Below, piece by piece: positions 1 through 64,000 of a stretch of DNA of 64,000 nucleotides. The position numbers were made by a program, and so were the translations under genes. The notes beneath the pieces are model-generated. The model was not told the origin of the DNA. It made no database searches and saw nothing but the letters and a program-made list of their open reading frames with translations. Location: the IMG/VR virus record IMGVR_UViG_3300009500_000011, positions 104,585 through 168,584 of that record; one strand, 5' to 3'. The number at the start of each line of letters is the position of its first letter. Positions within the stretch are counted from its first letter, which is position 1. The DNA is from a virus (Duplodnaviria > Heunggongvirae > Uroviricota > Caudoviricetes).

Positions 1-1
1 A

Positions 2-112
2 GAAGAAATAGATTCTATGCAAAAACAATTAACAGAATTGTGTGAAAATCCTGAAATGGTCTTAGTCTCTCATAGAAGATTAAAAGTTGAAAGGCTTAGA
101 AATCCTAAATAA
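2..112 (+). CDS. 3' end of an upstream gene (partial, continues left of window); its TAA stop overlaps the primase ATG (TAATG)
   Basis: Open frame from position 2 to TAA 110-112; absent from the ORF track only because no start lies in the window. Confidence 0.4.
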   Translation, partial: EEIDSMQKQLTELCENPEMVLVSHRRLKVERLRNPK

Positions 113-1179
113 TGAAACCGGGGTTTAAATTAGACCCGGTTGCTGACCAATTCTGTGAAGTTTATGGTGTTAAGCAATTACTTGAAGATTGTGGTCTAAA
201 AAAAATTAGAAGTAGCGGAGATTATTTGATGGCTCTTTGTCCTTTTCATGATAATTCGCGTGAACCTGATTTTCAGATTACAAAGAAAAATGGTTTATAT
301 CTTTGCTTTGGCTGTGGTGCCGCAGGCAATCTTTATACTTTTGTTTCGCAAATTCATGGAATTTCAACCAAAGATGCAAATTCTTTTATTCAAAAATTAG
401 CAGGATTTGATTCTTCTATTAGTGTTGAAGATATCAAGTTTAGAGCAAATCTAAAAAATATATTTGGATTAAATAAAAATGGTGAAGAAGAGGAAGCAGA
501 AAGCAAGGCTCAATTTAAAATTACAGATTCTATAATTGCCAGAATGAATACGGGTCCAGACCCATATAATTATCTTTCCTCTAGAGGTTTCACTCCTGAA
601 ACAATCGCATATTTTGAATGTACGTTCACTAATAAGTGGCGAGTTTATAATCAAGAAACGGACCAATACGAATTCCAAGAACGTATTGTAGTTCCTGGTC
701 ATAATATAGATGGGTCTTTGTGTGGTTATATAGGTCGAACGCCTGTAAATCAAACACCTAAATATAGGTATACCGCACTTTATCCTAAATCAACATCTTT
801 ATTTAATTTACATAGAGTTAAAAATGAGATAAGTTCTACGGGAGTTATTCTTGTAGAAGGACCATTAGACGCTATGCAAATTCATAACTTGGGAATACCT
901 TATGTTTGCTCTATTTATGGAGCGAAATTACATCCCGCTCAAATTCAATTATTATGTAAATATACAAATAAAGTTTACTTAATGTTCGATAATGATAAAG
1001 CAGGACAAAATGTAATGAAAGAAAGTATCTTAAGTCTTAACGAATTATTAGATGTAAATATTGTGAGTCTTGATACTTATAAAGACCCTGGAGAAATTTT
1101 AATTCGTTCAGAATTAGATAGATTGTTAAAATCTTCTTTAAATTTTTCTACTTGGAAATTAATGAATGCAATTACATAA
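112..1179 (+). CDS. DNA primase, DnaG-like (CHC2 zinc finger + Toprim)
   Basis: N-terminal CPFH...C..C zinc-binding motif; Toprim-like EGPLDAM...DNDKAG acidic motifs. Confidence 0.8.
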   Translation: MKPGFKLDPVADQFCEVYGVKQLLEDCGLKKIRSSGDYLMALCPFHDNSREPDFQITKKNGLYLCFGCGAAGNLYTFVSQIHGISTKDANSFIQKLAGFDSSISVEDIKFRANLKNIFGLNKNGEEEEAESKAQFKITDSIIARMNTGPDPYNYLSSRGFTPETIAYFECTFTNKWRVYNQETDQYEFQERIVVPGHNIDGSLCGYIGRTPVNQTPKYRYTALYPKSTSLFNLHRVKNEISSTGVILVEGPLDAMQIHNLGIPYVCSIYGAKLHPAQIQLLCKYTNKVYLMFDNDKAGQNVMKESILSLNELLDVNIVSLDTYKDPGEILIRSELDRLLKSSLNFSTWKLMNAIT

Positions 1180-1316
1180 AAAGGTAGAAATTATGGCTAT
1201 TAGAAAATTTGGAGCCCCTTCAACATCACACGTTAAAGGCATTATTGCTGAAGATGTTCAAGAAGTTTTAATTAAGGCAAGTGAAAAATTATCCCAAACA
1301 GAAAAAGATAAATTAA

Positions 1317-1730
1317 ATGAAAAAGAACATGACAGCAATGAAGATGAAAGAAAAGAAGACAAATAACCCAGAAGAAAAGGCTTCTTTTATTCTTTCAGAA
1401 TTACAAATTATTTTAAATGAGCAAACCTTATCTGATATTGAAAAAGTCAAAAAGGTTTGCTCTTTAATTGAAAATTACTCTAATTTAGAATTTGCTGAAA
1501 TTGATGATACTGCTGAAAAAAATTGGTATCAAGAACAAATTTTAAATTTAGATGAACAAATATCTTTTTTGCAGGCAGAATTAGATGGTCTTATTAAACA
1601 AGGCTCAATGCTTAATGAAACATCTATTATAAAAATACAGAATGATGCTAGATTAAAGCAATTAGACCTAGATAAAAGAATTTTAGAAAATAAAAAACAA
1701 AGTTACTCCAACAAATTAAAAGGAATTTAA
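1317..1730 (+). CDS. hypothetical coiled-coil protein
   Basis: ORF track; Lys/Glu/Leu-rich heptad-like sequence; start ambiguous (1166..1366 overlaps). Confidence 0.4.
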   Translation: MKKNMTAMKMKEKKTNNPEEKASFILSELQIILNEQTLSDIEKVKKVCSLIENYSNLEFAEIDDTAEKNWYQEQILNLDEQISFLQAELDGLIKQGSMLNETSIIKIQNDARLKQLDLDKRILENKKQSYSNKLKGI

Positions 1731-1732
1731 TC

Positions 1733-4195
1733 GTGATTGTTGCTACAAAATCTATCGAAGATGTTTTAAAAGTTACCGCTGAAGAATTTTTCAAGAATGA
1801 AAAGATGGCAGTTGATGTATTTAATAGTAAATATGCATTGCAAAAAAAAGATGGAAGTTTAGAAACTCCAGGCGAATGTTTTTATAGAGTAGCAAAGTAT
1901 ATTGCATCTGCTGAAATTGATGATGGATTTACAAAAGAACAGGCAGATGATTTAGCTTCACAATGGTTCTGGGCAATGTGGAATAGAGACTTTATTCCAG
2001 GCGGAAGAATTATGTATGGTGCAGGTAATCCTGATAATGTTTCATTAGTGAATTGTACTACTGTGTCTTTAGGACCTAATGCAGAATTTCCAAATCAAGA
2101 TGATGATAATATTGAAGGTATTTATCGTTCTGCTTATGAAATGGCCCGTGTGCTTTCTAAAGGTGAAGGTGTTGGTATTGATGTAACTGCTTTACGTCCT
2201 ATAAATTCGCCTGTTAATAATGCTGCGAAAACAACTTCTGGTGCAGTTTCTTGGATGAGTTTATATGATTATACTACTGGAACTATTGCACAAAATGGTC
2301 GCCGTGGTGCATTATTAATTTCAATGAAAATTACTCATCCAGAAGTTTTTGAATTTATTAAAGTTAAATCTGATTTAAATAAAATTCAAAATGCTAATAT
2401 TTCTCTTCAAATTAATGATGCATTTATGAAGGCATATAAGAATGATGAAGAGTGGGAATTTAAATGGTCTTCTCTTGATGGGAAAAAAGTTATAACTTCA
2501 ACAGCCCCAGCAAGACAAATAATGAAGGCTATTGCAGAACATAGCGCAATGTTTGCAGAACCGGGTTTGCAATTTTCAGATACTGCGGCCAGGTATTCTA
2601 ATTCTGATGCTGTGGGTTATCCTGTAATAAGTACGAATGCTTGCTCTGAACAATTTTTAACACATTTGGATTCATGTGTTCTTGGTCATGCTAATTGGGC
2701 TACATTACCATTAAACTTAGAAGAAGCAGAAGTTGAAGCAGAAAAACGAGGATACTATATTTCTTGGTTTTTAGATAATGTTGTGACTAAGCAATTAGTT
2801 GATAAACGTTCTCCACTTCCAGGTTCAGCAGAAAAATCAAGATTATTGCGTCGAATTGGTCAAGGTTTCACAGGGTTAGCAGATTATTTATCTAAGATAG
2901 GCATTTCATATGATAGTGATGCAGCAATACAAGTTGCATCTAGATTATCAAAAGCAATGACCAAAGGCGCTTATAGACGTTCTATGGATGCTGGTAAAGA
3001 ACGTGGAAGTTACTTGGCTTTTAATAAAACAAAACTTTTAAATTCAAAATTTATTCAAAATATGATTGAAGATGGAGTTATTCCTGAAAATTTTGAACAC
3101 ATGAGAAATGTTTGTAATACTACGGTTGCACCTGTTGGTACAGGTAATCTTATGGTGCAAGGATGGGCCAATGGAACTGAACCAGGTATTGGTTTTGTTT
3201 ATTGGCGTAGAACGCGCGTTTCCGGTGAATATGTATGGTACTTTGTTGTTAACGAATTTGTTTTTGAATTGCTTAAAGATTATCCAGAATTAGTTGATGA
3301 AATAAAGAACAAAGTTGCAGAAATTAATGCCACTCCAATTGGCCAAAAACGTTTTGATATGGAAGATTCGGTATTTAATTTAATTGACGGAAAAATTAAT
3401 TTAAATATTCACAAATTCTCTCATTTAGTTGACCCTATAAAAAAAGCCGATTTGATGGGCGCTGTTCAAAGATATATTGATTCTGCTTTATCAGTTACTT
3501 ATAACATGCCTTTTTCAACAACAGTTGAACAAATCGAACAATTATATGTACGTTGTTGGGAAAATGGATTAAAAGGTGTTGCAATTTATCGTGAAGACCC
3601 TCAAAATAGAGAGCCAATCTTTATGTTTCAACGTCCAGAATCATATAATTATCGTCAAGTTCCAATTTCTCCTGTCATAAAGTATATGTTATCAGAAGAA
3701 AGAGTTGTTGACAAACGTCCACCTGAATTAACAGGTAAAACACAAGTTGTAAATGCAGAAGGTCATAAATTTTATTTTACATATAATTTTAATGAAGTTG
3801 GAGATTTGTATGAAGTCTTTTGTACAACGAACAGTCGTGAGCCCAAGATTTCAACAGAAGCTGCTCAAAATGTATTGGTCAATCTTTTAGAAGAATGTAA
3901 TGTTCCGAAAGATTTTATTAATGACCAATTAGAGAAATCAAGTCACCAAGGTTCTGCACAAAAAATCACTAGATTGGTTTCATTGGCTTTACGTCACTAC
4001 ATTAGTGTTCCTTTAATCGTACTTGCTCTTGATGAACTTGAAGTTCCTGTTTCTTCATATATTTATCATTTACGCAGAGGGCTTTCGCAATTTTTACCAA
4101 GACAGGTAGAAAAATGTGCTAGTTGTGGAGAAGATTCAATGATTATTGAGAGTGGATGTGAACATTGCGATAATTGCGGCGCTAGTAAGTGTTAA
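1733..4195 (+). CDS. ribonucleotide reductase, single-chain (probably class II, B12-dependent), with C-terminal Cys4 zinc ribbon
   Basis: GTG start with AAGGA RBS; NxCxE active-site motif (STNACSEQF); 820 aa; no small-subunit gene nearby; C-terminal CASCG...CEHCDNCG. Confidence 0.8.
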   Translation: MIVATKSIEDVLKVTAEEFFKNEKMAVDVFNSKYALQKKDGSLETPGECFYRVAKYIASAEIDDGFTKEQADDLASQWFWAMWNRDFIPGGRIMYGAGNPDNVSLVNCTTVSLGPNAEFPNQDDDNIEGIYRSAYEMARVLSKGEGVGIDVTALRPINSPVNNAAKTTSGAVSWMSLYDYTTGTIAQNGRRGALLISMKITHPEVFEFIKVKSDLNKIQNANISLQINDAFMKAYKNDEEWEFKWSSLDGKKVITSTAPARQIMKAIAEHSAMFAEPGLQFSDTAARYSNSDAVGYPVISTNACSEQFLTHLDSCVLGHANWATLPLNLEEAEVEAEKRGYYISWFLDNVVTKQLVDKRSPLPGSAEKSRLLRRIGQGFTGLADYLSKIGISYDSDAAIQVASRLSKAMTKGAYRRSMDAGKERGSYLAFNKTKLLNSKFIQNMIEDGVIPENFEHMRNVCNTTVAPVGTGNLMVQGWANGTEPGIGFVYWRRTRVSGEYVWYFVVNEFVFELLKDYPELVDEIKNKVAEINATPIGQKRFDMEDSVFNLIDGKINLNIHKFSHLVDPIKKADLMGAVQRYIDSALSVTYNMPFSTTVEQIEQLYVRCWENGLKGVAIYREDPQNREPIFMFQRPESYNYRQVPISPVIKYMLSEERVVDKRPPELTGKTQVVNAEGHKFYFTYNFNEVGDLYEVFCTTNSREPKISTEAAQNVLVNLLEECNVPKDFINDQLEKSSHQGSAQKITRLVSLALRHYISVPLIVLALDELEVPVSSYIYHLRRGLSQFLPRQVEKCASCGEDSMIIESGCEHCDNCGASKC

Positions 4196-4200
4196 ACAAA

Positions 4201-4236
4201 AAGGACCTAAAGCGTAAATGTTTTAGGTCCTTTACT
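4201..4236 (+). terminator. intrinsic terminator hairpin after the RNR gene
   Basis: aaggacctaaagcgtaaatgttttaggtcctt: perfect stem followed by T-rich tail. Confidence 0.6.
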
Positions 4237-4282
4237 ACAATTACTAAGTACACAACAATATAAATCTAAGGATAAATTTTTA

Positions 4283-5812
4283 ATGTTAGATGCCGATTCT
4301 GATTCTCTTTTTGATGTACCTGTGTCACACAATTCTTTATTTTCATCTGTTACTCCAACTCCAAATCCACCCAAAAGTAGTATTTCTAGTTTTAATGAAA
4401 ATAATCCTAATAAAAGTCGTTTGGATAAATTTTTTAAAGGTTTAAGCAAAGAAGAAAAACAAGAATTAAAACGTAAAATTCAAGATGAAGCATATACATT
4501 TACTGATTCTTTGTATTCAATTATTGTTGATATAGCTCGCGGGCAAGGAAAACAAGTAATAGATTATCCTGAACGTTGGTTATTACCAGAAGACCAAAGT
4601 GATGTTGATGAAACATCAATGGCTTCATTAACTAAAAATCTTGTTATCGGGTATACAAAATATATCAATGTTGTTTACTATTTGTCATTTGATTATTTAG
4701 TTCACACGAAATATTCTATCGTTAAAAGTTTTTTAATGAGAGGTGATGAACATAGACCTCCATATAAATCTAAATTTGATATTTCTTTGGATGAACAAAA
4801 AGAAGTTGTTATTCAAGGTATTTTTCACATCATAAATAATGAAAACAAAAATAAACTTCAAGTTGAAGTTACTGATGAAGCTATTATTATTACTGGATTA
4901 AACACGGATAATGAAGCTGAAAAATTTCGTGAAACTTTTGAAGAAGAACTAAAAAATAATGATGTTTTTAAAAATAAAACTTTCACTTTTACAGATAAAT
5001 TATTTCCAAAATTTATTAAACAAAGTGGTGTTGAAAGAGCGGATGTTGTTTTCCCAAAAGAAATTTGGAAAGAAATTGAAATTAATGTTATAAATGTATT
5101 TTTAAAAAATGAACAATATGTCGCCAAAAATATACCTACTAAACGCGGTATTATTTTGGAAGGACCTCCAGGTAATGGAAAATCGTTACTTGTAAAATAT
5201 ATAGAGAATGCTCTTGCTGATAAGGTAACTTTTATTTATGTTACTGATGCTTTAGTTGCAAATCCTAATTCTTTAAGTAAAATATTTGATATTGCTCGTC
5301 GGTATACTCCGTGTGTTCTTGTTTTAGAAGATGTAGATTCTATTGGTTCTTCTAGAGAATACGGAAATCCAAGTATTACTGCTGAACTTCTTTCACGATT
5401 AGATGGTTTGGAAGAATTAGTAGATTTTGTTACTATTGCTACTACAAATTTTCCTGAAAAAATTGATGATGCATTAAAAAATAGACCTAATCGTTTTGAT
5501 AGAAGAATCAAAATTAAATTGCCAAGTCCAGAAAGATGTGCCGAACTTTTAAAAATTTCCCTAAATCATAGAGGCGTTTTAAATATAAAAAATGAAGAAG
5601 TAAATCAAATTAGTGAAAAATTAAATGGGTTTTCAGGGGCACAAATTAAAGAAGTTATTATTACTGCACAGATGATTGCTCTTTATGAAAATAGAGAAGT
5701 TGAATACAAAGATTTAATTCAATCTGTTGAATTTTTAAAAGAAAACTATTATGATGACAAAAATATCGGAGTTGGAGATACTTCTAAGAAAAAAGTAGGA
5801 TTTAGAGGATGA
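4283..5812 (+). CDS. AAA+ ATPase
   Basis: Walker A GPPGNGKS; Walker B VLVLEDVD; sensor/arginine region. Confidence 0.75.
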   Translation: MLDADSDSLFDVPVSHNSLFSSVTPTPNPPKSSISSFNENNPNKSRLDKFFKGLSKEEKQELKRKIQDEAYTFTDSLYSIIVDIARGQGKQVIDYPERWLLPEDQSDVDETSMASLTKNLVIGYTKYINVVYYLSFDYLVHTKYSIVKSFLMRGDEHRPPYKSKFDISLDEQKEVVIQGIFHIINNENKNKLQVEVTDEAIIITGLNTDNEAEKFRETFEEELKNNDVFKNKTFTFTDKLFPKFIKQSGVERADVVFPKEIWKEIEINVINVFLKNEQYVAKNIPTKRGIILEGPPGNGKSLLVKYIENALADKVTFIYVTDALVANPNSLSKIFDIARRYTPCVLVLEDVDSIGSSREYGNPSITAELLSRLDGLEELVDFVTIATTNFPEKIDDALKNRPNRFDRRIKIKLPSPERCAELLKISLNHRGVLNIKNEEVNQISEKLNGFSGAQIKEVIITAQMIALYENREVEYKDLIQSVEFLKENYYDDKNIGVGDTSKKKVGFRG

Positions 5813-6513
5813 ATTTAAAATTTAAAAATCGAATTGCTTTAATTGGTAGAATGGGTAGTGGAAAATCAGAAATTGCAAAACACTTTGTCAATAGTTTAAA
5901 TTTTAAGCGTGTTGCTTTAGGTGATGCTTTAAAAGAAGAAATTGTTAATTATGGTTTAATACCTGGAAGTATTATTGAAAAAAGTAGAGATAGAAAAACA
6001 CTTCAAGATTGGGGACAACATCGCAGAGGTGAAAAAGAACGTTTTGTTTTTAAATCCAAACTTTTTCATAATAAAAATAAAGTTTCTGATGGTGTAACCA
6101 ATTATATAAATTATCAAGGGAAAAAATTAAGTCTTGTAACATACAATGTTGATTCATATAATATGATTTCCAAAAGTTTTGGTGAATGTTACCTAGATTA
6201 TTGGATTGATTTATTGATGCCAAATGTCAAAAAATTAATTGCTCAAGGTAATTATGTAATTAATGATGATATTCGTCGTCAAAATGAACTTGATGCTTTT
6301 AAATATATGGGATTTACTACTGTAAAAATATCTGTTGAAAACGATATAAGATATAAACGATTAAAAATTAGAGATAATCAATCTGATTTTGATGAGTCTA
6401 TTATGAATGATATTTCAGAAAATGAAATAGATTCATTAATTGCTGATTTCGATATTAGTAATAATGGTACAATTGAAGAAACTTTGAGTACACTATATCA
6501 ATATATAATGTAA
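5809..6513 (+). CDS. P-loop nucleoside/nucleotide (dNMP) kinase-like protein
   Basis: N-terminal IALIGRMGSGKSE P-loop; ~230 aa. Confidence 0.6.
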   Translation: MNLKFKNRIALIGRMGSGKSEIAKHFVNSLNFKRVALGDALKEEIVNYGLIPGSIIEKSRDRKTLQDWGQHRRGEKERFVFKSKLFHNKNKVSDGVTNYINYQGKKLSLVTYNVDSYNMISKSFGECYLDYWIDLLMPNVKKLIAQGNYVINDDIRRQNELDAFKYMGFTTVKISVENDIRYKRLKIRDNQSDFDESIMNDISENEIDSLIADFDISNNGTIEETLSTLYQYIM

Positions 6514-6542
6514 CATTTAATTAAATATTCCCTATAATATTA

Positions 6543-6572
6543 AAGAAGAAATTTTAATTTTCTTCTTTTTTC
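6543..6572 (+). terminator. intrinsic terminator
   Basis: aagaagaaattttaattttcttctttttt hairpin plus T-run. Confidence 0.6.
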
Positions 6573-6605
6573 TATTCTTTATATCGAAAGAAGTAATTTA
6601 TTATA

Positions 6606-6983
6606 GTGAGAACATTTGACGACGTAAGTCCAGAAAAACATAAAGAAATATCTATAAAAGTTTTAAAATATTGGTTAAAAAACATTTATAAGATGGATGG
6701 TTTATCAACTCCGTCTAATGGTGTTATCAAGCAAGAAGATATTTTATTGCAATCTCAACAACTAGGTAATGTTTTTTGTTTAAAATTAGATATTACTGCT
6801 GCAATTGATACGTTACCACTTCGCTTAAAAAAAATTGTTTATCTTCATTATATAATTGGTTTCCCGGTTAGTAAAATTTGTTTAATGTTAGGGTTTAAAT
6901 TTCGTGTTGACCTTTATAGAAGACTTGACGAATGCTTTGAAATAATGTATGATTTTTTAGGACCTAATTGGTTACGTTCTTAA
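6606..6983 (+). CDS. sigma-70 region-4-like HTH protein (possible phage transcription factor); start uncertain (GTG or internal ATG)
   Basis: LPLRLKKIVYLHYIIGFPVSKICLMLGF resembles sigma region 4.2 (LP.RER.V..L....G.S..EIA..LG). Confidence 0.4.
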   Translation: MRTFDDVSPEKHKEISIKVLKYWLKNIYKMDGLSTPSNGVIKQEDILLQSQQLGNVFCLKLDITAAIDTLPLRLKKIVYLHYIIGFPVSKICLMLGFKFRVDLYRRLDECFEIMYDFLGPNWLRS

Positions 6984-6994
6984 TAAGAATCAAT

Positions 6995-7546
6995 ATGGAA
7001 AATCTTTTAAAATCAGCAAAAAATATAGGATGTATTGGGACTAAGGATGATTTAGACGAGATTAGAATTAAAACTTGTCTTTTGATTGGTTATTGGATAG
7101 CAAAACAAAATAAGTTTGTTCATAGTGGAAACGCTAAAGGTTGTGATAATTTGTATGCAACTGGAGCAAATAATGTTAATCCATCTTTGGTTCACTTATA
7201 TTTAAGTGATAATAAGCATAATTCTAAATTCATAGTAGATGGAAATATTTTACATTATCAAGAAGATTTTCCTGATTGGTCTGGAATTGCTGAAATGTAT
7301 CATCCGCGATACAATTTCTTGCCGAAATATGCACAAAAACTGTTTAATCGTAATGCTGGAATTGTTCTTGCTTCGGATTTAGTTATCGCTATGCCAAGTA
7401 GATTAAAGTCTTGGGGTGGTGGAACAGGACATGGAATGAAGATAGCCAAAGGTCTTGGTATCCCAGTTATTAATTTGAGCCGAGAAGAAGAAAGAGAAGA
7501 AATTATTAAATTTATATTAAATGATAGCGACGTTTTTTCGTTGTAA
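6995..7546 (+). CDS. DprA/Smf-like Rossmann-fold (SLOG) nucleotide-binding protein
   Basis: GNAKGCDNLYATGA...AGIVLASDLVIAMPSRLKSWGGGTGHGMKIAKGLGIPV matches the DprA/LOG fold signature; ATG at 6995 is preferred over the track's TTG start. Confidence 0.55.
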   Translation: MENLLKSAKNIGCIGTKDDLDEIRIKTCLLIGYWIAKQNKFVHSGNAKGCDNLYATGANNVNPSLVHLYLSDNKHNSKFIVDGNILHYQEDFPDWSGIAEMYHPRYNFLPKYAQKLFNRNAGIVLASDLVIAMPSRLKSWGGGTGHGMKIAKGLGIPVINLSREEEREEIIKFILNDSDVFSL

Positions 7547-7561
7547 ACAAGATGGTGATTT

Positions 7562-8041
7562 ATGGAAATTATAGAAACTACTACTTCCGAAAGCGCAAAC
7601 CCACTTATAATAGATGAATTAGACTCAAAGACTCAGGAAATGGTTGAAGAAATTATTGCAAAGGAACCTCAACAACCCTTGCATGTTGTTTCAGAGATTC
7701 CAATAACTATGGATAATTTTGATTTATTAAAGAAAAAATATCGTCCATTAATGTGGAGATATATTCGTTTGGTGCATAATATGCATAATAAATCTGTTGA
7801 ATTTGATGATTTAGAACAAGAAGCAGATTGGGCATTATGGAATTCAATTAAAAATTTTGATGATACTAGAAATGTATTTTTTCCTGTTTATTTAGGTAAA
7901 GCTGTGCTAAATCGCTTATTATGTTATTGTCGAAATTACTTACCTCATTTCTATAAAAAAGACCCCGAAAAAGAAGGTAAGTTTAAGCGTGTTAAAGTTA
8001 ATGTTGATACTTTAGACGACCCAAATACTTATAATTTTTAA
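7562..8041 (+). CDS. sigma-70 region-2-like protein
   Basis: FDDLEQEADWALWNSIKNFDDTRNVFFPVYLGKAV resembles sigma region 2.1-2.2. Confidence 0.4.
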   Translation: MEIIETTTSESANPLIIDELDSKTQEMVEEIIAKEPQQPLHVVSEIPITMDNFDLLKKKYRPLMWRYIRLVHNMHNKSVEFDDLEQEADWALWNSIKNFDDTRNVFFPVYLGKAVLNRLLCYCRNYLPHFYKKDPEKEGKFKRVKVNVDTLDDPNTYNF

Positions 8042-8045
8042 TTAA

Positions 8046-8411
8046 ATGCAAAAACAAGATATAGACAAAATTTTATCTACGGTATATGAATTGTACGATT
8101 TGCGTCTTCAAATGGCTAATCTTATTCAGGATTTACAAGAAAATTTAGGTAAAATAGAAAATTCTGAAAATCAATTGGTTAATATGTCATATATATTAAG
8201 AGATTTTTGGGAAACTTTGTCTAACATAGATTTAAATGAATCTTTTTCTTTTATTAATGATATAGAACAAAATGCAAATGAACTATCATATAAAGTGAGG
8301 AAGGCAGAAGAAGAGATTAGAACGGCTGTAAATCCTATATTAAAAAATACGCCAGTATATTTTGATGCACTTCATCCACCAAACGAATTAGATTATTTTA
8401 GTAAGGAATAA
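8046..8411 (+). CDS. hypothetical protein
   Basis: ORF track; tight + strand packing. Confidence 0.5.
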   Translation: MQKQDIDKILSTVYELYDLRLQMANLIQDLQENLGKIENSENQLVNMSYILRDFWETLSNIDLNESFSFINDIEQNANELSYKVRKAEEEIRTAVNPILKNTPVYFDALHPPNELDYFSKE

Positions 8412-8417
8412 AAATTT

Positions 8418-8780
8418 ATGTCAGTAAATACACCAACTGCTCCTACAAGTGGAGCAACTACTCCAACGAATACAACTTCGGACCAAATCAAAGCAGTTCT
8501 TGTTCATGTTGGAATTTTAGCTGCATTAGGCGCAGGAGTCGCATTAATTCCAGCATTAATTGCTTGGTTAACAAATGCAAACTTTTCTACCTTATTGCCT
8601 CCAGCATTAGCTGTATATGGCTCTATGATTGTACCACTTGTTGTTTCTGCTTTACAAAAAGTTCAAGCACAATTGCAAGCACAACTTGCACAAGAACAAG
8701 CCGCAGTTGCAAATGCTCAAGTTTCGGCACTTCAAGCCAAATTGTTAACTTTAACGCCTAAGTCTAAAAAAACTTCATAA
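8418..8780 (+). CDS. small Ala-rich membrane protein (two TM helices) with coiled-coil tail
   Basis: hydrophobic AVLVHVGILAALGAGVALIPALIAWL segment; RBS aaggaataaaaatttatg. Confidence 0.5.
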   Translation: MSVNTPTAPTSGATTPTNTTSDQIKAVLVHVGILAALGAGVALIPALIAWLTNANFSTLLPPALAVYGSMIVPLVVSALQKVQAQLQAQLAQEQAAVANAQVSALQAKLLTLTPKSKKTS

Positions 8781-8781
8781 A

Positions 8782-9054
8782 ATGGACTTAGTGAGAAAAA
8801 CCGTTGAGCTTTCTGAATTACCGTTTCAATTTGAAGGTGCTTCAGTAAGAATAAAGTATAAAGGTCCAAATATAAATAAAGACAATATAGTGATTCCAAC
8901 ATCGGACAATTATATTGTCGAAGTTTATGACCCAAAAGATAATGAATGGAAAGTTTGGCATATGGTTCAATCAATTAAGATTGAAATAGATGTAAATACA
9001 AAAATTCCAAAATTAGAAATATCTTGGATTGATAAAACAAACGGTATTTTTTAA
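8782..9054 (+). CDS. hypothetical protein
   Basis: ORF track. Confidence 0.5.
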   Translation: MDLVRKTVELSELPFQFEGASVRIKYKGPNINKDNIVIPTSDNYIVEVYDPKDNEWKVWHMVQSIKIEIDVNTKIPKLEISWIDKTNGIF

Positions 9055-9057
9055 AAT

Positions 9058-9084
9058 AAAGGAACCTAAAAACAGGTTCCTTTA
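9058..9084. terminator. bidirectional terminator between convergent genes
   Basis: aaaggaacctaaaaacaggttccttt perfect 10-bp hairpin with T/A tracts on both sides. Confidence 0.65.
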
Positions 9085-9113
9085 TTGTTTATGAGTCAAC
9101 CAATAGGCGCTTT

Positions 9114-9836
9114 TTATGTTGGGTCTTGGTCAAGAGCCCATAGGTCACTTATTAAGGAAGCATCAGCTTTAATGAGATGAGCCATATTACGAATCCATGC
9201 CGCAGATGAATGAACGGAAGCAATTGCTGTTGTTGCATCATTTAATAAATGATTTTGACTTGGGTCTAAACATGCAATGTCCCAGCGACAAGAAGAATCT
9301 CCTGAAAAGATTCCATATCCTCTTTGAGGAACGGTATCTTCTCCATCGTCATTTGTTTGAAGTGCGCGTTCACCGTGAGTTGAAACAATATAAATAGGTC
9401 CATTTATTAAAACAGATGGTTCTACAGAAACATTAAATGAACCGTTTGCTTCAATATTTTTTATTTTACAAACTCTTGCTACAATTCCGGCATGAATCCA
9501 TGCATGTGCAAAAGTATAAGGATTTGGACCCCAAGAACCTGTAGTAGTTACATCTGAACCATCCATCGTAAGAGCAGCGATTTCAACGTTTGCGCTTCCA
9601 TCACGGGGGTCAGAATTAAGGTGCCATGTTCCGTATGTCGTAACATCAGTTAAGTTGTTGTTTTTATAAATTGTGAATGCGTTTTTAAGAGTTTTCCAAT
9701 CAATTTTTGAGGGGTCGGTTACAGTTCCAAGAGAGGCGATATATTCACTTGAAAGATTGCCTGTTAAAGCAAATTCAATATGATAATCTCTCTGTCTTGT
9801 TGGTGGAGTAACGCTCCAATGACATGTTAAAATCAT
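9114..9836 (-). CDS. hypothetical protein; one of only a few convincing minus-strand genes
   Basis: 240-aa ORF bounded by the bidirectional terminator and a divergent promoter region; no recognisable motif. Confidence 0.55.
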   Translation of the reverse strand: MILTCHWSVTPPTRQRDYHIEFALTGNLSSEYIASLGTVTDPSKIDWKTLKNAFTIYKNNNLTDVTTYGTWHLNSDPRDGSANVEIAALTMDGSDVTTTGSWGPNPYTFAHAWIHAGIVARVCKIKNIEANGSFNVSVEPSVLINGPIYIVSTHGERALQTNDDGEDTVPQRGYGIFSGDSSCRWDIACLDPSQNHLLNDATTAIASVHSSAAWIRNMAHLIKADASLISDLWALDQDPT

Positions 9837-9846
9837 TTTAAAAATC

Positions 9847-10038
9847 CTAATTTAATTTTTGAATAGTAATAGTAGTTCCGCCTTCAGTAATAGAAACGTC
9901 TCCAAGACCATAGGCAGATAAATTAGCTGTTGTAGTCATTGTTGGAATTTGAACAACGATTGGTTTATTATCTTCAAAATTAGAAATATCTTTTAAAATA
10001 GCACCAATCATGCGAAGGTCTGTAAGTGGATTGCTCAT
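9847..10038 (-). CDS. hypothetical small protein, co-oriented with 9114..9836
   Basis: 63-aa ORF 10 nt upstream of the 240-aa gene; TATAAT directly upstream of its ATG on the minus strand. Confidence 0.45.
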   Translation of the reverse strand: MSNPLTDLRMIGAILKDISNFEDNKPIVVQIPTMTTTANLSAYGLGDVSITEGGTTITIQKLN

Positions 10039-10053
10039 AATTATACCCTTTAT

Positions 10054-10092
10054 GTATCAATTCTGGTTATATAATAAGAATATGCAATTGAT
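10054..10092. promoter_or_regulatory. 9-bp perfect inverted repeat (gtatcaatt ... aattgatac) in the divergent promoter region
   Basis: seen between the minus-strand operon start and gene 10111; candidate operator. Confidence 0.35.
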
Positions 10093-10110
10093 ACAAAATG
10101 AGAGTCAAAT

Positions 10111-10644
10111 ATGTTAAGACAATTAGAAGATTTAGATGAATTTTTTAAACTAAAATCTGCCGATGCTGATATTTATGCCGAACATGTTGCTGCCGAACTA
10201 TTTCGGTTTCAAACTGCTGTAAGAGCAGGAATAGAAACTGTTTTAGAAACTGCTAAACCGCACCATAATGGTATGAGTCGGGCTGTTAAAATTTTAGCTT
10301 TATGTTCGAGTATGGAAATTATACAGGCTCTTAGAAGATATTTTGCTAAAAAATCTTCTGAGGAAAGAGATACAAATATCAAAATTTTGATTCGTTCAAT
10401 TTTGGAGAATCATTCTATTGATATTTACTCAAAAATTGATATACTTCAAAATTATATTGGCAATCCAAGATTTGAACAATCTATAGATATTAAACATGAA
10501 ATAATTGATGCTTTATGTATCCTTAAATATCAATTAGATGATATAATTGAAGAAATTAAGCAATTATTGTTTAAATATTACTCAGATAAAGATGTTCGCG
10601 AGATATCTAAAAAAACTGTTGCAAAATTATTTTCATCTGATTAA
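10111..10644 (+). CDS. hypothetical protein
   Basis: ORF track. Confidence 0.5.
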   Translation: MLRQLEDLDEFFKLKSADADIYAEHVAAELFRFQTAVRAGIETVLETAKPHHNGMSRAVKILALCSSMEIIQALRRYFAKKSSEERDTNIKILIRSILENHSIDIYSKIDILQNYIGNPRFEQSIDIKHEIIDALCILKYQLDDIIEEIKQLLFKYYSDKDVREISKKTVAKLFSSD

Positions 10645-10647
10645 ATG

Positions 10648-10676
10648 TTGACAATATTTAACTTTTATGGTATTAT
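10648..10676 (+). promoter_or_regulatory. sigma70-like promoter (TTGACA-17-TATTAT)
   Basis: ttgaca atatttaacttttatgg tattat upstream of 10715. Confidence 0.5.
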
Positions 10677-10714
10677 AATAATTTGTTCGTCTTCTTAAAG
10701 GATTTTATGTTAAA

Positions 10715-11146
10715 TTGGAAGCTTTTGGAACTCATGTGATTCTTGAATTATCACAATGCGTAAATATACATTCATTTGATTCTAACGAAACGCTTGAAGT
10801 GATGATGTTGGAATCTGTGCAAAAAGGAAATTTAAGTCCTTTGCTAATAAAGACTCATAAATTTGACCCTCAAGGCATTAGCTCTGTAGCTATTTTGCAA
10901 GAAAGTCATTTAAGTTGTCATTTATTTCCTGAGATAGGATATGCTTCAATGGATGTTTATACCTGTGGAGAACAAAATAGAGTGGGTGCATATCTTGCTG
11001 CATCTAATTTTGCTTTTTGTATAGGTGCAAAAGAAATAACTATTTTAGGCTTAAAAAGAGGTATTCCCTTTACTAAAGGTTATACCTATAGAATAGATAC
11101 AGAATCATATAATTTATTTTATGATGATTTCTTAGGGAAAATATAA
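10715..11146 (+). CDS. S-adenosylmethionine decarboxylase proenzyme (pyruvoyl-dependent, SpeH/SpeD class)
   Basis: MEAFGTHVILELSQC ... ESHLSCHLFPE ... MDVYTCGE family signature including the self-cleaving Ser. Confidence 0.7.
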   Translation: MEAFGTHVILELSQCVNIHSFDSNETLEVMMLESVQKGNLSPLLIKTHKFDPQGISSVAILQESHLSCHLFPEIGYASMDVYTCGEQNRVGAYLAASNFAFCIGAKEITILGLKRGIPFTKGYTYRIDTESYNLFYDDFLGKI

Positions 11147-11659
11147 ATGGATTTTTTAGTTGGCGATATATTAGTTTTAAAACAAGATGCTCTTGACCTT
11201 GAAGATAAAACTGGCAAAACAATTTTATATCCCGCAGGTTCCGAAGCTGAAATTATACAAATAAAAAATGAAAATGAATATCATCTGCAATTTCCAGATG
11301 CCAAAATATGGCCTCATGACTTGGCAACTTTATTGATTTTCTTTAATCGTAAAAAAGATGGTAAAAATGTTTATACTCGCCAGGTTTCAGAGTATGGTAC
11401 GCCACCAAAAGAGCTTGCTTTTTATATACCTAGAGAAGTTGATTGGCGTAAAAACTATAGGTATACTGTCAGAATTGAAGCAGAAGATTGTGGCTTTAAA
11501 AAATTGATTTGTCCTAGTTGTTTCAATGACCTGGGAGAAAATGGCGAACCAGATAATGAAGGTTTGCAAAAATGTCAAAAATGTGGTACAATGGTTCTCC
11601 CGATAGACCCATTAACATTCAAGTATCCACATGATGACGGAAATGAACACACAACTTAA
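11147..11659 (+). CDS. hypothetical protein with C-terminal Cys4 zinc ribbon
   Basis: CPSCF...CQKCG. Confidence 0.5.
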   Translation: MDFLVGDILVLKQDALDLEDKTGKTILYPAGSEAEIIQIKNENEYHLQFPDAKIWPHDLATLLIFFNRKKDGKNVYTRQVSEYGTPPKELAFYIPREVDWRKNYRYTVRIEAEDCGFKKLICPSCFNDLGENGEPDNEGLQKCQKCGTMVLPIDPLTFKYPHDDGNEHTT

Positions 11660-12935
11660 GAGTAATTCTCAAAAATTCTTAGAAGCAGCAAATTGGGCTC
11701 TTGTAAAAGAACGCTTTGGCGAAGATACAGGAGTTAATATTCGTCGCGCTTCTATAGATAATGTGCAAAATATTACGCTTTTCAATGGTTCAAAAGGTTT
11801 ACTTTTTGATGGATATTCGTTTCCTGAACAAGAACATCTTAAAGGCTTGATTGTTCACGAAGTATTAGGAAGCGCACATTCGGTTATAGCGGCATGTTTT
11901 CCTAAATTCTATAACTATGGCGAACCTGCTGAAAAACAAAAGCATCTTGAATACTTAAATGACGATTCTATGAGTGTGTTATTTGCTAAGAAAGAGGATG
12001 GAGTAAATATTCGTCCTTATTTCAATGCTGCAACAAATAGAGTTGAATTTGCTACGCGCGGAACCTTGCTTGTTGTTTCTGATATTGAAGAAACGTCTAA
12101 TCTTGATTATGGCGCAATGGCTCGTTCAATTGCAGAAGAAAAATATCCAATTCTTTTGGATGAGGAATTTGTAAAGAAATACTCTTGTATTTTTGAAATG
12201 ATTCATCCTGATTCCAAAATTCTTACGGATTATGGACAAAGAAAAGACCTTATTCTTCTGTCAGTATTTGATTTAGAAAATAACTGCTATGAATTTTCGC
12301 GTGAATGGGTAGCATCTTGGGCAAATATAATTGGGTTAAATTATGTTGAATATTGGTTTGACCAATATGCGCCTGTTTCTGAATTTTCTTCTTTAGTTGA
12401 AAAACTACTTAAAAAATGGAACGAAACGGATGTAGAAGGTTCTGTTGTTATATTTGTAAACTCTGAAGCAGAACCTGTATATCGTCTTAAAGTTAAAAAT
12501 GCTTATTATTTACAAATGCTTCGACTTGCAAAATTTTGCACTTTGAAGAATTTAGTCTCAATCATGGAAGAAAATAACTTTTCAAATTGGGAACAACTTC
12601 GTGCATATTTGTACGAAAGCCCTTCAATGAATGAAGAATTAGAAATGGCATATAAGGCTCATTTTGATGTATATGAAAATTGGTTAGCAAATCTTGAAAT
12701 CGAAAAACAAAATGTTTTAAAAGAATATCAAGAATTACCTTCTTTCGAATTACAAAAAGATTTTGCTTTATACATCTTAAAAGATGGCGCTTATCCATAC
12801 AATCCGCTATTCTTTGCTATTCGCAAATGGTTAGCAGAAGCCAAAAATCCTAATTTAGAACAATTCTTTGAAGAAAATGTTAAAGCAACAGTAATGTTGA
12901 AGAAAATCTATCCACTATCGGAAGTAGAGGAATAA
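11631..12935 (+). CDS. ATP-dependent RNA ligase, Rnl1 (T4 RnlA)-like
   Basis: nucleotidyltransferase motif I FAKKEDGVNIR (KxDG) at a position comparable to T4 Rnl1; 434 aa. Confidence 0.7.
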   Translation: MMTEMNTQLKSNSQKFLEAANWALVKERFGEDTGVNIRRASIDNVQNITLFNGSKGLLFDGYSFPEQEHLKGLIVHEVLGSAHSVIAACFPKFYNYGEPAEKQKHLEYLNDDSMSVLFAKKEDGVNIRPYFNAATNRVEFATRGTLLVVSDIEETSNLDYGAMARSIAEEKYPILLDEEFVKKYSCIFEMIHPDSKILTDYGQRKDLILLSVFDLENNCYEFSREWVASWANIIGLNYVEYWFDQYAPVSEFSSLVEKLLKKWNETDVEGSVVIFVNSEAEPVYRLKVKNAYYLQMLRLAKFCTLKNLVSIMEENNFSNWEQLRAYLYESPSMNEELEMAYKAHFDVYENWLANLEIEKQNVLKEYQELPSFELQKDFALYILKDGAYPYNPLFFAIRKWLAEAKNPNLEQFFEENVKATVMLKKIYPLSEVEE

Positions 12936-12936
12936 C

Positions 12937-13443
12937 ATGGGTTTATTTGATTATGTAATTTGTGATTATCCTTTACCTGATTCATATAAAGGGAGTATTA
13001 AGTTTACAACTAAAGACTTAAATTCTTTTATGAATACTTTTACTATTACTGAATCAGGTCAACTTTTAGAACACAAATTTCATTTTGAAGAAGTTCCTGA
13101 AGAAGAACGTCCTAAATTTAATACACCCGAATGGAATTCTGATAACGAAACAATTAAAACTTGGACACGCTTAATGGGTTCAAAGATTCAAGTATTTGAT
13201 GGCTTGGAACCCTACCTTTACACAGGTGCTGTTTGTTTTTACGGTTCAAATTTAGATAGTTGTAATTCGGATGGATATTATACTACAGAAAATGATGAAC
13301 CTTATGAATACAAAGAATACATTGCTTTGTTTAAAAATGGTATGTTAATTAACATTATTGAAAATAATGAAAAAGACAATGAATTTTTTACTCCAGAATG
13401 TTTTTTAACACAAAAACAGTATAAAGAAAAATATAATGAATGA
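12937..13443 (+). CDS. hypothetical protein
   Basis: ORF track. Confidence 0.5.
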   Translation: MGLFDYVICDYPLPDSYKGSIKFTTKDLNSFMNTFTITESGQLLEHKFHFEEVPEEERPKFNTPEWNSDNETIKTWTRLMGSKIQVFDGLEPYLYTGAVCFYGSNLDSCNSDGYYTTENDEPYEYKEYIALFKNGMLINIIENNEKDNEFFTPECFLTQKQYKEKYNE

Positions 13444-14197
13444 CTCGCTTGGCGACCGAATGAAAACATATTATGAAGATGTGACGCGGCATTACTTGCC
13501 TCGGCGAACTCATACAATTATTCGGTTAGATGGAAAATCTTTTCATACGTATACAAAAAAATTAGCAAGACCATTTGATGCTGGTTTGATTGAAGATATG
13601 CAAAAAACCACAATTCGACTTTGTGAGAATATTCAGGGCGTTGTTCTTGGTTATACGCAATCTGATGAAATATCTCTTGTTTTATGTGATTATAAAGAAA
13701 AAGAAACTGAATCCTTTTTTAAAGGTAATATTCAAAAAATTTGTTCAGTATCTGCAAGTATGGCTACTGCATTCTTCAATGCTTTTAGACAAGCCCGTAA
13801 TTTTGAAGGTGGTCCAGCATTTTTTGATGCTAGAGTATTTACTATTCCAGAAAAGGTAGAAGTTCTTAATTATCTTATTTGGAGACAAAAAGATGCAACA
13901 AGAAATTCTATTCAAATGGCCGCACAATCTGTTTATTCTCATAAAGAACTTAATAAAAAGAAGTGGTCTGATTTAAATGAAATGCTTTTTCAGAAAGGTA
14001 TTAATTTTAATGATTATTCTTCTTCTGAAAAACGTGGTTCTTTAATTGTGAAAGAATATTTTGAAGGGGAAGCCTATGATAAGCGTAAGCAAGAAAATGT
14101 TATAGTTACTCGGTCGCGTTGGATTGTAGAACCTGAAACACCTCTTTTTACTGCTGAAGAAAATAGAGATTTATTTGAAAGGTATTTATATAAATAA
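13436..14197 (+). CDS. Thg1-like protein (tRNA-His guanylyltransferase family / TLP, 3'-5' nucleotide addition)
   Basis: N-terminal MKTYYEDVTR...IIRLDGKSFHTYTKK...KPFD matches the conserved Thg1 N-terminus (FE...R.DG..FH.F). Confidence 0.75.
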   Translation: MNDSLGDRMKTYYEDVTRHYLPRRTHTIIRLDGKSFHTYTKKLARPFDAGLIEDMQKTTIRLCENIQGVVLGYTQSDEISLVLCDYKEKETESFFKGNIQKICSVSASMATAFFNAFRQARNFEGGPAFFDARVFTIPEKVEVLNYLIWRQKDATRNSIQMAAQSVYSHKELNKKKWSDLNEMLFQKGINFNDYSSSEKRGSLIVKEYFEGEAYDKRKQENVIVTRSRWIVEPETPLFTAEENRDLFERYLYK

Positions 14198-14278
14198 ATT
14201 TAGTTATTTTCTGACTTCTTTTCATGTCGAATCGCGTACTCTATTGACATGAAGAAATTTCTCGGAAATTTTCCCTAC

Positions 14279-14322
14279 AAAAAAGCCAACCATTTGTAAT
14301 AATAATGGGTGGCTTTTTGTTT
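14279..14322 (+). terminator. intrinsic terminator
   Basis: aagccaaccatttgtaataataatgggtggcttttt. Confidence 0.5.
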
Positions 14323-14349
14323 GAAAAACACTATTTATGATGGAGAGCA

Positions 14350-15051
14350 ATGTATATGCCAAAAAAACAATCTTCTCAAACACCTAGAAGAATTCCAACC
14401 ATAAGAACGGTACAATTTGAAGCCCAAACAATAAATCAAGAGAAGTTTGTAAAAAATATAGAAAGAAATGTTGTTTCATTCGGAATAGGTATACCAGGTT
14501 CAGGAAAAACGTATTTAGCATTAGCAACTGCTCTTAAAGCATTAGTTGAACAAAAATGTGAACGAGTTGTAATAACTAGACCAATGGTTGAAGCAGGTCC
14601 TTCTATCGGATTCCAACCTGGAAATGAAGAAGAAAAACTTGGAGTATATTTAAAACATATTTATGATATGATATATAAATTACTACCAAAAGTTTTGGCA
14701 GATGATTTGCTTGATTCAGGAAAAATATCAATTGGTGCTATTACATTTATGAGAGGAATGAATTTTGAAAACTCATATGTAATAATAGATGAAGCCGAAA
14801 ACTTAGACAAAAAATCATTTTATTTGTTATTAACAAGAATTTGTGAAGGGTCTAAAATGATTTTTTGTGGTGATACTGGCCAGGTTGATTTAAAAAATCC
14901 TAGTGAAAGCGGATTAAATGATGCAGTTTTAAAATTTCAAGGTAAAGAAAATTTTAGTGTAACTGAATTTACTATTGAAGATTGTCGCAGAAGTAAAGTT
15001 GTTATGGAAGTTATTAAAGCATATTTCCCTAACTCAACCAAGACAAAGTAA
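14350..15051 (+). CDS. phoH: PhoH-like ATPase
   Basis: GIGIPGSGKTYLALA Walker A; IIDEAEN Walker B; overall PhoH layout. Confidence 0.85.
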   Translation: MYMPKKQSSQTPRRIPTIRTVQFEAQTINQEKFVKNIERNVVSFGIGIPGSGKTYLALATALKALVEQKCERVVITRPMVEAGPSIGFQPGNEEEKLGVYLKHIYDMIYKLLPKVLADDLLDSGKISIGAITFMRGMNFENSYVIIDEAENLDKKSFYLLLTRICEGSKMIFCGDTGQVDLKNPSESGLNDAVLKFQGKENFSVTEFTIEDCRRSKVVMEVIKAYFPNSTKTK

Positions 15052-15102
15052 AACAAATTGCGTACTTAATTATGCAAACTTATTTTATGAGGCTTTTTTA
15101 GT

Positions 15103-16095
15103 ATGTTGTTTTTTGCAAATAAAATTAAAAAAATTGCATCAACCCCTTTATGGGCAAATGTTGTAAATTTAGATGACGGCTCTGGTCCTGTACAAGGGTT
15201 TTGGGTTGATTCAAGTTTGGGTATGCCATTCTTTTTAAGAAAATCCGACCATGTGATTTGGTTGCCTAAAACTTTACGTGGCAAAAAAATTGATTCTTTA
15301 ACACCAGAAGAATTACAAAATGTTCCGAAAGAAGATTCTGGAAAAGTTCATTATAAAAATTGGAAAGCAAATTCAGATAAAAGAAATATTGCCGCAAAAT
15401 TATTTAATGGATATGCTTTTACGGACGCTGGAATTCAATTAGTTCAAGGATTAAAAAAATTAGCAGATAAATATGAATTAGATGATGTTACAAATGTTCG
15501 TCTTGAACGTCGTCTTTCCATCAATCCTGGTCTTTTTGATAGACTTTTACAATGTAATAATCTTCAAGATGTTCAACGTCTTGGGCGTCTTATAGTAAGA
15601 AAATTTGTTTTCATTATTAAAAATATGAGTTTAACTGAACCTAAAATTGCCAAAAGATTAGATGCTGATTTTATGTATCAATACAAAAAAATTGAACCTC
15701 TTTTTGATATTGACCCGCTATCTATAGATGTAGAACTTCCTGAAACATTTGAAGAAAATGAAATTCCAGACCCACGTTTAGACCATGTTAAAGTTTTAAT
15801 GCAAAATTGTGAAGCAGAAATAGAACCAATGATGGATAATGACCTTCAGCTTTCTGCACCTCTCACTTGGCTAAAAGATGCTTCTAAAGTGCTTAAAAAA
15901 GCTCAAGATATTCAATCTGAAAATATAATGGAAGAAGTAAAATTTTATCTTATTTCAATGATTTTTTCTCTTCAAAAATTAGCAAAGGTTGCTCCTGCTG
16001 ACCATCCTCTTGTAGGTAAAGTCGAGCAAATTTTGAATGCTAAAAGTCTAAGTGCCATTTTAATGGCACTTGCAAAGACTGACCCGCAAATGTAA
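15103..16095 (+). CDS. hypothetical protein
   Basis: ORF track. Confidence 0.5.
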   Translation: MLFFANKIKKIASTPLWANVVNLDDGSGPVQGFWVDSSLGMPFFLRKSDHVIWLPKTLRGKKIDSLTPEELQNVPKEDSGKVHYKNWKANSDKRNIAAKLFNGYAFTDAGIQLVQGLKKLADKYELDDVTNVRLERRLSINPGLFDRLLQCNNLQDVQRLGRLIVRKFVFIIKNMSLTEPKIAKRLDADFMYQYKKIEPLFDIDPLSIDVELPETFEENEIPDPRLDHVKVLMQNCEAEIEPMMDNDLQLSAPLTWLKDASKVLKKAQDIQSENIMEEVKFYLISMIFSLQKLAKVAPADHPLVGKVEQILNAKSLSAILMALAKTDPQM

Positions 16096-16104
16096 TATAG
16101 AGTC

Positions 16105-16287
16105 ATGGAAGAAATAATTCGGGGTCGTTCTAATGAAGTTATTGGACGCCTCATCAAATCAAATGGCGAAACTAGTGTGTACGGTGACCGAGGTCAATAT
16201 CTTGGTTATGCTAACCAAAATGGAACTTTCGATGCTTCTGGGCGTCTTGTAAGCAATTCGGAATCTCCTACCCTACTTCTTCGGTAA
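16105..16287 (+). CDS. hypothetical small protein
   Basis: 60-aa ORF; weak support. Confidence 0.3.
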   Translation: MEEIIRGRSNEVIGRLIKSNGETSVYGDRGQYLGYANQNGTFDASGRLVSNSESPTLLLR

Positions 16288-16302
16288 TAGTCGATAAAAT
16301 TG

Positions 16303-16331
16303 TTGACAAATCTATTTTAATAGACTATACT
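16303..16331 (+). promoter_or_regulatory. consensus sigma70 promoter TTGACA-17-TATACT
   Basis: ttgaca aatctattttaatagac tatact. Confidence 0.65.
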
Positions 16332-16338
16332 TTCAATA

Positions 16339-16468
16339 GGACCCGTTGTAGGGACACCCGCCTGGGTATGACAGTCACTTGTCGTTTTGCCGGGCTGACC
16401 AAGAAATAGTGAACATTTTGCGGTCGTATTAAATAACCCCAGCGTGACTTATGTTCGCTGGGTTTTTA
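16339..16468 (+). ncRNA. candidate ~130-nt small RNA (promoter to intrinsic terminator, no RBS-preceded ORF)
   Basis: Bracketed by promoter 16303-16331 and terminator hairpin ccccagcgtgacttatgttcgctggg+TTTTT; only a 12-codon ORF without SD. Confidence 0.45.
16437..16468 (+). terminator. intrinsic terminator
   Basis: cccagcg...cgctggg stem followed by tttttaatttg. Confidence 0.65.
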
Positions 16469-16509
16469 ATTTGTTGGAAAACACTCTCAAAAATTTTTTT
16501 GAACGAATG

Positions 16510-16538
16510 TTGACAAAACTAAAAAAATGGCATATACT
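16510..16538 (+). promoter_or_regulatory. consensus sigma70 promoter TTGACA-17-TATACT
   Basis: ttgaca aaactaaaaaaatggca tatact. Confidence 0.65.
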
Positions 16539-16652
16539 ATAAATGCGAGCGGGCGGTTTAGTATCGCGTGAGTCTCATAAGCTCATCAAACTGGCGCAAA
16601 TCCACGGCTACGCAACCAATTTTTTAAATATTGAGGGAAGGAGATAATCAAA

Positions 16653-16775
16653 ATGTTGAACATTGCTTGTATTAATGAATGCATCAATTATCAAGGTACG
16701 AACGATAATCAGTTCGATACCCAATTTTTTCCGATTATCTCAGACTTCAATTCCGCAAGGGCTGTACCGGCTTAA
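16653..16775 (+). CDS. 40-aa small protein MLNIACINECINYQGTNDNQFDTQFFPIISDFNSARAVPA with strong RBS
   Basis: GAGGGAAGGAGATAATCAAAATG; own promoter (16510) and terminator (16803); below the 60-aa track cutoff. Confidence 0.5.
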   Translation: MLNIACINECINYQGTNDNQFDTQFFPIISDFNSARAVPA

Positions 16776-16802
16776 TAAAACCGAAAAAGCCTAAAAAGAG
16801 TC

Positions 16803-16837
16803 AAGGACTGAGATAGTAAAAATCTCGGTCCTTTTTG
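16803..16837 (+). terminator. intrinsic terminator
   Basis: aaggactgagatagtaaaaatctcggtccttttt. Confidence 0.65.
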
Positions 16838-16875
16838 TTTAATAGAACTTTGAAAACTGAATAAGATTTATTTTT

Positions 16876-16950
16876 GGCTCTATAGTGTAGTGGTCTGCAT
16901 AAAAGCTTGTCACGCTTTAGGTCGGGGGTCGGAACCCCGTAGAGTCGCCA
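16876..16950 (+). tRNA. tRNA-Asp (anticodon GTC), CCA encoded
   Basis: acceptor ggctcta/tagagtc; anticodon loop ttGTCac; unusual T-loop GTCGGAA. Confidence 0.7.
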
Positions 16951-17025
16951 TCCCCTTGTCGCTTAATGGTCTAAAGCAACTTACTGATAATGAGTAGATG
17001 AAAGTTCGATTCTTTCCGAGGGGAC
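16951..17025 (+). tRNA. tRNA-Ile (anticodon GAT)
   Basis: acceptor tcccctt/gagggga; anticodon loop ctGATaa; T-arm gaaagttcgattctttc. Confidence 0.6.
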
Positions 17026-17049
17026 CAAAATACATATAATTTGGAATAT

Positions 17050-17126
17050 GGCAACATAGCCAAGGGGATAAAGGCGAAGGTCTGCAAAACCTTCATGCGT
17101 TGGTTCGAATCCAACTGTTGCCTCCA
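17050..17126 (+). tRNA. tRNA-Cys (anticodon GCA), CCA encoded
   Basis: acceptor ggcaaca/tgttgcc; loop ctGCAaa; T-loop ggttcgaatcc. Confidence 0.75.
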
Positions 17127-17137
17127 ATTTAATTTAT

Positions 17138-17224
17138 GGAAGTATCGCATAGCGGCGATTGCATCTGACTGTAAATCAGACGCGCGAAAGCGCCTCGGAG
17201 GTTCGAGTCCTTCTACTTCCACCA
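17138..17224 (+). tRNA. tRNA-Tyr (anticodon GTA), long variable arm, CCA encoded
   Basis: acceptor ggaagta/tacttcc; loop ctGTAaa; variable arm cgcgcgaaagcgcctc. Confidence 0.75.
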
Positions 17225-17237
17225 TTTTAATAATATT

Positions 17238-17308
17238 TTGAGTTGCGCTAGAATAAAGTTACTTCGTCTGTAAAACGAGGAATCCGGGTTCGAGTCCCGG
17301 TCGGAATC
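17238..17308 (+). ncRNA. tRNA-like / Y-RNA-like element: 5' motif GAGTTGCGCTAGAATAAAGTTACTTC, then anticodon-like hairpin (loop ctGTAaa) and canonical T-arm, but no pairable acceptor stem
   Basis: 5' 26 nt match the triplicated motif upstream of the Ro60 gene (45037, 45278, 45367); T-arm ccgggttcgagtcccgg. Confidence 0.45.
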
Positions 17309-17399
17309 TAACGATTTCGGTACTTTAATCGGTAAAATCCTAAACACTTTGTTCGCTACCTTCGCTCAAAATATTTTAAAAACTTGTTGCCCATAGTAT

Positions 17400-17474
17400 G
17401 CCGAACTAGTATAATGGCTATTACATCTGTTTCGTAATCAGAGAATCTCAGTTCAATTCTGGGGTTCGGCCCCA
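17400..17474 (+). tRNA. tRNA-Thr (anticodon CGT as read), CCA encoded
   Basis: perfect acceptor gccgaac/gttcggc; loop ttCGTaa with U-U at 31:39. Confidence 0.6.
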
Positions 17475-17485
17475 AAAAAATTTAT

Positions 17486-17562
17486 TCCTCTATAGCACAA
17501 TTGGTAGTTGCATCTGACTGTTAATCAGAGGGTTCCTGGTTCGACCCCAGGTAGAGGAGCCA
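17486..17562 (+). tRNA. tRNA-Asn (anticodon GTT), CCA encoded
   Basis: acceptor tcctcta/tagagga like E. coli Asn; loop ctGTTaa. Confidence 0.75.
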
Positions 17563-17567
17563 ATTAT

Positions 17568-17641
17568 TCCTTCTTCGTTCAATGGTAGGACGTCTGGTTG
17601 TTACCCAGATAATCGCGGTTCAAGTCCGTGAGAAGGAGCCA
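17568..17641 (+). tRNA. second tRNA with anticodon GTT (Asn-type), distinct body
   Basis: acceptor tccttct/agaagga; anticodon stem tctgg/ccaga; loop ttGTTac. Confidence 0.55.
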
Positions 17642-17712
17642 ATTTATTCAGTTCGAAAATTATTATAAATTCAAACTAACTTACATACTATACATTTCAG
17701 AGGTACAAAATA

Positions 17713-18174
17713 ATGAAATGTAGAGTATGTAAAATAGAAAAAGAAATTGAATTATTCCCTTGGGCTAAAGTAGGTGCTAGACGTAGTTCTCGTTGTAAAG
17801 ATTGTCAAAAAATTTTAAGTAAAAAACACTATCAAAATAATAAAAAATATTATCAAGATAAAGAAAAAATTCGCCGCGAAAAATATTATAGTGAAACCAA
17901 TAAATTACTTTATGATTATTTAATTGAGCATCCATGTGTAAAATGTGGCGAATCTGAACCATTATTTTTGGATTTTGACCATTGTACTGGAACAAATGAT
18001 AAAATAGCAAATATTTCAGTTTTAGTTTCAATTAAAGTAAATTTTGATAAAATTCTTAAAGAAATAGAAAAATGTCAAGTATTATGTTTAAAATGCCACA
18101 GAATAAAAACTGCCAAAGAAGGTAATTGGTATAAATATCAAAGATATATAGAAAAACAAAATTTAAAAAATTAA
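17713..18174 (+). CDS. HNH homing endonuclease (paralog 1 of 3)
   Basis: Cys4 N-terminal zinc finger; DFDHCTGTNDKIANI ... CQVLCLKCHRIKT HNH core; paralogous to 36827 and 59627. Confidence 0.75.
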   Translation: MKCRVCKIEKEIELFPWAKVGARRSSRCKDCQKILSKKHYQNNKKYYQDKEKIRREKYYSETNKLLYDYLIEHPCVKCGESEPLFLDFDHCTGTNDKIANISVLVSIKVNFDKILKEIEKCQVLCLKCHRIKTAKEGNWYKYQRYIEKQNLKN

Positions 18175-18270
18175 AATCTTGCAGTTTGGGTATACTGCGT
18201 TCGTCGTCGTGGAGAAAGACTTTCTGATTAAGGATGTTTCCAAGGACAGTAAAACAAAAATACTCGTTAT

Positions 18271-18345
18271 GGCCCAGTCGTCTAGTGGCTAGGATTGCTG
18301 ATTTTCACTCAGTAGAAGGCGGGTCGGAACCGCTCTGGGCTACCA
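18271..18345 (+). tRNA. tRNA-Glu (anticodon TTC), CCA encoded
   Basis: acceptor ggcccag/ctgggct; loop ttTTCac; T-loop GTCGGAA (same oddity as tRNA-Asp). Confidence 0.7.
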
Positions 18346-18372
18346 AATTTTAGATTAAGAAAAGAGAAGAGA

Positions 18373-18615
18373 ATGCAAAAAATTCAAATTGTTTATACAG
18401 ATAATCCAAGTGAAATAGAAGCAGTTTTTATTGATGGTAAGATAGTTGCTGCTTGGTATTTAAGTGATGCAAGTTGGCGTGGTGAATATTTTAATGGATT
18501 CATGGGAAAACTTGGTATTGAAGTAGATGATTATAGTCGAGCAACTTCGGAACAAATTGAATCTATTAAAGATTGGTTTAATTTAGATGAAGATGAATTA
18601 CTTTATGCCTTATGA
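18373..18615 (+). CDS. hypothetical protein; stop codon overlaps the 5' end of tRNA-Gln
   Basis: ORF track; tRNA 5' end tgcctta begins inside the final codons. Confidence 0.5.
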   Translation: MQKIQIVYTDNPSEIEAVFIDGKIVAAWYLSDASWRGEYFNGFMGKLGIEVDDYSRATSEQIESIKDWFNLDEDELLYAL

Positions 18616-18676
18616 TGTAATGGTAGCATAAGATGCTCTGAACATCTTTGTAATCGTTCGAGTCGATTTAAGGCAG
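18606..18676 (+). tRNA. tRNA-Gln (anticodon CTG)
   Basis: acceptor tgcctta/taaggca; anticodon stem agatg/catct; loop ctCTGaa; T-arm aatcgttcgagtcgatt. Confidence 0.65.
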
Positions 18677-18684
18677 CGATTTAA

Positions 18685-18759
18685 TCCCTTGTCGTCTAAT
18701 TGGTAGGACGCGAGATTTTGGTTCTCGCTATCGTGGTTCGAGTCCATGCGAGGGAACCA
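18685..18759 (+). tRNA. tRNA-Gln (anticodon TTG), CCA encoded
   Basis: acceptor tcccttg/cgaggga; loop ttTTGgt. Confidence 0.65.
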
Positions 18760-18766
18760 GTTTTAT

Positions 18767-18843
18767 TGGAGAATGGCCAAGTTGGTAAGGCACCTCGCTT
18801 TGAACGAGGAAATGCGAAGGTTCGATGCCTTCTTCTCCAGCCA
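18767..18843 (+). tRNA. second tRNA with anticodon TTG (3-bp D stem, 6-nt variable loop), CCA encoded
   Basis: acceptor tggagaa/ttctcca; loop ctTTGaa; T-arm gaaggttcgatgccttc. Confidence 0.55.
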
Positions 18844-18867
18844 AATTTTTTAAATATCAAACATCGA

Positions 18868-18943
18868 CCGGGTTTAGCTGAGACGGTTCAAGCGTGTCCC
18901 TGAAGAGGACGAGACGGGGATTCGAGCGCCCCAACCCGGACCA
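18868..18943 (+). tRNA. tRNA-Phe (anticodon GAA), CCA encoded
   Basis: acceptor ccgggtt/aacccgg; loop ctGAAga; T-loop ttcgagc. Confidence 0.65.
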
Positions 18944-18948
18944 ATCAT

Positions 18949-19020
18949 TGGAGTGGTAGCATAGAGGTAATGTACCGTTTTATCGCGAGCGGGATGAAGG
19001 TTCGAGTCCTTCCCCTCCAG
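18949..19020 (+). tRNA. tRNA-like gene with canonical T-arm and acceptor but unresolved anticodon arm (possible pseudo-tRNA or atypical tRNA)
   Basis: acceptor tggagtg/ccctcca (one mismatch); T-arm gaaggttcgagtccttc; no clean 5-bp/7-nt anticodon hairpin found by eye. Confidence 0.35.
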
Positions 19021-19040
19021 TTCTTTTTTAAAAAGAAATC

Positions 19041-19214
19041 ATGATTAATAAACAATTAGTAAAAGAAGTTGCTGCTCGAATTAAAAATCCATCACCACGT
19101 ACAGCAAAGCGTGAATCTTTTGCTATTGCTTCTATGGTAGCAGAATCTTTAAAATTATCAGGAATAATGACAACTCTAGAAGATGTTTTAAAATCTTATT
19201 ATGGAGATAAATAA
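19041..19214 (+). CDS. hypothetical 57-aa protein (below track cutoff)
   Basis: ATG ORF filling the gap between tRNA cluster and gene 19218. Confidence 0.35.
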   Translation: MINKQLVKEVAARIKNPSPRTAKRESFAIASMVAESLKLSGIMTTLEDVLKSYYGDK

Positions 19215-19217
19215 TTT

Positions 19218-19496
19218 ATGATGAGATTCAAACCTGGTGATAAAGTAACAGCAGTTTTTTCTGCTGATAAGACAGCCCACATAATGAAATATCCAAATGG
19301 TTTGCCCGGATATGACCATTGTTGTGACAAATGCCGTGGCGTTGCTCGCATGGTTTGTTTGGCGTTTATGCATTATGATTTTGGAATTAAAGAGGGAACG
19401 CTTTTACCTACTTGTGAGTTTTGTGCAAAAGGTTTAATTGATGAAGGTAATTTATCTCCTGCTCTTGGAAAATATTTAAAAGAGATACAGGTATGA
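19218..19496 (+). CDS. hypothetical Cys-rich protein
   Basis: RBS ggagataaataatttATG; HCCDKC...CEFC. Confidence 0.55.
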   Translation: MMRFKPGDKVTAVFSADKTAHIMKYPNGLPGYDHCCDKCRGVARMVCLAFMHYDFGIKEGTLLPTCEFCAKGLIDEGNLSPALGKYLKEIQV

Positions 19497-19696
19497 AATA
19501 CAAAGTTGTTTATGAATATTATGCCGGAATGGGTGATTATGGTATTGATGAACGATTTATAGAATCAAGAGAAGAATTAATTAAAATTTTAAATAATGTT
19601 TTTAGGGACGATATAATGATTAATGCTATCAAAATTTATCGTTTAAATCCAAATAGCGAATATTTAGGAGAAATAGATTATCATGACAAAATTTGA
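19493..19696 (+). CDS. hypothetical protein
   Basis: ORF track; start overlaps previous stop. Confidence 0.5.
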   Translation: MKYKVVYEYYAGMGDYGIDERFIESREELIKILNNVFRDDIMINAIKIYRLNPNSEYLGEIDYHDKI

Positions 19697-19913
19697 AGCC
19701 TTGCCTCAATCTCAAGAAAAATATAACCGTAATACAACAACTGACAAAGTTCCTAATGCTACTCAGGCTTCTTTTCGTCGTGCTGAAATGTTAATATGTA
19801 AACATTGCAAGAAAAACTGGAATGAGCATTTAGGTTATTTTGTTGGCAAAGCAGTTCCTGGAATGTGTTTAACTGAAGAAAATTTTAAAGAAACAGGAAC
19901 AAAAATCTCTTAG
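19683..19913 (+). CDS. hypothetical protein
   Basis: ORF track. Confidence 0.5.
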   Translation: MTKFEALPQSQEKYNRNTTTDKVPNATQASFRRAEMLICKHCKKNWNEHLGYFVGKAVPGMCLTEENFKETGTKIS

Positions 19914-19951
19914 TATAAGATAATAATAGAAATTATATTGTCTTTGATTTG

Positions 19952-20026
19952 CAGGTGTCGTATAATGGATAATTACAGGGCATTGCCAATGCTCAAATAG
20001 GAGTTCGATTCTCCTTACCTGCTCCA
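19952..20026 (+). tRNA. tRNA-Gly (anticodon GCC), CCA encoded
   Basis: acceptor gcaggtg/tacctgc; loop ttGCCaa; T-arm aggagttcgattctcct. Confidence 0.7.
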
Positions 20027-20045
20027 ATATATAAAAAAAGGCAAT

Positions 20046-20414
20046 ATGTTTTCGCGTAAAATTTTTAAACCAGTTGAAATTCCAAAGTTTGATTTAAGAC
20101 CAATTAAATTACAAAGATTAGCATTTATAAAAAATTCTTGCTTTCACTCTGATTATTTATGTGTAGAACCCAATGTTGTTGAAGAAATAAAATTCTTTAA
20201 AGACAAATTTTATCCAGTTCAATTCTTTGAAAAAGTAACTCAATTTACTCTATACAGAAGTTTAGACTATTTAGATAATAATACTACTATTGGATTTTAT
20301 AAATATTCTAATATATTTAATATTAATACTAATTTAATAGATTGGATAGGACAAGAATTTGATACCGAGGAATTTCTTAATTATCATGAAGTTATAAAGG
20401 TTACGCGCAAATGA
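20046..20414 (+). CDS. hypothetical protein
   Basis: ORF track. Confidence 0.5.
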   Translation: MFSRKIFKPVEIPKFDLRPIKLQRLAFIKNSCFHSDYLCVEPNVVEEIKFFKDKFYPVQFFEKVTQFTLYRSLDYLDNNTTIGFYKYSNIFNINTNLIDWIGQEFDTEEFLNYHEVIKVTRK

Positions 20415-20578
20415 CAGATTCAACTGTAGATGCAATAAAAAATATGAATCAATTTAAAGATAAACATAGACGTATGCAACTTATGGCTGATATTTTTGAT
20501 GCTTCAAAAGATTTTGAAGAAGATGAAGAAAATAATATAGAAGTAAAAAAAGAAGTTAAAAATAATGCAAATAAATGA
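20411..20578 (+). CDS. hypothetical 55-aa acidic protein (below track cutoff)
   Basis: ATGA start/stop overlap with upstream gene, typical operon coupling. Confidence 0.4.
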   Translation: MTDSTVDAIKNMNQFKDKHRRMQLMADIFDASKDFEEDEENNIEVKKEVKNNANK

Positions 20579-20777
20579 AACATCTGTTTACGAACTTCGT
20601 TTAAAATATCCTCTTAATGGCGCTTCTTCTCAGGAAGAAGTTCATAAACGCCTTAAGGATATTTCTGCTTTATTAAAAGAGCATGGGTTTACTTCTGTTG
20701 AAATAACTGCTGCGGGTCTTGAAGTTGCTAGTGGAGATTTAGACATTAGAACTTTTAAAACTCCTTTGAAATACTAA
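20565..20777 (+). CDS. hypothetical protein
   Basis: ORF track. Confidence 0.5.
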   Translation: MQINETSVYELRLKYPLNGASSQEEVHKRLKDISALLKEHGFTSVEITAAGLEVASGDLDIRTFKTPLKY

Positions 20778-21223
20778 TGTTAGAGCGTAATCAAGATATA
20801 TTAACTCAAATTAATGAACCTCATGTAGCAACCTGTGTGACAACGAATGCAGTAGTCAAACAGGATGGTAAAGCGGTAATGGGTGCAGGGGTTGCAAAAG
20901 TTATTAGAGACATGTATAGTGGTTCCGACACAATTTTAGGTGCGCTTATTAAAACTTATGGGCATAAAGTTCAACAGTTTTGGATAACACCTGCATTAGT
21001 ATCTTTTCCTACTAAAGACCATTTCAAAAATAAATCAAATATTTCTTTAATTCAACGTTCTGCAAAAGAACTTTACGAATGGGCAAATCTTAATACACAA
21101 TATTTGACCATAATATTGCCAAGACCTGGTTGCAATAATGGGGGTTTAAATTGGGAAGATATAAAACCAACACTAGAATCAATCTTAGTAGATAATAGAT
21201 TTGTTGTAATAGATAAAGGATGA
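20777..21223 (+). CDS. macro-domain-like protein (ADP-ribose binding/processing)
   Basis: CVTTNAVVKQDGKAVMGAGVAKVI resembles the macro NAAN...GGGV motif. Confidence 0.5.
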   Translation: MLERNQDILTQINEPHVATCVTTNAVVKQDGKAVMGAGVAKVIRDMYSGSDTILGALIKTYGHKVQQFWITPALVSFPTKDHFKNKSNISLIQRSAKELYEWANLNTQYLTIILPRPGCNNGGLNWEDIKPTLESILVDNRFVVIDKG

Positions 21224-21227
21224 AAGA

Positions 21228-21500
21228 ATGAGAATTGTTATTAATACGTGTTATGGCGGATTTAGTCTTTCCAAAGAAGCATATAAATATTTAAACAAAG
21301 AATGGGATGGATATGGATACGATTTTAATTTGTCAAGACATGACCCAAAACTTGTTGAATGTGTTGAAAAACTTGGTGCATCAGCAAATGGTACGTATGC
21401 AGAATTGAAAGTCATAGAAATTCCTGATGATGTTGATTACATAATCGAAGAATACGATGGAATAGAACATGTTGCAGAACGTCATAGAGTCTGGAATTAA
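21228..21500 (+). CDS. hypothetical protein
   Basis: ORF track. Confidence 0.5.
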   Translation: MRIVINTCYGGFSLSKEAYKYLNKEWDGYGYDFNLSRHDPKLVECVEKLGASANGTYAELKVIEIPDDVDYIIEEYDGIEHVAERHRVWN

Positions 21501-21741
21501 AATGAATAACGAATATTATTGGGTCATATCCTGTTCTGAAGATGGCGATGTAAGAATAGAACCATATAGTAAACCTATACTTTTAAGAGGGTTAAAAGAA
21601 AAATGGTGGGGTCAACCTTTGGAAAATATACCATACGGAGGAATTGACCCCCAAGATTGGGGTAATAGAATACTAATAATTAAAGGTTCTCAAGTAGTTC
21701 CTTTTGAAAAAGAAATTGTTACGGAGTACGATATTATTTAA
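21469..21741 (+). CDS. hypothetical protein (start possibly ATG 21502)
   Basis: ORF track. Confidence 0.45.
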   Translation: MLQNVIESGIKMNNEYYWVISCSEDGDVRIEPYSKPILLRGLKEKWWGQPLENIPYGGIDPQDWGNRILIIKGSQVVPFEKEIVTEYDII

Positions 21742-21925
21742 AATGGGTAAAGTTGAATTTATTTATGATAATTATAGTGGAGAACTTCGTTTAGTTGTTA
21801 TTAATGGTCGCATGTTTAGAATTTTTGATGATACAATAACTTCTTTTAAAGATATTTTTGAACATCTTCGTTATGATGTTACGGTTAAAGGAATTGAACC
21901 CGAAGAATTTGAAGAATTAATGTGA
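21704..21925 (+). CDS. hypothetical protein
   Basis: ORF track. Confidence 0.45.
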   Translation: MKKKLLRSTILFKMGKVEFIYDNYSGELRLVVINGRMFRIFDDTITSFKDIFEHLRYDVTVKGIEPEEFEELM

Positions 21926-22161
21926 GCAATTCAACTTGCGAAATGATTGCTTATGGCACTCCTTGTCGCAAAAACAACAATTTGACAAAATGTGAAACTT
22001 GCGGTAAAGTATTTTGTGGTAAGTATCATGAACGAAGTCATAATTGTCCAAAAGGCACCATTGATTCCAAAGAAGAATATAATCAATGGTTAAAAGATAC
22101 AAATTCAGAACCTTGGAGAATAGATACAGAAGCATCAAGATATAAACATCCAGGAGTATAA
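21922..22161 (+). CDS. hypothetical zinc-finger protein
   Basis: CETCGKVFCGKYHERSHNC motif. Confidence 0.5.
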   Translation: MSNSTCEMIAYGTPCRKNNNLTKCETCGKVFCGKYHERSHNCPKGTIDSKEEYNQWLKDTNSEPWRIDTEASRYKHPGV

Positions 22162-22163
22162 GA

Positions 22164-22454
22164 ATGACTAAAGAATTTGACCCTATAACACTTCGAAATT
22201 TAGTTTGGGAAGAACTAGATGAAAATGAAGATTATAAAGTGATTGTAGATGAAATAATATCAACTACAAGATGGGCGGTAGTTCACAAGCTTATTTTTAA
22301 GCACGACGGTAAATTTTGGCAAACTACATATAATGTGCCTGCAACCGAAATGCAAGAAGAAATGCCTTTTGAATATCAAGAAGTAGTAAATTGTCGTCAA
22401 GTTGTTCCTAAAGAAGTAACCACAATAAAATACGTGCCTGCTAATGATGAATAG
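22164..22454 (+). CDS. hypothetical protein
   Basis: ORF track. Confidence 0.5.
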   Translation: MTKEFDPITLRNLVWEELDENEDYKVIVDEIISTTRWAVVHKLIFKHDGKFWQTTYNVPATEMQEEMPFEYQEVVNCRQVVPKEVTTIKYVPANDE

Positions 22455-22803
22455 TATAACTTTAAATTATACAATTTCGGGTTCTGCCGCAAAGTGTGCC
22501 GCTGCTGCATCGCTTCTTATTAAAAAATTTGAAGAAGTCATTTTCTTAAATGAAAGTGGTCAATTTGAAAATGCTACAAAAATTTCATTGTTTAATTTTC
22601 AGAATCAGTATCCAAATGCTTACAAAGGTATAATTGAATTTAAATCAAAGGAAAATATCCATAGAATCTCTCAATTATTAGGCGGAACATGGAAGAAACC
22701 TGTTGACCACAATATCTATTTAATTTCAGAAAAAGGTTTTCAAGAAATAGGAATTGATTGGGCTTGTCTGGAATACAGCGGAGAATGGCCTAAAATAAAA
22801 TAA
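22444..22803 (+). CDS. hypothetical protein
   Basis: ORF track. Confidence 0.5.
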   Translation: MMNSITLNYTISGSAAKCAAAASLLIKKFEEVIFLNESGQFENATKISLFNFQNQYPNAYKGIIEFKSKENIHRISQLLGGTWKKPVDHNIYLISEKGFQEIGIDWACLEYSGEWPKIK

Positions 22804-22893
22804 ATCTAAACAGATTTATATACAAACAATCTTTACTACAATATAAATGCCTATAGGATTCACTAATTAATTCTAAATATTTTATGAGGACAT

Positions 22894-23004
22894 ATGGACG
22901 AATACGGCGAAGACGAAGATTTATTTGATAATTTATATGATGATGATTTCGTTGATAATGAAGACGAAGAAGACATTTATATAGAAGACGAAGAAGAATT
23001 TTAA
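22894..23004 (+). CDS. 36-aa extremely acidic peptide MDEYGEDEDLFDNLYDDDFVDNEDEEDIYIEDEEEF
   Basis: good RBS (GAGGAcatATG); 21 of 36 residues D/E. Confidence 0.4.
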   Translation: MDEYGEDEDLFDNLYDDDFVDNEDEEDIYIEDEEEF

Positions 23005-23091
23005 AATTTGCACGGGCGTTGGTGACAAGGGACAGGGAAACGACCAACGAAGAATGATGACGGGCGTGGGGTTGTCATTCAAAATAATAAT

Positions 23092-23174
23092 GCTGGGGTG
23101 GCTCAGAGGCGACAGCGCCAGTTTTGTAAACTGGTATACAAACAACGTGGGTTCGAGTCCCACCCCCAGCCCCA
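23092..23174 (+). tRNA. tRNA-Thr (anticodon TGT) with unusual unpaired 12-nt variable loop, CCA encoded
   Basis: acceptor gctgggg/ccccagc; anticodon stem ccagt/actgg; loop ttTGTaa; variable tatacaaacaac. Confidence 0.6.
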
Positions 23175-23388
23175 ATTATGTTATATAATGAGTATTAAGC
23201 AGATACAATATTCTAGTAGTCTAGATGGGACCCGAGCTTGTCATCCCACGGACGTTAAAGTGGTGCGGCGATAGATGTGGTTCAAGCATATGAACGACAC
23301 ATATTATTAACTGAAATAAATGCCAAATAAACAGCCTTTTGAAAGGTGTTAAATTAAGGTAATTATTGTCTTAGAAAGAAAATTAAAT

Positions 23389-24129
23389 ATGTCAAAAACA
23401 ATAAAACGAACAGTCACAACCATCGTTGAAGAAGAAGTTGTGCCTACTAATGAAGGTCTTTATACCGAAGTATTAGTAGATATGTCAGGTTCTATGTCAA
23501 ATGTTTGGGACTCTACAATTGCCGGTATCAATGAATTAAAAAACGGCCCATCTGGTTCCAATGATACAATGTCATTGACGTTTTTTGATAACGTTGTTGA
23601 ACGTCCATATATCAACAAATCTGTTAAATCAATTCCAGATGTAACTCGCGAATTATATCATCCACGCGGTTCTACTGCGTTACTTGATGCAATTGGAACA
23701 ACAATTAGAAGTGTTGAAAATATGAAAGATAGACCTTCTAAAGTTTTGTTTGTCATCATAACTGATGGTCAAGAAAATGCAAGTCGTGAATTTAATAATT
23801 CTCAAGTCTCTGCTCTTATTCGTGAAAAAGAAGCACAAGGCTGGGAATTTCTTTATATGGGAGCAAACCAAGATGCTTGGTCAACTGCTACGAATATTGG
23901 TATTCAAGGTGTAGGTAAATTTAATTTTGCTTCTAATCCTACTGTTACTGCTGCTGCTTTTAAAGGTGCTTCAGCAACACGTTCTGCTTATTCTAGTGGT
24001 ATGTCATACAATGCATCGGTTGGTGCGACATACAGCACGTTAAATGCTGTAGCACCAGAACTTAATGCAAACTATCTTGACAATAGTGGAAACACTTCTA
24101 TAATCGACACAGATATTACAAAGATTTAA
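23389..24129 (+). CDS. von Willebrand factor type A (vWA) domain protein
   Basis: MIDAS DMSGSMS; TALLDAIG; FVIITDGQENAS. Confidence 0.7.
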   Translation: MSKTIKRTVTTIVEEEVVPTNEGLYTEVLVDMSGSMSNVWDSTIAGINELKNGPSGSNDTMSLTFFDNVVERPYINKSVKSIPDVTRELYHPRGSTALLDAIGTTIRSVENMKDRPSKVLFVIITDGQENASREFNNSQVSALIREKEAQGWEFLYMGANQDAWSTATNIGIQGVGKFNFASNPTVTAAAFKGASATRSAYSSGMSYNASVGATYSTLNAVAPELNANYLDNSGNTSIIDTDITKI

Positions 24130-24165
24130 TTTGTACGCCCAGCCCAAGCGTTATTGGGCTCCTTT

Positions 24166-24240
24166 GCCTCTATCTTTCAACGGCTAGGAAACATCATTGG
24201 TAATGATGCAATGAAGGTTCGATTCCTTCTAGGGGCTCCA
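24166..24240 (+). tRNA. tRNA-Thr (anticodon GGT), CCA encoded
   Basis: acceptor gcctcta/taggggc; anticodon stem catca/tgatg; loop ttGGTaa. Confidence 0.65.
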
Positions 24241-24257
24241 ATTCTTAAGAGGATAGA

Positions 24258-24425
24258 ATGTTTGATAGATTAAAAGAAATATTTGCGGTTAGATTAATTA
24301 TTAAACTTGGTTTTGAAGATAAATTAATGGGCGCTCATCTTCCTAAGATTACTGATATGGATATTAAAGCAATTTTGGTCCAGATGAGAAAAGAGGGCTA
24401 TTATAGTCCTCATGGTTTTATATAA
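24258..24425 (+). CDS. hypothetical 55-aa protein (below track cutoff)
   Basis: RBS AAGAGGAtagaATG. Confidence 0.45.
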   Translation: MFDRLKEIFAVRLIIKLGFEDKLMGAHLPKITDMDIKAILVQMRKEGYYSPHGFI

Positions 24426-24446
24426 AATTAAAAAGATTGATGTAAA

Positions 24447-24935
24447 TTGAAATATTTTTTTGATACCGAATTCATAGAAAATGGAGAAACTATAGACCTA
24501 GTAAGTATAGGTATTGTTTCTGAAATTGGACGTACTTACTATGCAATTAGTAAAGAATTTGACCCTACCAAGGCTGACCCTTGGGTTATTGAAAATGTTC
24601 TAACTCTTTTAGTTAAAGATGGTAAGCCAATCGAACCTGAAAATTGGAAAAGTCGAGAACAAATTAAGAATGATATTTTAACATTTGTTGATGATGAACC
24701 TGAATTTTGGGCTTGGTACGGAGCTTATGACTGGGTATGTTTAGCACAATTGTTTGGTAAAATGGTAAATTTACCAAAACATTTTCCCATGTATGCCAGA
24801 GATATAAAATTATTATCAGAATTAAAGGGTAATCCTCCTAAGCCTCCTCAAGCAGGAAGTAAGCATAACGCTCTTGAAGATGCAAAATGGAATAGAATGT
24901 TTTATAATATGCTTATCAAGATGCCTTACGTTTGA
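24447..24935 (+). CDS. DEDDh 3'-5' exonuclease (DnaQ-like / oligoribonuclease-like)
   Basis: Exo I FFDTEF; Exo III HNALEDA. Confidence 0.7.
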   Translation: MKYFFDTEFIENGETIDLVSIGIVSEIGRTYYAISKEFDPTKADPWVIENVLTLLVKDGKPIEPENWKSREQIKNDILTFVDDEPEFWAWYGAYDWVCLAQLFGKMVNLPKHFPMYARDIKLLSELKGNPPKPPQAGSKHNALEDAKWNRMFYNMLIKMPYV

Positions 24936-24938
24936 TAC

Positions 24939-24967
24939 TTGACAAAATATTTGAAATAGAGTAATAT
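24939..24967 (+). promoter_or_regulatory. sigma70-like promoter TTGACA-17-TAATAT
   Basis: ttgaca aaatatttgaaatagag taatat; precedes a small Cys-rich ORF and two tRNAs. Confidence 0.55.
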
Positions 24968-24973
24968 GTAAAT

Positions 24974-25093
24974 ATGAATACTAATCATAGAGTCTGCCGT
25001 TGCGACGGTAAACCATATCCAAAAAGTCTAAGATGCAAGTGTAATTGCCAATGCGAAGGTTGTTCAGGAGCCCGCAAGGCAAGAAGCAAATAA
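24974..25093 (+). CDS. 39-aa Cys-rich peptide MNTNHRVCRCDGKPYPKSLRCKCNCQCEGCSGARKARSK
   Basis: ATG 7-8 nt after the -10 (leaderless or near-leaderless); 9 Cys. Confidence 0.35.
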   Translation: MNTNHRVCRCDGKPYPKSLRCKCNCQCEGCSGARKARSK

Positions 25094-25103
25094 ACTGAAT
25101 ATT

Positions 25104-25188
25104 GGGACTTTGGCAGAGCGGTTATGCAACGGACTCTTAATCCGTGAGGGAAACCTCTATGTGGGTTCGACCCCCACAGGTCCCACCA
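25104..25188 (+). tRNA. class II (long variable arm, Ser-like D-arm) tRNA with anticodon CTT as read, CCA encoded
   Basis: acceptor gggactt/aggtccc; D-loop gagcggttat; perfect anticodon stem acgga/tccgt; loop ctCTTaa; variable arm gagggaaacctctat. Confidence 0.55.
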
Positions 25189-25197
25189 AATAACTAT

Positions 25198-25274
25198 GGG
25201 ATAGTAGGAGAATTGGCATATCTACCACGTTTAGACCGTGGGTTCTGTGGGTTCAAGTCCCACCTATCCTACCA
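25198..25274 (+). tRNA. tRNA with anticodon TAG (Leu-type) but class I body (5-nt variable loop), CCA encoded
   Basis: acceptor gggatag/ctatcct; anticodon stem ccacg/cgtgg; loop ttTAGac. Confidence 0.55.
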
Positions 25275-25282
25275 AATATTTA

Positions 25283-25306
25283 AAAGACCTGATATCAGGT
25301 CTTTTA
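25283..25306 (+). terminator. intrinsic terminator
   Basis: aaagacctgatatcaggtctttt. Confidence 0.7.
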
Positions 25307-25329
25307 TCATTCAAAAAGTTTAATTTAAT

Positions 25330-25473
25330 ATGGCAAGAAAAAACATAGATGATATTTATAACGAAAACAATTATGTTCAGAAAAATTATACAGGCAGCGG
25401 TTTTGCCCTTGGTTTAGCCTTGGCGGCGACATGTTTGATAGCGTTGCACCTTCTGGGAGTTAAATTGATTTAA
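25330..25473 (+). CDS. 47-aa small membrane protein (below track cutoff)
   Basis: hydrophobic C-terminus GFALGLALAATCLIALHLLGV. Confidence 0.4.
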   Translation: MARKNIDDIYNENNYVQKNYTGSGFALGLALAATCLIALHLLGVKLI

Positions 25474-25587
25474 TATGGTAAGATTAAAATTAAAATGGAA
25501 AATAAAAAAAGATGGATATGGTTTAAAATCATCTTGGAAAAAGAAAAACAAACATAAAAAATCTTTTATTATCTGGAAATAAAAATA

Positions 25588-26253
25588 ATGCCTTTAAAAA
25601 TCGTGTGTATTTCTGATACTCACAATTCATTAAATCAACTTGAACTTAATGGATTAAAAATGCCAGAAGCAGATGTTCTTATACATGCTGGTGATTTAAC
25701 ATTTAAAGGCCAACTTCCAGAAATTTCAAAAGCAAATTATCATTTAGGGAAAATTAAACATAAGTATAAACATGTGGTTTTTGTTCCAGGAAATCATGAT
25801 TTTCTTTTTCAAAAAGATGAAGCAATTGCAAGGGCTGTATTGTCTAATGCAACCGTATTAATTGACCAACCTTTAGAAATTGAAGGTTATAAATTTTACG
25901 GTAGTCCTTGGCAACCCTGGTATCAAGATTGGGCATTTAATTTTAAAAAATATTCAGCAGGAGGAAAAGAACAGTCAATTCGTATTTGGGGAGCTATTCC
26001 TGAAGAGACTGATATTTTAATTACTCATGTCCCGCCATATATGATGATGGATAAAACTGAATATGGTGAAAATATTGGTGATGCTTGGCTTGCTAAACGT
26101 TTGAAAGAACTTCCTAATCTTAAACTTCATGTTTTTGGGCATGTTCATGAAAGATACGGTAAAGTAGAAGCAAAAATTACCTTTGTTAATGCAGCTTCTA
26201 TGAACCGTAGATATAGCATTGTGAATCCACCAATTGTTATAGATTTGCCTTAA
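25588..26253 (+). CDS. calcineurin-like metallophosphoesterase
   Basis: CISDTH; GDLTFKG; GNHD; HVPP; GHVH motif series. Confidence 0.75.
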   Translation: MPLKIVCISDTHNSLNQLELNGLKMPEADVLIHAGDLTFKGQLPEISKANYHLGKIKHKYKHVVFVPGNHDFLFQKDEAIARAVLSNATVLIDQPLEIEGYKFYGSPWQPWYQDWAFNFKKYSAGGKEQSIRIWGAIPEETDILITHVPPYMMMDKTEYGENIGDAWLAKRLKELPNLKLHVFGHVHERYGKVEAKITFVNAASMNRRYSIVNPPIVIDLP

Positions 26254-26262
26254 AATAAGAAT

Positions 26263-26742
26263 ATGGATAACAAAGATTTGGTAGTTCATTGTAAGATAAA
26301 ACCTTACGACGTTTATATTGGGCGAAGCAAAGACCCTAAAAAAGGTAAGTGGGGGAATCCTTATTCTCATGAAGAAGGAACCCTTGCCGAATATAAAGTG
26401 GCAACCCGAGAAGAAGCGGTAGAATGTTTTCGTAAATATTTATTAAAAAATGTCGATTTAATGAAACAAATTTTAACCTTAAAAGGTAAAGTTTTGGGAT
26501 GCTGGTGTAAGCCTAAATCTTGTCATGGAGATATTATTGTAGAATTTATTAATAAAATTGACAATGGTGAATCCTTGTGCGATAATTGTGAAGAGGAAGA
26601 TTGTTATTATTGCAATCTTGGTTGTCCTTGGTGTGGACATGCACACAGTTTAGATGGTTCATGTAAAAATTGTTGGTTAGAAGCATGTCAAATAAATGAT
26701 GAAGAAATGCTTCTAAGAATAAAAGATTTAATACCTAAATAA
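26263..26742 (+). CDS. DUF4326-like protein with C-terminal Cys-rich extension
   Basis: KWGNPY ... LGCWCKPKSCHGDII pattern. Confidence 0.45.
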   Translation: MDNKDLVVHCKIKPYDVYIGRSKDPKKGKWGNPYSHEEGTLAEYKVATREEAVECFRKYLLKNVDLMKQILTLKGKVLGCWCKPKSCHGDIIVEFINKIDNGESLCDNCEEEDCYYCNLGCPWCGHAHSLDGSCKNCWLEACQINDEEMLLRIKDLIPK

Positions 26743-26746
26743 AATT

Positions 26747-26833
26747 GGCCGAATGGCGGAATTGGTAGACGCGGCAGACTCAAAATCTGTTGTCCGAAAG
26801 GGCGTGTGGGTTCAAGTCCCACTTTGGCCACCA
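26747..26833 (+). tRNA. tRNA-Leu (anticodon CAA), class II, CCA encoded
   Basis: D-arm tggcggaattggtagacgcg identical to bacterial Leu; loop ctCAAaa; long variable arm. Confidence 0.75.
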
Positions 26834-26862
26834 CAAATTGAATTCTTTAAGAAGAGGAAAAA

Positions 26863-27309
26863 GTGATTAACTTTATTAAAAAGATTTTTAAACTAGGTAG
26901 TACCCAACCGAAGAATATTTCGTCAAATTCAAAACCATCGACAGCGAGTAATTCAATTAATTACAATGTTCATCCCATTGTGATTGAGCGACCTCTTCCG
27001 ACTCCTAAGCCGGTGTATTACGATGATACATCTTCGCAATTAACGAATATGTTGTTAATGGAAGAGATTATTGATTCAAGTTATCAACCTACCACAACGG
27101 TAATTGTAGAACCACCAGCACCTGTTGATAATTACAATAACTATTCGGCACCAGAACCTTCGCCGTCTTCGTCGCCAAGTCCATCATATGATAGCGGTTC
27201 ATCATATTCAGATAGTAGTTATTCGTCGTCTTCTTCATGGTCTTCTTCGTCATATGATAGCGGTAGTAGTAGTTCGTCTTCATCATATGATAGTGGTGGT
27301 GGTTGGTAA
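26863..27309 (+). CDS. Ser/Tyr-rich low-complexity (disordered) protein, GTG start
   Basis: RBS AAGAGGAAAAAGTG; C-terminal SSYDSGSS repeats. Confidence 0.5.
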   Translation: MINFIKKIFKLGSTQPKNISSNSKPSTASNSINYNVHPIVIERPLPTPKPVYYDDTSSQLTNMLLMEEIIDSSYQPTTTVIVEPPAPVDNYNNYSAPEPSPSSSPSPSYDSGSSYSDSSYSSSSSWSSSSYDSGSSSSSSSYDSGGGW

Positions 27310-27320
27310 ATAATAATAAA

Positions 27321-27403
27321 GGGCAAGTGGTGGAACTGGTATACACGTATGTCTAAGAAGCATATGCGAAAGCATGTGGGTTCGAGTCCCACCTTGCCCA
27401 CCA
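27321..27403 (+). tRNA. class II Leu-like tRNA, anticodon read as AAG (A34), CCA encoded
   Basis: acceptor gggcaag/cttgccc; Leu-type D-arm gtggtggaactggtatacac; anticodon stem tatgt/gcata; loop ctAAGaa. Confidence 0.5.
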
Positions 27404-27425
27404 TAATTTAAGGGAATATAAATCT

Positions 27426-27881
27426 TTGATGTTAGATGATTTAATTACGCCACTTAATTCTTTTCAAGAATTAAAAAATATTCTTGAAGAAAATCCTAGA
27501 CTACATTATAGCAAAGGTTATGCAGGTAATATTTCTACGATACCTGGTCCTGTAATTCTTTATCCAATTATTGGTGTGGTTAGAAATAAGGCTAATTGGC
27601 GTTTGATAAATGGCAAAATTTATGGCGGAGAAATTTTAATAAAAGTTTTTGCAGAAGTCGATTATACAACTACTGTTTATCCTTTAGATTATTTACTTGA
27701 TGATTTAAATGAACTTACTCTTGAAGAATTAGCACGACCTATTTTGATTTCTCCATGTAAGAGAAATCAAAATATCGAAGAAGTCACTCTATATGCAGAG
27801 TGTGCAGGAATTTTAACTCGACCAGATGAATTTGATACCAACCTATATTTAGGTTTTGGAAAATTGCCAGAAATCATATAA
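27426..27881 (+). CDS. hypothetical protein
   Basis: ORF track. Confidence 0.5.
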   Translation: MMLDDLITPLNSFQELKNILEENPRLHYSKGYAGNISTIPGPVILYPIIGVVRNKANWRLINGKIYGGEILIKVFAEVDYTTTVYPLDYLLDDLNELTLEELARPILISPCKRNQNIEEVTLYAECAGILTRPDEFDTNLYLGFGKLPEII

Positions 27882-27889
27882 TGAAATTT

Positions 27890-27979
27890 GGGGATATGGT
27901 GAAATTGGTCAGACACAACAGGCTTAAACCCTGTCGGGCGTTATATCCCATGTCGGTTCGAATCCGACTATCCCTACCA
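27890..27979 (+). tRNA. tRNA-Leu (anticodon TAA), class II, CCA encoded
   Basis: acceptor ggggata/tatccct; stem acagg/cctgt; loop ctTAAac; long variable arm. Confidence 0.7.
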
Positions 27980-27987
27980 ATTAAATA

Positions 27988-28155
27988 ATGAAATGCATTG
28001 AAAACACTAAATCCTGTAGTAATATAATTTTTACTTGCAGGATTTGTAATAATAAGAATTGTTTTATTCATTCTAATTTGCTTCATTGGTCAACAATGAA
28101 AGCGATTTGTTTGCATTGTCAAAAGGAAAAGAAGAGTAATGATGCACAATTATAA
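27988..28155 (+). CDS. 55-aa zinc-ribbon protein (two CxxC pairs), overlaps start of next gene
   Basis: CSNIIFTCRIC...CLHC; below track cutoff. Confidence 0.35.
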   Translation: MKCIENTKSCSNIIFTCRICNNKNCFIHSNLLHWSTMKAICLHCQKEKKSNDAQL

Positions 28156-28615
28156 AGTGTCAGAAAAATATTGGGCGCAATTTGATACTGATGAGAAACT
28201 TATAGAATTTGCGTATAGTCGTCTTTTAAAATATTCTTTAAAAGATTTAAATAAATTAGCGCGCGAATGGTTATCCGAGATTGGTGCCATTGAAGGTAAA
28301 GAATTTTATATAGAATATATTATTGAAAATAATATTGATACTGATGATGTTGAATATCATGAACTAGATACACTTGATAAATGGGATTTAGAAGATTACA
28401 TCGTTTCAGATATGTATTTTTATACACCTTCTGATGTTGTTCTTTGGTTAAAAGATACAAATTATTTTAATCTTGATAAAGAAATTCTTCGTAGTGAACT
28501 TATTGCTTTTGTAGAAAATACTTTTAGCGATTTTGATGATTGGCCAGATGAACAATCTATAATTGAAGTGTTCAAGAACCCTAATCAATTAGAATTTAAT
28601 TTTGATGAAATATAA
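28139..28615 (+). CDS. hypothetical acidic protein
   Basis: ORF track. Confidence 0.5.
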   Translation: MMHNYKVSEKYWAQFDTDEKLIEFAYSRLLKYSLKDLNKLAREWLSEIGAIEGKEFYIEYIIENNIDTDDVEYHELDTLDKWDLEDYIVSDMYFYTPSDVVLWLKDTNYFNLDKEILRSELIAFVENTFSDFDDWPDEQSIIEVFKNPNQLEFNFDEI

Positions 28616-28862
28616 AACCATAAAATACTTTGATTGTCAAGATATGCCTGAAAAAGTAAAAGAGGCATTTTTTAATACTTTTGAAATTTTTGAAAAATAT
28701 TATCCAAATAATATCATTATTGAATGGTTTGAAGAATATTCAAAAAGTGGATTTAAAAAACAATTTCCAAATAATGCTGATAATTTAAACAAAGTAAATC
28801 TTTGGTTGAAAAAAAATGGAGCATTACCTGGAGAATTAGTATTAATTAAACATTGGTGGTAA
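28602..28862 (+). CDS. hypothetical protein
   Basis: ORF track. Confidence 0.5.
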   Translation: MMKYKTIKYFDCQDMPEKVKEAFFNTFEIFEKYYPNNIIIEWFEEYSKSGFKKQFPNNADNLNKVNLWLKKNGALPGELVLIKHWW

Positions 28863-28864
28863 AT

Positions 28865-29404
28865 ATGTCTAAAGAAATTTTAACCGTGTATTTAGCCGGT
28901 CGTATAGATGGTATTAGTGCAGATAGAGCAACAAATTGGCGCGATGAAGCATTAAAGTTACTTGCAAAAAATAAATTTGCAGGTCTTTGTCCTATTACTC
29001 ATGGTGTTGATTTAGAACTTAACTCTGGTGTTCCCGCCGATTTGACTAAACCAGAAATACATAATAAAATTTTTGAAATAGATTTAGATTTAATTTTTAG
29101 AAGCGATGCAGTTATTGCAAATATGGAATATATATCGTTTGGAACCGCACAAGAAATATTTTATGCAGATAAAATATTAAATATTCCTGTAATTGCATTT
29201 AATAATAAAAGTTGCACTTCTGCTTTTCTTTATGCAACAACTTACAAAATAGTTGACACATTAGAAGATGCTATTGAAGTGTTAAAAACATTAAATAAAA
29301 AATCAGAAATGTTAACAATTGGTGGTTTAAGAGAAGTTCTTTGGAGTACAAGAGAGACATACGATATTCCTTTAGAAAAACTAAAAAAACGTAATTCTTT
29401 TTAA
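28865..29404 (+). CDS. possible nucleoside 2-deoxyribosyltransferase-like protein
   Basis: N-terminal VYLAGRIDG resembles the YLAGP motif of the family; ATG 28865 with GGTGG RBS. Confidence 0.35.
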   Translation: MSKEILTVYLAGRIDGISADRATNWRDEALKLLAKNKFAGLCPITHGVDLELNSGVPADLTKPEIHNKIFEIDLDLIFRSDAVIANMEYISFGTAQEIFYADKILNIPVIAFNNKSCTSAFLYATTYKIVDTLEDAIEVLKTLNKKSEMLTIGGLREVLWSTRETYDIPLEKLKKRNSF

Positions 29405-29408
29405 AAAT

Positions 29409-29609
29409 ATGGGTTGTTTTGATGACTTTCAAGCATATTATAATGCTATATGTCCTAACTGTGACCCCGATGATATTCATGAAAATTTCGCATCTTTGCA
29501 TCAACGATGTTTTGAATATTACACATCCTTAATAATTATGCGTTTAGATTATGGCCTTCATATGAATATCCTAAATCTTATACTAGGATTAGAAGATTTA
29601 GGATATTAG
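29409..29609 (+). CDS. hypothetical small Cys-containing protein
   Basis: ORF track. Confidence 0.35.
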   Translation: MGCFDDFQAYYNAICPNCDPDDIHENFASLHQRCFEYYTSLIIMRLDYGLHMNILNLILGLEDLGY

Positions 29610-29682
29610 GAACAATTCTCGTTTGACTTTTCTTTCTAAATATGTTATCATATAAGGGTAATATAAAAAAAGGAAAAGAAAA

Positions 29683-30408
29683 ATGATTAATACATATGTT
29701 GTAGGGGACGTACACGGTTGCTACGATTCTCTAATCGAATTACTAGAATTGGTTAATTTTAATGTTGACCGAGATATGTTAATAAGTGTTGGCGACCTTG
29801 TAGATAAGGGTCCAAAAACCAAGGAAGTTTTAGACTTCTTTATGAAGTATGGTTATCCTGTGGTTAGAGGCAATCATGAAGATAAGATTGCTCGTCTTGC
29901 CAAGGGAAACAAGATTAAGATTAACTCTGAAATTCAAGATACTGTTGAACAACTTGGAGAAGGTTGGCAGGAAACGTATGGCCTATTTCTTCAATCAATG
30001 CCATTATATCTTCCGTTTGAAGATGCTTTGGGTAAGGGATATATTGTCCACGGTGGCGTTGCACCAGACCTTCCTATCGAAAGGCAAAGTTCTAATTTCT
30101 TAATGCGTCTTAGAACGTGGCCTTTTGAAGAATATGTACGTGGGGTAGAGGCAACTCAACCTCCTTGGCAGACTGAATATAGAGGTCACTTAGGAACAAT
30201 ACTTCACGGGCATATTCCAAGTGCAGGCGTAATGTATGCAGGTTCTGAAAAGCATGGAAATCCCAATGTATATTCATTGGATGGTGGATGTGTTTACGGG
30301 AATGACCGTCCTTGGGGCGGTAGTCTTCGGGCTATTAAACTTGATACTAGAGAGATTTTCTCTGTTCCCGGTAATCAAGAACAAACAGAACATTATAACA
30401 GTTTGTGA
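29683..30408 (+). CDS. PPP-family Ser/Thr phosphatase (lambda-PPase / ApaH-like)
   Basis: GDVHG; GDLVDKG; GNHE; HGG motifs. Confidence 0.8.
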   Translation: MINTYVVGDVHGCYDSLIELLELVNFNVDRDMLISVGDLVDKGPKTKEVLDFFMKYGYPVVRGNHEDKIARLAKGNKIKINSEIQDTVEQLGEGWQETYGLFLQSMPLYLPFEDALGKGYIVHGGVAPDLPIERQSSNFLMRLRTWPFEEYVRGVEATQPPWQTEYRGHLGTILHGHIPSAGVMYAGSEKHGNPNVYSLDGGCVYGNDRPWGGSLRAIKLDTREIFSVPGNQEQTEHYNSL

Positions 30409-30420
30409 AATAATCACAAA

Positions 30421-30466
30421 TTGACAAAACAATAGCCTACATTGTAATATATGTAGGCTATTATGT
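30421..30466 (+). promoter_or_regulatory. TTGACAAAAC promoter-like element overlapping an 11-bp perfect palindrome (atagcctacat/atgtaggctat)
   Basis: ttgacaaaacaatagcctacattgtaatatatgtaggctat; could be promoter plus operator, or a terminator hairpin for the upstream gene. Confidence 0.4.
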
Positions 30467-30888
30467 TTTCTGAAGAACTTGCCACTTTACCTTTTGGTTT
30501 GAAGATGGCTCAAAAAGTATTTCAAAATACTCCTGATAAAAAGAAGCGGGTAACTGCTTGTTTTGTGAAAGGAGGTTTATTTCTTGCTGACACCAATCAA
30601 TTTAAGACCGACCCTACAGGCCATAAATTGAATAGTCGGGGTTGTCGCCTTCATGCTGAAATGAAAGTTCTAAAAAGACTTCGTTTCCAAGAAACAAATG
30701 GTGGCAAGTTGTTTGTTTATAGAGAAGATATGTCCGGTGCAATTAAAAATGCCAGGCCGTGTCGTGCTTGTAGAAAAATGATAGTAGAATGTGGAATTAA
30801 CACAGTTTACTATACAATAGAAGAAGGATACATAAAAGAGAAGATAAACAACTCAGCAGATTATATAGGCTCAGATAATGAATATTGA
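30463..30888 (+). CDS. dCMP/cytidine deaminase-fold zinc deaminase
   Basis: HAEMKVL ... PCRACRKMI zinc-binding motifs. Confidence 0.75.
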   Translation: MFSEELATLPFGLKMAQKVFQNTPDKKKRVTACFVKGGLFLADTNQFKTDPTGHKLNSRGCRLHAEMKVLKRLRFQETNGGKLFVYREDMSGAIKNARPCRACRKMIVECGINTVYYTIEEGYIKEKINNSADYIGSDNEY

Positions 30889-31186
30889 TGATAAGTGCGA
30901 AACATGCGATGGTAAAGGTACATGGGAAGTACCCTGGGATGAAGTTGATGATGCAACCAAGGCTATGCTTGGTGGCATTGATGACTTGATAAGTAAATTT
31001 CCTGGTTCTAAATTGGGTCCATTAGTTTATAATTGTCCTGATTGTCAACAAACTGGTTCGCAAGCCGTTCGAGAACAATGGTCAATAAATCGTTTAGACC
31101 CTAAAAAACATGAGTATGTTTTTCAATGTACTGATGGTGACCCTTGTTGGGAATGTAAAGCAGAGAAAAAAGAGCATTTAAAATGA
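30878..31186 (+). CDS. Cys-rich zinc-binding protein
   Basis: CETCDGKG ... CPDCQ ... CWEC. Confidence 0.5.
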   Translation: MNIDDKCETCDGKGTWEVPWDEVDDATKAMLGGIDDLISKFPGSKLGPLVYNCPDCQQTGSQAVREQWSINRLDPKKHEYVFQCTDGDPCWECKAEKKEHLK

Positions 31187-32001
31187 TTGATTATACAACA
31201 AAACCGGATTTAGGAAAATTATCTGAATCAGAATTTTTTGATTTAGATAATCCGCCTTTTGATATTCAAAAACATTGTTTATATTCAGTCATATCTGGTT
31301 CAAAAGCATATGGATTAGATACGCCTACAAGCGATACTGATATTCGTGGAGTTGTATATTTACCAGAAAGAATGTTGCTTGGTTTAGGTAGATTTGAACA
31401 AATTGAAAATCAAAGCAAAGATATTTGTTATTACAGTCTACAAAAACTTTTTAATTTGGCATTAAAAAATAATGTTCATGCAATGGAAATGCTTTGGATG
31501 CCAAAAAGAACGGTTAACTTTATACATCCTTTATTTGAGCAAGTTCTAGATAATAAAAATTTATTTATGTCTAAACGCATTGCATATACTTGTGGTGGAT
31601 ATGCTTTCCAACAAGTTAAGGTTGCCTTTACAAAGATGAAAAATAAGACTGGTAGAGTTAGTTTATTAGAACAATTTGGCTATGATACTAAATTTATGAG
31701 TCATAGTATTCGTATTTATAGAATGGCCCGTGAAGCATTAGAAACAGGTTTTCTAAATGTCTATCGACCTGATAGAGAGTTTTTACTTGATGTTAAGGTT
31801 GGTAAATATAAACTTGAAGATATTGTTGTTATGGGTAAAAATTCAGAAGGTAAAGATACTTTTGTTGGTGGATTATTAGCAGAAGAATTGCGACTTTTTA
31901 ATGAAGCACTTGCAAAAACAAAATTACCAACCGACCCTCCTTTCCAAAAAATTGAAAATCTTTTAATTAAAGTTCAAAAAGAAGCTTTATCTTTTAATTA
32001 A
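31183..32001 (+). CDS. Pol-beta superfamily nucleotidyltransferase
   Basis: GSKAYGLDTPTSDTDIRGV (GS...DxD catalytic signature). Confidence 0.55.
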   Translation: MIDYTTKPDLGKLSESEFFDLDNPPFDIQKHCLYSVISGSKAYGLDTPTSDTDIRGVVYLPERMLLGLGRFEQIENQSKDICYYSLQKLFNLALKNNVHAMEMLWMPKRTVNFIHPLFEQVLDNKNLFMSKRIAYTCGGYAFQQVKVAFTKMKNKTGRVSLLEQFGYDTKFMSHSIRIYRMAREALETGFLNVYRPDREFLLDVKVGKYKLEDIVVMGKNSEGKDTFVGGLLAEELRLFNEALAKTKLPTDPPFQKIENLLIKVQKEALSFN

Positions 32002-32003
32002 CC

Positions 32004-32321
32004 ATGCCTTTTTCCCGAATAAATAGTATTTCTGATTTAGAATATCTTCCCAAGTTTAATAAAGCAATTCAACAACGATATAATAAGAATGCTGTTGGAA
32101 TTACTATTTATCATTCTTATTCTGATTTGAATAAACTAGAAATAGTTTTTGATTTCAGAATCGTTAAAAGAGAAAATATTAAATTAATAAAAAGATTACC
32201 TTTTTGTATATTGAAGGATAATTGTGCAAAAACAGCCAATTTAGTTTCTTTTGTAGACGAAGCAAGAGAAGAATTAGAACAGAATTTCTTTGAGAAAGCA
32301 CATTTTAGTGTATTTGAGTAA
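32004..32321 (+). CDS. hypothetical protein
   Basis: ORF track. Confidence 0.5.
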   Translation: MPFSRINSISDLEYLPKFNKAIQQRYNKNAVGITIYHSYSDLNKLEIVFDFRIVKRENIKLIKRLPFCILKDNCAKTANLVSFVDEAREELEQNFFEKAHFSVFE

Positions 32322-33611
32322 TTGATGAGTTTTGATATAACACCAGTAACAACATTTATAAAATCAAATCCTTGGGTAATTGGAGGATTTTCTTTTATCG
32401 CAGGCGGAAGTTTTGTTGCAGCAATAAAAGAAATTCCTATTGCTATTTTTCAAGGTATTCGTCGTCAATGTATTCTTAGTTTAGATATTACTGATGAAAC
32501 AGAATTATATAATATTGTTCTTGAATGGTTAAATGACCATCAATATTCAAAAAAAACAAGACTTGTTACTGCTAATATTGACGACGATGACGACGATGAT
32601 AACAGACCTGGAACAAGTTATTCTTCTAATAAAAAGCAAAATGTTTATAATTTAAAAATGACACCTGCTCCGGGTAATCATTTTATTTGGCATAAACGTA
32701 AATTGATTTGGATGAATAGATATCGTCGTCCCTCTAATGCTGGTAATCACAAAAGTTATGTTCAAGGTTTCGAGATTGTTTGTGTAGGTAGAAATCAGAA
32801 ATTTCTTCGTACTTTTCTTGAAGAAATAATAAAATCTTATGCAGAAAAACATGAAGATAAAATTTCACTTCATGCCAATGTTGATGGAAGTTGGCGTTTG
32901 GTTAAAGAATTACCACAACGTGAACTTTCAAGTGTTATTTTAAAAGAAAATGAAATGGAAAATATTATAAATGATTTAACTGAATTTCAATCTAATGAAG
33001 AATGGTATCATAAATTAGGTATACCCTATCATAGAGGTTATCTTTTATATGGTTTGCCTGGAACAGGAAAATCAAGTTTAATTCAAGTCTTAGCACAAAA
33101 TTTTAAGAAAAATCTGTATGTTATCAATCTATGTGAAAAATATATGAGTGATGCTACATTAACTAATCTTATTTTGAGAATGCCTCATAGTTCTTTTCTA
33201 TTATTAGAAGATATTGATGCTGTTTTTAAATCTAGAGAAGAAATTCAAAATAAAACAGATTATCAAGGTGATGATAGCGAAGTAACCCTTTCTGGTTTGT
33301 TAAATGTATTAGATGGCGTAGTTGCTAAATCTGGTATTATCACATTTATGACAACAAATTATAAAGAAAAATTAGATACAGCATTAATTCGCCCAGGTCG
33401 TATAGACTATGAGTTGGAATTTACTTATGCAGATAAATTTCAGTTTAAAAAAATGTTTGAACGATTTTATCCAAATGCTGGAAAATCAGAAATGACAGAA
33501 CTTTTAAAAATAATTCAAGATAAACAAATGACAATGGCACAAATTCAAATGATTTTCTTAAAGAATAAAGACAATCCAAAAGGCGCAATAAAGGATATTG
33601 CAAAAATATGA
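32322..33611 (+). CDS. BCS1-like AAA+ ATPase with N-terminal transmembrane segment
   Basis: TM helix VIGGFSFIAGGSFVAAI; Walker A RGYLLYGLPGTGKSS typical of BCS1 subfamily; Walker B LLLEDIDA. Confidence 0.7.
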   Translation: MMSFDITPVTTFIKSNPWVIGGFSFIAGGSFVAAIKEIPIAIFQGIRRQCILSLDITDETELYNIVLEWLNDHQYSKKTRLVTANIDDDDDDDNRPGTSYSSNKKQNVYNLKMTPAPGNHFIWHKRKLIWMNRYRRPSNAGNHKSYVQGFEIVCVGRNQKFLRTFLEEIIKSYAEKHEDKISLHANVDGSWRLVKELPQRELSSVILKENEMENIINDLTEFQSNEEWYHKLGIPYHRGYLLYGLPGTGKSSLIQVLAQNFKKNLYVINLCEKYMSDATLTNLILRMPHSSFLLLEDIDAVFKSREEIQNKTDYQGDDSEVTLSGLLNVLDGVVAKSGIITFMTTNYKEKLDTALIRPGRIDYELEFTYADKFQFKKMFERFYPNAGKSEMTELLKIIQDKQMTMAQIQMIFLKNKDNPKGAIKDIAKI

Positions 33612-34465
33612 GCAGAATTTATTTTCATTCACTAGATAAAGAATCAGAAGTTTATGGTTCTGAAAGAGCATATATGGGTCATTTGTGTACAGACTTGGCT
33701 TATAGTGTTTCAGACCTTGATTCGTTCTTTTTTGAAAAATCTCCGATGCTTAAAATTTTAGAAGAATCTAATAATCGTAAATACAACAAAGAAGATGCAA
33801 AAATGGCATTTAATCCATTTAATTCAATGTTTTTTAATATTAACTGGAAGGTCAACGATAGAAATGTAAATCCTTTTGCAGTTGTTTTAAATACAGCAAT
33901 GGCTCTTGGCGGTGATGCCATAAAACTATATGCCAGATTACATGGCCAATGCGAGATTCATGCATATGTTGAAGGAGAATACAGAAGTTGGCTTGCTGAT
34001 ATTATTGATAAAGGCGTCGAATCAAAAATTTTGCGTGTTTTTCCTGAAGATGGCGAAAAAGAATATTTACAAAATCAAAAAAGATTTATTGGATGGAATC
34101 AAGTTTCTAAACATTTAAGAGAAAATAATGTTAATCCTGTTGTAACTTCTTATAGTGTTTGTGAATCTTTTCCCAATTATCAATTTACTTTTGATTATCA
34201 AAATTTAAAAGATAAGTTGTCCAAAAAAGAAGATTTATCAAAAGATAATTTTCACAAGAAAATTGAGGATTGGACTGAAAAGAATTATTATTCATGGTCA
34301 ACAGAAATGCAATGGAGAGAGTGTATGCATTATTTGAGAACATGTGACAACGGATTGAGGGAAATTTGTCCTGAAACTTGGGATAATTTTTATTTTGGAC
34401 CACAAAATGATACTGTTTTTTCAATAATAGAAGAAGTGAATACCGCACAAAAGGAATTAATTTAA
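33608..34465 (+). CDS. hypothetical protein
   Basis: ORF track. Confidence 0.5.
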   Translation: MSRIYFHSLDKESEVYGSERAYMGHLCTDLAYSVSDLDSFFFEKSPMLKILEESNNRKYNKEDAKMAFNPFNSMFFNINWKVNDRNVNPFAVVLNTAMALGGDAIKLYARLHGQCEIHAYVEGEYRSWLADIIDKGVESKILRVFPEDGEKEYLQNQKRFIGWNQVSKHLRENNVNPVVTSYSVCESFPNYQFTFDYQNLKDKLSKKEDLSKDNFHKKIEDWTEKNYYSWSTEMQWRECMHYLRTCDNGLREICPETWDNFYFGPQNDTVFSIIEEVNTAQKELI

Positions 34466-35905
34466 TTGAACAAAATTTACGACCTTATCATTATTGGAAC
34501 TGGCCCAGCAGGTTTTTTCTGTGCAATAGATTTAGTTAGAAAAGGATATACAAATATCCTTATGATTGATAAAGGTTCTCTTCGTACAGGTAAATCAGAC
34601 GAAAATGTGACAGAAGGATGGGCAGGGGCTGGGGCACATTCCGATGGTAAGGTCAATATGACTCATAAAGTCGGAGGAATCTTAGCCGACGTTATTGGGT
34701 TAAAGCGTTTCCATGAGTTATTAGAAAAACAAGACCAAATGTGGCTTGATTTTTCTCCAACAAATGAACAAAAAAAATTACGTCAACAAAAATCTCCTGA
34801 TGCTGATTTAGATGTAAGGTTATTCGTTCCAACTGATGAATCTAAAATTTTAAGAGCTAAAGCCTTAGCAAATCACATGGAACTTGAAACATATCCAATA
34901 AGACATTTGGGCACAGATAATATGTTAGATTCAACTAACAATATGCTCGAATATCTTAAATCTAATGGTGTTGAAGTAGTATTAGAGGCTGAAGTAAAGC
35001 AAATCTGTAAATATAAAAATGAAGAAGAATTTGTAGTAAGAGTTCAAAAAAAAGATAGTTGGTGTGACCCAGAATTTGGAGACTATGAACTTGAACATTA
35101 TGACGGGAAGAATGTTCTTATTGCTACAGGACGCTCTGGGGGGCATTTCTTCCGTGAAACCATGCAATGCTTAGATATTCCTATGTTAAATAATGGCGTT
35201 GATATTGGTGTTCGTGTCGAAGTTCCAAATGAGATTACAGATGGACTCTTAAAAGCCGGTATTTATGAACCTAAAATGCTTTATAGAACACCAACATTTG
35301 ACGATTCCGTTCGCACATTTTGCTGGTGTAATAGTGGATTTGTTGCAATAGAAGAATATCGTGATACCGGAATTAAGACAGTTAATGGTCATTCCTATGC
35401 CGACAAGAAATCTAACAATACAAATTTTGCTTTACTTGTTACAAAAACATTTACTTCGCCATTCGATAACCCACAAGCATATGCAGAATCAGTTTCAAGA
35501 ATGGCCAATCTTTTATCGGGTAATTCTGTTTTAGTTCAAAGATATGGAGATTTTAAAGCAGGTAGACGTACAACAGAAAAAAGATTAAATGAAGGAGCCC
35601 TTGTTCCAACTCTTGATGCAGTACCAGGAGATTTATCTCTTGCTATTCCTTATCGTCAAATGTTGGCAATCGGAGAAATGTTAGAAGCTATGGACAAAGT
35701 TTTACCAGGTATTGCAAGTAAATACACCTTGTTATACGGTATTGAAGCTAAATTCTATAGCAATCGAGTTAATATTGATTCAAATAGTATGACAGAAATT
35801 AAAGGTCTTTATGTTGCTGGAGACGGTTCTGGATGGACAAGAGGGTTAAATCAAGCGGCAATTCAAGGACTTGTTGTTAGTGAAGGAATTTTAAATGCAA
35901 AATAA
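34466..35905 (+). CDS. FAD-dependent oxidoreductase (COG2509-like)
   Basis: N-terminal DLIIIGTGPAGFFCAIDL dinucleotide-binding motif; C-terminal GLYVAGDGSGWTRG. Confidence 0.65.
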   Translation: MNKIYDLIIIGTGPAGFFCAIDLVRKGYTNILMIDKGSLRTGKSDENVTEGWAGAGAHSDGKVNMTHKVGGILADVIGLKRFHELLEKQDQMWLDFSPTNEQKKLRQQKSPDADLDVRLFVPTDESKILRAKALANHMELETYPIRHLGTDNMLDSTNNMLEYLKSNGVEVVLEAEVKQICKYKNEEEFVVRVQKKDSWCDPEFGDYELEHYDGKNVLIATGRSGGHFFRETMQCLDIPMLNNGVDIGVRVEVPNEITDGLLKAGIYEPKMLYRTPTFDDSVRTFCWCNSGFVAIEEYRDTGIKTVNGHSYADKKSNNTNFALLVTKTFTSPFDNPQAYAESVSRMANLLSGNSVLVQRYGDFKAGRRTTEKRLNEGALVPTLDAVPGDLSLAIPYRQMLAIGEMLEAMDKVLPGIASKYTLLYGIEAKFYSNRVNIDSNSMTEIKGLYVAGDGSGWTRGLNQAAIQGLVVSEGILNAK

Positions 35906-36149
35906 TAAAACAGATTTATGTTTAAAGGCTTGGTTCTTTGCTTTTAATGTCGGAGATAGAATTTCTTTCACTTATAATAGCGCAGAATGTCAAGGCGAAA
36001 TTATTGAAATTCTCTATCAAACAGAATCAGATAATGAATTTGTAGCAGCCGTTAGCTTCTGTAATGATTGGCCAGCACTTGGTAATAGTACGCAGGTGAC
36101 ACTCACTAACAGTAATAACCTTAAATTACTTTATCCTCAAAATTGGTAA
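35895..36149 (+). CDS. small protein paralogous to the C-terminal domain of the 1111-aa repeat protein (both end ...PQNW)
   Basis: VGDRISFTYNSAECQGEII ... FCNDWPALG ... YPQNW vs IGQRVKFRYNGALCQGKII ... FCSNWKAIG ... NPQNW. Confidence 0.55.
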   Translation: MQNNKTDLCLKAWFFAFNVGDRISFTYNSAECQGEIIEILYQTESDNEFVAAVSFCNDWPALGNSTQVTLTNSNNLKLLYPQNW

Positions 36150-36233
36150 ATAATTAAACCACTTGAGTATAGTATACTTGTGTGGCCATAACTATTATAT
36201 CATGGCTTAATTTTGAAGGAGTATTTAAATTTT

Positions 36234-36779
36234 ATGTTCGAAAAACTAAAAACTTTTTTAAGCGTTGCCTATGATGTAATTCGCGGACGCGCTTTAGTAG
36301 AAACGCTTCATCCACGTAAACGTAATAAAGTTCGTTTGGAAATTATTCGTGCTGATGGCACAAGAGAATTACTTTCCGCAGGATGCAATAGTCGTGTAAA
36401 TAGCGGAGCAAACTGGCAAGCTTCACTTATGGGAAGTGCCGCAGGTACACCAGCAAATTATATGGCCCTTTCAACGGCAACATTATCTCCTGCTCTTACA
36501 GATACTTCACTTACCGGAGAAATTACTTCAGGTACAAATGCTGGACTTGCAAGAACACAAGCAACATATCAAAACTATACAGCACCAACAACCTTGGGCG
36601 GTCCTGCTTCATATCAATTGCAACATACATTTACTTCTTCAGCAACCGCTACAGTAAATAGTGCTGCTCTTTTTAATGCGTCTTCTTCTGGAACAATGTT
36701 CGTTGAAGCAAACCTTTCCCCCTCTGCCACACTTGCTTCTGGGGACCAGATAGTTTTAACGTGGAGTGTTCAAATTTAA
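36234..36779 (+). CDS. probable virion structural protein (Ser/Thr/Ala-rich)
   Basis: RBS AAGGAGtatttaaattttATG at 36234 (track start 36213 less likely). Confidence 0.5.
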   Translation: MFEKLKTFLSVAYDVIRGRALVETLHPRKRNKVRLEIIRADGTRELLSAGCNSRVNSGANWQASLMGSAAGTPANYMALSTATLSPALTDTSLTGEITSGTNAGLARTQATYQNYTAPTTLGGPASYQLQHTFTSSATATVNSAALFNASSSGTMFVEANLSPSATLASGDQIVLTWSVQI

Positions 36780-36826
36780 TAATTAATCAATGTTAGGTAA
36801 TTGTTAAATTTGACTTTCTATATTTT

Positions 36827-37306
36827 TTGTTATATGATTCTATCATGGAAGATATGAATTTATTCAAAAAATGTGGTCATTGCAAATTAGTTTATCGTAA
36901 AACTTTCTTTTTTAATAATAAAGCAAGATATGATGGATTAAGTAGTCAATGCAAAAAGTGCCATCAAGAAGACACTACCAAACGATATAATTCATTAAAA
37001 CAAAAATGTTTTGAAAAATATGGTGGTAAATGTATAAAATGTGGCGATACTGATAGTCGAGTTCTTCAATTTGACCATATAAATGGTGGTGGTGCAAAAG
37101 AATTAAAAAGTCAAATTTTTGGCGGAACTTATGTACCTTCTACTTACTTTCAAAAAGTTTTAAAAGATACTACAAATAAATTTCAATTATTATGTGTAAG
37201 ATGTAATTGGATAAAGAGACATGAGGAACGTGAGCAGTTTACTCGTCTGAATGAGCAGCCAATTACAGGTGAATTACTTCAAAGGTTTATAGAATATAGG
37301 GGCTAA
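36827..37306 (+). CDS. HNH homing endonuclease (paralog 2 of 3), inserted between structural genes
   Basis: Cys4 finger; DHINGGG; CVRCNWIKRHE. Confidence 0.7.
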   Translation: MLYDSIMEDMNLFKKCGHCKLVYRKTFFFNNKARYDGLSSQCKKCHQEDTTKRYNSLKQKCFEKYGGKCIKCGDTDSRVLQFDHINGGGAKELKSQIFGGTYVPSTYFQKVLKDTTNKFQLLCVRCNWIKRHEEREQFTRLNEQPITGELLQRFIEYRG

Positions 37307-37310
37307 TTAA

Positions 37311-40300
37311 ATGCCAGAAGGCTTTGTTTCAGTCCCAGATAATAGTGATGCAAGTATAACAGTTAAGGTAGTTGATACAAATGAAATAAGCATTATATCA
37401 ACTACCTTAACCACAGCAGTTACAGGTGCAGGTATATTTACCGTAACGCCTGCATCTATTACTGGAATTGGTATCGGAACACCATTAATTGTTGACACTC
37501 TTGTAAGTGGTGTACAAGAATCTGTCAATGTTCTTTCTATTGTTGGTTCAAGTTTTTCTGCAAAATTTGCATATGCTCATGCTTCAGGTGTTCCATTAGT
37601 ATTAAATGTAGAGCGCCAGAATATGAGTATAGCAGACCCAACAACTTATGGCAATATTGCTAAGGTTGCAAGTGGTACTGCATCTATAACTGATATTGGT
37701 TTAACTGTAAGACCTATTCCTACTTCGATTCCTGCTGGGACAAATACCATTGGAAATGTTGCTATAACTAGTCCTAATGGTGCTGCTGCTGGTATATATG
37801 GCCTTGTTAATCCTTATGGTACTACTCGTATTAGTGGAGAGCCAATAGGTTTATTTACTGATACTTTTGATGGTACAACTTTTGATACTGTAAATCGTTG
37901 GAATACGCCTACTGTGGTTAATGGTGGTGCATATTCACAAAATAATGGAGATTTAAGTTTAACAACTGGTCTTACTGCTAATGCTCAATCTATTGTTACA
38001 TCGCAACCAAATTTTGTGCATGTAGGTAGTAGTTTTCTTGAATATACAACAGTTGTTCAATTAGAATCTAGTCCAATAGCTACAGGTTGTCATCGTTATT
38101 GGGGAACAGGAACTTCTCCAACAGTTATTTCTGCGACAAACCCTGTTCAAAATGGATATGGATTTGAAGTAACAACTACAGGAACAATGAATGCAGTTGT
38201 TTATGCATCTGGAACTAAAGTTGGTTCTTATCCATTATCTATTCCAACGGATGGACTTCCACATAGATATGCAATTATTATTCGTTCAGATGTTGTTTTT
38301 TATTATGTAGATAACATCGAAGTTCCAGTTGCCGAATTTATGTTTGTTTTACCATCTGTACAAACTCTACCAATAAGATTTCATATTTTAAATGGAACTT
38401 CTGCTTTAACAAAAGCGCCAATTCTTTATGCTTATGGTGTTGCTATGTCCGATACGGCAGAAAATTCATCTGCTATTTCTGATGGTACTTATCCTTGGCG
38501 TAAGGCTTCTGTTGAAAATATAAATCCTAGTTCATCTGATTATGGGTTAGTAACTAGAAATATTCCCAATAGTACATCTAATCAAGCAATCGTTTCAAAT
38601 GATTTATCTACGACAGGAACTATACAAAATTTAAATGATACTGTTTCTTTAACATTAAATGGTATATCAAGTTGGATTGCTGAATTACAAGGAACTTGGA
38701 CAGGAACAGTACAATTTGAAGCATCAATTGATGGTATTAATTTTGTACCATTACGCGGCAGACAAAGTGGTATGGGTGGAAACACTATACTTTCAACTCA
38801 GGTTACAAGTACAAATGGGTATTGGCGTGGTAATGCTGCTGGGTTTAATATTTTTAGAGTACGTGCAATAACTGCTTTAACTGGTCCTGCAACTATAAAT
38901 ATTAAAGCAAGCATTGGTACAGATGCTGTCTTTTTAGATGCAGGTTTACCTCCAGGAACTGATTATATCGGTCAGGTTGGAGGAACTACCACAACATATC
39001 CTGTTACAGCCGGTGCAGTAATTACAACTACTCCAGGAACTACTGGTGTATCCGTTTATTCAGATACATATGGTAATATGAGAACTATTGTTTCTGATTA
39101 TGTTCAAACAGGAACACTTGTTAATTTAAATGATACTATTGTTGTAAATCAAAATGGTGGTTATACTGCTTGGAATGTATCATTATCTGGAACTTGGACT
39201 GGCGTAGTAACTTTTGAAGGTTCAGTAGATGGTACTAATTGGCAATCTATTACGGGTAGATTAGCCGGTGTAGAAAGTGGTCCTTTATATAATTCAACAG
39301 GTCTTAACGGTGTGTATAGAGGAAATGCTGCTGGTCTTCAATTCAGAGTAAGATTAAGTGCTATAACTAGCGGAAGTGTTACTGTTACAATTCGTTTAGG
39401 TCAAGGACCTTATGGAGTTTTCTTAAATTCTGCATTACCTGTTGGAACTAATAATATCGGTAGTATTTCTACTAGCACATTTCCTTCAACAGGCGTAAAC
39501 AATGCCCCAGGTACAGTTGGACAGACGCTATTATCTGATAGTGACGGTTCATTAAGAATACATGCTGCTGATATTTATTCTTCGGGAACAATTAATACAT
39601 TAGGCGCTACTGTTCAAATACAACCTGTTGGTCATGCTACTGCTTTAATTAATATTCAAGGAAGTTTTGTTGGTACGTTTCAATTTGAAGTTTCATTAGA
39701 TAGTTTAACGTATTATCCTATTGAAGTCAAACAAGTAGGTGTTTCAACAACGACATTATTAACAACCTCTAATGTTGGTGGAATTTTTAGAGGAAATATT
39801 GCCGGGGCTTTATATTTTCGTGTTCGCGCAACAAGTTGGACTTCAGGAAGTGCTACAGTTTATATTAACGGTTCACATGCTACTGCCCCTGTATTTTTAG
39901 ATGCTGGTCTTCCTATAGGTACAAATAACCTTGGAAGCACACAATTAGCGGACGGAACAAATAGTTCTCAATTAGCCAAGGTAACATCTGATGGGGCTCA
40001 ACTTGTTGCTATAGATTCAACAACATCATTGCCTGCTGGAACTAATTCAATTGGAAATGTTACATTAAATAACGACCTTACCTATACTGGAACTATTCTT
40101 GCCGGAACACAATTAAGCCATATTATTATACCTTTAAATGGTGCTAATACTATCGGTGTTAGCTGGACAAATAACAGTACAAATGCTATTTTACAATTTC
40201 AAGCAAGTGTTGATGGAGTAAACTATGTAGGTATTGTTCCTTATGAATCAAGTGTTTTGAATTCTTATGTTTCTACAGTATCGTCAGTATTATTTAACGG

Positions 40301-40886
40301 GCGTGTAAGTGTTGCTGGTTATAGTTACTTTAGAATTAGTAATCAATCCGCAACAGGTAGTGTTGGTTCAAATACAATCAATGTTAATTTTACTGTTAGT
40401 GGTAATTCTTCTATTGTAACTCTTGTAGACCCTATTCCACCTGGTACAAATGCTATCGGTACTGTTGGAGTAACAGCATTGCCATCAATACCTGCTGGTG
40501 GTAATACAATTGGAAATGTAAAATTAGTTGATACTGCTGGAAGCAATCAAGCTTCTGTAAATACAAATGGTTCTCTTTCGGTTTTATCTTACAATGATTC
40601 AACTACGACATATTATTATGCTACCGCAGCTAGTGCAAATGTTCTTGTTAAAAATGGTCCCGGCAGATTAATCTCTGTTACTGTTTTTAGTGCAAGTACA
40701 GGCATTTATGGTATTCTTTTTGATACTAATGGAACTCCAGTAGCAGGAACAACCACTCCATTAGTTGTTATACCTGCTTATGCCCCGGCAGGATATACAG
40801 TTTTTTGTGATATTCCTTTTGCAAATGGTTTGACTATTTTTGGAACCGGCTCAACCGGACCTACATATACTGTAAATTATCGTTAA
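37311..40886 (+). CDS. tail fibre / receptor-binding-like protein with four internal ~110-aa domain repeats
   Basis: Gly/Thr/Ser-rich 1191 aa; repeated WTGTVQFEASIDG..N...RGNAAG..FRVRA modules each preceded by LPxGTNxIG motifs. Confidence 0.6.
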   Translation: MPEGFVSVPDNSDASITVKVVDTNEISIISTTLTTAVTGAGIFTVTPASITGIGIGTPLIVDTLVSGVQESVNVLSIVGSSFSAKFAYAHASGVPLVLNVERQNMSIADPTTYGNIAKVASGTASITDIGLTVRPIPTSIPAGTNTIGNVAITSPNGAAAGIYGLVNPYGTTRISGEPIGLFTDTFDGTTFDTVNRWNTPTVVNGGAYSQNNGDLSLTTGLTANAQSIVTSQPNFVHVGSSFLEYTTVVQLESSPIATGCHRYWGTGTSPTVISATNPVQNGYGFEVTTTGTMNAVVYASGTKVGSYPLSIPTDGLPHRYAIIIRSDVVFYYVDNIEVPVAEFMFVLPSVQTLPIRFHILNGTSALTKAPILYAYGVAMSDTAENSSAISDGTYPWRKASVENINPSSSDYGLVTRNIPNSTSNQAIVSNDLSTTGTIQNLNDTVSLTLNGISSWIAELQGTWTGTVQFEASIDGINFVPLRGRQSGMGGNTILSTQVTSTNGYWRGNAAGFNIFRVRAITALTGPATINIKASIGTDAVFLDAGLPPGTDYIGQVGGTTTTYPVTAGAVITTTPGTTGVSVYSDTYGNMRTIVSDYVQTGTLVNLNDTIVVNQNGGYTAWNVSLSGTWTGVVTFEGSVDGTNWQSITGRLAGVESGPLYNSTGLNGVYRGNAAGLQFRVRLSAITSGSVTVTIRLGQGPYGVFLNSALPVGTNNIGSISTSTFPSTGVNNAPGTVGQTLLSDSDGSLRIHAADIYSSGTINTLGATVQIQPVGHATALINIQGSFVGTFQFEVSLDSLTYYPIEVKQVGVSTTTLLTTSNVGGIFRGNIAGALYFRVRATSWTSGSATVYINGSHATAPVFLDAGLPIGTNNLGSTQLADGTNSSQLAKVTSDGAQLVAIDSTTSLPAGTNSIGNVTLNNDLTYTGTILAGTQLSHIIIPLNGANTIGVSWTNNSTNAILQFQASVDGVNYVGIVPYESSVLNSYVSTVSSVLFNGRVSVAGYSYFRISNQSATGSVGSNTINVNFTVSGNSSIVTLVDPIPPGTNAIGTVGVTALPSIPAGGNTIGNVKLVDTAGSNQASVNTNGSLSVLSYNDSTTTYYYATAASANVLVKNGPGRLISVTVFSASTGIYGILFDTNGTPVAGTTTPLVVIPAYAPAGYTVFCDIPFANGLTIFGTGSTGPTYTVNYR

Positions 40887-40892
40887 TAAATT

Positions 40893-41540
40893 ATGCCTGG
40901 TTTACAAACGTTATATCTTACAAACACAGAATCCGTTATAACACCTGTTACTTCAATAAAACAGATGAATTTAGCATATGGTACAGCAAGTGATTCGTCT
41001 ACAAAAGTTGTTAATACAGCAAGTGGAACATATCAATTTATTCCAGCAAATGCTGCTAATGGAACTGCTGCAACTGTAAGCACTTCGCCGACTTCTAAAG
41101 GTTGGATATTTGAAAATACAATACCAGGGAGATATTGGCCTGGAACATGGACAATTCAGGCTTATGTTGCTTGTTCAAATAGTGGAGTTTGGACAGGTGA
41201 AACAGGGAATCTTGAAGCAAAATTTTATATTGTAACTCCAGGAACAACCACCGTTACAGAATATGCTGGTAATGCAAGCGGTACATTTACGTCAACAGCA
41301 CAAAATTTATCAGCAAATAATTTTACATTTTCTTCAAATTTAACTGTTAATCAATTTTTTTACATTTATCCAACTGCTTTATTATATGTAGAGCTTTATT
41401 GGGTTCTTGCCAATAATGCTTTTACTACAACAACTGCTTTATGGTTGGATTCACCAAACACATTTATTAAAACTTCATTTTTTGAAGAATATACAAATTT
41501 CAATTATCAAACTAGAAGAAGAACAGGAATGGGGAATTAA
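40893..41540 (+). CDS. virion structural protein (Thr-rich)
   Basis: ORF track; composition like neighbouring fibre genes. Confidence 0.5.
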   Translation: MPGLQTLYLTNTESVITPVTSIKQMNLAYGTASDSSTKVVNTASGTYQFIPANAANGTAATVSTSPTSKGWIFENTIPGRYWPGTWTIQAYVACSNSGVWTGETGNLEAKFYIVTPGTTTVTEYAGNASGTFTSTAQNLSANNFTFSSNLTVNQFFYIYPTALLYVELYWVLANNAFTTTTALWLDSPNTFIKTSFFEEYTNFNYQTRRRTGMGN

Positions 41541-41542
41541 AA

Positions 41543-44500
41543 ATGTCGCTACTCTTGTTGTATAACCGTAAACTTTTTCAGTCTACATTAACTAATTCTA
41601 ATTTAACTTCTGATTCAAATTCAAGAAAAACTTATTTTTCAAGAACTAATGTAGATTCAAGTTTGTTTTCTGATTCTTCTGCTAGAAGTGCAAATTATAA
41701 TAGAGCATCATCAGATATATTCAACTTATCTGATAGTCTTTTGCGTAATACGTTTTATGCACGTAGTTTTCAAGAAATATATTCTTTTTTCGATTCATTA
41801 AATAGACAAGTTGATAACAGTAGAAGTGAATCAGAAATTTTTAGTACGATTGATATTCAAAATTTATCACGATTTTATAATCGTTCATCCACAGATTCTT
41901 TTAATTTTTCTGATAGTAATTCTCGGTTTTTAGATTTTGCTCGTCTTCAATCTGATGTTTTAATTTTTAATGACTTAATTAATCGTTCCACTAATGTAAA
42001 TCGTTCTATAACCGACCAATCTATAGAGATAGATTCTTTAACAAGACAAATTATTGATAATCGCCAAACTTCGGACGTATTCAATACTATTTTATCTTTT
42101 ACAGAACAGCAGTTTTTATCTAGGTCAACTACCGATGGATTAAGTTCTTTTACAGATTCTTCATCGTATAGTCGAGTTTTGCCACGTTCTGTTATGGATA
42201 CTTTTAGTTTTTCGGATTCAAATTCTATTTCTCAATTACTTCTAAGAACATTTAGTGAAAGTTATTCTTTCAATGATGTTCTTAGTAATTCTGGAACTCA
42301 TATCGCTTTTTTAAGTGATGTATTAACAAATTTTGTAGATTCAATAAGCGCCGAACAGTTTGTTTCAAGAACAATGTCTGATAATCTAACGACATTAGAT
42401 TTAGTAACTTCAGTTAAGACTTTTTATAGATTAAATTCAGATAATACTAACTTTGCAGATGCTATCTCTTCTGCTAATATTTTAAATAGATTTAATATTC
42501 AAAATTTAAATTTTAATGATTCACTTAATAATCAAAATATTTTTAATAGAAATAATAGTGATTTAGTTAATAATTTTAATGATTCCACTTTAATATCTCA
42601 ATTTTTAAATCGAACCTCAAATGAGGTGTTTTCAACATCTGATATTTTATCTTTGGCGCAATTTTTGTCTCGTAATCCAACAGATATTCTTACAACGTTA
42701 GATAATAACGGTAGAAATATCTTTATTTCTAAATCAGTAATTGATTCTATTTTAACTTTCGATAGTCTTCAAAGCACGAAGATTGCTAATTTAAATCTTC
42801 AAGAAACATTTAGCTTTAGTGATGTTCTTTTAAGAAATATTATAGATTTCCGTACAAATTCAGACAGTTTTGCGTTTGTTGATTTTGTCAATAATTATAA
42901 TATATTTACAAAATCAATTGTTGAATCTTTCCAAACAAATGATTTGCTAACAAGGGAGTATATCTCAAATCAAAATCTTCAAGAAAACTTTAATTTTTTA
43001 GATATATTATCTGAAAGTCAATTTTTACAAAGACAATGTTCAGAACAATTTAATTTTATTGATGGTATATTGAGAGAAGTAATCATTAATAGGGCCATGA
43101 ACGAAACTCTATTGGAATCAGATGACATTACTACTGCTTTAGTTTTCTTTAGGAATATAAATGAACAATTCTCTACCGCAGCATCTGTAAGTTATGTACA
43201 TTCATTCGTTAGAAATTTGTTAGAAAATTTTGCAACTTCTAATTCCATTAGCAGGGCTCTTATTTCTCCAAGAAATACTTCTGATTTCTTTAATCAAATT
43301 GTCGATACTTTAAATTCATATAAAATTGCCAATTTTAATCTTGATGAAACTTTTGCATTTAATGATTCTTTATCTCAAATGTCTCTGGTTTTTAGGAATT
43401 TTTCAGATTTATTTAGTTTTTTTGATTTTACAACAAGTAATGCAATAATTCCTAGAAATATTGAAGAATCATATCCTATAAGTGATTCATTGTCCAATAA
43501 CAATTTGTTTTCAAGACTTTTCGAAGAAGAATTTAATTTTACTGATGCTGTTAATATAAGTCAGAGTTTGGCGCGTCAATTCTTAGATAGTTTTATTTTT
43601 TTTGATAATGTTTCAACAAATAGTTCAGGCGGTTTGTTTTTAAGAGTAATATCAGATGTTTTAAATACTAATGATTCTAGTGAAATAAATCAATTTTTAA
43701 ATCGTGAAAATACCGATACATCATTAACTAGTGATTCGCTCCAAAACTCCAATATTTTAAATAGACAATTTCAAGACTTATTAAGTATAGCAGATACCTT
43801 AACTTCTACTAATGAATTTAATAGATTTTTTTCTGATTTGTTGCAAACTAATGATGCTGCAAATTCAAATTACGTTTATAATTCAAATTTATCTGATAAT
43901 TTAAACACAAGTGATTCGCTAAATAGATTTTTTCTAAATATTGCAAACTTAGCAGAAACATTTACAACAACAGATTCCAACTCCAGAGAATCTATTTTGG
44001 CGCGAAGTCTATCTGAAACATTTTCTCTATTGGATTTATTAACTAGAGTTTTATCTAAAGTAAGGTTATTAAACGATAATCTTCCCTTTACTTTTGATTC
44101 ACTTGCAACATATAGTACGTTTTTTAGAGAACTGCAAGAAGAGTATATATCATCCGAAGAATTAATTAACGAATCTATTTATAAAAGGCAACTTGAAAAT
44201 ACATTTACAACTTTGGATGAGTTGATGCGTGTTTTACTTATTGCTAGGGAAGTATTTGAAGTCGGAGAAATATCAGATACTGTTGCAAGTAAAGCAGTTA
44301 TTCTAAGATTTGTAGAAGAATTTTTTGAATTAGTAGATAATATTGCCTTAAATCAAAGAATTAATCGTAGTTCTGAGTATCAAAGTAACTTCTCGGATAT
44401 TCTAAATAGAGAAGTTATATTAGAAAGATTTTTGTCTGATTCAAGTCAATTTTTTGACAATTCTTTACTTCAAAAAGTTGGTGCAAGATTTTTCGTTAAT

Positions 44501-44878
44501 TTATTTGATGAATACTCATTTACTGATGAACTTATTGGGACAAGTTTGTTAGAAAGATTTTCTCAGGACATATTACAAACAGCCGATGAAGTTGCTCGTT
44601 TAGTAAATAATAATAGAAGTGTAGAAGAAATTTTTGAATTCTTAGATATTGCTTCGCGTAAACCAGTATTTAAAATTGGTCAAAGAGTTAAATTCAGATA
44701 TAATGGTGCCTTATGTCAAGGTAAAATTATTTTAAGATATTATGCAACAAATCCTAGTGAAGGCATTAGATATCAAGTTAATGTTGATTTTTGTAGTAAT
44801 TGGAAAGCAATTGGAAAAACAACACGAATTGATGTAGATTTAAATGATTTATTATCAATTAATCCTCAGAATTGGTAA
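41543..44878 (+). CDS. giant tandem-repeat protein (~50 copies of a ~21-aa unit) with C-terminal PQNW domain
   Basis: repeating ...SDxFxFxDSLxRxxxxxRxxx... units across >1000 aa; unique C-terminal 80 aa shared with ORF 35895. Confidence 0.6.
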   Translation: MSLLLLYNRKLFQSTLTNSNLTSDSNSRKTYFSRTNVDSSLFSDSSARSANYNRASSDIFNLSDSLLRNTFYARSFQEIYSFFDSLNRQVDNSRSESEIFSTIDIQNLSRFYNRSSTDSFNFSDSNSRFLDFARLQSDVLIFNDLINRSTNVNRSITDQSIEIDSLTRQIIDNRQTSDVFNTILSFTEQQFLSRSTTDGLSSFTDSSSYSRVLPRSVMDTFSFSDSNSISQLLLRTFSESYSFNDVLSNSGTHIAFLSDVLTNFVDSISAEQFVSRTMSDNLTTLDLVTSVKTFYRLNSDNTNFADAISSANILNRFNIQNLNFNDSLNNQNIFNRNNSDLVNNFNDSTLISQFLNRTSNEVFSTSDILSLAQFLSRNPTDILTTLDNNGRNIFISKSVIDSILTFDSLQSTKIANLNLQETFSFSDVLLRNIIDFRTNSDSFAFVDFVNNYNIFTKSIVESFQTNDLLTREYISNQNLQENFNFLDILSESQFLQRQCSEQFNFIDGILREVIINRAMNETLLESDDITTALVFFRNINEQFSTAASVSYVHSFVRNLLENFATSNSISRALISPRNTSDFFNQIVDTLNSYKIANFNLDETFAFNDSLSQMSLVFRNFSDLFSFFDFTTSNAIIPRNIEESYPISDSLSNNNLFSRLFEEEFNFTDAVNISQSLARQFLDSFIFFDNVSTNSSGGLFLRVISDVLNTNDSSEINQFLNRENTDTSLTSDSLQNSNILNRQFQDLLSIADTLTSTNEFNRFFSDLLQTNDAANSNYVYNSNLSDNLNTSDSLNRFFLNIANLAETFTTTDSNSRESILARSLSETFSLLDLLTRVLSKVRLLNDNLPFTFDSLATYSTFFRELQEEYISSEELINESIYKRQLENTFTTLDELMRVLLIAREVFEVGEISDTVASKAVILRFVEEFFELVDNIALNQRINRSSEYQSNFSDILNREVILERFLSDSSQFFDNSLLQKVGARFFVNLFDEYSFTDELIGTSLLERFSQDILQTADEVARLVNNNRSVEEIFEFLDIASRKPVFKIGQRVKFRYNGALCQGKIILRYYATNPSEGIRYQVNVDFCSNWKAIGKTTRIDVDLNDLLSINPQNW

Positions 44879-44904
44879 CTTTACAGTTTCTTTACATAGC
44901 ATTG

Positions 44905-44933
44905 TTGCAAATATTGGTATGCTTGTCTATAAT
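44905..44933 (+). promoter_or_regulatory. sigma70 promoter TTGCAA-17-TATAAT
   Basis: ttgcaa atattggtatgcttgtc tataat at the start of the ORF-free region. Confidence 0.6.
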
Positions 44934-45036
44934 CTCTAATAGAGTTGAAGCTGAAGGAAACGAAGCAGGTGGTTTAAATGCCATCGGAAGCAAGTGCAAG
45001 TCTTGCCATCTCTGCCATAAAAAACTAAATAAATTT

Positions 45037-45078
45037 GAGTTGCGTTAGAGTACGGTTACTTCTTAATTGACATATACC
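45037..45078 (+). repeat. motif copy R1 GAGTTGCGTTAGAGTACGGTTACTTCTTA
   Basis: aligned by eye with 45278, 45367 and 17238. Confidence 0.5.
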
Positions 45079-45277
45079 TAATGTCCCACCTCAATAAAGG
45101 AGTAAAATCTTTTATTGGGCTAGTCACCTGAGTCGTGGTGAGACGCATTGTGCAAATGTTAGTGGAGGCTCGTAAAATAAGCCTAGAACTAAAAATTCTT
45201 AGACTTAAGATGTAAAAATCAAAAGTCGGTCCCGTACTTGCCCTCTTCTCTCAAATTTATTTTAAAAATTAAAAACT

Positions 45278-45312
45278 TGGGTTGCGACAGATTACAGATA
45301 CTTCTTATATGG
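45278..45312 (+). repeat. motif copy R2 GGGTTGCGACAGATTACAGATACTTCTTA
   Basis: shares TTGCG...TA.A...(A/G)(A/T)TACTTCTT with R1/R3. Confidence 0.5.
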
Positions 45313-45366
45313 AATAAAAAAGCTGTATTCGCTACCTTCTCCCGAGTATAAATTTTATAATATTTA

Positions 45367-45440
45367 AATTGCGTTAATTACAGATACTTCTTGTATATTG
45401 GTTCGAGTCCATTAAGTGTAGTCGGTACACAACTGTAGTT
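45367..45440 (+). repeat. motif copy R3 AATTGCGTTAATTACAGATACTTCTTG followed by T-arm mimic and 3' complement (aattacag / ctgtagtt)
   Basis: 5' aattacag pairs with 3' ctgtagtt (8 bp, one G-U) enclosing ggttcgagtcc. Confidence 0.5.
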
Positions 45441-45465
45441 GTTCCATTCGTTTAAATTTTATTTA

Positions 45466-45499
45466 ATCCTTGGGAATATATTTCTCAAGGATTTTTTTG
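45466..45499 (+). terminator. intrinsic terminator
   Basis: atccttgggaatatatttctcaaggattttttt. Confidence 0.65.
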
Positions 45500-45519
45500 T
45501 TGTCATAAAGGAAAAAAGA

Positions 45520-47205
45520 ATGAAATACAATACTAAAACAGTAAATGCTGGTCCAGGAACAAAAATGATAAATCTTGCAGGCGGAGAAGCTTTTAAAGTT
45601 GATAATCGTACTGCATTATATTTAACTTCTGCAACTTCTTTAGGTGGCGGTCAAGGAAATAAATATTATGTTTCTGCAAATCAAGAATACAAAAATATTC
45701 TTGAACTAATTGAAAAGGTTTCCGCTCAAGACCCAGAATTTATTTTCCAATTGGCTGCATATTGTCGTCAAGATTTATACCTTCGTAGTATTCCAACGGT
45801 ATTATTTATCGAAGGTATTCGTGCAATGCATAAGCAAAAAAAGGCCAATGCACCATATCCAGTAGATGCATCTAAGTATGCAAATGCTATTTTTGGTCGT
45901 GCTGATGAAATTGTTGAAGCAGTTGCATATTGGCTTGGAGTTGAAGGCCATCACAAATTGCCTTCCCCTCTTCGTAAATCTTTGACCATTGCTTTAAATT
46001 CATTTGATGAATACCGCTTGCTTAAATATAATCAAGAAGATAAGCAAGTTACATTTAAAGATATTGTTCGTCTTGTGCATCCAGAACCAAAAACTGATGT
46101 GCAAAGTGCAATTTTCAAATACTTCATCAAGGATGAAATCAGTCCAGAATTAATGCCAAAGGCAACTGCCCGCAAGGCTTTGCTTTCACGTACTCAATTT
46201 GATGAAGAAGCACAACGCTTGATGAGAGATTCATCTGCTACTTGGGAAACTGTAATTGCTAAATTCGGTTCGACTAAAGAAATTTGGGAAGCAGTTATTC
46301 CAAATATGGGATACATGGCTTTATTACGTAATCTTAATAATTTTCTTAAAAAAGAAGTAGATTTAGATTTAGTAATTCCTCGCCTTGTGAATCCGCAAGA
46401 AATTCGTAAAAGCAAGCAATTGCCTTTCCGTTTTTACACAGCAATGAAACAACTTGGTGTAGAAGATAACAATAAGAATTCTACGATGACATATTATGGA
46501 TATTCCGATTCAGTAAAAACAGCATTTGAAAAATGGCGTAATGTAAATTCTAGCGATGGAATTTCTCGTTTACGTAATGCTCTTGGTGTTGCTATGAATA
46601 TTGCAGTAGAAAATGTTCCTCACCTTTCAGGTCGTACCGTTGTTGCGGCAGACCTTTCTGGTTCTATGAGTCAACCTCTTAATAACAAATCAAATGTAAC
46701 TTATCGTGAAATCGCTTGTATTATGGCTGGTATTGCTGGTTCAATAGCACCAGATAATGTAATTTGTGGATTTGGTTGTTCATTTGCTGTTGCTAAAAAA
46801 GGCAAAGATATTCTTGAAACTGCAAATAATATTGATAAATTAAATGTTGGAATGTCAACGGATGCATGGCGTATTCTTGATTACTTGCTTACAAACAAAA
46901 TTTTTGTAGATAGAGTCATGTATTTTACAGATACACAATGTTATAATTCATATGGGGGCGCAAATTTAAACGAACTTTGGAAAAAATACAAAGTTCTTTG
47001 CCAATCAACTGGTAAAAAAGTTCCTGTTCTTTATGAAGTAAATCTTGCAGGTGGTAATACATCTAGTTTTAATTCTGAACAAAGAGTTGCTACCATTGGT
47101 GGATGGTCTGAAAGAATTTTTGATTTAATTACTACTTATGAAACTGACCCTCGTCAAGCAATAAGTAAAATTAAAGAAAAATATTCAGATTTAGTATCTG
47201 TTTAA
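45520..47205 (+). CDS. rsr: Ro60 (Rsr) ortholog: TROVE module + C-terminal vWA domain
   Basis: GGGQGNKYYVS, FQLAAYCRQD, ALLRNLNNF, LPFRFYTAMKQL and vWA MIDAS VVAADLSGSMSQ align with conserved Ro60 blocks; ATG 45520 with RBS AAAGGAAAAAAGAATG (track start 45439 is upstream read-through). Confidence 0.8.
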   Translation: MKYNTKTVNAGPGTKMINLAGGEAFKVDNRTALYLTSATSLGGGQGNKYYVSANQEYKNILELIEKVSAQDPEFIFQLAAYCRQDLYLRSIPTVLFIEGIRAMHKQKKANAPYPVDASKYANAIFGRADEIVEAVAYWLGVEGHHKLPSPLRKSLTIALNSFDEYRLLKYNQEDKQVTFKDIVRLVHPEPKTDVQSAIFKYFIKDEISPELMPKATARKALLSRTQFDEEAQRLMRDSSATWETVIAKFGSTKEIWEAVIPNMGYMALLRNLNNFLKKEVDLDLVIPRLVNPQEIRKSKQLPFRFYTAMKQLGVEDNNKNSTMTYYGYSDSVKTAFEKWRNVNSSDGISRLRNALGVAMNIAVENVPHLSGRTVVAADLSGSMSQPLNNKSNVTYREIACIMAGIAGSIAPDNVICGFGCSFAVAKKGKDILETANNIDKLNVGMSTDAWRILDYLLTNKIFVDRVMYFTDTQCYNSYGGANLNELWKKYKVLCQSTGKKVPVLYEVNLAGGNTSSFNSEQRVATIGGWSERIFDLITTYETDPRQAISKIKEKYSDLVSV

Positions 47206-47282
47206 TAATGAAGGGGTAGGGGAAATCTTACCCCTTCGTTATATAATTAGACTATATAAACTTTAATAAAAGGAATGATTTT

Positions 47283-47858
47283 ATGATTTCTTGTTGCGAT
47301 GAATGTGTAAATTATGTTGAGTGTGATAAATGTGAAGGATGTTATGAGTGTGATTCTTGTATTTGTTCGCAATCAAACTCTGGAGAAGAAGACTTTGTGG
47401 CAGAACTTCCTGATGCACCATTTGAAACTTATTATGCTCAAGATGGTTTAATTTCTTTTGGCGCATATTTAGACATTATCTTAATGTATAAAAAATTATT
47501 TTCACCTAATTTAGAAAATTCATTAAGTGTAAATGAAATGTCTATTAATTCTATGCGTGAATTTATTTGGGAAAAACTAAAAGAGCTTTCAACAGAAAAT
47601 GATGAATTTAAAGAATCTGTCGTAAATACTCAACAAAATGTTGATAAAATGCGATTAGAGTTTGAAGCAAATAAAAATAAAATGCAAAGCTTAGAGCAAG
47701 AAAACGTTAATCTTGGTAAAAATATGATTGACAAAGATGCTGAACTTGAAAGATTAAGACGAGAAATAGATACTTTAAAGAGTGAACTTAGAGTTGCCCG
47801 TGGAGTCAATTATTTTCAATCACATAATATTAAAACGGAAGACATGAAGCATGAATGA
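47283..47858 (+). CDS. Cys-rich N-terminus plus coiled-coil protein
   Basis: CCDECVNYVECDKCEGCYECDSCIC then heptad-rich region. Confidence 0.5.
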   Translation: MISCCDECVNYVECDKCEGCYECDSCICSQSNSGEEDFVAELPDAPFETYYAQDGLISFGAYLDIILMYKKLFSPNLENSLSVNEMSINSMREFIWEKLKELSTENDEFKESVVNTQQNVDKMRLEFEANKNKMQSLEQENVNLGKNMIDKDAELERLRREIDTLKSELRVARGVNYFQSHNIKTEDMKHE

Positions 47859-48468
47859 AAATAAAAAATACACAGGCATAATTTTTGTTGGTCCTCTTGG
47901 TTCAGGGAAAGATTTTATTTTATCTCGTATTCGTAAAGCTTTTGATGAAAGTTTGACAGAATATCATGTCTGGAATGTTGGAGATTATTATTATAAGCAT
48001 TTAGGCAAACAAATTAATAAATCCGTTAAATATATTGTTGATAATAAAGCTCGTTTTAGAAGTCAACTGCAAGCAATAGGAACAACTCCATCTATTGTTG
48101 AACAAGGTGTTGCGTATTCACTCGGGAAATATCAAGACCTTAGTGCTTGGGGTGTCTTACCTGTTTTAACAGGTAGATTAAAAAATGAAGTTATTGCTTT
48201 AAAAGAATTAGGTATTGCAGTTATTTTTGTTAAAACTTCTGTTGAAACAAGAGCAAGACGTATATATCAAAGAGACGGAAAATTTCCTTCTGAATCCCAA
48301 TTAAATCATCCAGTAGAACCTAAATTTGAAGATTTTGAAGAATTGGCAGATGCAGTAATCATAAATGAAGATGAATCTGGAGATTTTTATGTAAAATTTA
48401 ATCCCGATGTTAATGCATTAACATATCTTAATAAATCATGTCAAGGCAAACTTATTTTTGACATTTAA
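47851..48468 (+). CDS. P-loop kinase (dNMP kinase / polynucleotide kinase-like)
   Basis: IIFVGPLGSGKDF Walker A. Confidence 0.55.
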   Translation: MNENKKYTGIIFVGPLGSGKDFILSRIRKAFDESLTEYHVWNVGDYYYKHLGKQINKSVKYIVDNKARFRSQLQAIGTTPSIVEQGVAYSLGKYQDLSAWGVLPVLTGRLKNEVIALKELGIAVIFVKTSVETRARRIYQRDGKFPSESQLNHPVEPKFEDFEELADAVIINEDESGDFYVKFNPDVNALTYLNKSCQGKLIFDI

Positions 48469-48495
48469 TGTGTTTTATGATATAGAGAAATAGTT

Positions 48496-49146
48496 ATGGA
48501 AACTCAAAAAACCTTCTTTACTAGTGATAATCACTTCAATCATGAGAATATAATTAAATTTTGTTTTCGTGGTTATGGTTCTTATGAAGAAAGAAAAAAT
48601 AACCCAGAACTTCATTTCAAATCAATAGGTGAAATGAATGAAATTATGGTTCAACGTTGGAATGAAGTGGTTGGACCAACCGATACTGTATATGTACTCG
48701 GTGATTTTGCTATGGGTGATAAATATAAGTCTGTTGAATATTTTAATAGGCTAAATGGAACAAAACATCTAGTTCTTGGAAATCATGATTGTAGTAACTT
48801 TGTCAAAAAAGAAGTTCACCCTGCAATCCTTGAAATGGGTTTTGCTTCAATTACTGAAGAACTATACGCAAAAATAGATGGTCGAAATGTATGGATGGCT
48901 CACATTCCATATGGTCATAATAATGATAAACGTAACTATCTTCGTGAAAAAGTTAAGCCAGGTTTTTCTCTTAAAAAAGATGTTATTCTAAGTGGCCATG
49001 TACATGATAAATGGATTATAAATAATCATAATTCCATTAATGTGGGAACAGATGTTTGGGATTTTTACCCTCAAACCTTGTCTCAACTTCTGGAAAAAAC
49101 AAAAGACCTTCCTCGTTTTGATTCTTCAATATTTCTTCCTGTTTAA
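48496..49146 (+). CDS. calcineurin-like binuclear metallophosphoesterase
   Basis: TSDNHFNH; LGDFAMGD; GNHD; GHVH. Confidence 0.7.
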   Translation: METQKTFFTSDNHFNHENIIKFCFRGYGSYEERKNNPELHFKSIGEMNEIMVQRWNEVVGPTDTVYVLGDFAMGDKYKSVEYFNRLNGTKHLVLGNHDCSNFVKKEVHPAILEMGFASITEELYAKIDGRNVWMAHIPYGHNNDKRNYLREKVKPGFSLKKDVILSGHVHDKWIINNHNSINVGTDVWDFYPQTLSQLLEKTKDLPRFDSSIFLPV

Positions 49147-49147
49147 G

Positions 49148-49402
49148 ATGTGGCGACCTTTTTTCTTTTTTTCAAAGGAACCTATTGCCATTGCTAATGG
49201 TAAATTAGATGTAAACGATTATATTTGTGAAAATATGACTGATTTAAAATATGGATTTCCTACACTTTCAGATTTTAAAATAGGTCGCATGTTAGGCATG
49301 AAATATTGTAATTTATTATGGACGAGTGAAACAAGTTTTACTCCTCTTGTAATTGATTATATTAATATACATAAATTCTTTAATTTTGGTAGTGTTCCAT
49401 GA
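49148..49402 (+). CDS. hypothetical protein (track 49040..49402 trimmed to first ATG after the upstream stop)
   Basis: ATG 49148 immediately after TAA 49144-49146. Confidence 0.4.
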   Translation: MWRPFFFFSKEPIAIANGKLDVNDYICENMTDLKYGFPTLSDFKIGRMLGMKYCNLLWTSETSFTPLVIDYINIHKFFNFGSVP

Positions 49403-49680
49403 ATCTCTATTTAGCTATTTATTTAATAATTGGGTTAATATGTGTATTAATTGGTTATTTTTTTGCTGAGTATGGCGAAGGATTGGCGATAACAGCAAAA
49501 GAATTTGAAAATCAATATACAAAATATGAATATGAAAATATAAATGAATTAATCGAATATTTTCACTATCTAAAAAATAGACCATTTTTTTCAAGAGTTT
49601 TTGGAGCATTATTGTTTGTATTTATTTGGCCAATATTCTTTTTATTAGTTATATTTCAATTAATTGCTATGCAAAAATAA
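49399..49680 (+). CDS. small two-TM membrane protein
   Basis: hydrophobic N- and C-terminal helices. Confidence 0.5.
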   Translation: MNLYLAIYLIIGLICVLIGYFFAEYGEGLAITAKEFENQYTKYEYENINELIEYFHYLKNRPFFSRVFGALLFVFIWPIFFLLVIFQLIAMQK

Positions 49681-49723
49681 AAATTGTATATCTTATTAAA
49701 GACTTTAAGTTTTTTTAAGAAAT

Positions 49724-50029
49724 GTGGTGGTTGCTATGGCAAGAGATACAGTTTACATCACAATTGATATACAATTAGATTCATATGAAATAGCAAACCT
49801 ACTTTTGGCTTTAGACTATGTTCCAAAAACTGGCGAATGGTATGATAAAATTGTAAATAAAATAGCAGATGCTATGGCTCTAAAAGGTGTGAAAATAGAA
49901 GAATTTTATTATAAGCCTAATTCAGGTTTAAATTTAAAATCTGTTCATAGACACCTCGAACTTATGGAACACAAAGAAAAATATCCACATTTAAAAACAA
50001 AAAAAGTTGACAAAACTACTGAAAAGTGA
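49724..50029 (+). CDS. hypothetical protein
   Basis: ORF track. Confidence 0.5.
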   Translation: MVVAMARDTVYITIDIQLDSYEIANLLLALDYVPKTGEWYDKIVNKIADAMALKGVKIEEFYYKPNSGLNLKSVHRHLELMEHKEKYPHLKTKKVDKTTEK

Positions 50030-50046
50030 TAAAATGTAAGAATCTT

Positions 50047-50124
50047 GGTGTTTGTAGTGTAGTGGTTTTAGCACGTTAGCCTGTGAAGCTGAAAGGGCCG
50101 TTTCGAATACGGTCAAACACCCCA
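50047..50124 (+). tRNA. tRNA-His (anticodon GTG) with genomically encoded G-1 opposite C73, CCA encoded
   Basis: g(-1)+gtgtttg / caaacac+c; loop ctGTGaa. Confidence 0.7.
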
Positions 50125-50155
50125 ATTAAATCTTTCTTGAAGAAGAGAAAAATAA

Positions 50156-50284
50156 ATGCACATTATAAAAACTTACTCACCTTATCATGTTGCTTGTACA
50201 TGTAATCATCCTAAATATAAACATATTGAAGGAGCAAAATGTGTAAAAGCAGAATGTAATTGTGAGTCATTTAACCGTAAGTAA
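50156..50284 (+). CDS. 42-aa Cys-rich peptide (below track cutoff)
   Basis: ORF between two tRNAs; 6 Cys. Confidence 0.3.
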   Translation: MHIIKTYSPYHVACTCNHPKYKHIEGAKCVKAECNCESFNRK

Positions 50285-50290
50285 AATTTT

Positions 50291-50368
50291 TGCGAGTATG
50301 GTGTTTAACGGTTCAGCATGGGTGCCTTCCAAGCATTTGGTGCCGGTTCAAATCCGGCTACTCGCTCC
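50291..50368 (+). tRNA. tRNA-Gly (anticodon TCC), CCA encoded
   Basis: perfect acceptor gcgagta/tactcgc; loop ctTCCaa; T-arm gccggttcaaatccggc. Confidence 0.7.
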
Positions 50369-50387
50369 AATTATTTAAGGAATTATA

Positions 50388-50858
50388 GTGGCAAAACATA
50401 GATTAAGTTTTTTTCAACGTTTATCTGGTTTAACAACTGAACTTGATGGATATAAACTTGATGACAATGCCTACTTTATTTATAGTTATCGACCTCATAA
50501 ATTAAATGACGTTTATAGATATGAAATCACATTAGCCCAGGGCAAAATTGTTCAAATATCTACATTTGATTTTGATGATGACTTTCATCCTTACACTATT
50601 AAAACTGAAAAAATTTATCACCATATTCTGGATATTTTCAGAACAAGACAAAAAGTTACACCACTAGTTGATATTGATAGAAACATTGGTGTTAACCGAA
50701 ATAATATTTTTGTTAGTTATGATGCTGCACTTGAAAAATATGAAAAAATTGTTACTGAAACATTTTACTTTTTTAAAGATATGGAAGCAGCATCTTCATT
50801 TAAGAACCAAGCAGACGAATTGAATGCTCATCATGAATATCTTTTGAAGTTTTTGTAA
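50388..50858 (+). CDS. hypothetical protein
   Basis: ORF track. Confidence 0.5.
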   Translation: MAKHRLSFFQRLSGLTTELDGYKLDDNAYFIYSYRPHKLNDVYRYEITLAQGKIVQISTFDFDDDFHPYTIKTEKIYHHILDIFRTRQKVTPLVDIDRNIGVNRNNIFVSYDAALEKYEKIVTETFYFFKDMEAASSFKNQADELNAHHEYLLKFL

Positions 50859-51162
50859 GAGTTGTTTGCATAAAATCAAGACAATCTTTACACATTAAAA
50901 TTAATTTTGGATTTTGAAAATTTTCTTCATCAATAATTTCAACAAAATTATTTTTTTCTGTCTTGCAAAGCAAACATAAATGTGGTATTCCATCATTAAC
51001 TGCCAAAAAATATAAAGAATTGGAAAATTTTTCAACAATAATAAATGGCCTCATTTGATGAACAATTTCTCCAATATTTAAAAGATATTTTTCCATTAAA
51101 TCGAATTCTTCATCGGTACTAAACCCAGCAGATGTTCCATCGGGCTTGAATTTGAATAGCAT
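50800..51162 (-). CDS. hypothetical protein on minus strand (overlaps 3' end of 50388..50858 by ~60 nt)
   Basis: 120-aa ORF with GGAG upstream on minus strand; two CxxC pairs. Confidence 0.4.
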   Translation of the reverse strand: MLFKFKPDGTSAGFSTDEEFDLMEKYLLNIGEIVHQMRPFIIVEKFSNSLYFLAVNDGIPHLCLLCKTEKNNFVEIIDEENFQNPKLILMCKDCLDFMQTTLTKTSKDIHDEHSIRLLGS

Positions 51163-51186
51163 ATATTGTATAATCTCCTTATATAT

Positions 51187-51263
51187 GGCCGTATACCAGC
51201 CTAATTTCCTAAATTAGTAACTGTAGATGGACAAGGTAGGTTCGAATCCTATTGCGGCCTCCA
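51187..51263 (+). tRNA. tRNA-like gene: perfect acceptor and T-arm, CCU-anticodon hairpin, aberrant/absent D-arm (possible tRNA-Arg CCT variant or pseudo-tRNA)
   Basis: acceptor ggccgta/tgcggcc; hairpin ctaat/ttCCTaa/attag sits where the D-arm should be; CCA encoded. Confidence 0.35.
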
Positions 51264-51286
51264 TATAATTATAAGAAGATAATAAT

Positions 51287-51637
51287 ATGCTTGAAGATTT
51301 TAGTATTCGTGTATATCCAAATCAAAGCCTTACTCATGAAGAAGTGGTATTTTTTCTAAAAAATCGAATATTATGTTCTGATAGGATAACAAAAAAATTT
51401 ATTGCTTTAAAGAAAAAAACTATTCTAAATGGACTTTTTAGAAATTGTATAACTAGAGGTTCAAAGTGGAAACAAGCTTTTCAAACTAAAGAAGAAGCTA
51501 ATACTTTTGTTGAAAAACGATTTGGTAAAGATAAAGCATATAGTTATAAATGTGAACTTCATGGTTATCACATATCTTGCATAGATGAAAGTACGTATCG
51601 AAGAGGATATTTGAAAAGAGAAGAAGAGACGAGATAA
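51287..51637 (+). CDS. hypothetical protein
   Basis: ORF track. Confidence 0.5.
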   Translation: MLEDFSIRVYPNQSLTHEEVVFFLKNRILCSDRITKKFIALKKKTILNGLFRNCITRGSKWKQAFQTKEEANTFVEKRFGKDKAYSYKCELHGYHISCIDESTYRRGYLKREEETR

Positions 51638-51670
51638 ATTTATTGGACCTTTCTCAAAGGAAATAATAAA

Positions 51671-52426
51671 ATGCGCGCTCTTGGTTTAAAATCTTTAGTA
51701 GACCCACGTAGGGACCAATATCCAAAATTAATTTTAAAAGATGGTCCAATTCCTTCAAAAGTTGAATATGCTCCTTTATATCCTCCGGTTGATGACCAAG
51801 GAAATTTTGGTACATGTGTTGCATTTGGAACCGGCAAAGTCTTTGAATACTTTTATAATAAGCAGAACAACAAACAACTTTTAATTTCAAAACGTGCCCT
51901 TTTTTCAGAAATTAAACAAAATTTTTACCCTCATGATACTCAAGATGATGGTGCCCAAGTTTCTGATGGATTACAAATATTATCTTTAAATTACATCTTA
52001 GAATCTGATTTTCCTTATGAACCGGCTGGAGATTTTAGTCAGTTTTTACATGGGGTTCCAGCAAATCTTGAAAAAACAGATTTTAAAATAAAACATTTTG
52101 TATCGGTAAATCCCGTCATTGATGATATGAAAAATGCATTATTTCATCAAGGCCCTTTAGCTATCGGAACATCCTTTGCAAACGAATGGATGGAGATTGG
52201 TAGTGATGGTCGTTTACCTGGTTCTAATCTTACATCTGCTGGTGGACATTGCATGTCTATTACCGGATATGATGATGACTTTGTAAATCTAGATGGTTCA
52301 AAAGGTGCTTTCCATTATATTAACAATTGGTCAACTGCTTGGGGCCAAGAAGGATATGCTTGGTTGCCATATAACGTTGATACAGACTTTTTTCCAACCG
52401 ACCTTTTTACAGTTCAAGTTCAATAA
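51671..52426 (+). CDS. papain-like (C1 family) cysteine peptidase
   Basis: QGNFGTCVAFG (Gln oxyanion + Cys); GGHCMSITGYDD (His); NNWSTAWGQEGYAW (Asn-Trp). Confidence 0.75.
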   Translation: MRALGLKSLVDPRRDQYPKLILKDGPIPSKVEYAPLYPPVDDQGNFGTCVAFGTGKVFEYFYNKQNNKQLLISKRALFSEIKQNFYPHDTQDDGAQVSDGLQILSLNYILESDFPYEPAGDFSQFLHGVPANLEKTDFKIKHFVSVNPVIDDMKNALFHQGPLAIGTSFANEWMEIGSDGRLPGSNLTSAGGHCMSITGYDDDFVNLDGSKGAFHYINNWSTAWGQEGYAWLPYNVDTDFFPTDLFTVQVQ

Positions 52427-52437
52427 TAATCAAACTG

Positions 52438-52466
52438 TTGACAAAACAGAGGAAATTGATTATACT
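52438..52466 (+). promoter_or_regulatory. consensus sigma70 promoter TTGACAAAAC-17-TATACT
   Basis: ttgaca aaacagaggaaattgat tatact. Confidence 0.65.
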
Positions 52467-52471
52467 ATAGA

Positions 52472-53098
52472 TATGGTCGTAAGAGACTAGTCGCGGTCTG
52501 AAAAAAAGCCGCCTTGCGTTGACCCTCTTATCACGCCCGTAAACTCGGGACTTAGTAAGTCCTTCCAGAACAAGTCTAATAAACACTCTGGAAGGCAAAC
52601 TTGGGATATAGCAGTTTTGACTGGAAAACCAAGGGCTATAAGACAAGCAGTAGAGCATTAGGCTACTATAAAAAATGCAAACAAACAATCGCAGACTTTT
52701 CTGTAACTGGGTTCAACGACTTCATCGCTCGCGAAGCGGTCGCTGCCTAAAACCTCTCTAGGCTCGTAGAGTAATACGGGCTAAGGGAAACATAGTTTCC
52801 CTACCTTATCCGTGGGGCCACACGGAAGGTTCGATTCACGTTTCAGAGGTTACTACTCTGTAGCACCATAAACGAGAATATTACCCTTATGAATAAGGGC
52901 GACCGGAGGGCTAGGTCGTAAATGGCGCTCATTGTAGGCTGAAATTTCCTACAAAACCAAGTCCTGGTTGAGGGAATAAATATCAGGAAGCTTGTATAAT
53001 CAAATAGTTCGAAGATTCTAGGACTCGGGGGGCGGCTCCCCGAATATTCCACCAAATAATAATAAACCTTCAATGTAAAAGTTGAAGGTTTATTTATT
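52472..53098 (+). ncRNA. ~625-nt highly structured non-coding RNA; candidate ROOL/GOLLD-like large ornate phage RNA
   Basis: ORF-free on + strand; promoter at 5' end, strong terminator at 3' end; many perfect hairpins. Confidence 0.5.
53064..53098 (+). terminator. intrinsic terminator
   Basis: aaaccttcaatgtaaaagttgaaggtttatttatt. Confidence 0.7.
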
Positions 53099-53125
53099 GA
53101 CATTCTTAGGTAATTCTGATATAAT
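53097..53125 (+). promoter_or_regulatory. sigma70 promoter TTGACA-17-TATAAT driving a leaderless mRNA (ATG 7 nt after -10)
   Basis: ttgaca ttcttaggtaattctga tataat attgat ATG(53132). Confidence 0.6.
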
Positions 53126-53131
53126 ATTGAT

Positions 53132-53335
53132 ATGTACCCAATGAATATTCAAGTAATTTATAAAGATATTCCTGGTTTTAAAGGAATGGGTCGCGTTGTC
53201 GGTGTTGCATCTTATGCTTTTCCTGGAATGGGCTGCATGTATATTGTTGAAGACTTAGATGGTAATATTCCGACCAAAGAATATCCTTATAAAACTTTTA
53301 TTGTTCAAGAATCTTTATTACATTTTTGTACTTAA
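53132..53335 (+). CDS. hypothetical protein (leaderless)
   Basis: ORF track; no SD, start at predicted TSS. Confidence 0.5.
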   Translation: MYPMNIQVIYKDIPGFKGMGRVVGVASYAFPGMGCMYIVEDLDGNIPTKEYPYKTFIVQESLLHFCT

Positions 53336-53538
53336 TAAAAATGACAGTTAAAGAATTAATTTTGGGATTATCTAAATTTGACGAAAATTTTACTATTGTT
53401 ACCAGGACTGGAAAATATTATTTAGCAGATAAAGTAACAACCGTTGAAGATGGATGGTTTGATGAAGAAAATATGATTTTTTATATTGAATCTTCATTTA
53501 AAGACATAAATATTAAAAACGCTGTATTAATAGAGTGA
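53326..53538 (+). CDS. hypothetical protein; stop overlaps tRNA-Ser 5' end
   Basis: ORF track. Confidence 0.5.
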   Translation: MYLIKMTVKELILGLSKFDENFTIVTRTGKYYLADKVTTVEDGWFDEENMIFYIESSFKDINIKNAVLIE

Positions 53539-53624
53539 TGGGTGAATTGGTCAAACCACCTTCCTGCTAAGAAGGCGCGACCCCTCAAAAGGTCTTCCGG
53601 GTTCGAGTCCCGGTCACTCTGCCA
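53532..53624 (+). tRNA. tRNA-Ser (anticodon GCT), class II, CCA encoded
   Basis: perfect acceptor agagtga/tcactct; stem ccttc/gaagg; loop ctGCTaa; long variable arm; T-arm ccgggttcgagtcccgg. Confidence 0.7.
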
Positions 53625-53646
53625 ATTTAAATCTAAGAAAATTATA

Positions 53647-53868
53647 ATGCGAAATATAAATGATTCTGTTGCAATTATAGCTTATTCTCAAGATGATTAT
53701 ATTATTGTTACATCTGGAAGAATAGTAGGTATAAAAATCCATGTTACTAAACCTGATTTATATAATGTTCTTAGTATAGATGGCAACATTTATAGTGTAT
53801 CAGATGATAAAATTTTTGATTCTTTTGAATCTGCTTTAGAAATAGCCAAATCAAAACCAAATTTATAA
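53647..53868 (+). CDS. hypothetical protein (track ORF 53542 trimmed; its 5' part is the tRNA)
   Basis: first ATG downstream of tRNA-Ser. Confidence 0.45.
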   Translation: MRNINDSVAIIAYSQDDYIIVTSGRIVGIKIHVTKPDLYNVLSIDGNIYSVSDDKIFDSFESALEIAKSKPNL

Positions 53869-54287
53869 TGTCTTATAAATTATTAAAAATTATACCTGGG
53901 GCTTCAAAAGGCATAAAATTATTTAGAACAAGTAAATTTAATCGTGATGGTATGCCTAAAATAAAGCCCAAATCTAGCAAATATAGGTCTTCTATGTTTG
54001 CTTCTTATTTTATAGAACATACCCGTTGTGCTTTTAAAGGTCATGTTCCTAAACCTTCGGGTCGCAAAAATCATTTGCCAACATGTAAATATTGTTATCA
54101 TATTTTGCCTGAATATGGATACGGTTATGGATGGACAAAAGAATTAGAAATTTCTATATATGGTGAAAAGGATTGTCGTCGGTATTGTGAGAATTGCACA
54201 TCAGGTTATTATTTAAAGCCAGATTCGATTAAATGTAATAACTATTTTTGCGGTAAAGAAAGAAAATATATTATTAATCATGCATAA
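53868..54287 (+). CDS. Cys/His-rich hypothetical protein
   Basis: ORF track. Confidence 0.5.
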   Translation: MSYKLLKIIPGASKGIKLFRTSKFNRDGMPKIKPKSSKYRSSMFASYFIEHTRCAFKGHVPKPSGRKNHLPTCKYCYHILPEYGYGYGWTKELEISIYGEKDCRRYCENCTSGYYLKPDSIKCNNYFCGKERKYIINHA

Positions 54288-54567
54288 ATATGCTGTTTTC
54301 CATCAAAATTATAATGAAAAATATGATAAACGTTTGATTGCAGTAGTTGAAATTGCAGAAGGTGTTAATCCTCATGCTGCTCATATGTATGGGCAATCAT
54401 TTTTAAATGACCCTGAGCATTATTATACCATTGTCGAAAGATATGAAGAACCAAAGGTTGTATTGATAACAGAAAAAGTTCTTCAAGCAAGATTGTCTAT
54501 AATAGAAAAGCAACGTGAAATTGCTGAAAGACAAAAAGAAATTAATAAGTTATTAAAGGTTGGATAA
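54280..54567 (+). CDS. hypothetical protein
   Basis: ORF track. Confidence 0.5.
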   Translation: MHKYAVFHQNYNEKYDKRLIAVVEIAEGVNPHAAHMYGQSFLNDPEHYYTIVERYEEPKVVLITEKVLQARLSIIEKQREIAERQKEINKLLKVG

Positions 54568-54881
54568 TGAAACCAGCAAATAAACCATGTTCAAAAGAGT
54601 ATTGTTTTAAAGAGGCAAAAGAATTTGAAGATGCTTTAATTGAAGATGGCATGGTTGTCACACGAACAAAACCTAAACTTTTTAAGTGTGGCAAATGTGG
54701 TATTCTTGTTTGTGCCTACCATTCGACGGCATTAGTTATGTTTAGGGATGAACATGGAAATCGAAAACAAATTGCGTATAAACCAGCAATTTGTCGTCGT
54801 TGTTCTTGGTTAGAAGATAATGCTGGTTTACATGGTAGACCCGCAGGTTGGATTGCAACGAGAGTCCCTATTCCTTGGTAA
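54567..54881 (+). CDS. hypothetical Cys-containing protein
   Basis: ORF track. Confidence 0.5.
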   Translation: MKPANKPCSKEYCFKEAKEFEDALIEDGMVVTRTKPKLFKCGKCGILVCAYHSTALVMFRDEHGNRKQIAYKPAICRRCSWLEDNAGLHGRPAGWIATRVPIPW

Positions 54882-54924
54882 TAATCAAAATAATAATTGA
54901 CAACACTAGAAAAGAAAGTAAGAT

Positions 54925-55179
54925 ATGAACATGGATACTAAATCACAGAATTCGGAAGAAACAAAAATTGTAGGTCGTACTGCTTTAGTTACTGGCAAAA
55001 TTGGCCCAGACACACTTGGTCAAGTTACTGTTGCTATACGTGAAGGCACAGATACATATTCTGCGCGTTCGGCTCATCCTGACGAAGTAATATCTGTTGG
55101 TTCTGAAGTTGTAATTTCAAAGTTTTTTCCTCCACGGACTGTTTTAGTTTCAAAAACTACTACTTCTACGAAAGAATAA
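54925..55179 (+). CDS. NfeD-like OB-fold (beta-barrel) protein, partner of the downstream SPFH protein
   Basis: small Gly/Val-rich beta protein TALVTGKIGPDTLGQVTVAIREG...VISVGSEVVISKF directly upstream of a flotillin-like gene (canonical NfeD-SPFH arrangement). Confidence 0.5.
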   Translation: MNMDTKSQNSEETKIVGRTALVTGKIGPDTLGQVTVAIREGTDTYSARSAHPDEVISVGSEVVISKFFPPRTVLVSKTTTSTKE

Positions 55180-55185
55180 TAAATC

Positions 55186-56619
55186 TTGACTAGTTTACTT
55201 ATGACATATGGAATTCCGGTAGGTATCGGATTATTAGCATTATTTTTCATCGTTGGACTTCTTCGTTCAATGTATAAAGTCGCAGAACCGAATGAAGCTT
55301 TAATTATTTCAGGTTTTGGGGCAGGCAAAAAAGGTTCTGACTTAGATTTCAAATCAGTTGCTGGCGGTGGCACATTTGTAATTCCTGGCCTTCAAATTGT
55401 GCGTAAACTTTCTTTAGAAGCCCGTACTGCTAAATTGGTTACAAGTTGTGTTTCTAAGCAGGGTATTGGTGTATCTATTGAAGGTGTTTGTATGTACAAA
55501 ATTGGTGATAGCGCACAATCTATTGCCAACGCTGCACGACGTTTTCTAGGTCAACCAGATGACTTAATTGATAGCAATATTCAAACAGTTCTTGACGGTC
55601 ATCTTCGTTCAATTATCAGTAATTTAACGATTGAAGAAATTCTTCAAAATCGTGAAAAACTTACTGGTGAGACAAGAAGTGCTGCTGATGATGAACTTGC
55701 ACAGATGGGTCTAGTTATTAACTCGCTTCAAATCATTAGTATCAAAGATTCTAGTAATTATGTTGCAAGCATGGCTGCTCCTCATGTTGCAGAAGTTCAA
55801 AAGAATGCTCGTATTGCACAGGCTGCTGCTGAACAAGCAGCAACAATTGCTGAACAAGAGGCTGCTGCTCAAAAGGCCGCTGCTACTAGAGATTCAGAAG
55901 TCAAACAGGCTGCATATTTAGCAGAGATTGAATCTGCGAAAGCAACAGCAGCACAACAAGGCCCTCTAGCGGCTGCTAAAGCGCAACAAGCCGTTATGGT
56001 TGAACAAACTAAAATGACGGAACTTGAAGCTAATCGTAAAGAACAAGAACTTCAAGTTAGTGTTCGTCGTCCTGCTGATGCAGAAGCCTATGCTGTTACA
56101 GTTAAGGCAAATGCTCAAAAGGTTGCTACGATTGCTGCTGCTGAAGCAAATGCACAACAAACTAAACTTGAAGCTGAATCTCGCGCTGCCGCAGCTAGGG
56201 TTCTTGGTGAAGGTGAAGCAGAGGCTACAAAGGCCCGTGGTGCTGGTGAAGCTGCTGCTATTGAAGCCAAAGGTCTTGCTGAAGGTAAAGCAATTCAAGC
56301 GCGTGTACTTGCCGAAGCCGAAGGTATTGCCGCTAGTGGTAAAGCATTCGCTGAAAATAAAGAATCTGTTATTCAAAAGATTCTTGCAGAACATATGCCT
56401 GAAATTGTTAAAGAAGCTGCACAACCATTTGCTGCAATTAAAAACTTCATGGTTCTTGATGGTGCCCAAGGTGTAAATCGTACACTTACCGGAATCATCG
56501 GTGTGGGTGCAACCTTGCTTCCACAAATCATGCAGACTTTTAAAGATGGTGCAGAGGTTGTTAAGAATCAAGTATCACTCACGAATTCTGGAACAGACTC
56601 TGAAAAACCCAAGAAGTAA
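55186..56619 (+). CDS. SPFH/band-7 (flotillin-like) membrane protein with long Ala/Glu/Gln-rich coiled coil
   Basis: N-terminal TM helix; YKVAEPNEALIISG SPFH start; EA/AA coiled-coil repeats typical of flotillins. Confidence 0.8.
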   Translation: MTSLLMTYGIPVGIGLLALFFIVGLLRSMYKVAEPNEALIISGFGAGKKGSDLDFKSVAGGGTFVIPGLQIVRKLSLEARTAKLVTSCVSKQGIGVSIEGVCMYKIGDSAQSIANAARRFLGQPDDLIDSNIQTVLDGHLRSIISNLTIEEILQNREKLTGETRSAADDELAQMGLVINSLQIISIKDSSNYVASMAAPHVAEVQKNARIAQAAAEQAATIAEQEAAAQKAAATRDSEVKQAAYLAEIESAKATAAQQGPLAAAKAQQAVMVEQTKMTELEANRKEQELQVSVRRPADAEAYAVTVKANAQKVATIAAAEANAQQTKLEAESRAAAARVLGEGEAEATKARGAGEAAAIEAKGLAEGKAIQARVLAEAEGIAASGKAFAENKESVIQKILAEHMPEIVKEAAQPFAAIKNFMVLDGAQGVNRTLTGIIGVGATLLPQIMQTFKDGAEVVKNQVSLTNSGTDSEKPKK

Positions 56620-56637
56620 GTAATTTACTACAATCAC

Positions 56638-56677
56638 ATAGCAGGTAGATTAATCTCTACCTGCTATGTTTATTTAA
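56638..56677 (+). terminator. intrinsic terminator
   Basis: catagcaggtagattaatctctacctgctatgtttattt. Confidence 0.65.
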
Positions 56678-56690
56678 AAGGTTCATATAT

Positions 56691-56993
56691 ATGTTAAGCG
56701 AAGAATTTAAAGAAAAAAGATTTAAAGAAAACACATCATTAGATAAAGACCGCATTCTATATTCAGGTGCTTTATATGATGATGTTAGAGCGGCAATATA
56801 TGCTGTAGTTCGTCAATGGCGCGCTTCACATAATAATTTTGGTAAAAATTCTACAATGAAACATGTAGATGAAATTATGACTATGCCTGAAGTAATTCGA
56901 TTATATGACCCATTTTATACAACAAAAAGTTGGTTTAATTATACAGGTTGCACCTGTCGCGGTGATTGCTGCGAAAATCATGAAGAGGAATAA
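56691..56993 (+). CDS. hypothetical protein
   Basis: ORF track. Confidence 0.5.
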   Translation: MLSEEFKEKRFKENTSLDKDRILYSGALYDDVRAAIYAVVRQWRASHNNFGKNSTMKHVDEIMTMPEVIRLYDPFYTTKSWFNYTGCTCRGDCCENHEEE

Positions 56994-57000
56994 TAAAAAA

Positions 57001-57228
57001 ATGCCGTTTTACAAATTTCGTTGCTCAAATTTTGAATGTAGTTATAACCAAAAAGATTTAAAACCATTAGTATTTGAATTAAATATGTCAATGACAAATT
57101 ATTCTCAATTATCTAAAGATAGTATCACCGGGAATCCAATGGTAAAATGTCCAGAATGTTCTTATGATGCTATTAGAGTATTTGAAGCCCCAGCAGTTCA
57201 TACAGAAACGGGAGTTAAATCAAGATAA
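57001..57228 (+). CDS. FmdB-family zinc-ribbon protein
   Basis: MPFYKFRCSNFEC ... VKCPECS matches the MPxYEYxCxxCgxxFE FmdB signature; RBS GAAGAGGAataataaaaaaATG. Confidence 0.55.
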   Translation: MPFYKFRCSNFECSYNQKDLKPLVFELNMSMTNYSQLSKDSITGNPMVKCPECSYDAIRVFEAPAVHTETGVKSR

Positions 57229-57443
57229 TGAATCAAAAAGTTTACCAACCTAGAAAAGAAGATAGAAGAAAATCTTCAAGACGCGAAGCTGATGATAAAG
57301 TTATGGTAACCTTTGAACTTGATAGAGAAGTTTATTTCGAAGTTTTAAAAATTTGTATTGAGACAAAACAAACCTTTGAAGAATTTGTTGTCAAAGCGGT
57401 AAAAGAACAATTAGAAAGAATTAAAAATTCGGATGTTGGGTAG
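57228..57443 (+). CDS. ribbon-helix-helix (CopG/Arc-like) protein
   Basis: basic N-tail then beta-strand KVMVTFELDREVY followed by two helices. Confidence 0.45.
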   Translation: MNQKVYQPRKEDRRKSSRREADDKVMVTFELDREVYFEVLKICIETKQTFEEFVVKAVKEQLERIKNSDVG

Positions 57444-57681
57444 ACAACAATCTTTGTACAATTCTTGTAAAATTAATTTTAATACTTTAAAACAAAATGT
57501 TAAAATTTTGTTGGGTGATAATAAAAAAGTTTTAGATGCCTTACAAGTTGTTGAATTAGAACTAATTAAAGTCAATCCTTATTGTAAAATAACTTCAATT
57601 AAAAATGTTACAGAAGAAGAAAACAATTCTCCTGTTCTAGAAAAAGAGAATACTACTGATGAAAGCAAAACAAGCAATTAA
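57433..57681 (+). CDS. hypothetical protein
   Basis: ORF track. Confidence 0.45.
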   Translation: MLGRQQSLYNSCKINFNTLKQNVKILLGDNKKVLDALQVVELELIKVNPYCKITSIKNVTEEENNSPVLEKENTTDESKTSN

Positions 57682-57853
57682 AATGCTAAAAAACATAGGA
57701 TTTGATATAGAGCGTATGGGAAAAGGTGACCATATATTATTGCGGAGTCCTGATAATAAAAGAATTGTTCTGCAAAATGGTGCATTAGAATTATCTCCAG
57801 GTTTGACAGGTAAAGTTAGAAGTCTTTTGCAAAAAGGTAAGTTAAATGAGTGA
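57659..57853 (+). CDS. hicA: HicA-like mRNA interferase toxin (YcfA family)
   Basis: KQAIKMLKNIGFDIERMGKGDHILLRSPDNKRIVLQNGALELSPGLTGKVRSLL matches the HicA pattern (GsH..l..p.....v.vp.H...l..g.l..il). Confidence 0.6.
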   Translation: MKAKQAIKMLKNIGFDIERMGKGDHILLRSPDNKRIVLQNGALELSPGLTGKVRSLLQKGKLNE

Positions 57854-58106
57854 CCATTATACTTATTCCTATGATTCTCCTCCTTTTTGTTATAAATGTA
57901 AAACATTACATAATAATAATCTAATTTGTGATGTTCTTAAAGAAGAATATCTTAAAAAAAGTTTAGAACCCGAAAGATTTATAAAAGTCCACGAAGAAAA
58001 ACGCTGGATTGATTCGACTAATTTCCGAATAATAGAATATTTCAATCTTTTGCCTAAAAAAATTTATGGAAATTGGGCTAAACCAATATTGTTGACAAAA
58101 CAATAA
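57846..58106 (+). CDS. hypothetical protein immediately downstream of hicA (no recognisable HicB fold)
   Basis: ORF track; overlaps hicA stop. Confidence 0.45.
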   Translation: MSDHYTYSYDSPPFCYKCKTLHNNNLICDVLKEEYLKKSLEPERFIKVHEEKRWIDSTNFRIIEYFNLLPKKIYGNWAKPILLTKQ

Positions 58107-58120
58107 AATTGTGCTATTAT
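58092..58120 (+). promoter_or_regulatory. sigma70 promoter TTGACAAAAC-17-TATTAT for the tRNA-Val/Arg unit
   Basis: ttgaca aaacaataaaattgtgc tattat; tRNA starts 11 nt downstream. Confidence 0.6.
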
Positions 58121-58130
58121 AAAAGTATAT

Positions 58131-58213
58131 CGGCGGGTTCCCGTAGCGGCGAACGGTCTGCTTTTACATGGCAGCATACCACATCGTGGGTTCGAGTCCC
58201 ACCCTGCCGACCA
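58131..58213 (+). tRNA. tRNA-Val (anticodon TAC) with unpaired 11-nt variable loop, CCA encoded
   Basis: acceptor cggcggg/cctgccg; stem ctgct/ggcag; loop ttTACat; variable cataccacatc. Confidence 0.6.
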
Positions 58214-58230
58214 CTTTAGCAGAGAAACAA

Positions 58231-58560
58231 ATGGCAAAAGTAACAAAAAAATTAGAGCATTGCCCTGATTGTTATGTTAAGATAAATGAACGCCATCATA
58301 AAGGCTGTGACATTGAAAGATGTACGGTTTGTGGCGGTCAAAGACTTGTTTGCGGTTGTAAAGGTCATAAGCCTTGGAGTGCTGTTTGGACCGGATTTTG
58401 GCCCGGTGTAATTGAATGTCAAGTTTTAGGATGGTATTCAAAATTTATTCCGAATTATGGTTGGCGTCAAACTACCCAAGATGACCCAGATGGAATGGAA
58501 GATTTAAACCGATGGGTTATCTATAACATGGAAGTTCATCAGTTGACAAATCTTTCCTAA
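58231..58560 (+). CDS. Cys-rich hypothetical protein (track ORF 58168 trimmed past the tRNA)
   Basis: ATG 58231; HCPDC ... CTVCGG ... CGCKG. Confidence 0.45.
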   Translation: MAKVTKKLEHCPDCYVKINERHHKGCDIERCTVCGGQRLVCGCKGHKPWSAVWTGFWPGVIECQVLGWYSKFIPNYGWRQTTQDDPDGMEDLNRWVIYNMEVHQLTNLS

Positions 58561-58685
58561 TTTAGTATCATATAATTGTAAGCACCAAGCGGGTAAGAGA
58601 ATGAATGTAAGAAGTTCTCTCTTCGTAGTGCAATTCCGTGGTTCTTGTCGTCTTAAACCGAACGGCGCTTTTTCGGTTAAAATAT

Positions 58686-58776
58686 CTCGGTGTGGTGTAA
58701 CTGGATAGCACAAAACGCTACGAACGTTTAGGGAGCCGCAAGGCCATTGGGGGTTCGAATCCCTCCATCGAGGCCA
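58686..58776 (+). tRNA. tRNA-Arg (anticodon ACG) carrying a 19-nt variable arm, CCA encoded
   Basis: Arg-type D-loop aactggatag; perfect stem aaacg/cgttt; loop ctACGaa; variable agggagccgcaaggccatt. Confidence 0.6.
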
Positions 58777-59010
58777 ATTAAAAAATTCCTTCTAGTAAAG
58801 AAGGGTAAGAGCATGAGTTAGGCGGGTAAACTGTACTATGCCAGGCCAAGGTAGTGGCAGCACAAATCTACTGTAGAGCAAGAGTCGAACAGTTTACATA
58901 AGAACACCTAGCAAACTGGGAGAGTTGAGGCCCAGGGATGCCGCCGAACATTCACTCTGTACAATTCGGCATTCAAAATTTCAAACTGCAAATTGAGTGC
59001 AGTATTTAAT

Positions 59011-59294
59011 TGAAACATTATAGATATCAAAGTCAAGAAGATGGTTACTGTCTTTCAAAAGAAGAATGGTGCTATCTTTGGTCATTAGAAGATGATTATT
59101 TAGGTCCAAATTGGACTCATGAAGATAGTTGGGAAGTTTATTTTGATGAAAGGTTGAATAACAAAAGCTTTATATCTATTGAAGATGAACAACATTCATG
59201 CAATAGATATAAAGGACAAACAATTCAACAAATAGAAGAAGAAATGATTCACTACTTTGAAAAAATTGAAGGAATGAAAAAAATTTCAAAGTAA
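59011..59294 (+). CDS. hypothetical protein, TTG start, no RBS (doubtful)
   Basis: ORF track only; no in-frame ATG near 5' end. Confidence 0.25.
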
Positions 59295-59297
59295 GAC

Positions 59298-59326
59298 TTG
59301 TCTTTTCCACAACAATGATATATAAT
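59298..59326 (+). promoter_or_regulatory. sigma70 promoter TTGTCT-17-TATAAT
   Basis: ttgtct tttccacaacaatgata tataat. Confidence 0.55.
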
Positions 59327-59383
59327 GCTACAAGTGTGGATTTTCCACATAATTTGATTAAAGAAGAAAGGAACTTATCGAAA

Positions 59384-59467
59384 ATGCAAACTGCTAATAA
59401 CGTTGCAATGGCCCCGGTTGTTGTCGTTCCCGCACCTCAAGGTGTGTTAGTTAGTTATGCCCGATAA
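59384..59467 (+). CDS. 27-aa hydrophobic peptide MQTANNVAMAPVVVVPAPQGVLVSYAR with own promoter and terminator
   Basis: RBS AAAGGAActtatcgaaaATG; terminator 31 nt downstream. Confidence 0.4.
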   Translation: MQTANNVAMAPVVVVPAPQGVLVSYAR

Positions 59468-59496
59468 GTAACCTTAAGGTCTAAAAAAGAATTTAG

Positions 59497-59526
59497 AACC
59501 CCTGGTGAAAACCGGGGGTTTTTTGT
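59497..59526 (+). terminator. intrinsic terminator
   Basis: gaacccctggtgaaaaccgggggttttttg. Confidence 0.7.
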
Positions 59527-59626
59527 ATAATCGGGGGTAGGCAAGCGGTGAGCCATCTGGCCTGGACTCATTGTTATTAATCCAAATCAATTGAGTATTT
59601 CTCCTTTAGAAGGAGATTATTCAAAA

Positions 59627-60082
59627 ATGAAAACTTGTTTAAACTGCAAACAAATTAAAGACGAATCTTTATTTAGATGGAAAAATAAATCCAAGGGTTG
59701 GAAAAAAGCTAATTGTATAGAATGTGATAAAGTCTACGATAGAAAATATCATCAAAATCGACCATTAGAAAAGAAAAAAAATAAATTAATTTTAAGTAAA
59801 AAAAGAATAGACGATATAACAGAAAAAATTTGTTTACTTTTATTAAATAAAAAATGTATTGATTGTGGTCAATCTGATATTAGAGCTTTAGATTTTGACC
59901 ATCAAGAAAATAAAACTAATAATATTGGTAATCTTACTAGTATTAAATGGAGTTGGGAAAGAGTTCAAGAAGAAATCGAAAAATGTGTAGTTAGATGTGC
60001 TAATTGTCATAGAATTAAAACTCATAAAGAGAGAAAAACACGAAAATATTTATTTGGTTTAAAATATAATCTCTGGGAGTAA
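59627..60082 (+). CDS. HNH homing endonuclease (paralog 3 of 3)
   Basis: ATG 59627 with RBS GAAGGAGAttattcaaaaATG; DFDHQENKTNNIGNL ... CVVRCANCHRIKT; 40-50% identical in blocks to 17713. Confidence 0.7.
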   Translation: MKTCLNCKQIKDESLFRWKNKSKGWKKANCIECDKVYDRKYHQNRPLEKKKNKLILSKKRIDDITEKICLLLLNKKCIDCGQSDIRALDFDHQENKTNNIGNLTSIKWSWERVQEEIEKCVVRCANCHRIKTHKERKTRKYLFGLKYNLWE

Positions 60083-60122
60083 CTCAAAAGTAGAGTGCTA
60101 TGTTTGGAACATAGAAGTTGGG

Positions 60123-60515
60123 ATGGCAGAATTCCCCTCTCAGACCAATCTTTTAGAAAGAAGAGACATGGGACTGTTTAGAAAAATATCTACGGCCACT
60201 TTACCATCAAATAACGCTGTAATGAAAAGTTATTTGGTAGATACAAAAAATCCAAATCCCTATAAGTATAAAATTTTAAAAACAGAACAATTAGGTGAAT
60301 ATTTGATTGTCAAAATTAATTATCCTAATTGTGAAAATTACGAAGGAAATAAAATTTTAGTTTATAAAAATACTACAATAGATAAATTAGTATCAGGAAA
60401 ATATATAGACCCGCATTTTTTTGATAATAAAATTTACAATTCTCCAATTGCTAGATTTCGACCAACCAAAGAAGGTTGGAATATGGCAATTAATTTTGTA
60501 AAAGGTTTAAAATAA
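60123..60515 (+). CDS. hypothetical protein
   Basis: ORF track. Confidence 0.5.
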   Translation: MAEFPSQTNLLERRDMGLFRKISTATLPSNNAVMKSYLVDTKNPNPYKYKILKTEQLGEYLIVKINYPNCENYEGNKILVYKNTTIDKLVSGKYIDPHFFDNKIYNSPIARFRPTKEGWNMAINFVKGLK

Positions 60516-60519
60516 ATAT

Positions 60520-60593
60520 AGCGGAGTGGTGAAATGGTATCATGCGTGGTTTGGGACCATGTGGCGAGGGTTCGATTCCCTCCTCTGCTACCA
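60520..60593 (+). tRNA. tRNA-Pro (anticodon TGG), CCA encoded
   Basis: acceptor agcggag/ctctgct; stem cgtgg/ccatg; loop ttTGGga; T-arm gagggttcgattccctc. Confidence 0.7.
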
Positions 60594-60597
60594 ATTT

Positions 60598-60672
60598 CCC
60601 CGGTTAGTTCAGCGGGAGAACGCCACATTGACATTGTGGAGGTGGTAGGTTCGACACCTACACCGGGGACCA
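60598..60672 (+). tRNA. tRNA-Val (anticodon GAC), CCA encoded
   Basis: perfect acceptor ccccggt/accgggg; stem ccaca/tgtgg; loop ttGACat. Confidence 0.75.
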
Positions 60673-60792
60673 ACAAACTTAAAGAAGTTGCGCTCAATCC
60701 GACGCTACAAGGTCGCTCCTTGTATCTTGTATAGAGAATATCGGAGTGCGAGACGTTTTCGGTTCACTACGAGTAAGAAGGGAACCGTTTAA

Positions 60793-60867
60793 GGGGAACT
60801 AGTGCTAATGGTAACACGACTCGCTTGCACCGAGTAATTCAGAGTTCGATTCTCTGGTTCTCCACCA
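60793..60867 (+). tRNA. tRNA-Ala (anticodon TGC) with G3:U70, CCA encoded
   Basis: acceptor ggggaac/gttctcc; perfect stem actcg/cgagt; loop ctTGCac. Confidence 0.75.
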
Positions 60868-60891
60868 AATTTATTCAAGGTAAATAGTAGT

Positions 60892-61110
60892 ATGTCATTT
60901 AGAAAATTTGTATTTGAAAGAAGTGAAGATGTAAGCGGAGTATCAGGAATCGGTATTGTTGCTGAAGGCGTAGAATTTTCAAATGGTAAAACAGTAATTG
61001 CTTGGTGCGTTCCTGGAAAACCAAATTCAGCAGTTATATACGATAATATACACGAAGCAATAGAAGTACATGGTCACGAAGGCCGAACAGTAATAAAATG
61101 GATAGATTAA
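60892..61110 (+). CDS. hypothetical protein
   Basis: ORF track. Confidence 0.5.
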   Translation: MSFRKFVFERSEDVSGVSGIGIVAEGVEFSNGKTVIAWCVPGKPNSAVIYDNIHEAIEVHGHEGRTVIKWID

Positions 61111-61111
61111 G

Positions 61112-61513
61112 ATGGATGAATTTGAAGAAATTATTGATGTTTTAGTCCGAAAAATTGAACTATCTGATGATAGATATGTTTTGGTTATAAATGGTAAATA
61201 TCAATTAGTAGTTGATGCAGATTGTTGCTCTGAAACATGGATTGAACATATTATTGGTGTAAAACAATTATTAGGTTCAAAAATAAGAAGTGTAAAAAGA
61301 TTAGAATTTCCATCTGAATATATTGAATGCTTGACGAAAGCAGAACCATCTGCCGACTATACACAATATTATGGATTAGCTATAACTTCTAGAAATGGGC
61401 AAATGATTATTGATTTTCGTAATCGGAGCAATGGTTATTATGGTGGAAGTATTCAGTTGCTTATTAGCGAAAAAATTCCTTCAAATTTAAGATTGATAAC
61501 CGAGGATGAATAA
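61112..61513 (+). CDS. hypothetical protein
   Basis: ORF track. Confidence 0.5.
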   Translation: MDEFEEIIDVLVRKIELSDDRYVLVINGKYQLVVDADCCSETWIEHIIGVKQLLGSKIRSVKRLEFPSEYIECLTKAEPSADYTQYYGLAITSRNGQMIIDFRNRSNGYYGGSIQLLISEKIPSNLRLITEDE

Positions 61514-61515
61514 TA

Positions 61516-61716
61516 ATGTTCTGCGGTAAAAAACCAACTCAAGATGAAATAATGAAAATCAAAGAGTTTGCTGCTTTCTTAAGAAATATAAATTCTATCG
61601 AAAAAGATGAGAACTTGACAAAAGAAGAAAAAAAAGATAAACTAAACGAAATTATAGCGCAAGCAAATAATAAAATACAAAAAGAATGGGAAAATGGCAG
61701 AAAAAAACGACGATAA
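61516..61716 (+). CDS. hypothetical Lys/Glu-rich protein
   Basis: ORF track. Confidence 0.45.
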   Translation: MFCGKKPTQDEIMKIKEFAAFLRNINSIEKDENLTKEEKKDKLNEIIAQANNKIQKEWENGRKKRR

Positions 61717-61924
61717 GTTTGAACTAAAAGGTTTTGTACTTAAATCACATCCCGGAGCAACTTTTTCAGTTCGATTAGAAGGAATAGAAAAAGATGTTCT
61801 TTGTCATCTTTCTGGGAAAATGCGAATGAATAATATTCGTGTTCTAGAAGGTGATACTGTGGATGTTGAAATGGATGTATATGATTTATCTAGGGGTAAA
61901 ATCATATTTAGGTATAAGAAATAG
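61694..61924 (+). CDS. infA: translation initiation factor IF-1 homolog (S1-like OB fold)
   Basis: LKGFVLKSHPGATFSVRLEG...VLCHLSGKMRMNNIRVLEGDTVDVEMDVYDLSRGKIIFRYK aligns along its full length with bacterial IF-1 (MQGTVLE..PN.MFRVELENGH.V.AHISGKMRKNYIRIL.GD.V.VE..PYDLSKGRI.FR). Confidence 0.85.
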   Translation: MAEKNDDKFELKGFVLKSHPGATFSVRLEGIEKDVLCHLSGKMRMNNIRVLEGDTVDVEMDVYDLSRGKIIFRYKK

Positions 61925-62081
61925 ATGGTCGATAGACTATTACATTTTCTTCAAAATAAATATGTTCCCGCACTATGGGCAGTTTTATTAACAGTATGGT
62001 TAATTGGTGCTATAATTGATACAACTCCCAAAGTATATAATGTAATAAATTTAATAAATAAACAAATAAAGGTCAATCATC

Positions 62082-62360
62082 ATGTTTGAAATTGAATTTG
62101 TTGGTGGATATCATGATGGAAGAATTGAAAAGGTTGCTAAAACAAATCCTACAAAAACATTAACAATTAGCCAAAAAATGTCTACGAATGATTTAACTGG
62201 AGAAATTAAATCTCTTGTAAGCAGCTACAAATTAGATAGGAAAACTGAAGGTGTAAATGGTTTTCCACGCATTATTTATATAATTGATGCAGAAATTATA
62301 GAAACATCATTGATGCAAGATTTAATTAAAAATACAAGACACCTTCCAGAAGGATTATAA
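62082..62360 (+). CDS. hypothetical protein
   Basis: ORF track. Confidence 0.5.
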   Translation: MFEIEFVGGYHDGRIEKVAKTNPTKTLTISQKMSTNDLTGEIKSLVSSYKLDRKTEGVNGFPRIIYIIDAEIIETSLMQDLIKNTRHLPEGL

Positions 62361-62361
62361 A

Positions 62362-62562
62362 ATGGCAGAAAAAGTTCAAAGTGATTCAACTATGTTTTTT
62401 AATTCGCGAGAAGATTCTGAAAAATTAATTAAAGAAGTTAAACATATTTCGACTACTAAGGTTCAAATTCCATTGCATGATGAATTACAAAAATTGATAT
62501 CCCATTCTGTTGGGATACCTCCTGAAGTAATGAATATTGACAAAACTAAAGAAAAAGAGTAG
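62362..62562 (+). CDS. hypothetical protein
   Basis: ORF track. Confidence 0.45.
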   Translation: MAEKVQSDSTMFFNSREDSEKLIKEVKHISTTKVQIPLHDELQKLISHSVGIPPEVMNIDKTKEKE

Positions 62563-62565
62563 TAT
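62537..62565 (+). promoter_or_regulatory. TTGACAAAAC-type promoter (TTGACA-17-TAGTAT) upstream of tRNA-Ala
   Basis: ttgaca aaactaaagaaaaagag tagtat; embedded in 3' end of ORF 62362. Confidence 0.4.
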
Positions 62566-62577
62566 ATAAATAAATAT

Positions 62578-62652
62578 GGGGTTATCATATAGTGGCTATT
62601 ATGACGGTTTTGCAAATCGTTCACCTCAGTTCGACTCTGAGTAGCTCCACCA
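62578..62652 (+). tRNA. second tRNA-Ala (anticodon TGC) with G3:U70, different body, CCA encoded
   Basis: acceptor ggggtta/tagctcc; stem acggt/atcgt; loop ttTGCaa; T-arm ctcagttcgactctgag. Confidence 0.6.
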
Positions 62653-62662
62653 AACAAAAATT

Positions 62663-62863
62663 ATGGAACATAATGATATAGACCAAAAAACAGTTCATGC
62701 TCTTGTATATAAATTTGCAAATGATTTAAATGCATTATTTGGCTGTGAAACAACTTTTAAAATTTCTAAAATGCCCCATGCAAAATATGGAATGGCTATG
62801 GAAATAAAGGTTCATCCACATTATCCAGTTAATGAAATAAACATTGATTTAACAATAAATTAA
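62663..62863 (+). CDS. hypothetical protein
   Basis: ORF track. Confidence 0.45.
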   Translation: MEHNDIDQKTVHALVYKFANDLNALFGCETTFKISKMPHAKYGMAMEIKVHPHYPVNEINIDLTIN

Positions 62864-62868
62864 AATAT

Positions 62869-62944
62869 GGCTCTATCGTATAGCGGTTTATTATAGGGGT
62901 TTCATAAGCCTTTGACGAAAGTTCGACTCTTTCTAGAGCCTCCA
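62869..62944 (+). tRNA. tRNA with anticodon CAT (Met or lysidine-Ile), weak G-U-rich anticodon stem, CCA encoded
   Basis: perfect acceptor ggctcta/tagagcc; loop ttCATaa; T-arm gaaagttcgactctttc. Confidence 0.55.
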
Positions 62945-62969
62945 AAATTCTTACTTTTAAGGAAATCCT

Positions 62970-63194
62970 GTGCAAGTAAACAAGAACGGTATTCCCATTG
63001 CCGGTTTTCGGGTTAAAAATATACCTGCTAGTTGCAGGAATAAAAGCCGTCAAACTGGCATGAAGAAAAGTTTTCAAACTCAAGCCAGCGCACAAAAATG
63101 GCTTGATAAAAAATTTCATGTAGATTTTATAGGAATGGAGCCTTATCCTTGTAGCATACATGGTTGGCATGTAGGCCATTCTATACGTAATTGA
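62970..63194 (+). CDS. hypothetical small basic protein, GTG start
   Basis: RBS AAGGAaatcctGTG. Confidence 0.4.
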   Translation: MQVNKNGIPIAGFRVKNIPASCRNKSRQTGMKKSFQTQASAQKWLDKKFHVDFIGMEPYPCSIHGWHVGHSIRN

Positions 63195-63219
63195 TTTTTC
63201 TTGTGCATTCTGGTACAAT
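63191..63219 (+). promoter_or_regulatory. sigma70 promoter TTGATT-17-TACAAT driving leaderless ybiA-like mRNA
   Basis: ttgatt tttcttgtgcattctgg tacaat; ATG 63226 is 7 nt after -10. Confidence 0.5.
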
Positions 63220-63225
63220 TTGTGT

Positions 63226-63738
63226 ATGAAAATTACTGATAAATACGTTTTGTTTTTTGGGCCAGAAGATTGTCCTTCCCAATGGTATCCTGTAAAGTTC
63301 AAAACTAGATTATTCGATTTTGAAAATTTAGAATTTAATTGTAGTGAACAATTCATGATGGCTGCAAAAGCATTATTCTTTGATGACAAAGAATCATTTG
63401 TTAAAATCATGAATACGTCTAGCCCCAATCAACAAAAATCTTTAGGTCGAAATGTTCAAGGTTTTGATAAAGATAAATGGAATGCTGTTTGCCGACCTTT
63501 AGTGACAGTTGGCAATATGGCTAAATTTACTCAAAATGATGATTTAAAGCAGTTTATGTTAGACAATGAGGGGAAAATTTTTGTTGAGGCTTCTCCTTAT
63601 GACGATATTTGGGGTGTTAAACTTGGGGCCAACGACCCTAGAATTTTAGACCCTTCTAAATGGAGAGGGACTAATTGGCTTGGAGAAATTTTGACTAGAA
63701 TTAATATTATAATTTGCAAAAAGGAGAAGTCAAAATGA
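63226..63738 (+). CDS. YbiA-like N-glycosidase (DUF1768 family)
   Basis: FFGPED...SEQFMMAAKALFFDD...PYDDIWGVKLG...WRGTNWLGEIL family hallmarks. Confidence 0.7.
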   Translation: MKITDKYVLFFGPEDCPSQWYPVKFKTRLFDFENLEFNCSEQFMMAAKALFFDDKESFVKIMNTSSPNQQKSLGRNVQGFDKDKWNAVCRPLVTVGNMAKFTQNDDLKQFMLDNEGKIFVEASPYDDIWGVKLGANDPRILDPSKWRGTNWLGEILTRINIIICKKEKSK

Positions 63739-64000
63739 GTATTTGGGAACCTTTCACGGAAAGAGCTAGACGTTCAATTGTTTTAGCCCAAGAAGAATCT
63801 CAACGTCTTGGTAGGGATTATATTGGAACCGAACATATTTTGCTTGGTATAATTTCTGAAAATGCATCTTTTGCAGCAGAAACATTAATCAATGAAGGTT
63901 TAAATCTTCAATCTGTGAGAGGAGAAGTTGAAGCAATTGTAGGTAGAGGTCAAAGAGCAAACAACAATGAAATGGTGTTTACTCCTCGTTCTAAAAAAGT
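63735..64000 (+). CDS. Clp ATPase N-terminal domain protein (ClpC/ClpB-like), 5' part only; continues beyond window
   Basis: RBS AAAAGGAGAAGTCAAAATG; ERARRSIVLAQEESQRLGRDYIGTEHILLGII is the Clp_N repeat. Confidence 0.7.
   Translation, partial: MSIWEPFTERARRSIVLAQEESQRLGRDYIGTEHILLGIISENASFAAETLINEGLNLQSVRGEVEAIVGRGQRANNNEMVFTPRSKK

Follow-up and report, generated by a model that had tools for sequence, protein, structure and literature searches.

A dispersed set of predicted RNA repair genes, including an Rnl1-family ligase and a Thg1-like protein, in a divergent jumbo phage

Phage T4 opposes the PrrC anticodon nuclease with Pnk (PseT), Rnl1 (RnlA) and NrdC.11, which is an RlaP homologue; members of the RlaP family add one or two NMPs onto damaged RNA 3'-OH ends (PMC12776372). 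The bacterial Pnkp(-Hen1) system is built from kinase, metallophosphoesterase and ligase-like domains. Bacteria also have modules of Rsr (Ro60) and YrlA/YrlB RNAs, which often occur in RNA repair operons with rtcBA (Chen et al. 2014, PMC4201824), and Y RNAs near Ro60 have been reported before in phages. For jumbo phages, Iyer, Anantharaman, Krishnan, Burroughs and Aravind (2021, PMC7824862) described an inventory in which numerous tRNAs are accompanied by ATP-grasp-type RNA ligases, among them Rnl1, and by RlaP, whose occurrence mirrors that of the ligases. Thg1 is sporadic in this inventory, a ROT/TROVE protein comes with a tRNA-like RNA partner, and calcineurin-like phosphatases are confined to a minority of phages. 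Jumbo phages also encode Rnl2/RtcB, PNK, HAD/HD phosphatases and a CCA-adding enzyme (PMC7824862, section 3.4.9).

The window analysed here, the whole stretch of 64,000 nucleotides, comes from an uncultured, low-GC jumbo phage whose relatives' contigs are 275-313 kb. Domain and fold searches covered most of its ORFs of at least 100 aa, and the resulting inventory (Table 1) matches that described for jumbo phages. The genes named in the earlier note lie at the positions it gave, and most of its domain assignments hold. The phage differs in that none of 50,697 deposited phage records is closely related to its lineage, that no PNK is found in the window and that the kinase beside a phosphoesterase represents a rare family not described before. 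Like T4, the phage encodes an Rnl1-family ligase and an RlaP-family nucleotidyltransferase accompanied by phage tRNAs. Unlike T4, it has no detectable T4-type Pnk (a P-loop kinase fused to a HAD phosphatase) in the window, which adds a Thg1-like protein (TLP), Ro60 with Y-like RNAs and an RNase AS-like exonuclease. Across the ORFs covered, searches with Pfam, PHROGs, NCBIfam and folds gave no Pnk-family kinase, HAD phosphatase, 2H, RtcB or CCA-adding enzyme in the window, and neither a recognisable 5'-OH polynucleotide kinase nor Hen1 was detected there.

Table 1. Positions of the RNA-related genes and their neighbours in the window
Feature	Position	Strand	Remarks
170-aa protein, C-terminal CxxC...CxxC zinc ribbon	11147-11659	+	overlaps ligase start by 29 nt
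Rnl1-family ATP-dependent RNA ligase	11631-12935	+	434 aa; PF09511 RNA_lig_T4_1
168-aa ORF between ligase and TLP	12937-13443	+	sole match phrog_1615 (unknown function)
Bacterial-type TLP, predicted template-dependent 3'-5' nucleotidyltransferase	13436-14197	+	253 aa; PF04446 Thg1 3.8e-29
PhoH-like ATPase	14350-15051	+	PF02562 1.3e-60
Two tRNA arrays	16876-27979	+	22 ARAGORN calls, between small ORFs, RNase AS and metallophosphoesterase
Predicted DEDDh 3'-5' exoribonuclease, Rv2179c/RNase AS type	24447-24935	+	PF16473 9.9e-17
Metallophosphoesterase, lambda-phosphatase/ApaH/Pnkp clade	29683-30408	+	TIGR04075, ApaH, PDB, PHROGs
RlaP (RNA-ligase-associated Pol-beta nucleotidyltransferase)	31183-32001	+	PF10127 5.4e-17; phrog_388 3.9e-47
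Non-coding region: weak tRNA-like element (44941-45014), three tandem Y-RNA-like units	44941-45470	+	
Ro60/TROVE RNA-binding protein with vWA domain	45517-47205	+	PF05731 4.2e-32; PF25045 4e-6
Rare P-loop kinase, predicted NMP-kinase-like fold with extra C-terminal beta sheet	47851-48468	+	Walker A
Metallophosphoesterase, aq_1665/YfcE-like (Metallophos_2)	48496-49146	+	PF12850 2.5e-8
Third, looser tRNA set	50048-62944	+	10 ARAGORN calls, including tRNA-His with genome-encoded G-1

The Rnl1-type ligase recognised in the earlier note is borne out by its PF09511 match (1.3e-16, 61.6 bits against a cutoff of 28.3) and by the lysine nucleophile K121 within KEDG (nt 11991-12002). The family alignment also shows conservation of T142/R143, E189, E269/G270, K287/K289 and K92/F93. 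When aligned with T4 RnlA by hhalign (probability 96%), the ligase is paired with the T4 equivalents of K75/F77, K99, E159, E227/G228 and K240/K242, and judged by alignment every residue essential in T4 Rnl1 is present. The AF2 model (pLDDT 88) predicts the same two-domain fold, with T4 Rnl1 (2c5u) as the best Foldseek match (2.9e-13) and fungal Trl1-LIG next. The protein belongs to a rare subfamily with 20 members among 5.8 billion proteins.

The TLP, likewise named correctly before, matches phrog_4717 (1.9e-84) and, over residues 3-252, the Bacillus thuringiensis TLP (PDB 4kgk, 6.3e-56), as against only 1e-13 to 1e-15 for eukaryotic Thg1. As in the bacterial TLPs, the match is full-length, the catalytic carboxylates (D32 and D77/E78) are present and the HINNLYN anticodon-recognition motif is absent, with WRQKDATRNSIQ at the position of WRQVDCHINNLY in Thg1; unlike them, this TLP is phage-encoded. 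In vitro repair of 5'-truncated tRNAs by bacterial TLPs was reportedly shown by Rao, Maris and Jackman in 2011.

Two further enzymes are predicted to act on 3' ends. The Pol-beta nucleotidyltransferase of the earlier note proves to be RlaP, and the DEDDh exonuclease is similar to Rv2179c/RNase AS (NF033638 RNase_AS 5.7e-52, 176 bits against a cutoff of 200). The phosphoesterase at 29683, absent from the earlier note, is homologous to the Pnkp phosphoesterase domain (TIGR04075 bacter_Pnkp, residues 184-419, 2.3e-20) and matches ApaH at 1.1e-26. In PDB it ranks 2qjc first (1.4e-17), followed by 4j6o (7.2e-16, "Metallophosphoesterase"), which we take to be the Clostridium thermocellum Pnkp phosphatase domain, and then by lambda phosphatase 1g5b. 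In PHROGs it matches the NinI-like phrog_246 (1.8e-35) and also phrog_8238, a 737-aa "RNA ligase". Thus, on sequence comparison, this protein is the window's best candidate for healing 2',3'-/3'-phosphate ends, although an Ap4A hydrolase or a NinI-like protein phosphatase would fit equally well, the ApaH/NinI-type scores being at least a match for the Pnkp phosphatase score. It adjoins no kinase in the window. In other contigs, similar phosphoesterases are co-located with the 47851-type kinase in L013 and with that kinase and RlaP in L018.

The Ro60/TROVE gene (phrog_850 2.1e-46) and the structured tandem RNAs upstream of it had not been remarked on previously. As in the bacterial Rsr-YrlA/YrlB modules, a TROVE+vWA protein follows tandem structured RNAs, some of which have tRNA-like T-arm elements. 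The Y-RNA-like units begin near 45027, 45275 and 45352, and each has TTGCG-N5-6-TAC(A/G)G-N-TACTTCTT. Unlike the bacterial RNAs, they carry a common motif of their own (TTGCG-N5-6-TACRG-N-TACTTC...CYGTA...TTCTC), and Rfam assigns them to no family beyond one weak tRNA match. There is also no RtcB nearby; the neighbours are instead the rare kinase, separated from Ro60 by a 191-aa coiled-coil ORF, and the metallophosphoesterase at 48496.

This kinase and phosphoesterase had been read as a bacterial Pnkp whose domains are distributed over two genes. Their immediate succession is confirmed, with a gap of 28 nt and an adjacency retained in L009 and L011. The Pnkp interpretation fails, because neither protein matches TIGR04075, the model matched by the phosphoesterase at 29683. 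The phosphoesterase at 48496 lies outside the Pnkp/lambda-phosphatase clade (PDB 1xm7 7.9e-8; phrog_547 4.5e-43), and the kinase is similar to phosphomevalonate kinase (PMK) and dNMP kinase, which is essentially the outcome that the earlier note itself named as speaking against its proposal. By profile and predicted fold, the kinase is nearest to PMK, T4 dNMP kinase, CMP/adenylate kinases and dephospho-CoA kinase, and on these comparisons it is an undescribed rare family outside the Pnk family.

That the two proteins act on nucleotides or small molecules, for example as a (d)NMP kinase of specialised function paired with a nucleotidase or phosphodiesterase, and have no role in RNA end healing is a serious possibility, a little short of probable. 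The relatives of the kinase point that way, as do its Walker A motif (GPLGSGKD, of the pattern GxxGxGKD), in which the GKD is shared with the aligned PMKs and is a class feature of PMK and dNMP kinases, and a weak match to phrog_139 (dNMP kinase). The phosphoesterase resembles uncharacterised aq_1665/YfcE-type phosphodiesterases. Two distant lineages place the kinase after a nucleoside 2-deoxyribosyltransferase-like gene, which overlaps it in L013-L015 and lies about 100 nt upstream in L018. However, a clear dNMP kinase is already present in the nucleotide-metabolism block (5809-6513, phrog_139 7.6e-27), and the rare kinase lies two genes downstream of Ro60 and the Y-like RNAs both here and in L009, an ATP-dependent ligase adjoins it in L012, and RlaP is near it in L018.

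The ligase and the TLP are part of a co-oriented, tight block (AdoMet decarboxylase, the 170-aa protein, ligase, an insert, TLP and then PhoH) just upstream of a tRNA array, and starts and stops overlap or abut throughout 10715 to 14197. PhoH is next to them as had been described, but the distance between ligase and TLP is one ORF and not two. This ORF is absent from the 93% identical relative L134, where the TLP directly follows the ligase and is itself followed by PhoH, and also from the other relatives; it is probably a recent insertion outside the system. The 170-aa gene, which has no Pfam or PDB match, precedes the ligase in four relatives, and distant homologues (P0057, P0058) are found without ligase; it is a syntenic backbone gene and not a ligase-specific partner. 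Synteny from ligase to PhoH is kept in L005, L007, L008 and L134, and a 312-kb relative keeps the order ligase...TLP-PhoH. The TLP is 3 kb from the ligase in L005, with unrelated genes between, and is not found beside the ligase in L007 and L008. At the four IMG/VR loci with a TLP, no ligase lies within 10 kb. The ligase-TLP link is consequently loose and not conserved past close relatives.

The differences in TLP presence and spacing among relatives, the inserted ORF, the unrelated neighbours of TLPs in other phages and the distance of more than 100 kb between ligase and TLP in Bacillus phage FADO would all fit independent accessory genes in a hypervariable, tRNA-rich region, with an incidental ligase-TLP adjacency and no concerted pathway. 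This is nevertheless rather unlikely, considering that the enzymes are all predicted to work on RNA ends and that their chemistries complement one another, that co-distribution of RlaP and ligase is documented in jumbo phages (PMC7824862), and that ligase and TLP are co-oriented and abutting in the closest relative.

The tRNA genes number 32 by ARAGORN and 29 by Rfam, in agreement with the figure of about 30 given before. Readout of the last 12 nt shows an encoded CCA 3' end in 28 of the 32 ARAGORN calls, including nearly all tRNAs of the two arrays; the exceptions are a 67-nt Tyr-like call, a four-base-anticodon element, tRNA-Gln(ctg) at 18606 and one more. With so many tRNAs and several tRNA-like Y RNA modules in the genome, TLP and/or ligase might mature the phage's own RNAs instead of serving counter-defence, for example by adding G-1 to tRNA-His, editing the 5' side of mismatched acceptor stems or processing the Y-like RNAs, and TLPs do carry out tRNA 5' editing in protist mitochondria. 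This is improbable: G-1 of tRNA-His is genome-encoded opposite C73, the bacterial arrangement, so that Thg1 is not needed, CCA is mostly encoded, and a handful of acceptor stems inspected by eye are fully paired. Least credible by far is a ligase that is chiefly a virion-assembly factor like T4 gp63 in tail-fibre attachment, as the phrog_562 annotation "RNA ligase and tail fiber protein attachment catalyst" might suggest, since its catalytic residues are all invariant across the family, its gene is found among early-type nucleotide/RNA genes away from structural genes, and an identity to T4 Rnl1 of only about 15% makes retention of T4-specific moonlighting unlikely.

The window is thus probably best understood as a dispersed repertoire, of a kind catalogued before in jumbo phages, for the repair and maintenance of RNA (mainly tRNA), which agrees with the repair interpretation of the earlier note, with comparative genomics (PMC7824862) and with RlaP biochemistry (PMC12776372). 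Because the repair genes are scattered over about 37 kb with unrelated genes between, we infer rather than observe that they form one system. The lineage is new and divergent, but the repair-kit concept itself is already known for jumbo phages. The addition of Thg1, presented earlier as making the set broader than that of T4, is not a novelty either, as Thg1 has been described in jumbo-phage kits (PMC7824862) and at least one isolated phage, FADO, has both an Rnl1-type ligase and a TLP.

In such a repertoire, tRNAs cut or trimmed by host tRNases would lose their 3' phosphates, for which the phosphoesterase at 29683 is the candidate enzyme, and RlaP would put back lost 3' nucleotides. The TLP would rebuild lost 5' nucleotides of the acceptor stem with the 3' strand as template, and the Rnl1 ligase would seal 3'-OH/5'-P breaks in loops. 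The missing 5'-OH kinase step might be encoded outside the window or performed by the unusual kinase at 47851; alternatively, the ligase may serve only breaks that already bear a 5' phosphate. The phage tRNAs would substitute for those beyond mending.

The RNA-related genes of the window most likely serve tRNA and RNA end repair and maintenance during infection; the assignment of its enzymes to families is held with high confidence, and this function, as predicted from those families, with somewhat better than even confidence. The ORFs named in the earlier note all exist, its observations are largely correct and its interpretation holds in outline, except for the novelty claimed for the kit and for the proposal that the kinase and phosphoesterase genes 47851 and 48496 represent a Pnkp split into two genes. 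The novelty is contradicted by a survey of jumbo phages from 2021 (PMC7824862), where the RNA repair repertoire against host tRNases comprises tRNAs, the ligases Rnl1, Rnl2 and RtcB, polynucleotide kinases, phosphatases of the HAD, calcineurin-like and HD types, RlaP, CCA-adding enzyme, sporadic Thg1, and TROVE together with a tRNA-like partner. The window is a new instance of this repertoire in a lineage without a close deposited relative. Its GC content is low (about 32%), the ligase-TLP region (TLP, Thg1-like protein) gave no megablast match among 50,697 phage records, and identity of its RNR (ribonucleotide reductase) to that of crAss-like phages is only about 29%.

Features of the window discussed in the text, in window coordinates (bit scores are followed by the family cutoff)
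Coordinates	Feature	Length	Matches and remarks
5809-6513	Canonical dNMP kinase		phrog_139, 7.6e-27
6968-8041	SLOG cluster-4 family protein adjoining sigma-70 region-2 protein
10715-11146	S-adenosylmethionine (AdoMet) decarboxylase		PF02675, 1.1e-22
11147-11659	Zinc-ribbon protein (p170)	170 aa
11631-12935	Rnl1-type RNA ligase	434 aa	PF09511 RNA_lig_T4_1, 61.6 bits (cutoff 28.3), profile positions 4-227 of 227
12937-13443	ORF without known family	168 aa
13436-14197	TLP	253 aa	PF04446 Thg1, 3.8e-29, 101.7 bits (cutoff 29.2); Thg1C, 22.8 bits (under cutoff 26.3); phrog_4717 "tRNA-His guanylyltransferase", 1.9e-84
14350-15051	PhoH		1.3e-60
17242-17308	Tyr-like element	67 nt	acceptor mismatches
18948-19021	tRNA-like element		four-base anticodon call (atcg), enlarged anticodon loop, no encoded CCA
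23092-23174	tRNA Thr-UGU
24447-24935	RNase AS-like exonuclease		NF033638, 176.2 bits (equivalog cutoff 200); Pfam Rv2179c-like domain, 61.6 bits (cutoff 27)
25104-25188	tRNA Lys-CUU
28853-32001	Gene group with phosphoesterase 29683 and RlaP
29683-30408	Lambda/ApaH/Pnkp-like phosphoesterase		TIGR04075 residues 184-419, 2.3e-20; PDB 4j6o, 7.2e-16
31183-32001	RlaP		PF10127, 62.7 bits (cutoff 23); phrog_388, 3.9e-47
32322-33611, 55186-56619, 51671-52426, 23389-24129	Genes unusual for a phage
37311-40886	ORF without match	1191 aa	no Pfam, PHROGs or phage-database match
41543-44878	ORF without match	1111 aa	no Pfam, PHROGs or phage-database match
44941-45014	Weak tRNA-like element
45517-47205	Ro60/TROVE		PF05731, 112 bits (cutoff 23); vWA_Ro60, 27.3 bits (just under cutoff 27.7)
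47283-47858	Coiled-coil ORF	191 aa
47851-48468	Rare kinase		Walker A GPLGSGKD (family GxxGxGKD); no Pfam family at default thresholds
48496-49146	Metallophos_2 phosphoesterase		YfcE, 6e-4; uncharacterised aq_1665 (1xm7)
58131-58213	tRNA Val-UAC
58686-58776	tRNA Arg-ACG

By every sequence and fold criterion tested, the predicted product of ORF 11631 is a member of the Rnl1 family. In addition to the Pfam score, the protein carries the lysine nucleophile of motif I in K121-E-D-G, and K121/D123/G124, E189, E269/G270 and K287/K289 of the nucleotidyltransferase motifs I (KxDG), III, IV (EG) and V (KxK) are invariant across 21 aligned sequences, as are T142/R143 and, upstream of motif I, K92/F93. 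When the family profile is compared with T4 RnlA (probability 96%; the sequence used was checked and is 100% identical to T4 rnlA), the invariant residues align to K75/F77, K99, E159, E227/G228 and K240/K242, which we take from the mutagenesis literature to be the residues essential in T4 Rnl1, with K92-F93 in PKFYNxGE placed against EKFFNLNE of T4. In the AlphaFold (AF2) model (pLDDT 88) the adenylyltransferase domain is joined by a C-terminal domain made up of helices (291-426), and the best Foldseek matches of the model are the T4 Rnl1 structures 2c5u, 5tt6 and 9do4 (3e-13 to 4e-12), followed by the fungal tRNA ligase Trl1-LIG. The protein is only about 15% identical to T4 Rnl1. Its family is very small: the 20 members found among 5.8 billion proteins lie on contigs that reach 313 kb. 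The ligase would seal 3'-OH/5'-P breaks in tRNA anticodon loops, and in this step the kit would resemble the T4 Pnk/Rnl1 pair.

The TLP has its closest solved structure in the Bacillus thuringiensis TLP 4kgk, matched over the full length (6.3e-56), and eukaryotic Thg1 structures are matched at 1e-13 to 1e-15. Its predicted catalytic carboxylates of the two-metal site, D32 (IRLDG) and D77-E78 (QSDEIS), align with those of the B. thuringiensis TLP and of Candida Thg1. The HINNLYN segment, with which Thg1 reads the tRNA-His anticodon, is replaced (DATRNSIQ versus DCHINNLY of Thg1). The best match, the carboxylates present and the replaced segment together mark the product of ORF 13436 as a bacterial-type TLP, a class of enzyme that extends 5'-truncated tRNAs in the 3'-5' direction and in a template-dependent manner in vitro. 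Deposited phages commonly carry TLP genes (164 records), where the annotation is mostly tRNA-His guanylyltransferase. A role in maturing the tRNAs of the phage looks unlikely. The few acceptor stems inspected by eye all pair fully, and 5' editing of the phage tRNAs is improbable; G-1 addition to the phage tRNA-His was rejected because G-1 is encoded in the tRNA-His gene, opposite C73.

That the ligase and the Thg1-like gene lie beside PhoH, as the earlier note had it, was confirmed, but a single ORF separates them and not two genes. From the AdoMet decarboxylase gene to the TLP, starts and stops overlap or abut, which suggests one transcription unit (10715-14197). A scan for promoters and terminators gave counts not above those in shuffled sequence, so operon boundaries are taken from gene packing only and we infer the unit from it. 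In a 93%-identical relative (L134) the ligase is followed directly by the TLP and PhoH and the 168-aa ORF is absent; because ligase and TLP adjoin there, this ORF is probably a recent insertion. In the corresponding block of this relative (L134, 6001-10041), PhoH has 584 aa with a faint Pfam match to a homing endonuclease/intein domain (Hom_end_hint). The ORF and the intein-like match point to active insertion of small elements in the ligase-TLP-PhoH block.

The neighbourhood is less constant further away. In a 312-kb relative (L005, 47% ligase identity) the TLP lies 3 kb downstream of the ligase and immediately before PhoH, with genes for a methyltransferase, PfkB and a glycosyltransferase in between, and two other relatives (L007 and L008) keep ligase and PhoH with no TLP between them. 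Of four IMG/VR loci whose TLPs show 47-52% identity, none has a ligase within 10 kb, and in Bacillus phage FADO an Rnl1-type ligase and a TLP are both present, far apart in the genome. AdoMet decarboxylase, the zinc-ribbon protein p170, ligase and PhoH form the conserved backbone, and the TLP is a variable addition. The AdoMet decarboxylase gene heading the block is syntenic in L005, L007 and L134. A search for a fold or family clue to p170 found none, and p170 was rejected as a dedicated partner of the ligase since its distant homologues have no ligase beside them. Upstream of the block, the sigma-like gene by the SLOG protein is syntenic in all relatives examined.

The Pol-beta nucleotidyltransferase of the earlier note proved to be RlaP. 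Enzymes of this family, to which T4 NrdC.11 belongs, extend damaged RNA 3' ends by one or two nucleotides (2025 preprint, PMC12776372). The exonuclease ORF 24447-24935 resembles RNase AS, a poly(A)-specific exoribonuclease. The earlier estimate of about 30 phage tRNAs agrees with 29 calls by Rfam and 32 by ARAGORN, of which 28 have CCA encoded at the 3' end. The Thr-UGU, Lys-CUU, Val-UAC and Arg-ACG tRNAs measure 83-91 nt and are folded by ARAGORN with long variable arms or loops, which is unusual for tRNAs that normally belong to class I. The tRNA-like elements at 17242 and 18948 could represent pseudogenes, tRNAs resembling frameshift suppressors, or tRNA-like RNAs of another kind.

The kinase 47851 belongs to a rare family, with 28 matches in 1.84 billion representatives and one match in a word-indexed search. 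Its members share an additional, conserved beta-sheet at the C terminus (residues 168-203), which was not found described in related kinases. The best PDB match of the family profile is human phosphomevalonate kinase (8e-9), then dephospho-CoA kinases and, weakly, T4 dNMP kinase; Pnk is absent from the best 60 of 153 PDB profile matches and from the Foldseek top 50. Neighbours of the kinase vary by lineage. The window and a 275-kb relative (L009) share the order Ro60, coiled-coil protein, kinase, Metallophos_2. In L011 the kinase is followed by a Metallophos gene and in L012 by an ATP-dependent ligase (PF01068), and in L016 a Metallophos_2 gene lies 5 kb downstream. A nucleoside deoxyribosyltransferase-like gene overlaps the kinase in L013-L015, with a HAD protein and a phosphoesterase like 29683 located 2.5 kb downstream, and L018 has the order 29683-like phosphoesterase, RlaP, deoxyribosyltransferase-like gene, kinase. 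A group of genes in the window (28853-32001) encodes proteins resembling nucleoside 2-deoxyribosyltransferase, a phosphoesterase of the lambda/ApaH/Pnkp type and cytidine/dCMP deaminase, together with a zinc-ribbon protein and RlaP; it reappears reshuffled and with the rare kinase in two unrelated contigs (L018, 2910-6639; L013, 259-4710). Scans of IMG/VR found no relatives of the kinase and one distant locus for the phosphoesterase.

Nucleotide metabolism is indicated by the fold and by the deoxyribosyltransferase genes nearby, and we lean towards a small molecule as the substrate of the kinase. An RNA-end role is possible in view of the recurring phosphoesterase, RlaP and ligase neighbours, a metallophosphoesterase being found beside the kinase in five lineages. 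In its strongest form, the kinase would be an unrecognised RNA-end polynucleotide kinase, making with the phosphoesterase a non-homologous analogue of Pnkp end healing, coupled to the phage Ro60 and its divergent class of tandem Y RNAs, and would provide Rnl1 with the 5'-kinase step that the kit otherwise lacks. This is quite improbable, and we keep it because of those neighbours, because Ro60 lies two genes upstream and because a dNMP kinase is already present at 5809-6513.

The split Pnkp is not supported by the sequences, and while the Rnl1, TLP and RlaP proteins of the window are members of their families, the kinase and phosphoesterase are not a Pnkp system. The family profile and fold searches of 47851 have no polynucleotide kinase among the matches listed, an outcome close to the placement in unrelated families that the earlier note had itself named as evidence against its proposal. 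As the Pnkp phosphatase, 48496 was rejected because it is YfcE/aq_1665-like and has no TIGR04075 match at E<=0.01. It is 29683 that matches the Pnkp phosphatase region instead, including PDB 4j6o, which we take to be the Pnkp phosphatase domain (the label in the PDB table is only "Metallophosphoesterase"); 29683 scores at least equally well against ApaH/Ap4A hydrolases and NinI/lambda-type phosphatases. Neither a ligase-like adenylyltransferase domain nor a Hen1 partner was found beside 47851 and 48496, where the neighbours are Ro60, the coiled-coil protein and small ORFs. A search that covered most window ORFs of at least 100 aa found no T4-type Pnk, HAD phosphatase, 2H, RtcB, CCA-adding enzyme or PTH. 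What the repair kit seen in the window chiefly lacks is a 5' kinase.

The Ro60 gene and its Y-like RNAs were missed in the earlier note. The 640-nt gap 5' of Ro60 has 96% identity between the window and a 94% relative, and holds a weak tRNA-like element as well as three copies of TTGCG-N5-6-TAC(A/G)G-N-TACTTCTT, with 0 expected by chance. The full motif shared by the units is TTGCG-N5-6-TACRG-N-TACTTCTT...CYGTA...TTCTC, and a perfect stem of 13 bp closes the fold of the first unit, an RNA of 236 nt (z = -5.3). A metagenome scan gave 111 single matches, by rough estimate about the number expected by chance. Two distant metagenomic contigs (L061 and L120) carry three or four tandem units just upstream of a Ro60 homologue (identity 32% in L061 and, over the first 65 residues, 54% in L120); they are taken as real because they combine Ro60 with tandem copies, the only two to do so among the motif-scan matches. 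The A or G of TAC(A/G)G is matched by T or C of C(T/C)GTA in the units whose 3' partner was found by the script, unit 3 of the window and of L009 being paired by eye. Seven short units fold alike when folded independently (MFE), with an outer stem, an internal loop and an inner stem, and RNAalifold predicts 11 pairs, with compensatory changes at 6 of these. T-arm sequences resembling those of tRNAs are present in some units. An Rfam scan of 44700-50100 (E<=1) gave no match to Y RNA or YrlA models and only the weak tRNA match at the tRNA-like element, and a scan of IMG/VR found no Ro60 relatives. Since Y RNAs beside Ro60 have already been reported in bacteria and phages, the tandem units, putative RNA partners of Ro60, are a divergent example of a known arrangement.

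Upstream of this region are the two long ORFs of 1191 and 1111 aa, both conserved in L009. Other genes in the window are unusual for a phage and encode a BCS1-like AAA ATPase that includes the N-terminal domain of BCS1, a protein resembling SPFH/flotillin, a cysteine protease of the papain family and a vWA protein.

The general idea of an RNA repair kit in phages is not new. Real potential for novelty is seen only in the rare kinase that lies beside a phosphoesterase, two genes downstream of Ro60 and the Y-like RNAs, and the substrate of this kinase is worth testing. A clear point for the field is that the kit, as seen, has no known 5' kinase, and a modest practical value lies in a new Rnl1 subfamily and a phage TLP for biochemical study. 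If the repertoire works as proposed here, this would be one more giant phage with its own tRNA repair against host tRNA-cleaving defences, and the repertoire would extend to an uncultured lineage whose enzymes are very divergent.

What the first reader, a model, noticed from the sequence alone, without database searches (positions are those of the whole stretch)
17238..17308. Fourth copy of the Y-RNA 5' motif fused to a tRNA-like anticodon hairpin and T-arm inside the tRNA array
Between tRNA-Tyr and tRNA-Thr lies gagttgcgctagaataaagttacttcg. It matches the motif upstream of Ro60 (gagttgcgttagagtacggttacttc) at ~22 of 26 positions. It is followed by a tRNA-like anticodon hairpin (ttcgt/ctGTAaa/acgag) and a perfect T-arm (ccgggttcgagtcccgg). 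No 7-bp acceptor stem can be formed, so it is not a canonical tRNA. This suggests a family of tRNA-mimicking RNAs (Y-RNA-like) sharing a 5' module, one of them co-transcribed and presumably processed by the tRNA maturation machinery. A 9-mer agttgcgct also recurs at 60690 in the leader of the tRNA-Ala cluster.
Basis: seen in the sequence. Interest (0 to 1): 0.65.

Follow-up and report, generated by a model that had tools for sequence, protein, structure and literature searches.

The report
Phage Y RNA inside a tRNA array
The flagged sequence is the 5' half of a complete ~129-nt tRNA-mimicking Y RNA, the kind of small RNA that partners the Ro60 protein; it lies in a phage tRNA array 28 kb from the Ro60 gene, and a standard tRNA finder calls it tRNA-Tyr.

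Summary
Window 17240-17368 (+) is one structured RNA. Its 5' and 3' ends pair into a bulged closing stem. This is the published YrlA-type Y RNA layout.

A covariance model built from this element and its ortholog beside Ro60 in a related phage (L004) finds four copies in the window. They are at 17240, 45037, 45279 and 45366. It also finds 3-8 tandem copies upstream of Ro60 in every related phage locus examined. Covariation is strong: 92.8% of cells pair, against 41-49% in slid controls, and 26 of 37 pairs show double changes.

ARAGORN calls 17242-17308 tRNA-Tyr. That reading scores below Rfam's tRNA threshold, and its acceptor and D pairings show no conservation (47% paired, the same as shuffles).

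Close relatives (L014, L015) keep the copy between tRNA-Tyr and tRNA-Thr, with only pair-preserving stem changes.

The family fails Rfam's YrlA threshold and lacks the GNCGAA motif. I rate it a new variant of a known kind, in an unusual location. Ro60 binding and co-processing with the tRNAs are inferred, not shown.

The parts
17240..17368 (+). Complete in-array Y RNA (YrlA-type), about 129 nt
   Evidence: CM R1 gives 152 bits, E = 3.6e-36, over the full model. The MFE fold recovers the closing stem and the V, T and AS hairpins. The ortholog L004 9735-9866 keeps 36 of 37 pairs, 10 of them with double compensatory changes.
17240..17242 (+). Terminal helix H1, 5' strand (GAG); pairs with 17365-17367 (CUC)
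   Evidence: 100% paired in 21 family members, and all 3 pairs covary (GAG/CUC, CAG/CUG, GGU/ACC, AGG/CCU, AAG/CUU, GUG/CAC, GGG/CCC, AAA/UUU).
17243..17250 (+). Conserved 5' motif UUGCGCUA. It contains the GC (17245-17246) that pairs with GC at 17355-17356, followed by a bulge. Presumed Ro60-contact region.
   Evidence: GUUGC-N-YAGA is conserved in all family members. The C-G pair is invariant in 21 of 21, and the G-C/G.U pair holds in 19 of 21. Ro60 binding is inferred by analogy with Y RNAs (PMC4201824).
17251..17259 (+). Helix H3, 5' strand (GAAUAAAGU); pairs with 17346-17354 (ACUUUGUUC). Analog of the tRNA anticodon stem in YrlA.
   Evidence: All 9 pairs show double changes across 21 members, and 89% of cells pair. 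The G-to-A change at 17351 in L014 turns U.G into U-A.
17260..17261 (+). Conserved UA within UUAC (the YUAY motif of YrlA)
   Evidence: (U/A)UACUUC is near-invariant in the family. Chen et al. describe a conserved YUAY that begins the V loop, and Wang et al. describe a conserved 23-UA-24 (PMC4201824; bioRxiv 10.1101/312249).
17262..17280 (+).
   Evidence: Helix 4 pairs in 80% of cells, with double changes in 2 of its 6 pairs. The loop is 8 nt (CUGAUAAA) in the L004 ortholog.
17284..17300 (+). T arm CCGGG-UUCGAGU-CCCGG
   Evidence: 97.5% paired, with 3 of 5 pairs covarying. It matches the T arm of Rfam YrlA and of tRNA. U at 17283 can form the A15:U48 Levitt pair with A at 17328 (read from the sequence).
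17301..17320 (+). Acceptor-like (AS) hairpin: UCGGAAUC-UAAC-GAUUUCGG, 8 bp closed by a tetraloop
   Evidence: All 8 pairs show double changes and 98.4% of cells pair across 8 members. In L004 the hairpin is CGUCAGCC-CCAG-GGCUGGCG. The U-to-C change at 17317 in L014 turns G.U into G-C.
17321..17338 (+). U8-A9 plus the D arm CUUU-AAUCGGUA-AAAU (A14, G18, G19 and A21 equivalents present)
   Evidence: Aligns to the D arm of Rfam YrlA, model positions 66-81. 93.8% paired, with 2 of 4 pairs covarying. The 24 nt are identical in L004.
17355..17367 (+). 3' strand of the closing stem: GC, the pyrimidine-rich internal loop UACCUUCG, then CUC
   Evidence: The 3' motif GC-YYCYUCUC-NNN is conserved in the family.
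17138..17224 (+). Upstream neighbour tRNA-Tyr(GUA), 15 nt before the Y RNA
   Evidence: ARAGORN; Rfam tRNA 56.1 bits.
17400..17474 (+). Downstream neighbour tRNA-Thr(CGU), 31 nt after the Y RNA
   Evidence: ARAGORN; Rfam tRNA 53.2 bits.
45037..45254 (+). Paralog A, a long Y-like RNA upstream of Ro60
   Evidence: R1 gives 22.4 bits, E = 0.003. It shares the 5' motif and the 3' CCUCUUCUCUC.
45279..45345 (+). Paralog B, a short 67-nt Y-like RNA with the closing stem only
   Evidence: R1 gives 32.8 bits, E = 6.7e-6.
45366..45455 (+). Paralog C, with T arm and D arm but no AS hairpin
   Evidence: R1 gives 23.5-24.7 bits; sequence.
45520..47205 (+). Ro60/Rsr homolog (TROVE + vWA), the presumed protein partner
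   Evidence: Pfam TROVE E = 3.5e-32; 926 homologs at E <= 1e-10.

Best explanation
Window 17240-17368 encodes a YrlA-type Y RNA. It is one of four paralogous Y RNAs of a large phage that carries 32 ARAGORN tRNA calls (this element among them) and a Ro60 gene.

Shown by structure and covariation:
- The 5' end (GAG-UU-GC-GCUA-GAAUAAAGU) and the 3' end (ACUUUGUUC-GC-UACCUUCG-CUC) pair into a bulged closing stem. All family members share this stem.
- The stem encloses a circularly permuted, L-shape-competent tRNA mimic: V hairpin, T arm, closed acceptor hairpin, U8-A9, D arm.

Inferred by analogy with characterised Y RNAs:
- The closing stem is the docking site for the phage Ro60 ring.
- The tRNA-like module is the effector or decoy end that brings Ro60 to tRNA-handling enzymes or substrates.

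Inferred from anatomy:
- In this lineage the full-tRNA-mimic paralog has moved out of the Ro60-adjacent cluster into the Asp-Ile-Cys-Tyr-[Y]-Thr-Asn-Asn tRNA array.
- It is therefore made as part of the polycistronic tRNA precursor. Maturation of the flanking tRNAs (3' processing of tRNA-Tyr and RNase P cleavage at tRNA-Thr), plus trimming of the 15-nt and 31-nt A/U-rich spacers back to the closing stem, would release it.
- This would couple its dosage to that of the phage tRNAs. The array lies beside the phage's tRNA-repair genes (Rnl1 ligase, Thg1-like, PhoH).
For: 1. Architecture. Rfam YrlA aligns its T arm, AS hairpin and D arm in the right order to 17283-17338. The published YrlA layout is 5' motif, YUAY, V, T, AS, D (PMC4201824; bioRxiv 10.1101/312249).
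2. Ortholog. L004 9735-9866 lies directly upstream of Ro60. It keeps 36 of 37 pairs, 10 of them with double compensatory changes, while the AS hairpin sequence is entirely different.
3. Family search. CM R1 finds full-length, same-strand hits only in Ro60-upstream clusters of L001, L004, L005, L006, L008, L010 and L019, and at 17240.
4. Covariation. Eight tRNA-module members are 92.8% paired against 41-49% when slid. 26 of 37 pairs show double changes, and 0 of 500 shuffles reach the observed value. The closing stem over 21 members is 92.5% paired, with 12 of 14 pairs covarying.
5. Purifying selection in place. L014 and L015 keep the element between tRNA-Tyr and tRNA-Thr. They differ from the window at 4 positions: 3 pair-preserving stem changes and 1 loop change.
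6. The canonical tRNA pairing is unsupported: 47% paired, the same as shuffles.
7. Transcription-unit anatomy. The scan finds no strong terminator-like hairpin inside the array. The strong one (12 pairs) ends at 16833, upstream of the array; the only in-array match is a 5-pair stem within tRNA-Asn. The Ro60-adjacent cluster is likewise a promoter / tRNA-like / Y-Y-Y / terminator unit with A/U-rich spacers of roughly 20 nt.
8. Context. Rnl1, Thg1-like and PhoH genes lie 2-5 kb upstream of the array.
Against: - There are no expression, end-mapping or Ro60-binding data.
- Rfam YrlA scores only 15.5 bits against a gathering score of 69.
- The GNCGAA(N)G / CGAA Rsr-binding motif of published YrlA and Yrl RNAs is absent. 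GUUGC-N-YAGA takes its place.
- The D stem is weak (one C.U and three A-U pairs) and is not predicted thermodynamically. The fold z-score is only -1.8.
- The covariation counts were made on alignments fitted to the model structure, which biases them upward.
- The in-array position is seen only in one shallow lineage (the window, L014 and L015). More distant relatives lack it in their arrays (L016-L018).
- No promoter for the array was identified.
Confidence: 0.8

Rival explanations
1. It is a functional but non-canonical tRNA-Tyr(GUA) at 17242-17308, with a reduced D arm, used in translation.
For: - ARAGORN calls tRNA-Tyr, anticodon GUA, in the window and in L014.
- It sits in a tRNA array.
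- It has a 7-nt loop C-U-G-U-A-A-A with U33 and A37 equivalents, and a perfect T arm.
Against: - Rfam tRNA scores 24.8 bits, below the threshold of 29. The acceptor has two mismatches and one G.U, and the D arm is degenerate.
- The 67-mer alone folds without an acceptor stem, z = +0.36.
- The acceptor and D pairings are 47% paired across homologs, equal to the shuffles.
- The L004 ortholog has an 8-nt loop and no ARAGORN call.
- The 60 nt downstream of 17308 are conserved and covary with the 5' end.
- A normal tRNA-Tyr(GUA) lies immediately upstream.
Confidence: 0.03
2. It is a decaying pseudogene, derived from a duplicate of the neighbouring tRNA-Tyr or from a dimeric-tRNA remnant, with no function.
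For: - It is adjacent to tRNA-Tyr and has the same anticodon-loop heptamer.
- Chen et al. warn that tandem tRNAs (the T arm of one plus the D arm of the next) can mimic YrlA hits (PMC4201824).
Against: - Beyond the universal T-loop and the loop heptamer it does not resemble the tRNA-Tyr stems (read).
- Its ortholog lies next to Ro60 rather than tRNA-Tyr in L004.
- All stems are kept by compensatory changes.
- The acceptor-like helix is a single closed hairpin, not two tRNA ends.
- The 5' and 3' ends pair and covary.
Confidence: 0.02
3. It is a Ro60-independent tRNA-like element. It would act as a processing punctuation mark for the tRNA precursor, or as a decoy or sponge for host tRNA-targeting nucleases or modification enzymes. 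It would use the Y-RNA scaffold only as a stable fold.
For: - It lies 28 kb from Ro60, inside the tRNA operon and next to Rnl1 and Thg1-like repair genes.
- It is a complete tRNA mimic with a 7+1-bp acceptor helix. Chen et al. link a 7-bp acceptor helix to RNase P cleavage of M. smegmatis YrlA.
- The V loop in this lineage copies the tRNA-Tyr anticodon loop.
Against: - It retains the entire family-specific closing stem and its conserved internal-loop sequences (GUUGC...YAGA and GC-YYCCUUC). These are the only features shared with the tRNA-module-free paralogs, so they are most simply the Ro60 site.
- The stem substitution in L014 is pair-preserving.
- The ortholog in L004 is part of the Ro60 cluster.
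Confidence: 0.1

Closest known systems
YrlA (Y RNA-like A; Rfam RF02553) of Salmonella, M. smegmatis and mycobacteriophages (Chen et al. 2014, PMC4201824; Wang et al. 2018, bioRxiv 10.1101/312249)
   Same: - Modular Y RNA whose 5' and 3' ends pair into a stem.
- Conserved YUAY / UA after the 5' strand.
- The same order of V stem-loop, T arm, closed acceptor-like stem-loop, U8-A9 and D arm.
- The same tRNA tertiary-contact nucleotides (A14, G18-G19, U54-U55-C56, A58, A15:U48).
- The family is encoded upstream of Ro60 on the same strand, with several paralogs per genome.
   Different: - It scores far below the Rfam gathering threshold (15.5 against 69 bits).
- The 5' Rsr motif is GUUGC-N-YAGA instead of GNCGAA(N)G.
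- There is a conserved pyrimidine-rich 3' loop, CCUUCUC.
- There are up to about 8 tandem copies per phage.
- This copy is 28 kb from Ro60, inside a tRNA array. The published search discarded exactly that class: hits more than 4 kb from Ro60 or overlapping tandem tRNAs.
Yrl1/Yrl2 of Thermus phage phiLo (PMC12135203)
   Same: Phage-encoded Y-like RNAs that accompany a phage Ro60. They were shown in vitro to bind the phage Ro60 and host PNPase.
   Different: The phiLo RNAs lie directly upstream of Ro60 and carry the CGAA motif. They were defined by a stem-bulge-stem shape; the passages read mention no tRNA-like module, and none lies in a tRNA array.
Deinococcus radiodurans Yrn1
   Same: Ro60 (Rsr)-bound Y RNA with a T-arm-like element. 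It tethers Rsr to an effector (PNPase).
   Different: [quoted passage not shown] The phage element follows the YrlA orientation.
Canonical class II tRNA-Tyr(GUA)
   Same: T arm, D-loop nucleotides, a hairpin with loop CUGUAAA, a 7-8-bp acceptor-type helix, and a position in a tRNA array.
   Different: The acceptor helix is closed by a loop, so there are no free 5' and 3'-CCA ends. The order is circularly permuted. The anticodon stem is replaced by a long open stem. It falls below the Rfam tRNA threshold.
tRNA-like RNAs released by tRNA processing enzymes (for example mascRNA from MALAT1)
   Same: A tRNA-like fold embedded in a longer precursor and presumably released by tRNA-maturation nucleases.
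   Different: Those are eukaryotic, are not permuted and are not Ro60 partners. Here the flanking genuine tRNAs, rather than the element itself, would define the cleavage sites.

Membership tests
Y RNA, YrlA subfamily (as defined by Chen et al. 2014) | The 5' and 3' ends pair into a long stem that carries the Ro60 site | tested here: met
   H1-H3 are 92.5% paired over 21 members, with 12 of 14 pairs covarying. The MFE fold recovers the stem.
Y RNA, YrlA subfamily (as defined by Chen et al. 2014) | tRNA-like domain in the order V stem-loop, T arm, closed acceptor-like stem-loop, D arm | tested here: met
   Partial Rfam YrlA alignment to 17283-17338. Helices 4-7 are 80-98% paired with covariation, and 8 of 8 AS pairs show double changes.
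Y RNA, YrlA subfamily (as defined by Chen et al. 2014) | Conserved GNCGAA(N0-1)G motif near the 5' end | tested here: not met
   The 5' strand reads GAGUUGCGCUAGAAUAAAG. The family consensus is GUUGC-N-YAGA, and no member has CGAA at that place.
Y RNA, YrlA subfamily (as defined by Chen et al. 2014) | Conserved YUAY / UA preceding the V loop | tested here: met
   UUAC at 17259-17262. (U/A)UAC is near-invariant in the family.
Y RNA, YrlA subfamily (as defined by Chen et al. 2014) | Encoded within about 4 kb of the Ro60 gene on the same strand | tested here: not met
   This copy is on the same strand but 28.2 kb upstream of Ro60 (17368 against 45520). Its three paralogs and its L004 ortholog do meet the criterion.
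Y RNA, YrlA subfamily (as defined by Chen et al. 2014) | Bound and stabilised by Ro60/Rsr | not testable with these tools
   Needs immunoprecipitation or EMSA.
Rfam RF02553 (YrlA covariance model) | Score at or above the gathering threshold (69 bits) | tested here: not met
   15.5 bits, E = 0.78, local match to model positions 30-81 only. The best family member seen scores 18.9 bits (L006). There are no hits at gathering in the window or in 7 loci.
tRNA (Rfam RF00005; canonical cloverleaf) | Score at or above the gathering threshold (29 bits) | tested here: not met
   24.8 bits, and not listed at gathering. ARAGORN does call it, at 67 nt.
tRNA (Rfam RF00005; canonical cloverleaf) | 7-bp acceptor stem formed by the 5' and 3' ends, and a D stem, both maintained in homologs | tested here: not met
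   5 of 7 pairs in the window. 47% of cells pair across 8 homologs, the same as shuffles and slid controls, with no compensatory changes in the acceptor.
tRNA (Rfam RF00005; canonical cloverleaf) | 7-nt anticodon loop conserved in orthologs | tested here: not met
   The L004 ortholog has an 8-nt loop, CUGAUAAA.

The most novel reading that the evidence does not exclude
The relocation may be adaptive rather than incidental.
- In this lineage the full tRNA-mimic Y RNA has become a pseudo-member of the phage tRNA operon.
- Its V loop was reshaped, by loss of one A relative to the L004 ortholog, into an exact copy of the tRNA-Tyr anticodon loop: U33-G34-U35 in a 7-nt loop.
- The Ro60-Y RNP could then act as a sensor, decoy or recruitment platform for enzymes that recognise the Tyr/His/Asn/Asp-type anticodon loop. 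Candidates are anticodon nucleases of host defence and tRNA-guanine transglycosylase.
- It would work together with the neighbouring Rnl1 and Thg1-like repair genes.
- The 7+1-bp acceptor hairpin could also be cut by RNase P and CCA-tailed, as in M. smegmatis YrlA, giving a two-piece Ro60-bound RNA.
Probability: 0.12. Interest if true: 0.7.

Novelty: new variant of a known kind. Interest (0 to 1): 0.45.

Why it matters
Y RNAs with tRNA-like domains are known partners of bacterial and phage Ro60, but the job of the tRNA-like domain is still open. Four things here bear on that.
1. This is a divergent phage Y RNA family that the Rfam YrlA model does not detect. Its putative Ro60-binding motif differs, and it has 3-8 diversified paralogs per genome.
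2. One paralog is embedded in a tRNA operon beside tRNA-repair genes. Published surveys excluded that class of location by design. It links Y RNA supply to tRNA biogenesis and repair during infection.
3. There is a practical annotation trap: ARAGORN reports this Y RNA as a second tRNA-Tyr.
4. The family supplies natural variants (closing stem only, T+D only, full tRNA mimic) for testing what the tRNA-like module recruits.

Tried and rejected
- GenBank phages (blastn): no relative of either the in-array region or the Ro60-upstream region, only generic tRNA hits.
- Exact-protein lookup of the window's Ro60: not on record.
- IMG/VR scan with single-protein peptide patterns: no relative.
- IMG/VR pattern scans with the 5' motif and with the D-arm 21-mer: 0 hits.
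- JGI metagenome scan with TACTTTAATCGGTAAAATCC: 2 hits, both chance. Only the 18-nt stretch matched R1, and neither locus has tRNAs.
- The MAFFT alignment of 11 elements (A1) misaligned the variable hairpins; only 21-29 of 37 pairs fitted for the paralogs. I replaced it with covariance-model-guided alignments (A4, A6).
- Canonical tRNA reading: rejected.
- tRNA-Tyr pseudogene or dimeric-tRNA artefact: rejected (see the rival explanations).
- The 60686 9-mer as a fifth copy: rejected by R1, with filters on and off. The spacer that holds it is nevertheless strikingly conserved.
- A sigma-70 promoter for the array: not found convincingly.

Full report
**1. The observation**

- GAGTTGCGCTAGAATAAAGTTACTTC starts at 17240.
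- A 6-bp hairpin with loop CUGUAAA follows at 17262-17280.
- A perfect T arm follows at 17284-17300.
- tRNA-Tyr ends at 17224 and tRNA-Thr starts at 17400.

The 26-mer matches 45037-45062, upstream of a TROVE-domain Ro60 gene, at 22 of 26 positions. The Ro60 gene is 45520-47205, Pfam TROVE E = 3.5e-32. The 13-mer GAGTTGCGYTAGA occurs exactly only at these two sites.

ARAGORN calls 17242-17308 a 67-nt tRNA-Tyr(GUA). Rfam's tRNA model does not reach threshold: 24.8 bits against 29. Its alignment has two acceptor mismatches, one G.U and a degenerate D arm.

**2. The element is twice as long as flagged**

A permissive Rfam scan aligned the YrlA model (RF02553, positions 30-81) to 17283-17338. The aligned parts, in order, are:
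- the T arm;
- a closed hairpin UCGGAAUC-UAAC-GAUUUCGG;
- UA;
- a D arm CUUU-AAUCGGUA-AAAU.

The score is only 15.5 bits, but the order is that of the circularly permuted tRNA-like domain of YrlA.

Downstream, ACUUUGUUC-GC-UACCUUCG-CUC (17346-17367) is complementary to the 5' strand GAG..GC....GAAUAAAGU. The MFE fold of 17240-17368 recovers the terminal helix, the long stem, the V hairpin, the T arm and the acceptor-like hairpin. The 67-nt "tRNA" alone forms no acceptor stem.

**3. Relatives**

There is no close relative in GenBank phages. A protein search with Ro60 gave a clade of 12 homologs at 49-94% identity. I fetched the contigs of seven of them, L001-L011, plus one 194-kb IMG/VR genome, L019.

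Wherever the sequence upstream of Ro60 is present, it holds 3-8 tandem elements on the Ro60 strand.
- Each element starts with RRGUUGC-N-YAGA-N5-6-(U/A)UACUUC.
- Each ends with GC-YYCYUCUC followed by 3 nt complementary to the first 3 nt.
- The spacers are A/U-rich and roughly 15-25 nt long.

L004 has a Ro60 that is 59% identical. Its fourth element (9735-9866), immediately before the Ro60 terminator and gene, is the ortholog of the window's 17240 element.
- The V hairpin, the T loop and a 24-nt stretch covering U8-A9 and the D arm are identical.
- The acceptor-like hairpin is completely different in sequence but still forms 8 bp: CGUCAGCC-CCAG-GGCUGGCG.
- 36 of 37 proposed pairs hold in both RNAs, 10 of them through double compensatory changes.
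- ARAGORN does not call a tRNA there, and its V loop has 8 nt.

**4. Model search and covariation**

I built covariance model R1 from just these two sequences. It finds full-length hits, on the Ro60 strand only, as follows.
- In the Ro60-upstream clusters of all related loci.
- In the window at 17240-17369 (152 bits), 45279-45345 (32.8), 45366-45455 (23.5) and 45037-45254 (22.4).
- Nothing else in the window is significant with filters on or off.

So "fourth copy" is correct.

On the eight members that carry the full tRNA-like module:
- 92.8% of cells pair, against 41-49% when the partners are slid;
- 26 of 37 pairs show changes on both sides;
- no shuffle of 500 reaches any observed measure;
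- the acceptor-like hairpin has 8 of 8 covarying pairs and is 98.4% paired.

The closing stem alone, over 21 members that include short paralogs lacking any tRNA module:
- is 92.5% paired, with 12 of 14 pairs covarying;
- has a 3-bp terminal helix that is paired in all 21.

These alignments are fitted to the model, which inflates the counts. The slid controls and the window/L004 pairwise comparison, which uses a MAFFT alignment, point the same way.

The canonical tRNA pairing (acceptor plus D stem, as ARAGORN and Rfam drew it) is 47% paired. That is indistinguishable from shuffles and slid controls.

**5. Is the in-array position real and maintained?**

I used the 330-aa protein encoded just upstream of the array to fetch syntenic contigs.
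- The two close relatives, L014 and L015 (flanking protein 96% identical), have the element at the same place. It lies between tRNA-Tyr and tRNA-Thr and scores 147.5 bits.
- They differ from the window at four positions in the element. G-C becomes G.U in the T stem, G.U becomes G-C in the AS stem, U.G becomes U-A in H3, and one change is in the AS loop. All three stem changes preserve pairing.
- More distant relatives (L016, L017, L018) have syntenic tRNA arrays without a Y RNA. L016 goes from tRNA-Tyr straight to tRNA-Glu.

The full-tRNA-mimic paralog is therefore Ro60-adjacent in L004 and in-array in the window lineage, which makes this a lineage-specific relocation. The window's Ro60 cluster correspondingly has three Y RNAs where L004 has four.

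**6. Comparison with what is known**

Chen et al. 2014 (PMC4201824) define YrlA RNAs by these features:
- a 5' GNCGAA(N)G motif;
- a conserved YUAY that begins a "V" stem-loop;
- a T arm, an acceptor-like (AS) stem-loop and a D arm;
- location within 4 kb of Ro60.

They found such RNAs in 254 bacteria and 22 phages. They explicitly discarded hits that overlapped tandem tRNA genes or lay far from Ro60. The crystal structure (bioRxiv 10.1101/312249) shows a true L-shape with a closed acceptor loop. Thermus phage phiLo has two Y-like RNAs upstream of its Ro60, and they bind it in vitro (PMC12135203).

The present element matches the architecture:
- UUAC at 17259-17262;
- V, T, AS and D in the published order;
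- A14, G18-G19, U54-U55-C56-G57-A58 and an A15:U48 pair readable in the sequence.

It fails three criteria:
- it has no GNCGAA/CGAA motif (GUUGC-N-YAGA instead);
- it scores far below the Rfam gathering threshold;
- this copy is 28 kb from Ro60.

It therefore works like a YrlA. Formally I file it as a new variant, not as a member of RF02553.

**7. Mechanism**

*Shown.* The fold, its conservation, the family relationship, and the genomic link of the family to Ro60.

*Inferred from established Y RNA biology.* The conserved bulged closing stem docks the phage Ro60, and the tRNA-like module is the effector end.

*Inferred from anatomy.* The element is probably transcribed within the tRNA precursor.
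- It lies 15 nt after tRNA-Tyr and 31 nt before tRNA-Thr.
- The scan finds no strong terminator-like hairpin within the array. The strong one is at 16803-16833, upstream of the array. The only in-array match is a 5-pair stem inside tRNA-Asn.
- Maturation of its neighbours plus trimming back to the closing stem would therefore free it.
- The Ro60-adjacent cluster uses the same logic. A promoter-like site at 44905-44933 is followed by a tRNA-like element at 44941-45014 (Rfam tRNA 32 bits), then three Y RNAs separated by A/U-rich spacers, then a terminator at 45465-45493.

*Context.* Rnl1-type RNA ligase (11631-12935), a Thg1-like enzyme (13436-14197) and PhoH (14350-15051) lie just upstream of the array. 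Relatives carry RtcB, another RNA ligase and RlaP near Ro60. This fits the proposed link between Ro60/Y RNA and RNA repair (PMC7824862; bioRxiv 10.1101/312249).

*Not shown.* Expression, RNA ends, Ro60 binding, RNase P sensitivity of the 7+1-bp acceptor hairpin, and any decoy role of the tRNA-Tyr-like V loop.

**8. The 9-mer at about 60690**

AGTTGCGCT recurs at 60686-60694, with 0.14 expected by chance. R1 gives no hit there. The related phage L003 has ATTTGCGCT at that place. It is not a family member on present evidence.

**9. Verdict**

This is a genuine, well-supported structured RNA. It is a YrlA-type Y RNA of a divergent phage family, displaced into a tRNA operon, and ARAGORN calls it tRNA-Tyr. 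The kind is known. The family variant and the location are new, and the functional claims remain inference.

Noticed in passing
window 60673-60792 (compare L003 9383-9505): The ~120-nt spacer between tRNA-Val(GAC) and tRNA-Ala(UGC) is almost identical between the window and L003, although the two phages' Ro60 proteins are only 64% identical. This suggests a strongly constrained, unannotated ncRNA. It has no Rfam match even at E <= 10, and its fold z-score is -1.1.
   Followed up: partly
window 44941-45014 (compare L001 5215-5288): A weak tRNA-like element heads the Ro60-proximal Y RNA cluster, starting about 8 nt after a TTGCAA-17-TATAAT promoter-like site. Rfam tRNA gives 32 bits, just above threshold, but ARAGORN makes no call. 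Its anticodon-loop region is oversized and differs in the 94%-identity relative.
   Followed up: partly
window 18948-19021 (also L014 14896-14969): ARAGORN reports a tRNA of undetermined identity with a 4-base anticodon (atcg), and Rfam tRNA gives 35.2 bits. It is conserved in the close relative. It could be a frameshift-suppressor-type or otherwise unusual tRNA.
   Followed up: no
window 16854-16867; L014 11742-11755; L016 14889-14902: The 14-mer AAACTGAATAAGAT lies 8-9 nt upstream of the first tRNA of the array in the window and L014. It lies 4 nt upstream of tRNA-Tyr in the divergent L016. It may be a phage-specific promoter or processing signal for tRNA units.
   Followed up: partly
window 11631-15051: An RNA/tRNA-repair gene block lies directly upstream of the tRNA array: T4 Rnl1-type RNA ligase, a Thg1-like 3'-5' nucleotidyltransferase, and PhoH. 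In L014 the PhoH gene is 584 aa with a faint Hom_end_hint (intein/homing-endonuclease) hit, against 233 aa in the window.
   Followed up: partly
L001 10868-12001 and 17276-17485; L014 13342-14556: IS605 OrfB/TnpB (Cas12f1-like) genes are inserted in the close relatives near the tRNA blocks. L014 has one between the first tRNA block and the Gln/Phe tRNAs. ARAGORN finds two tRNA-Asn and three tRNA-Gln in the window but one and two in L014, so the arrays are being remodelled by mobile elements.
   Followed up: no
L005 5718-6691; L010 494-1588; L008 5443-6129: Related phages carry 5-8 tandem Y-like RNAs of very different sizes and inner modules: closing stem only, T+D only, full tRNA mimic, and long forms of 200-270 nt. 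All share one closing-stem design, so the ncRNA family looks diversified with a single presumed protein partner.
   Followed up: partly
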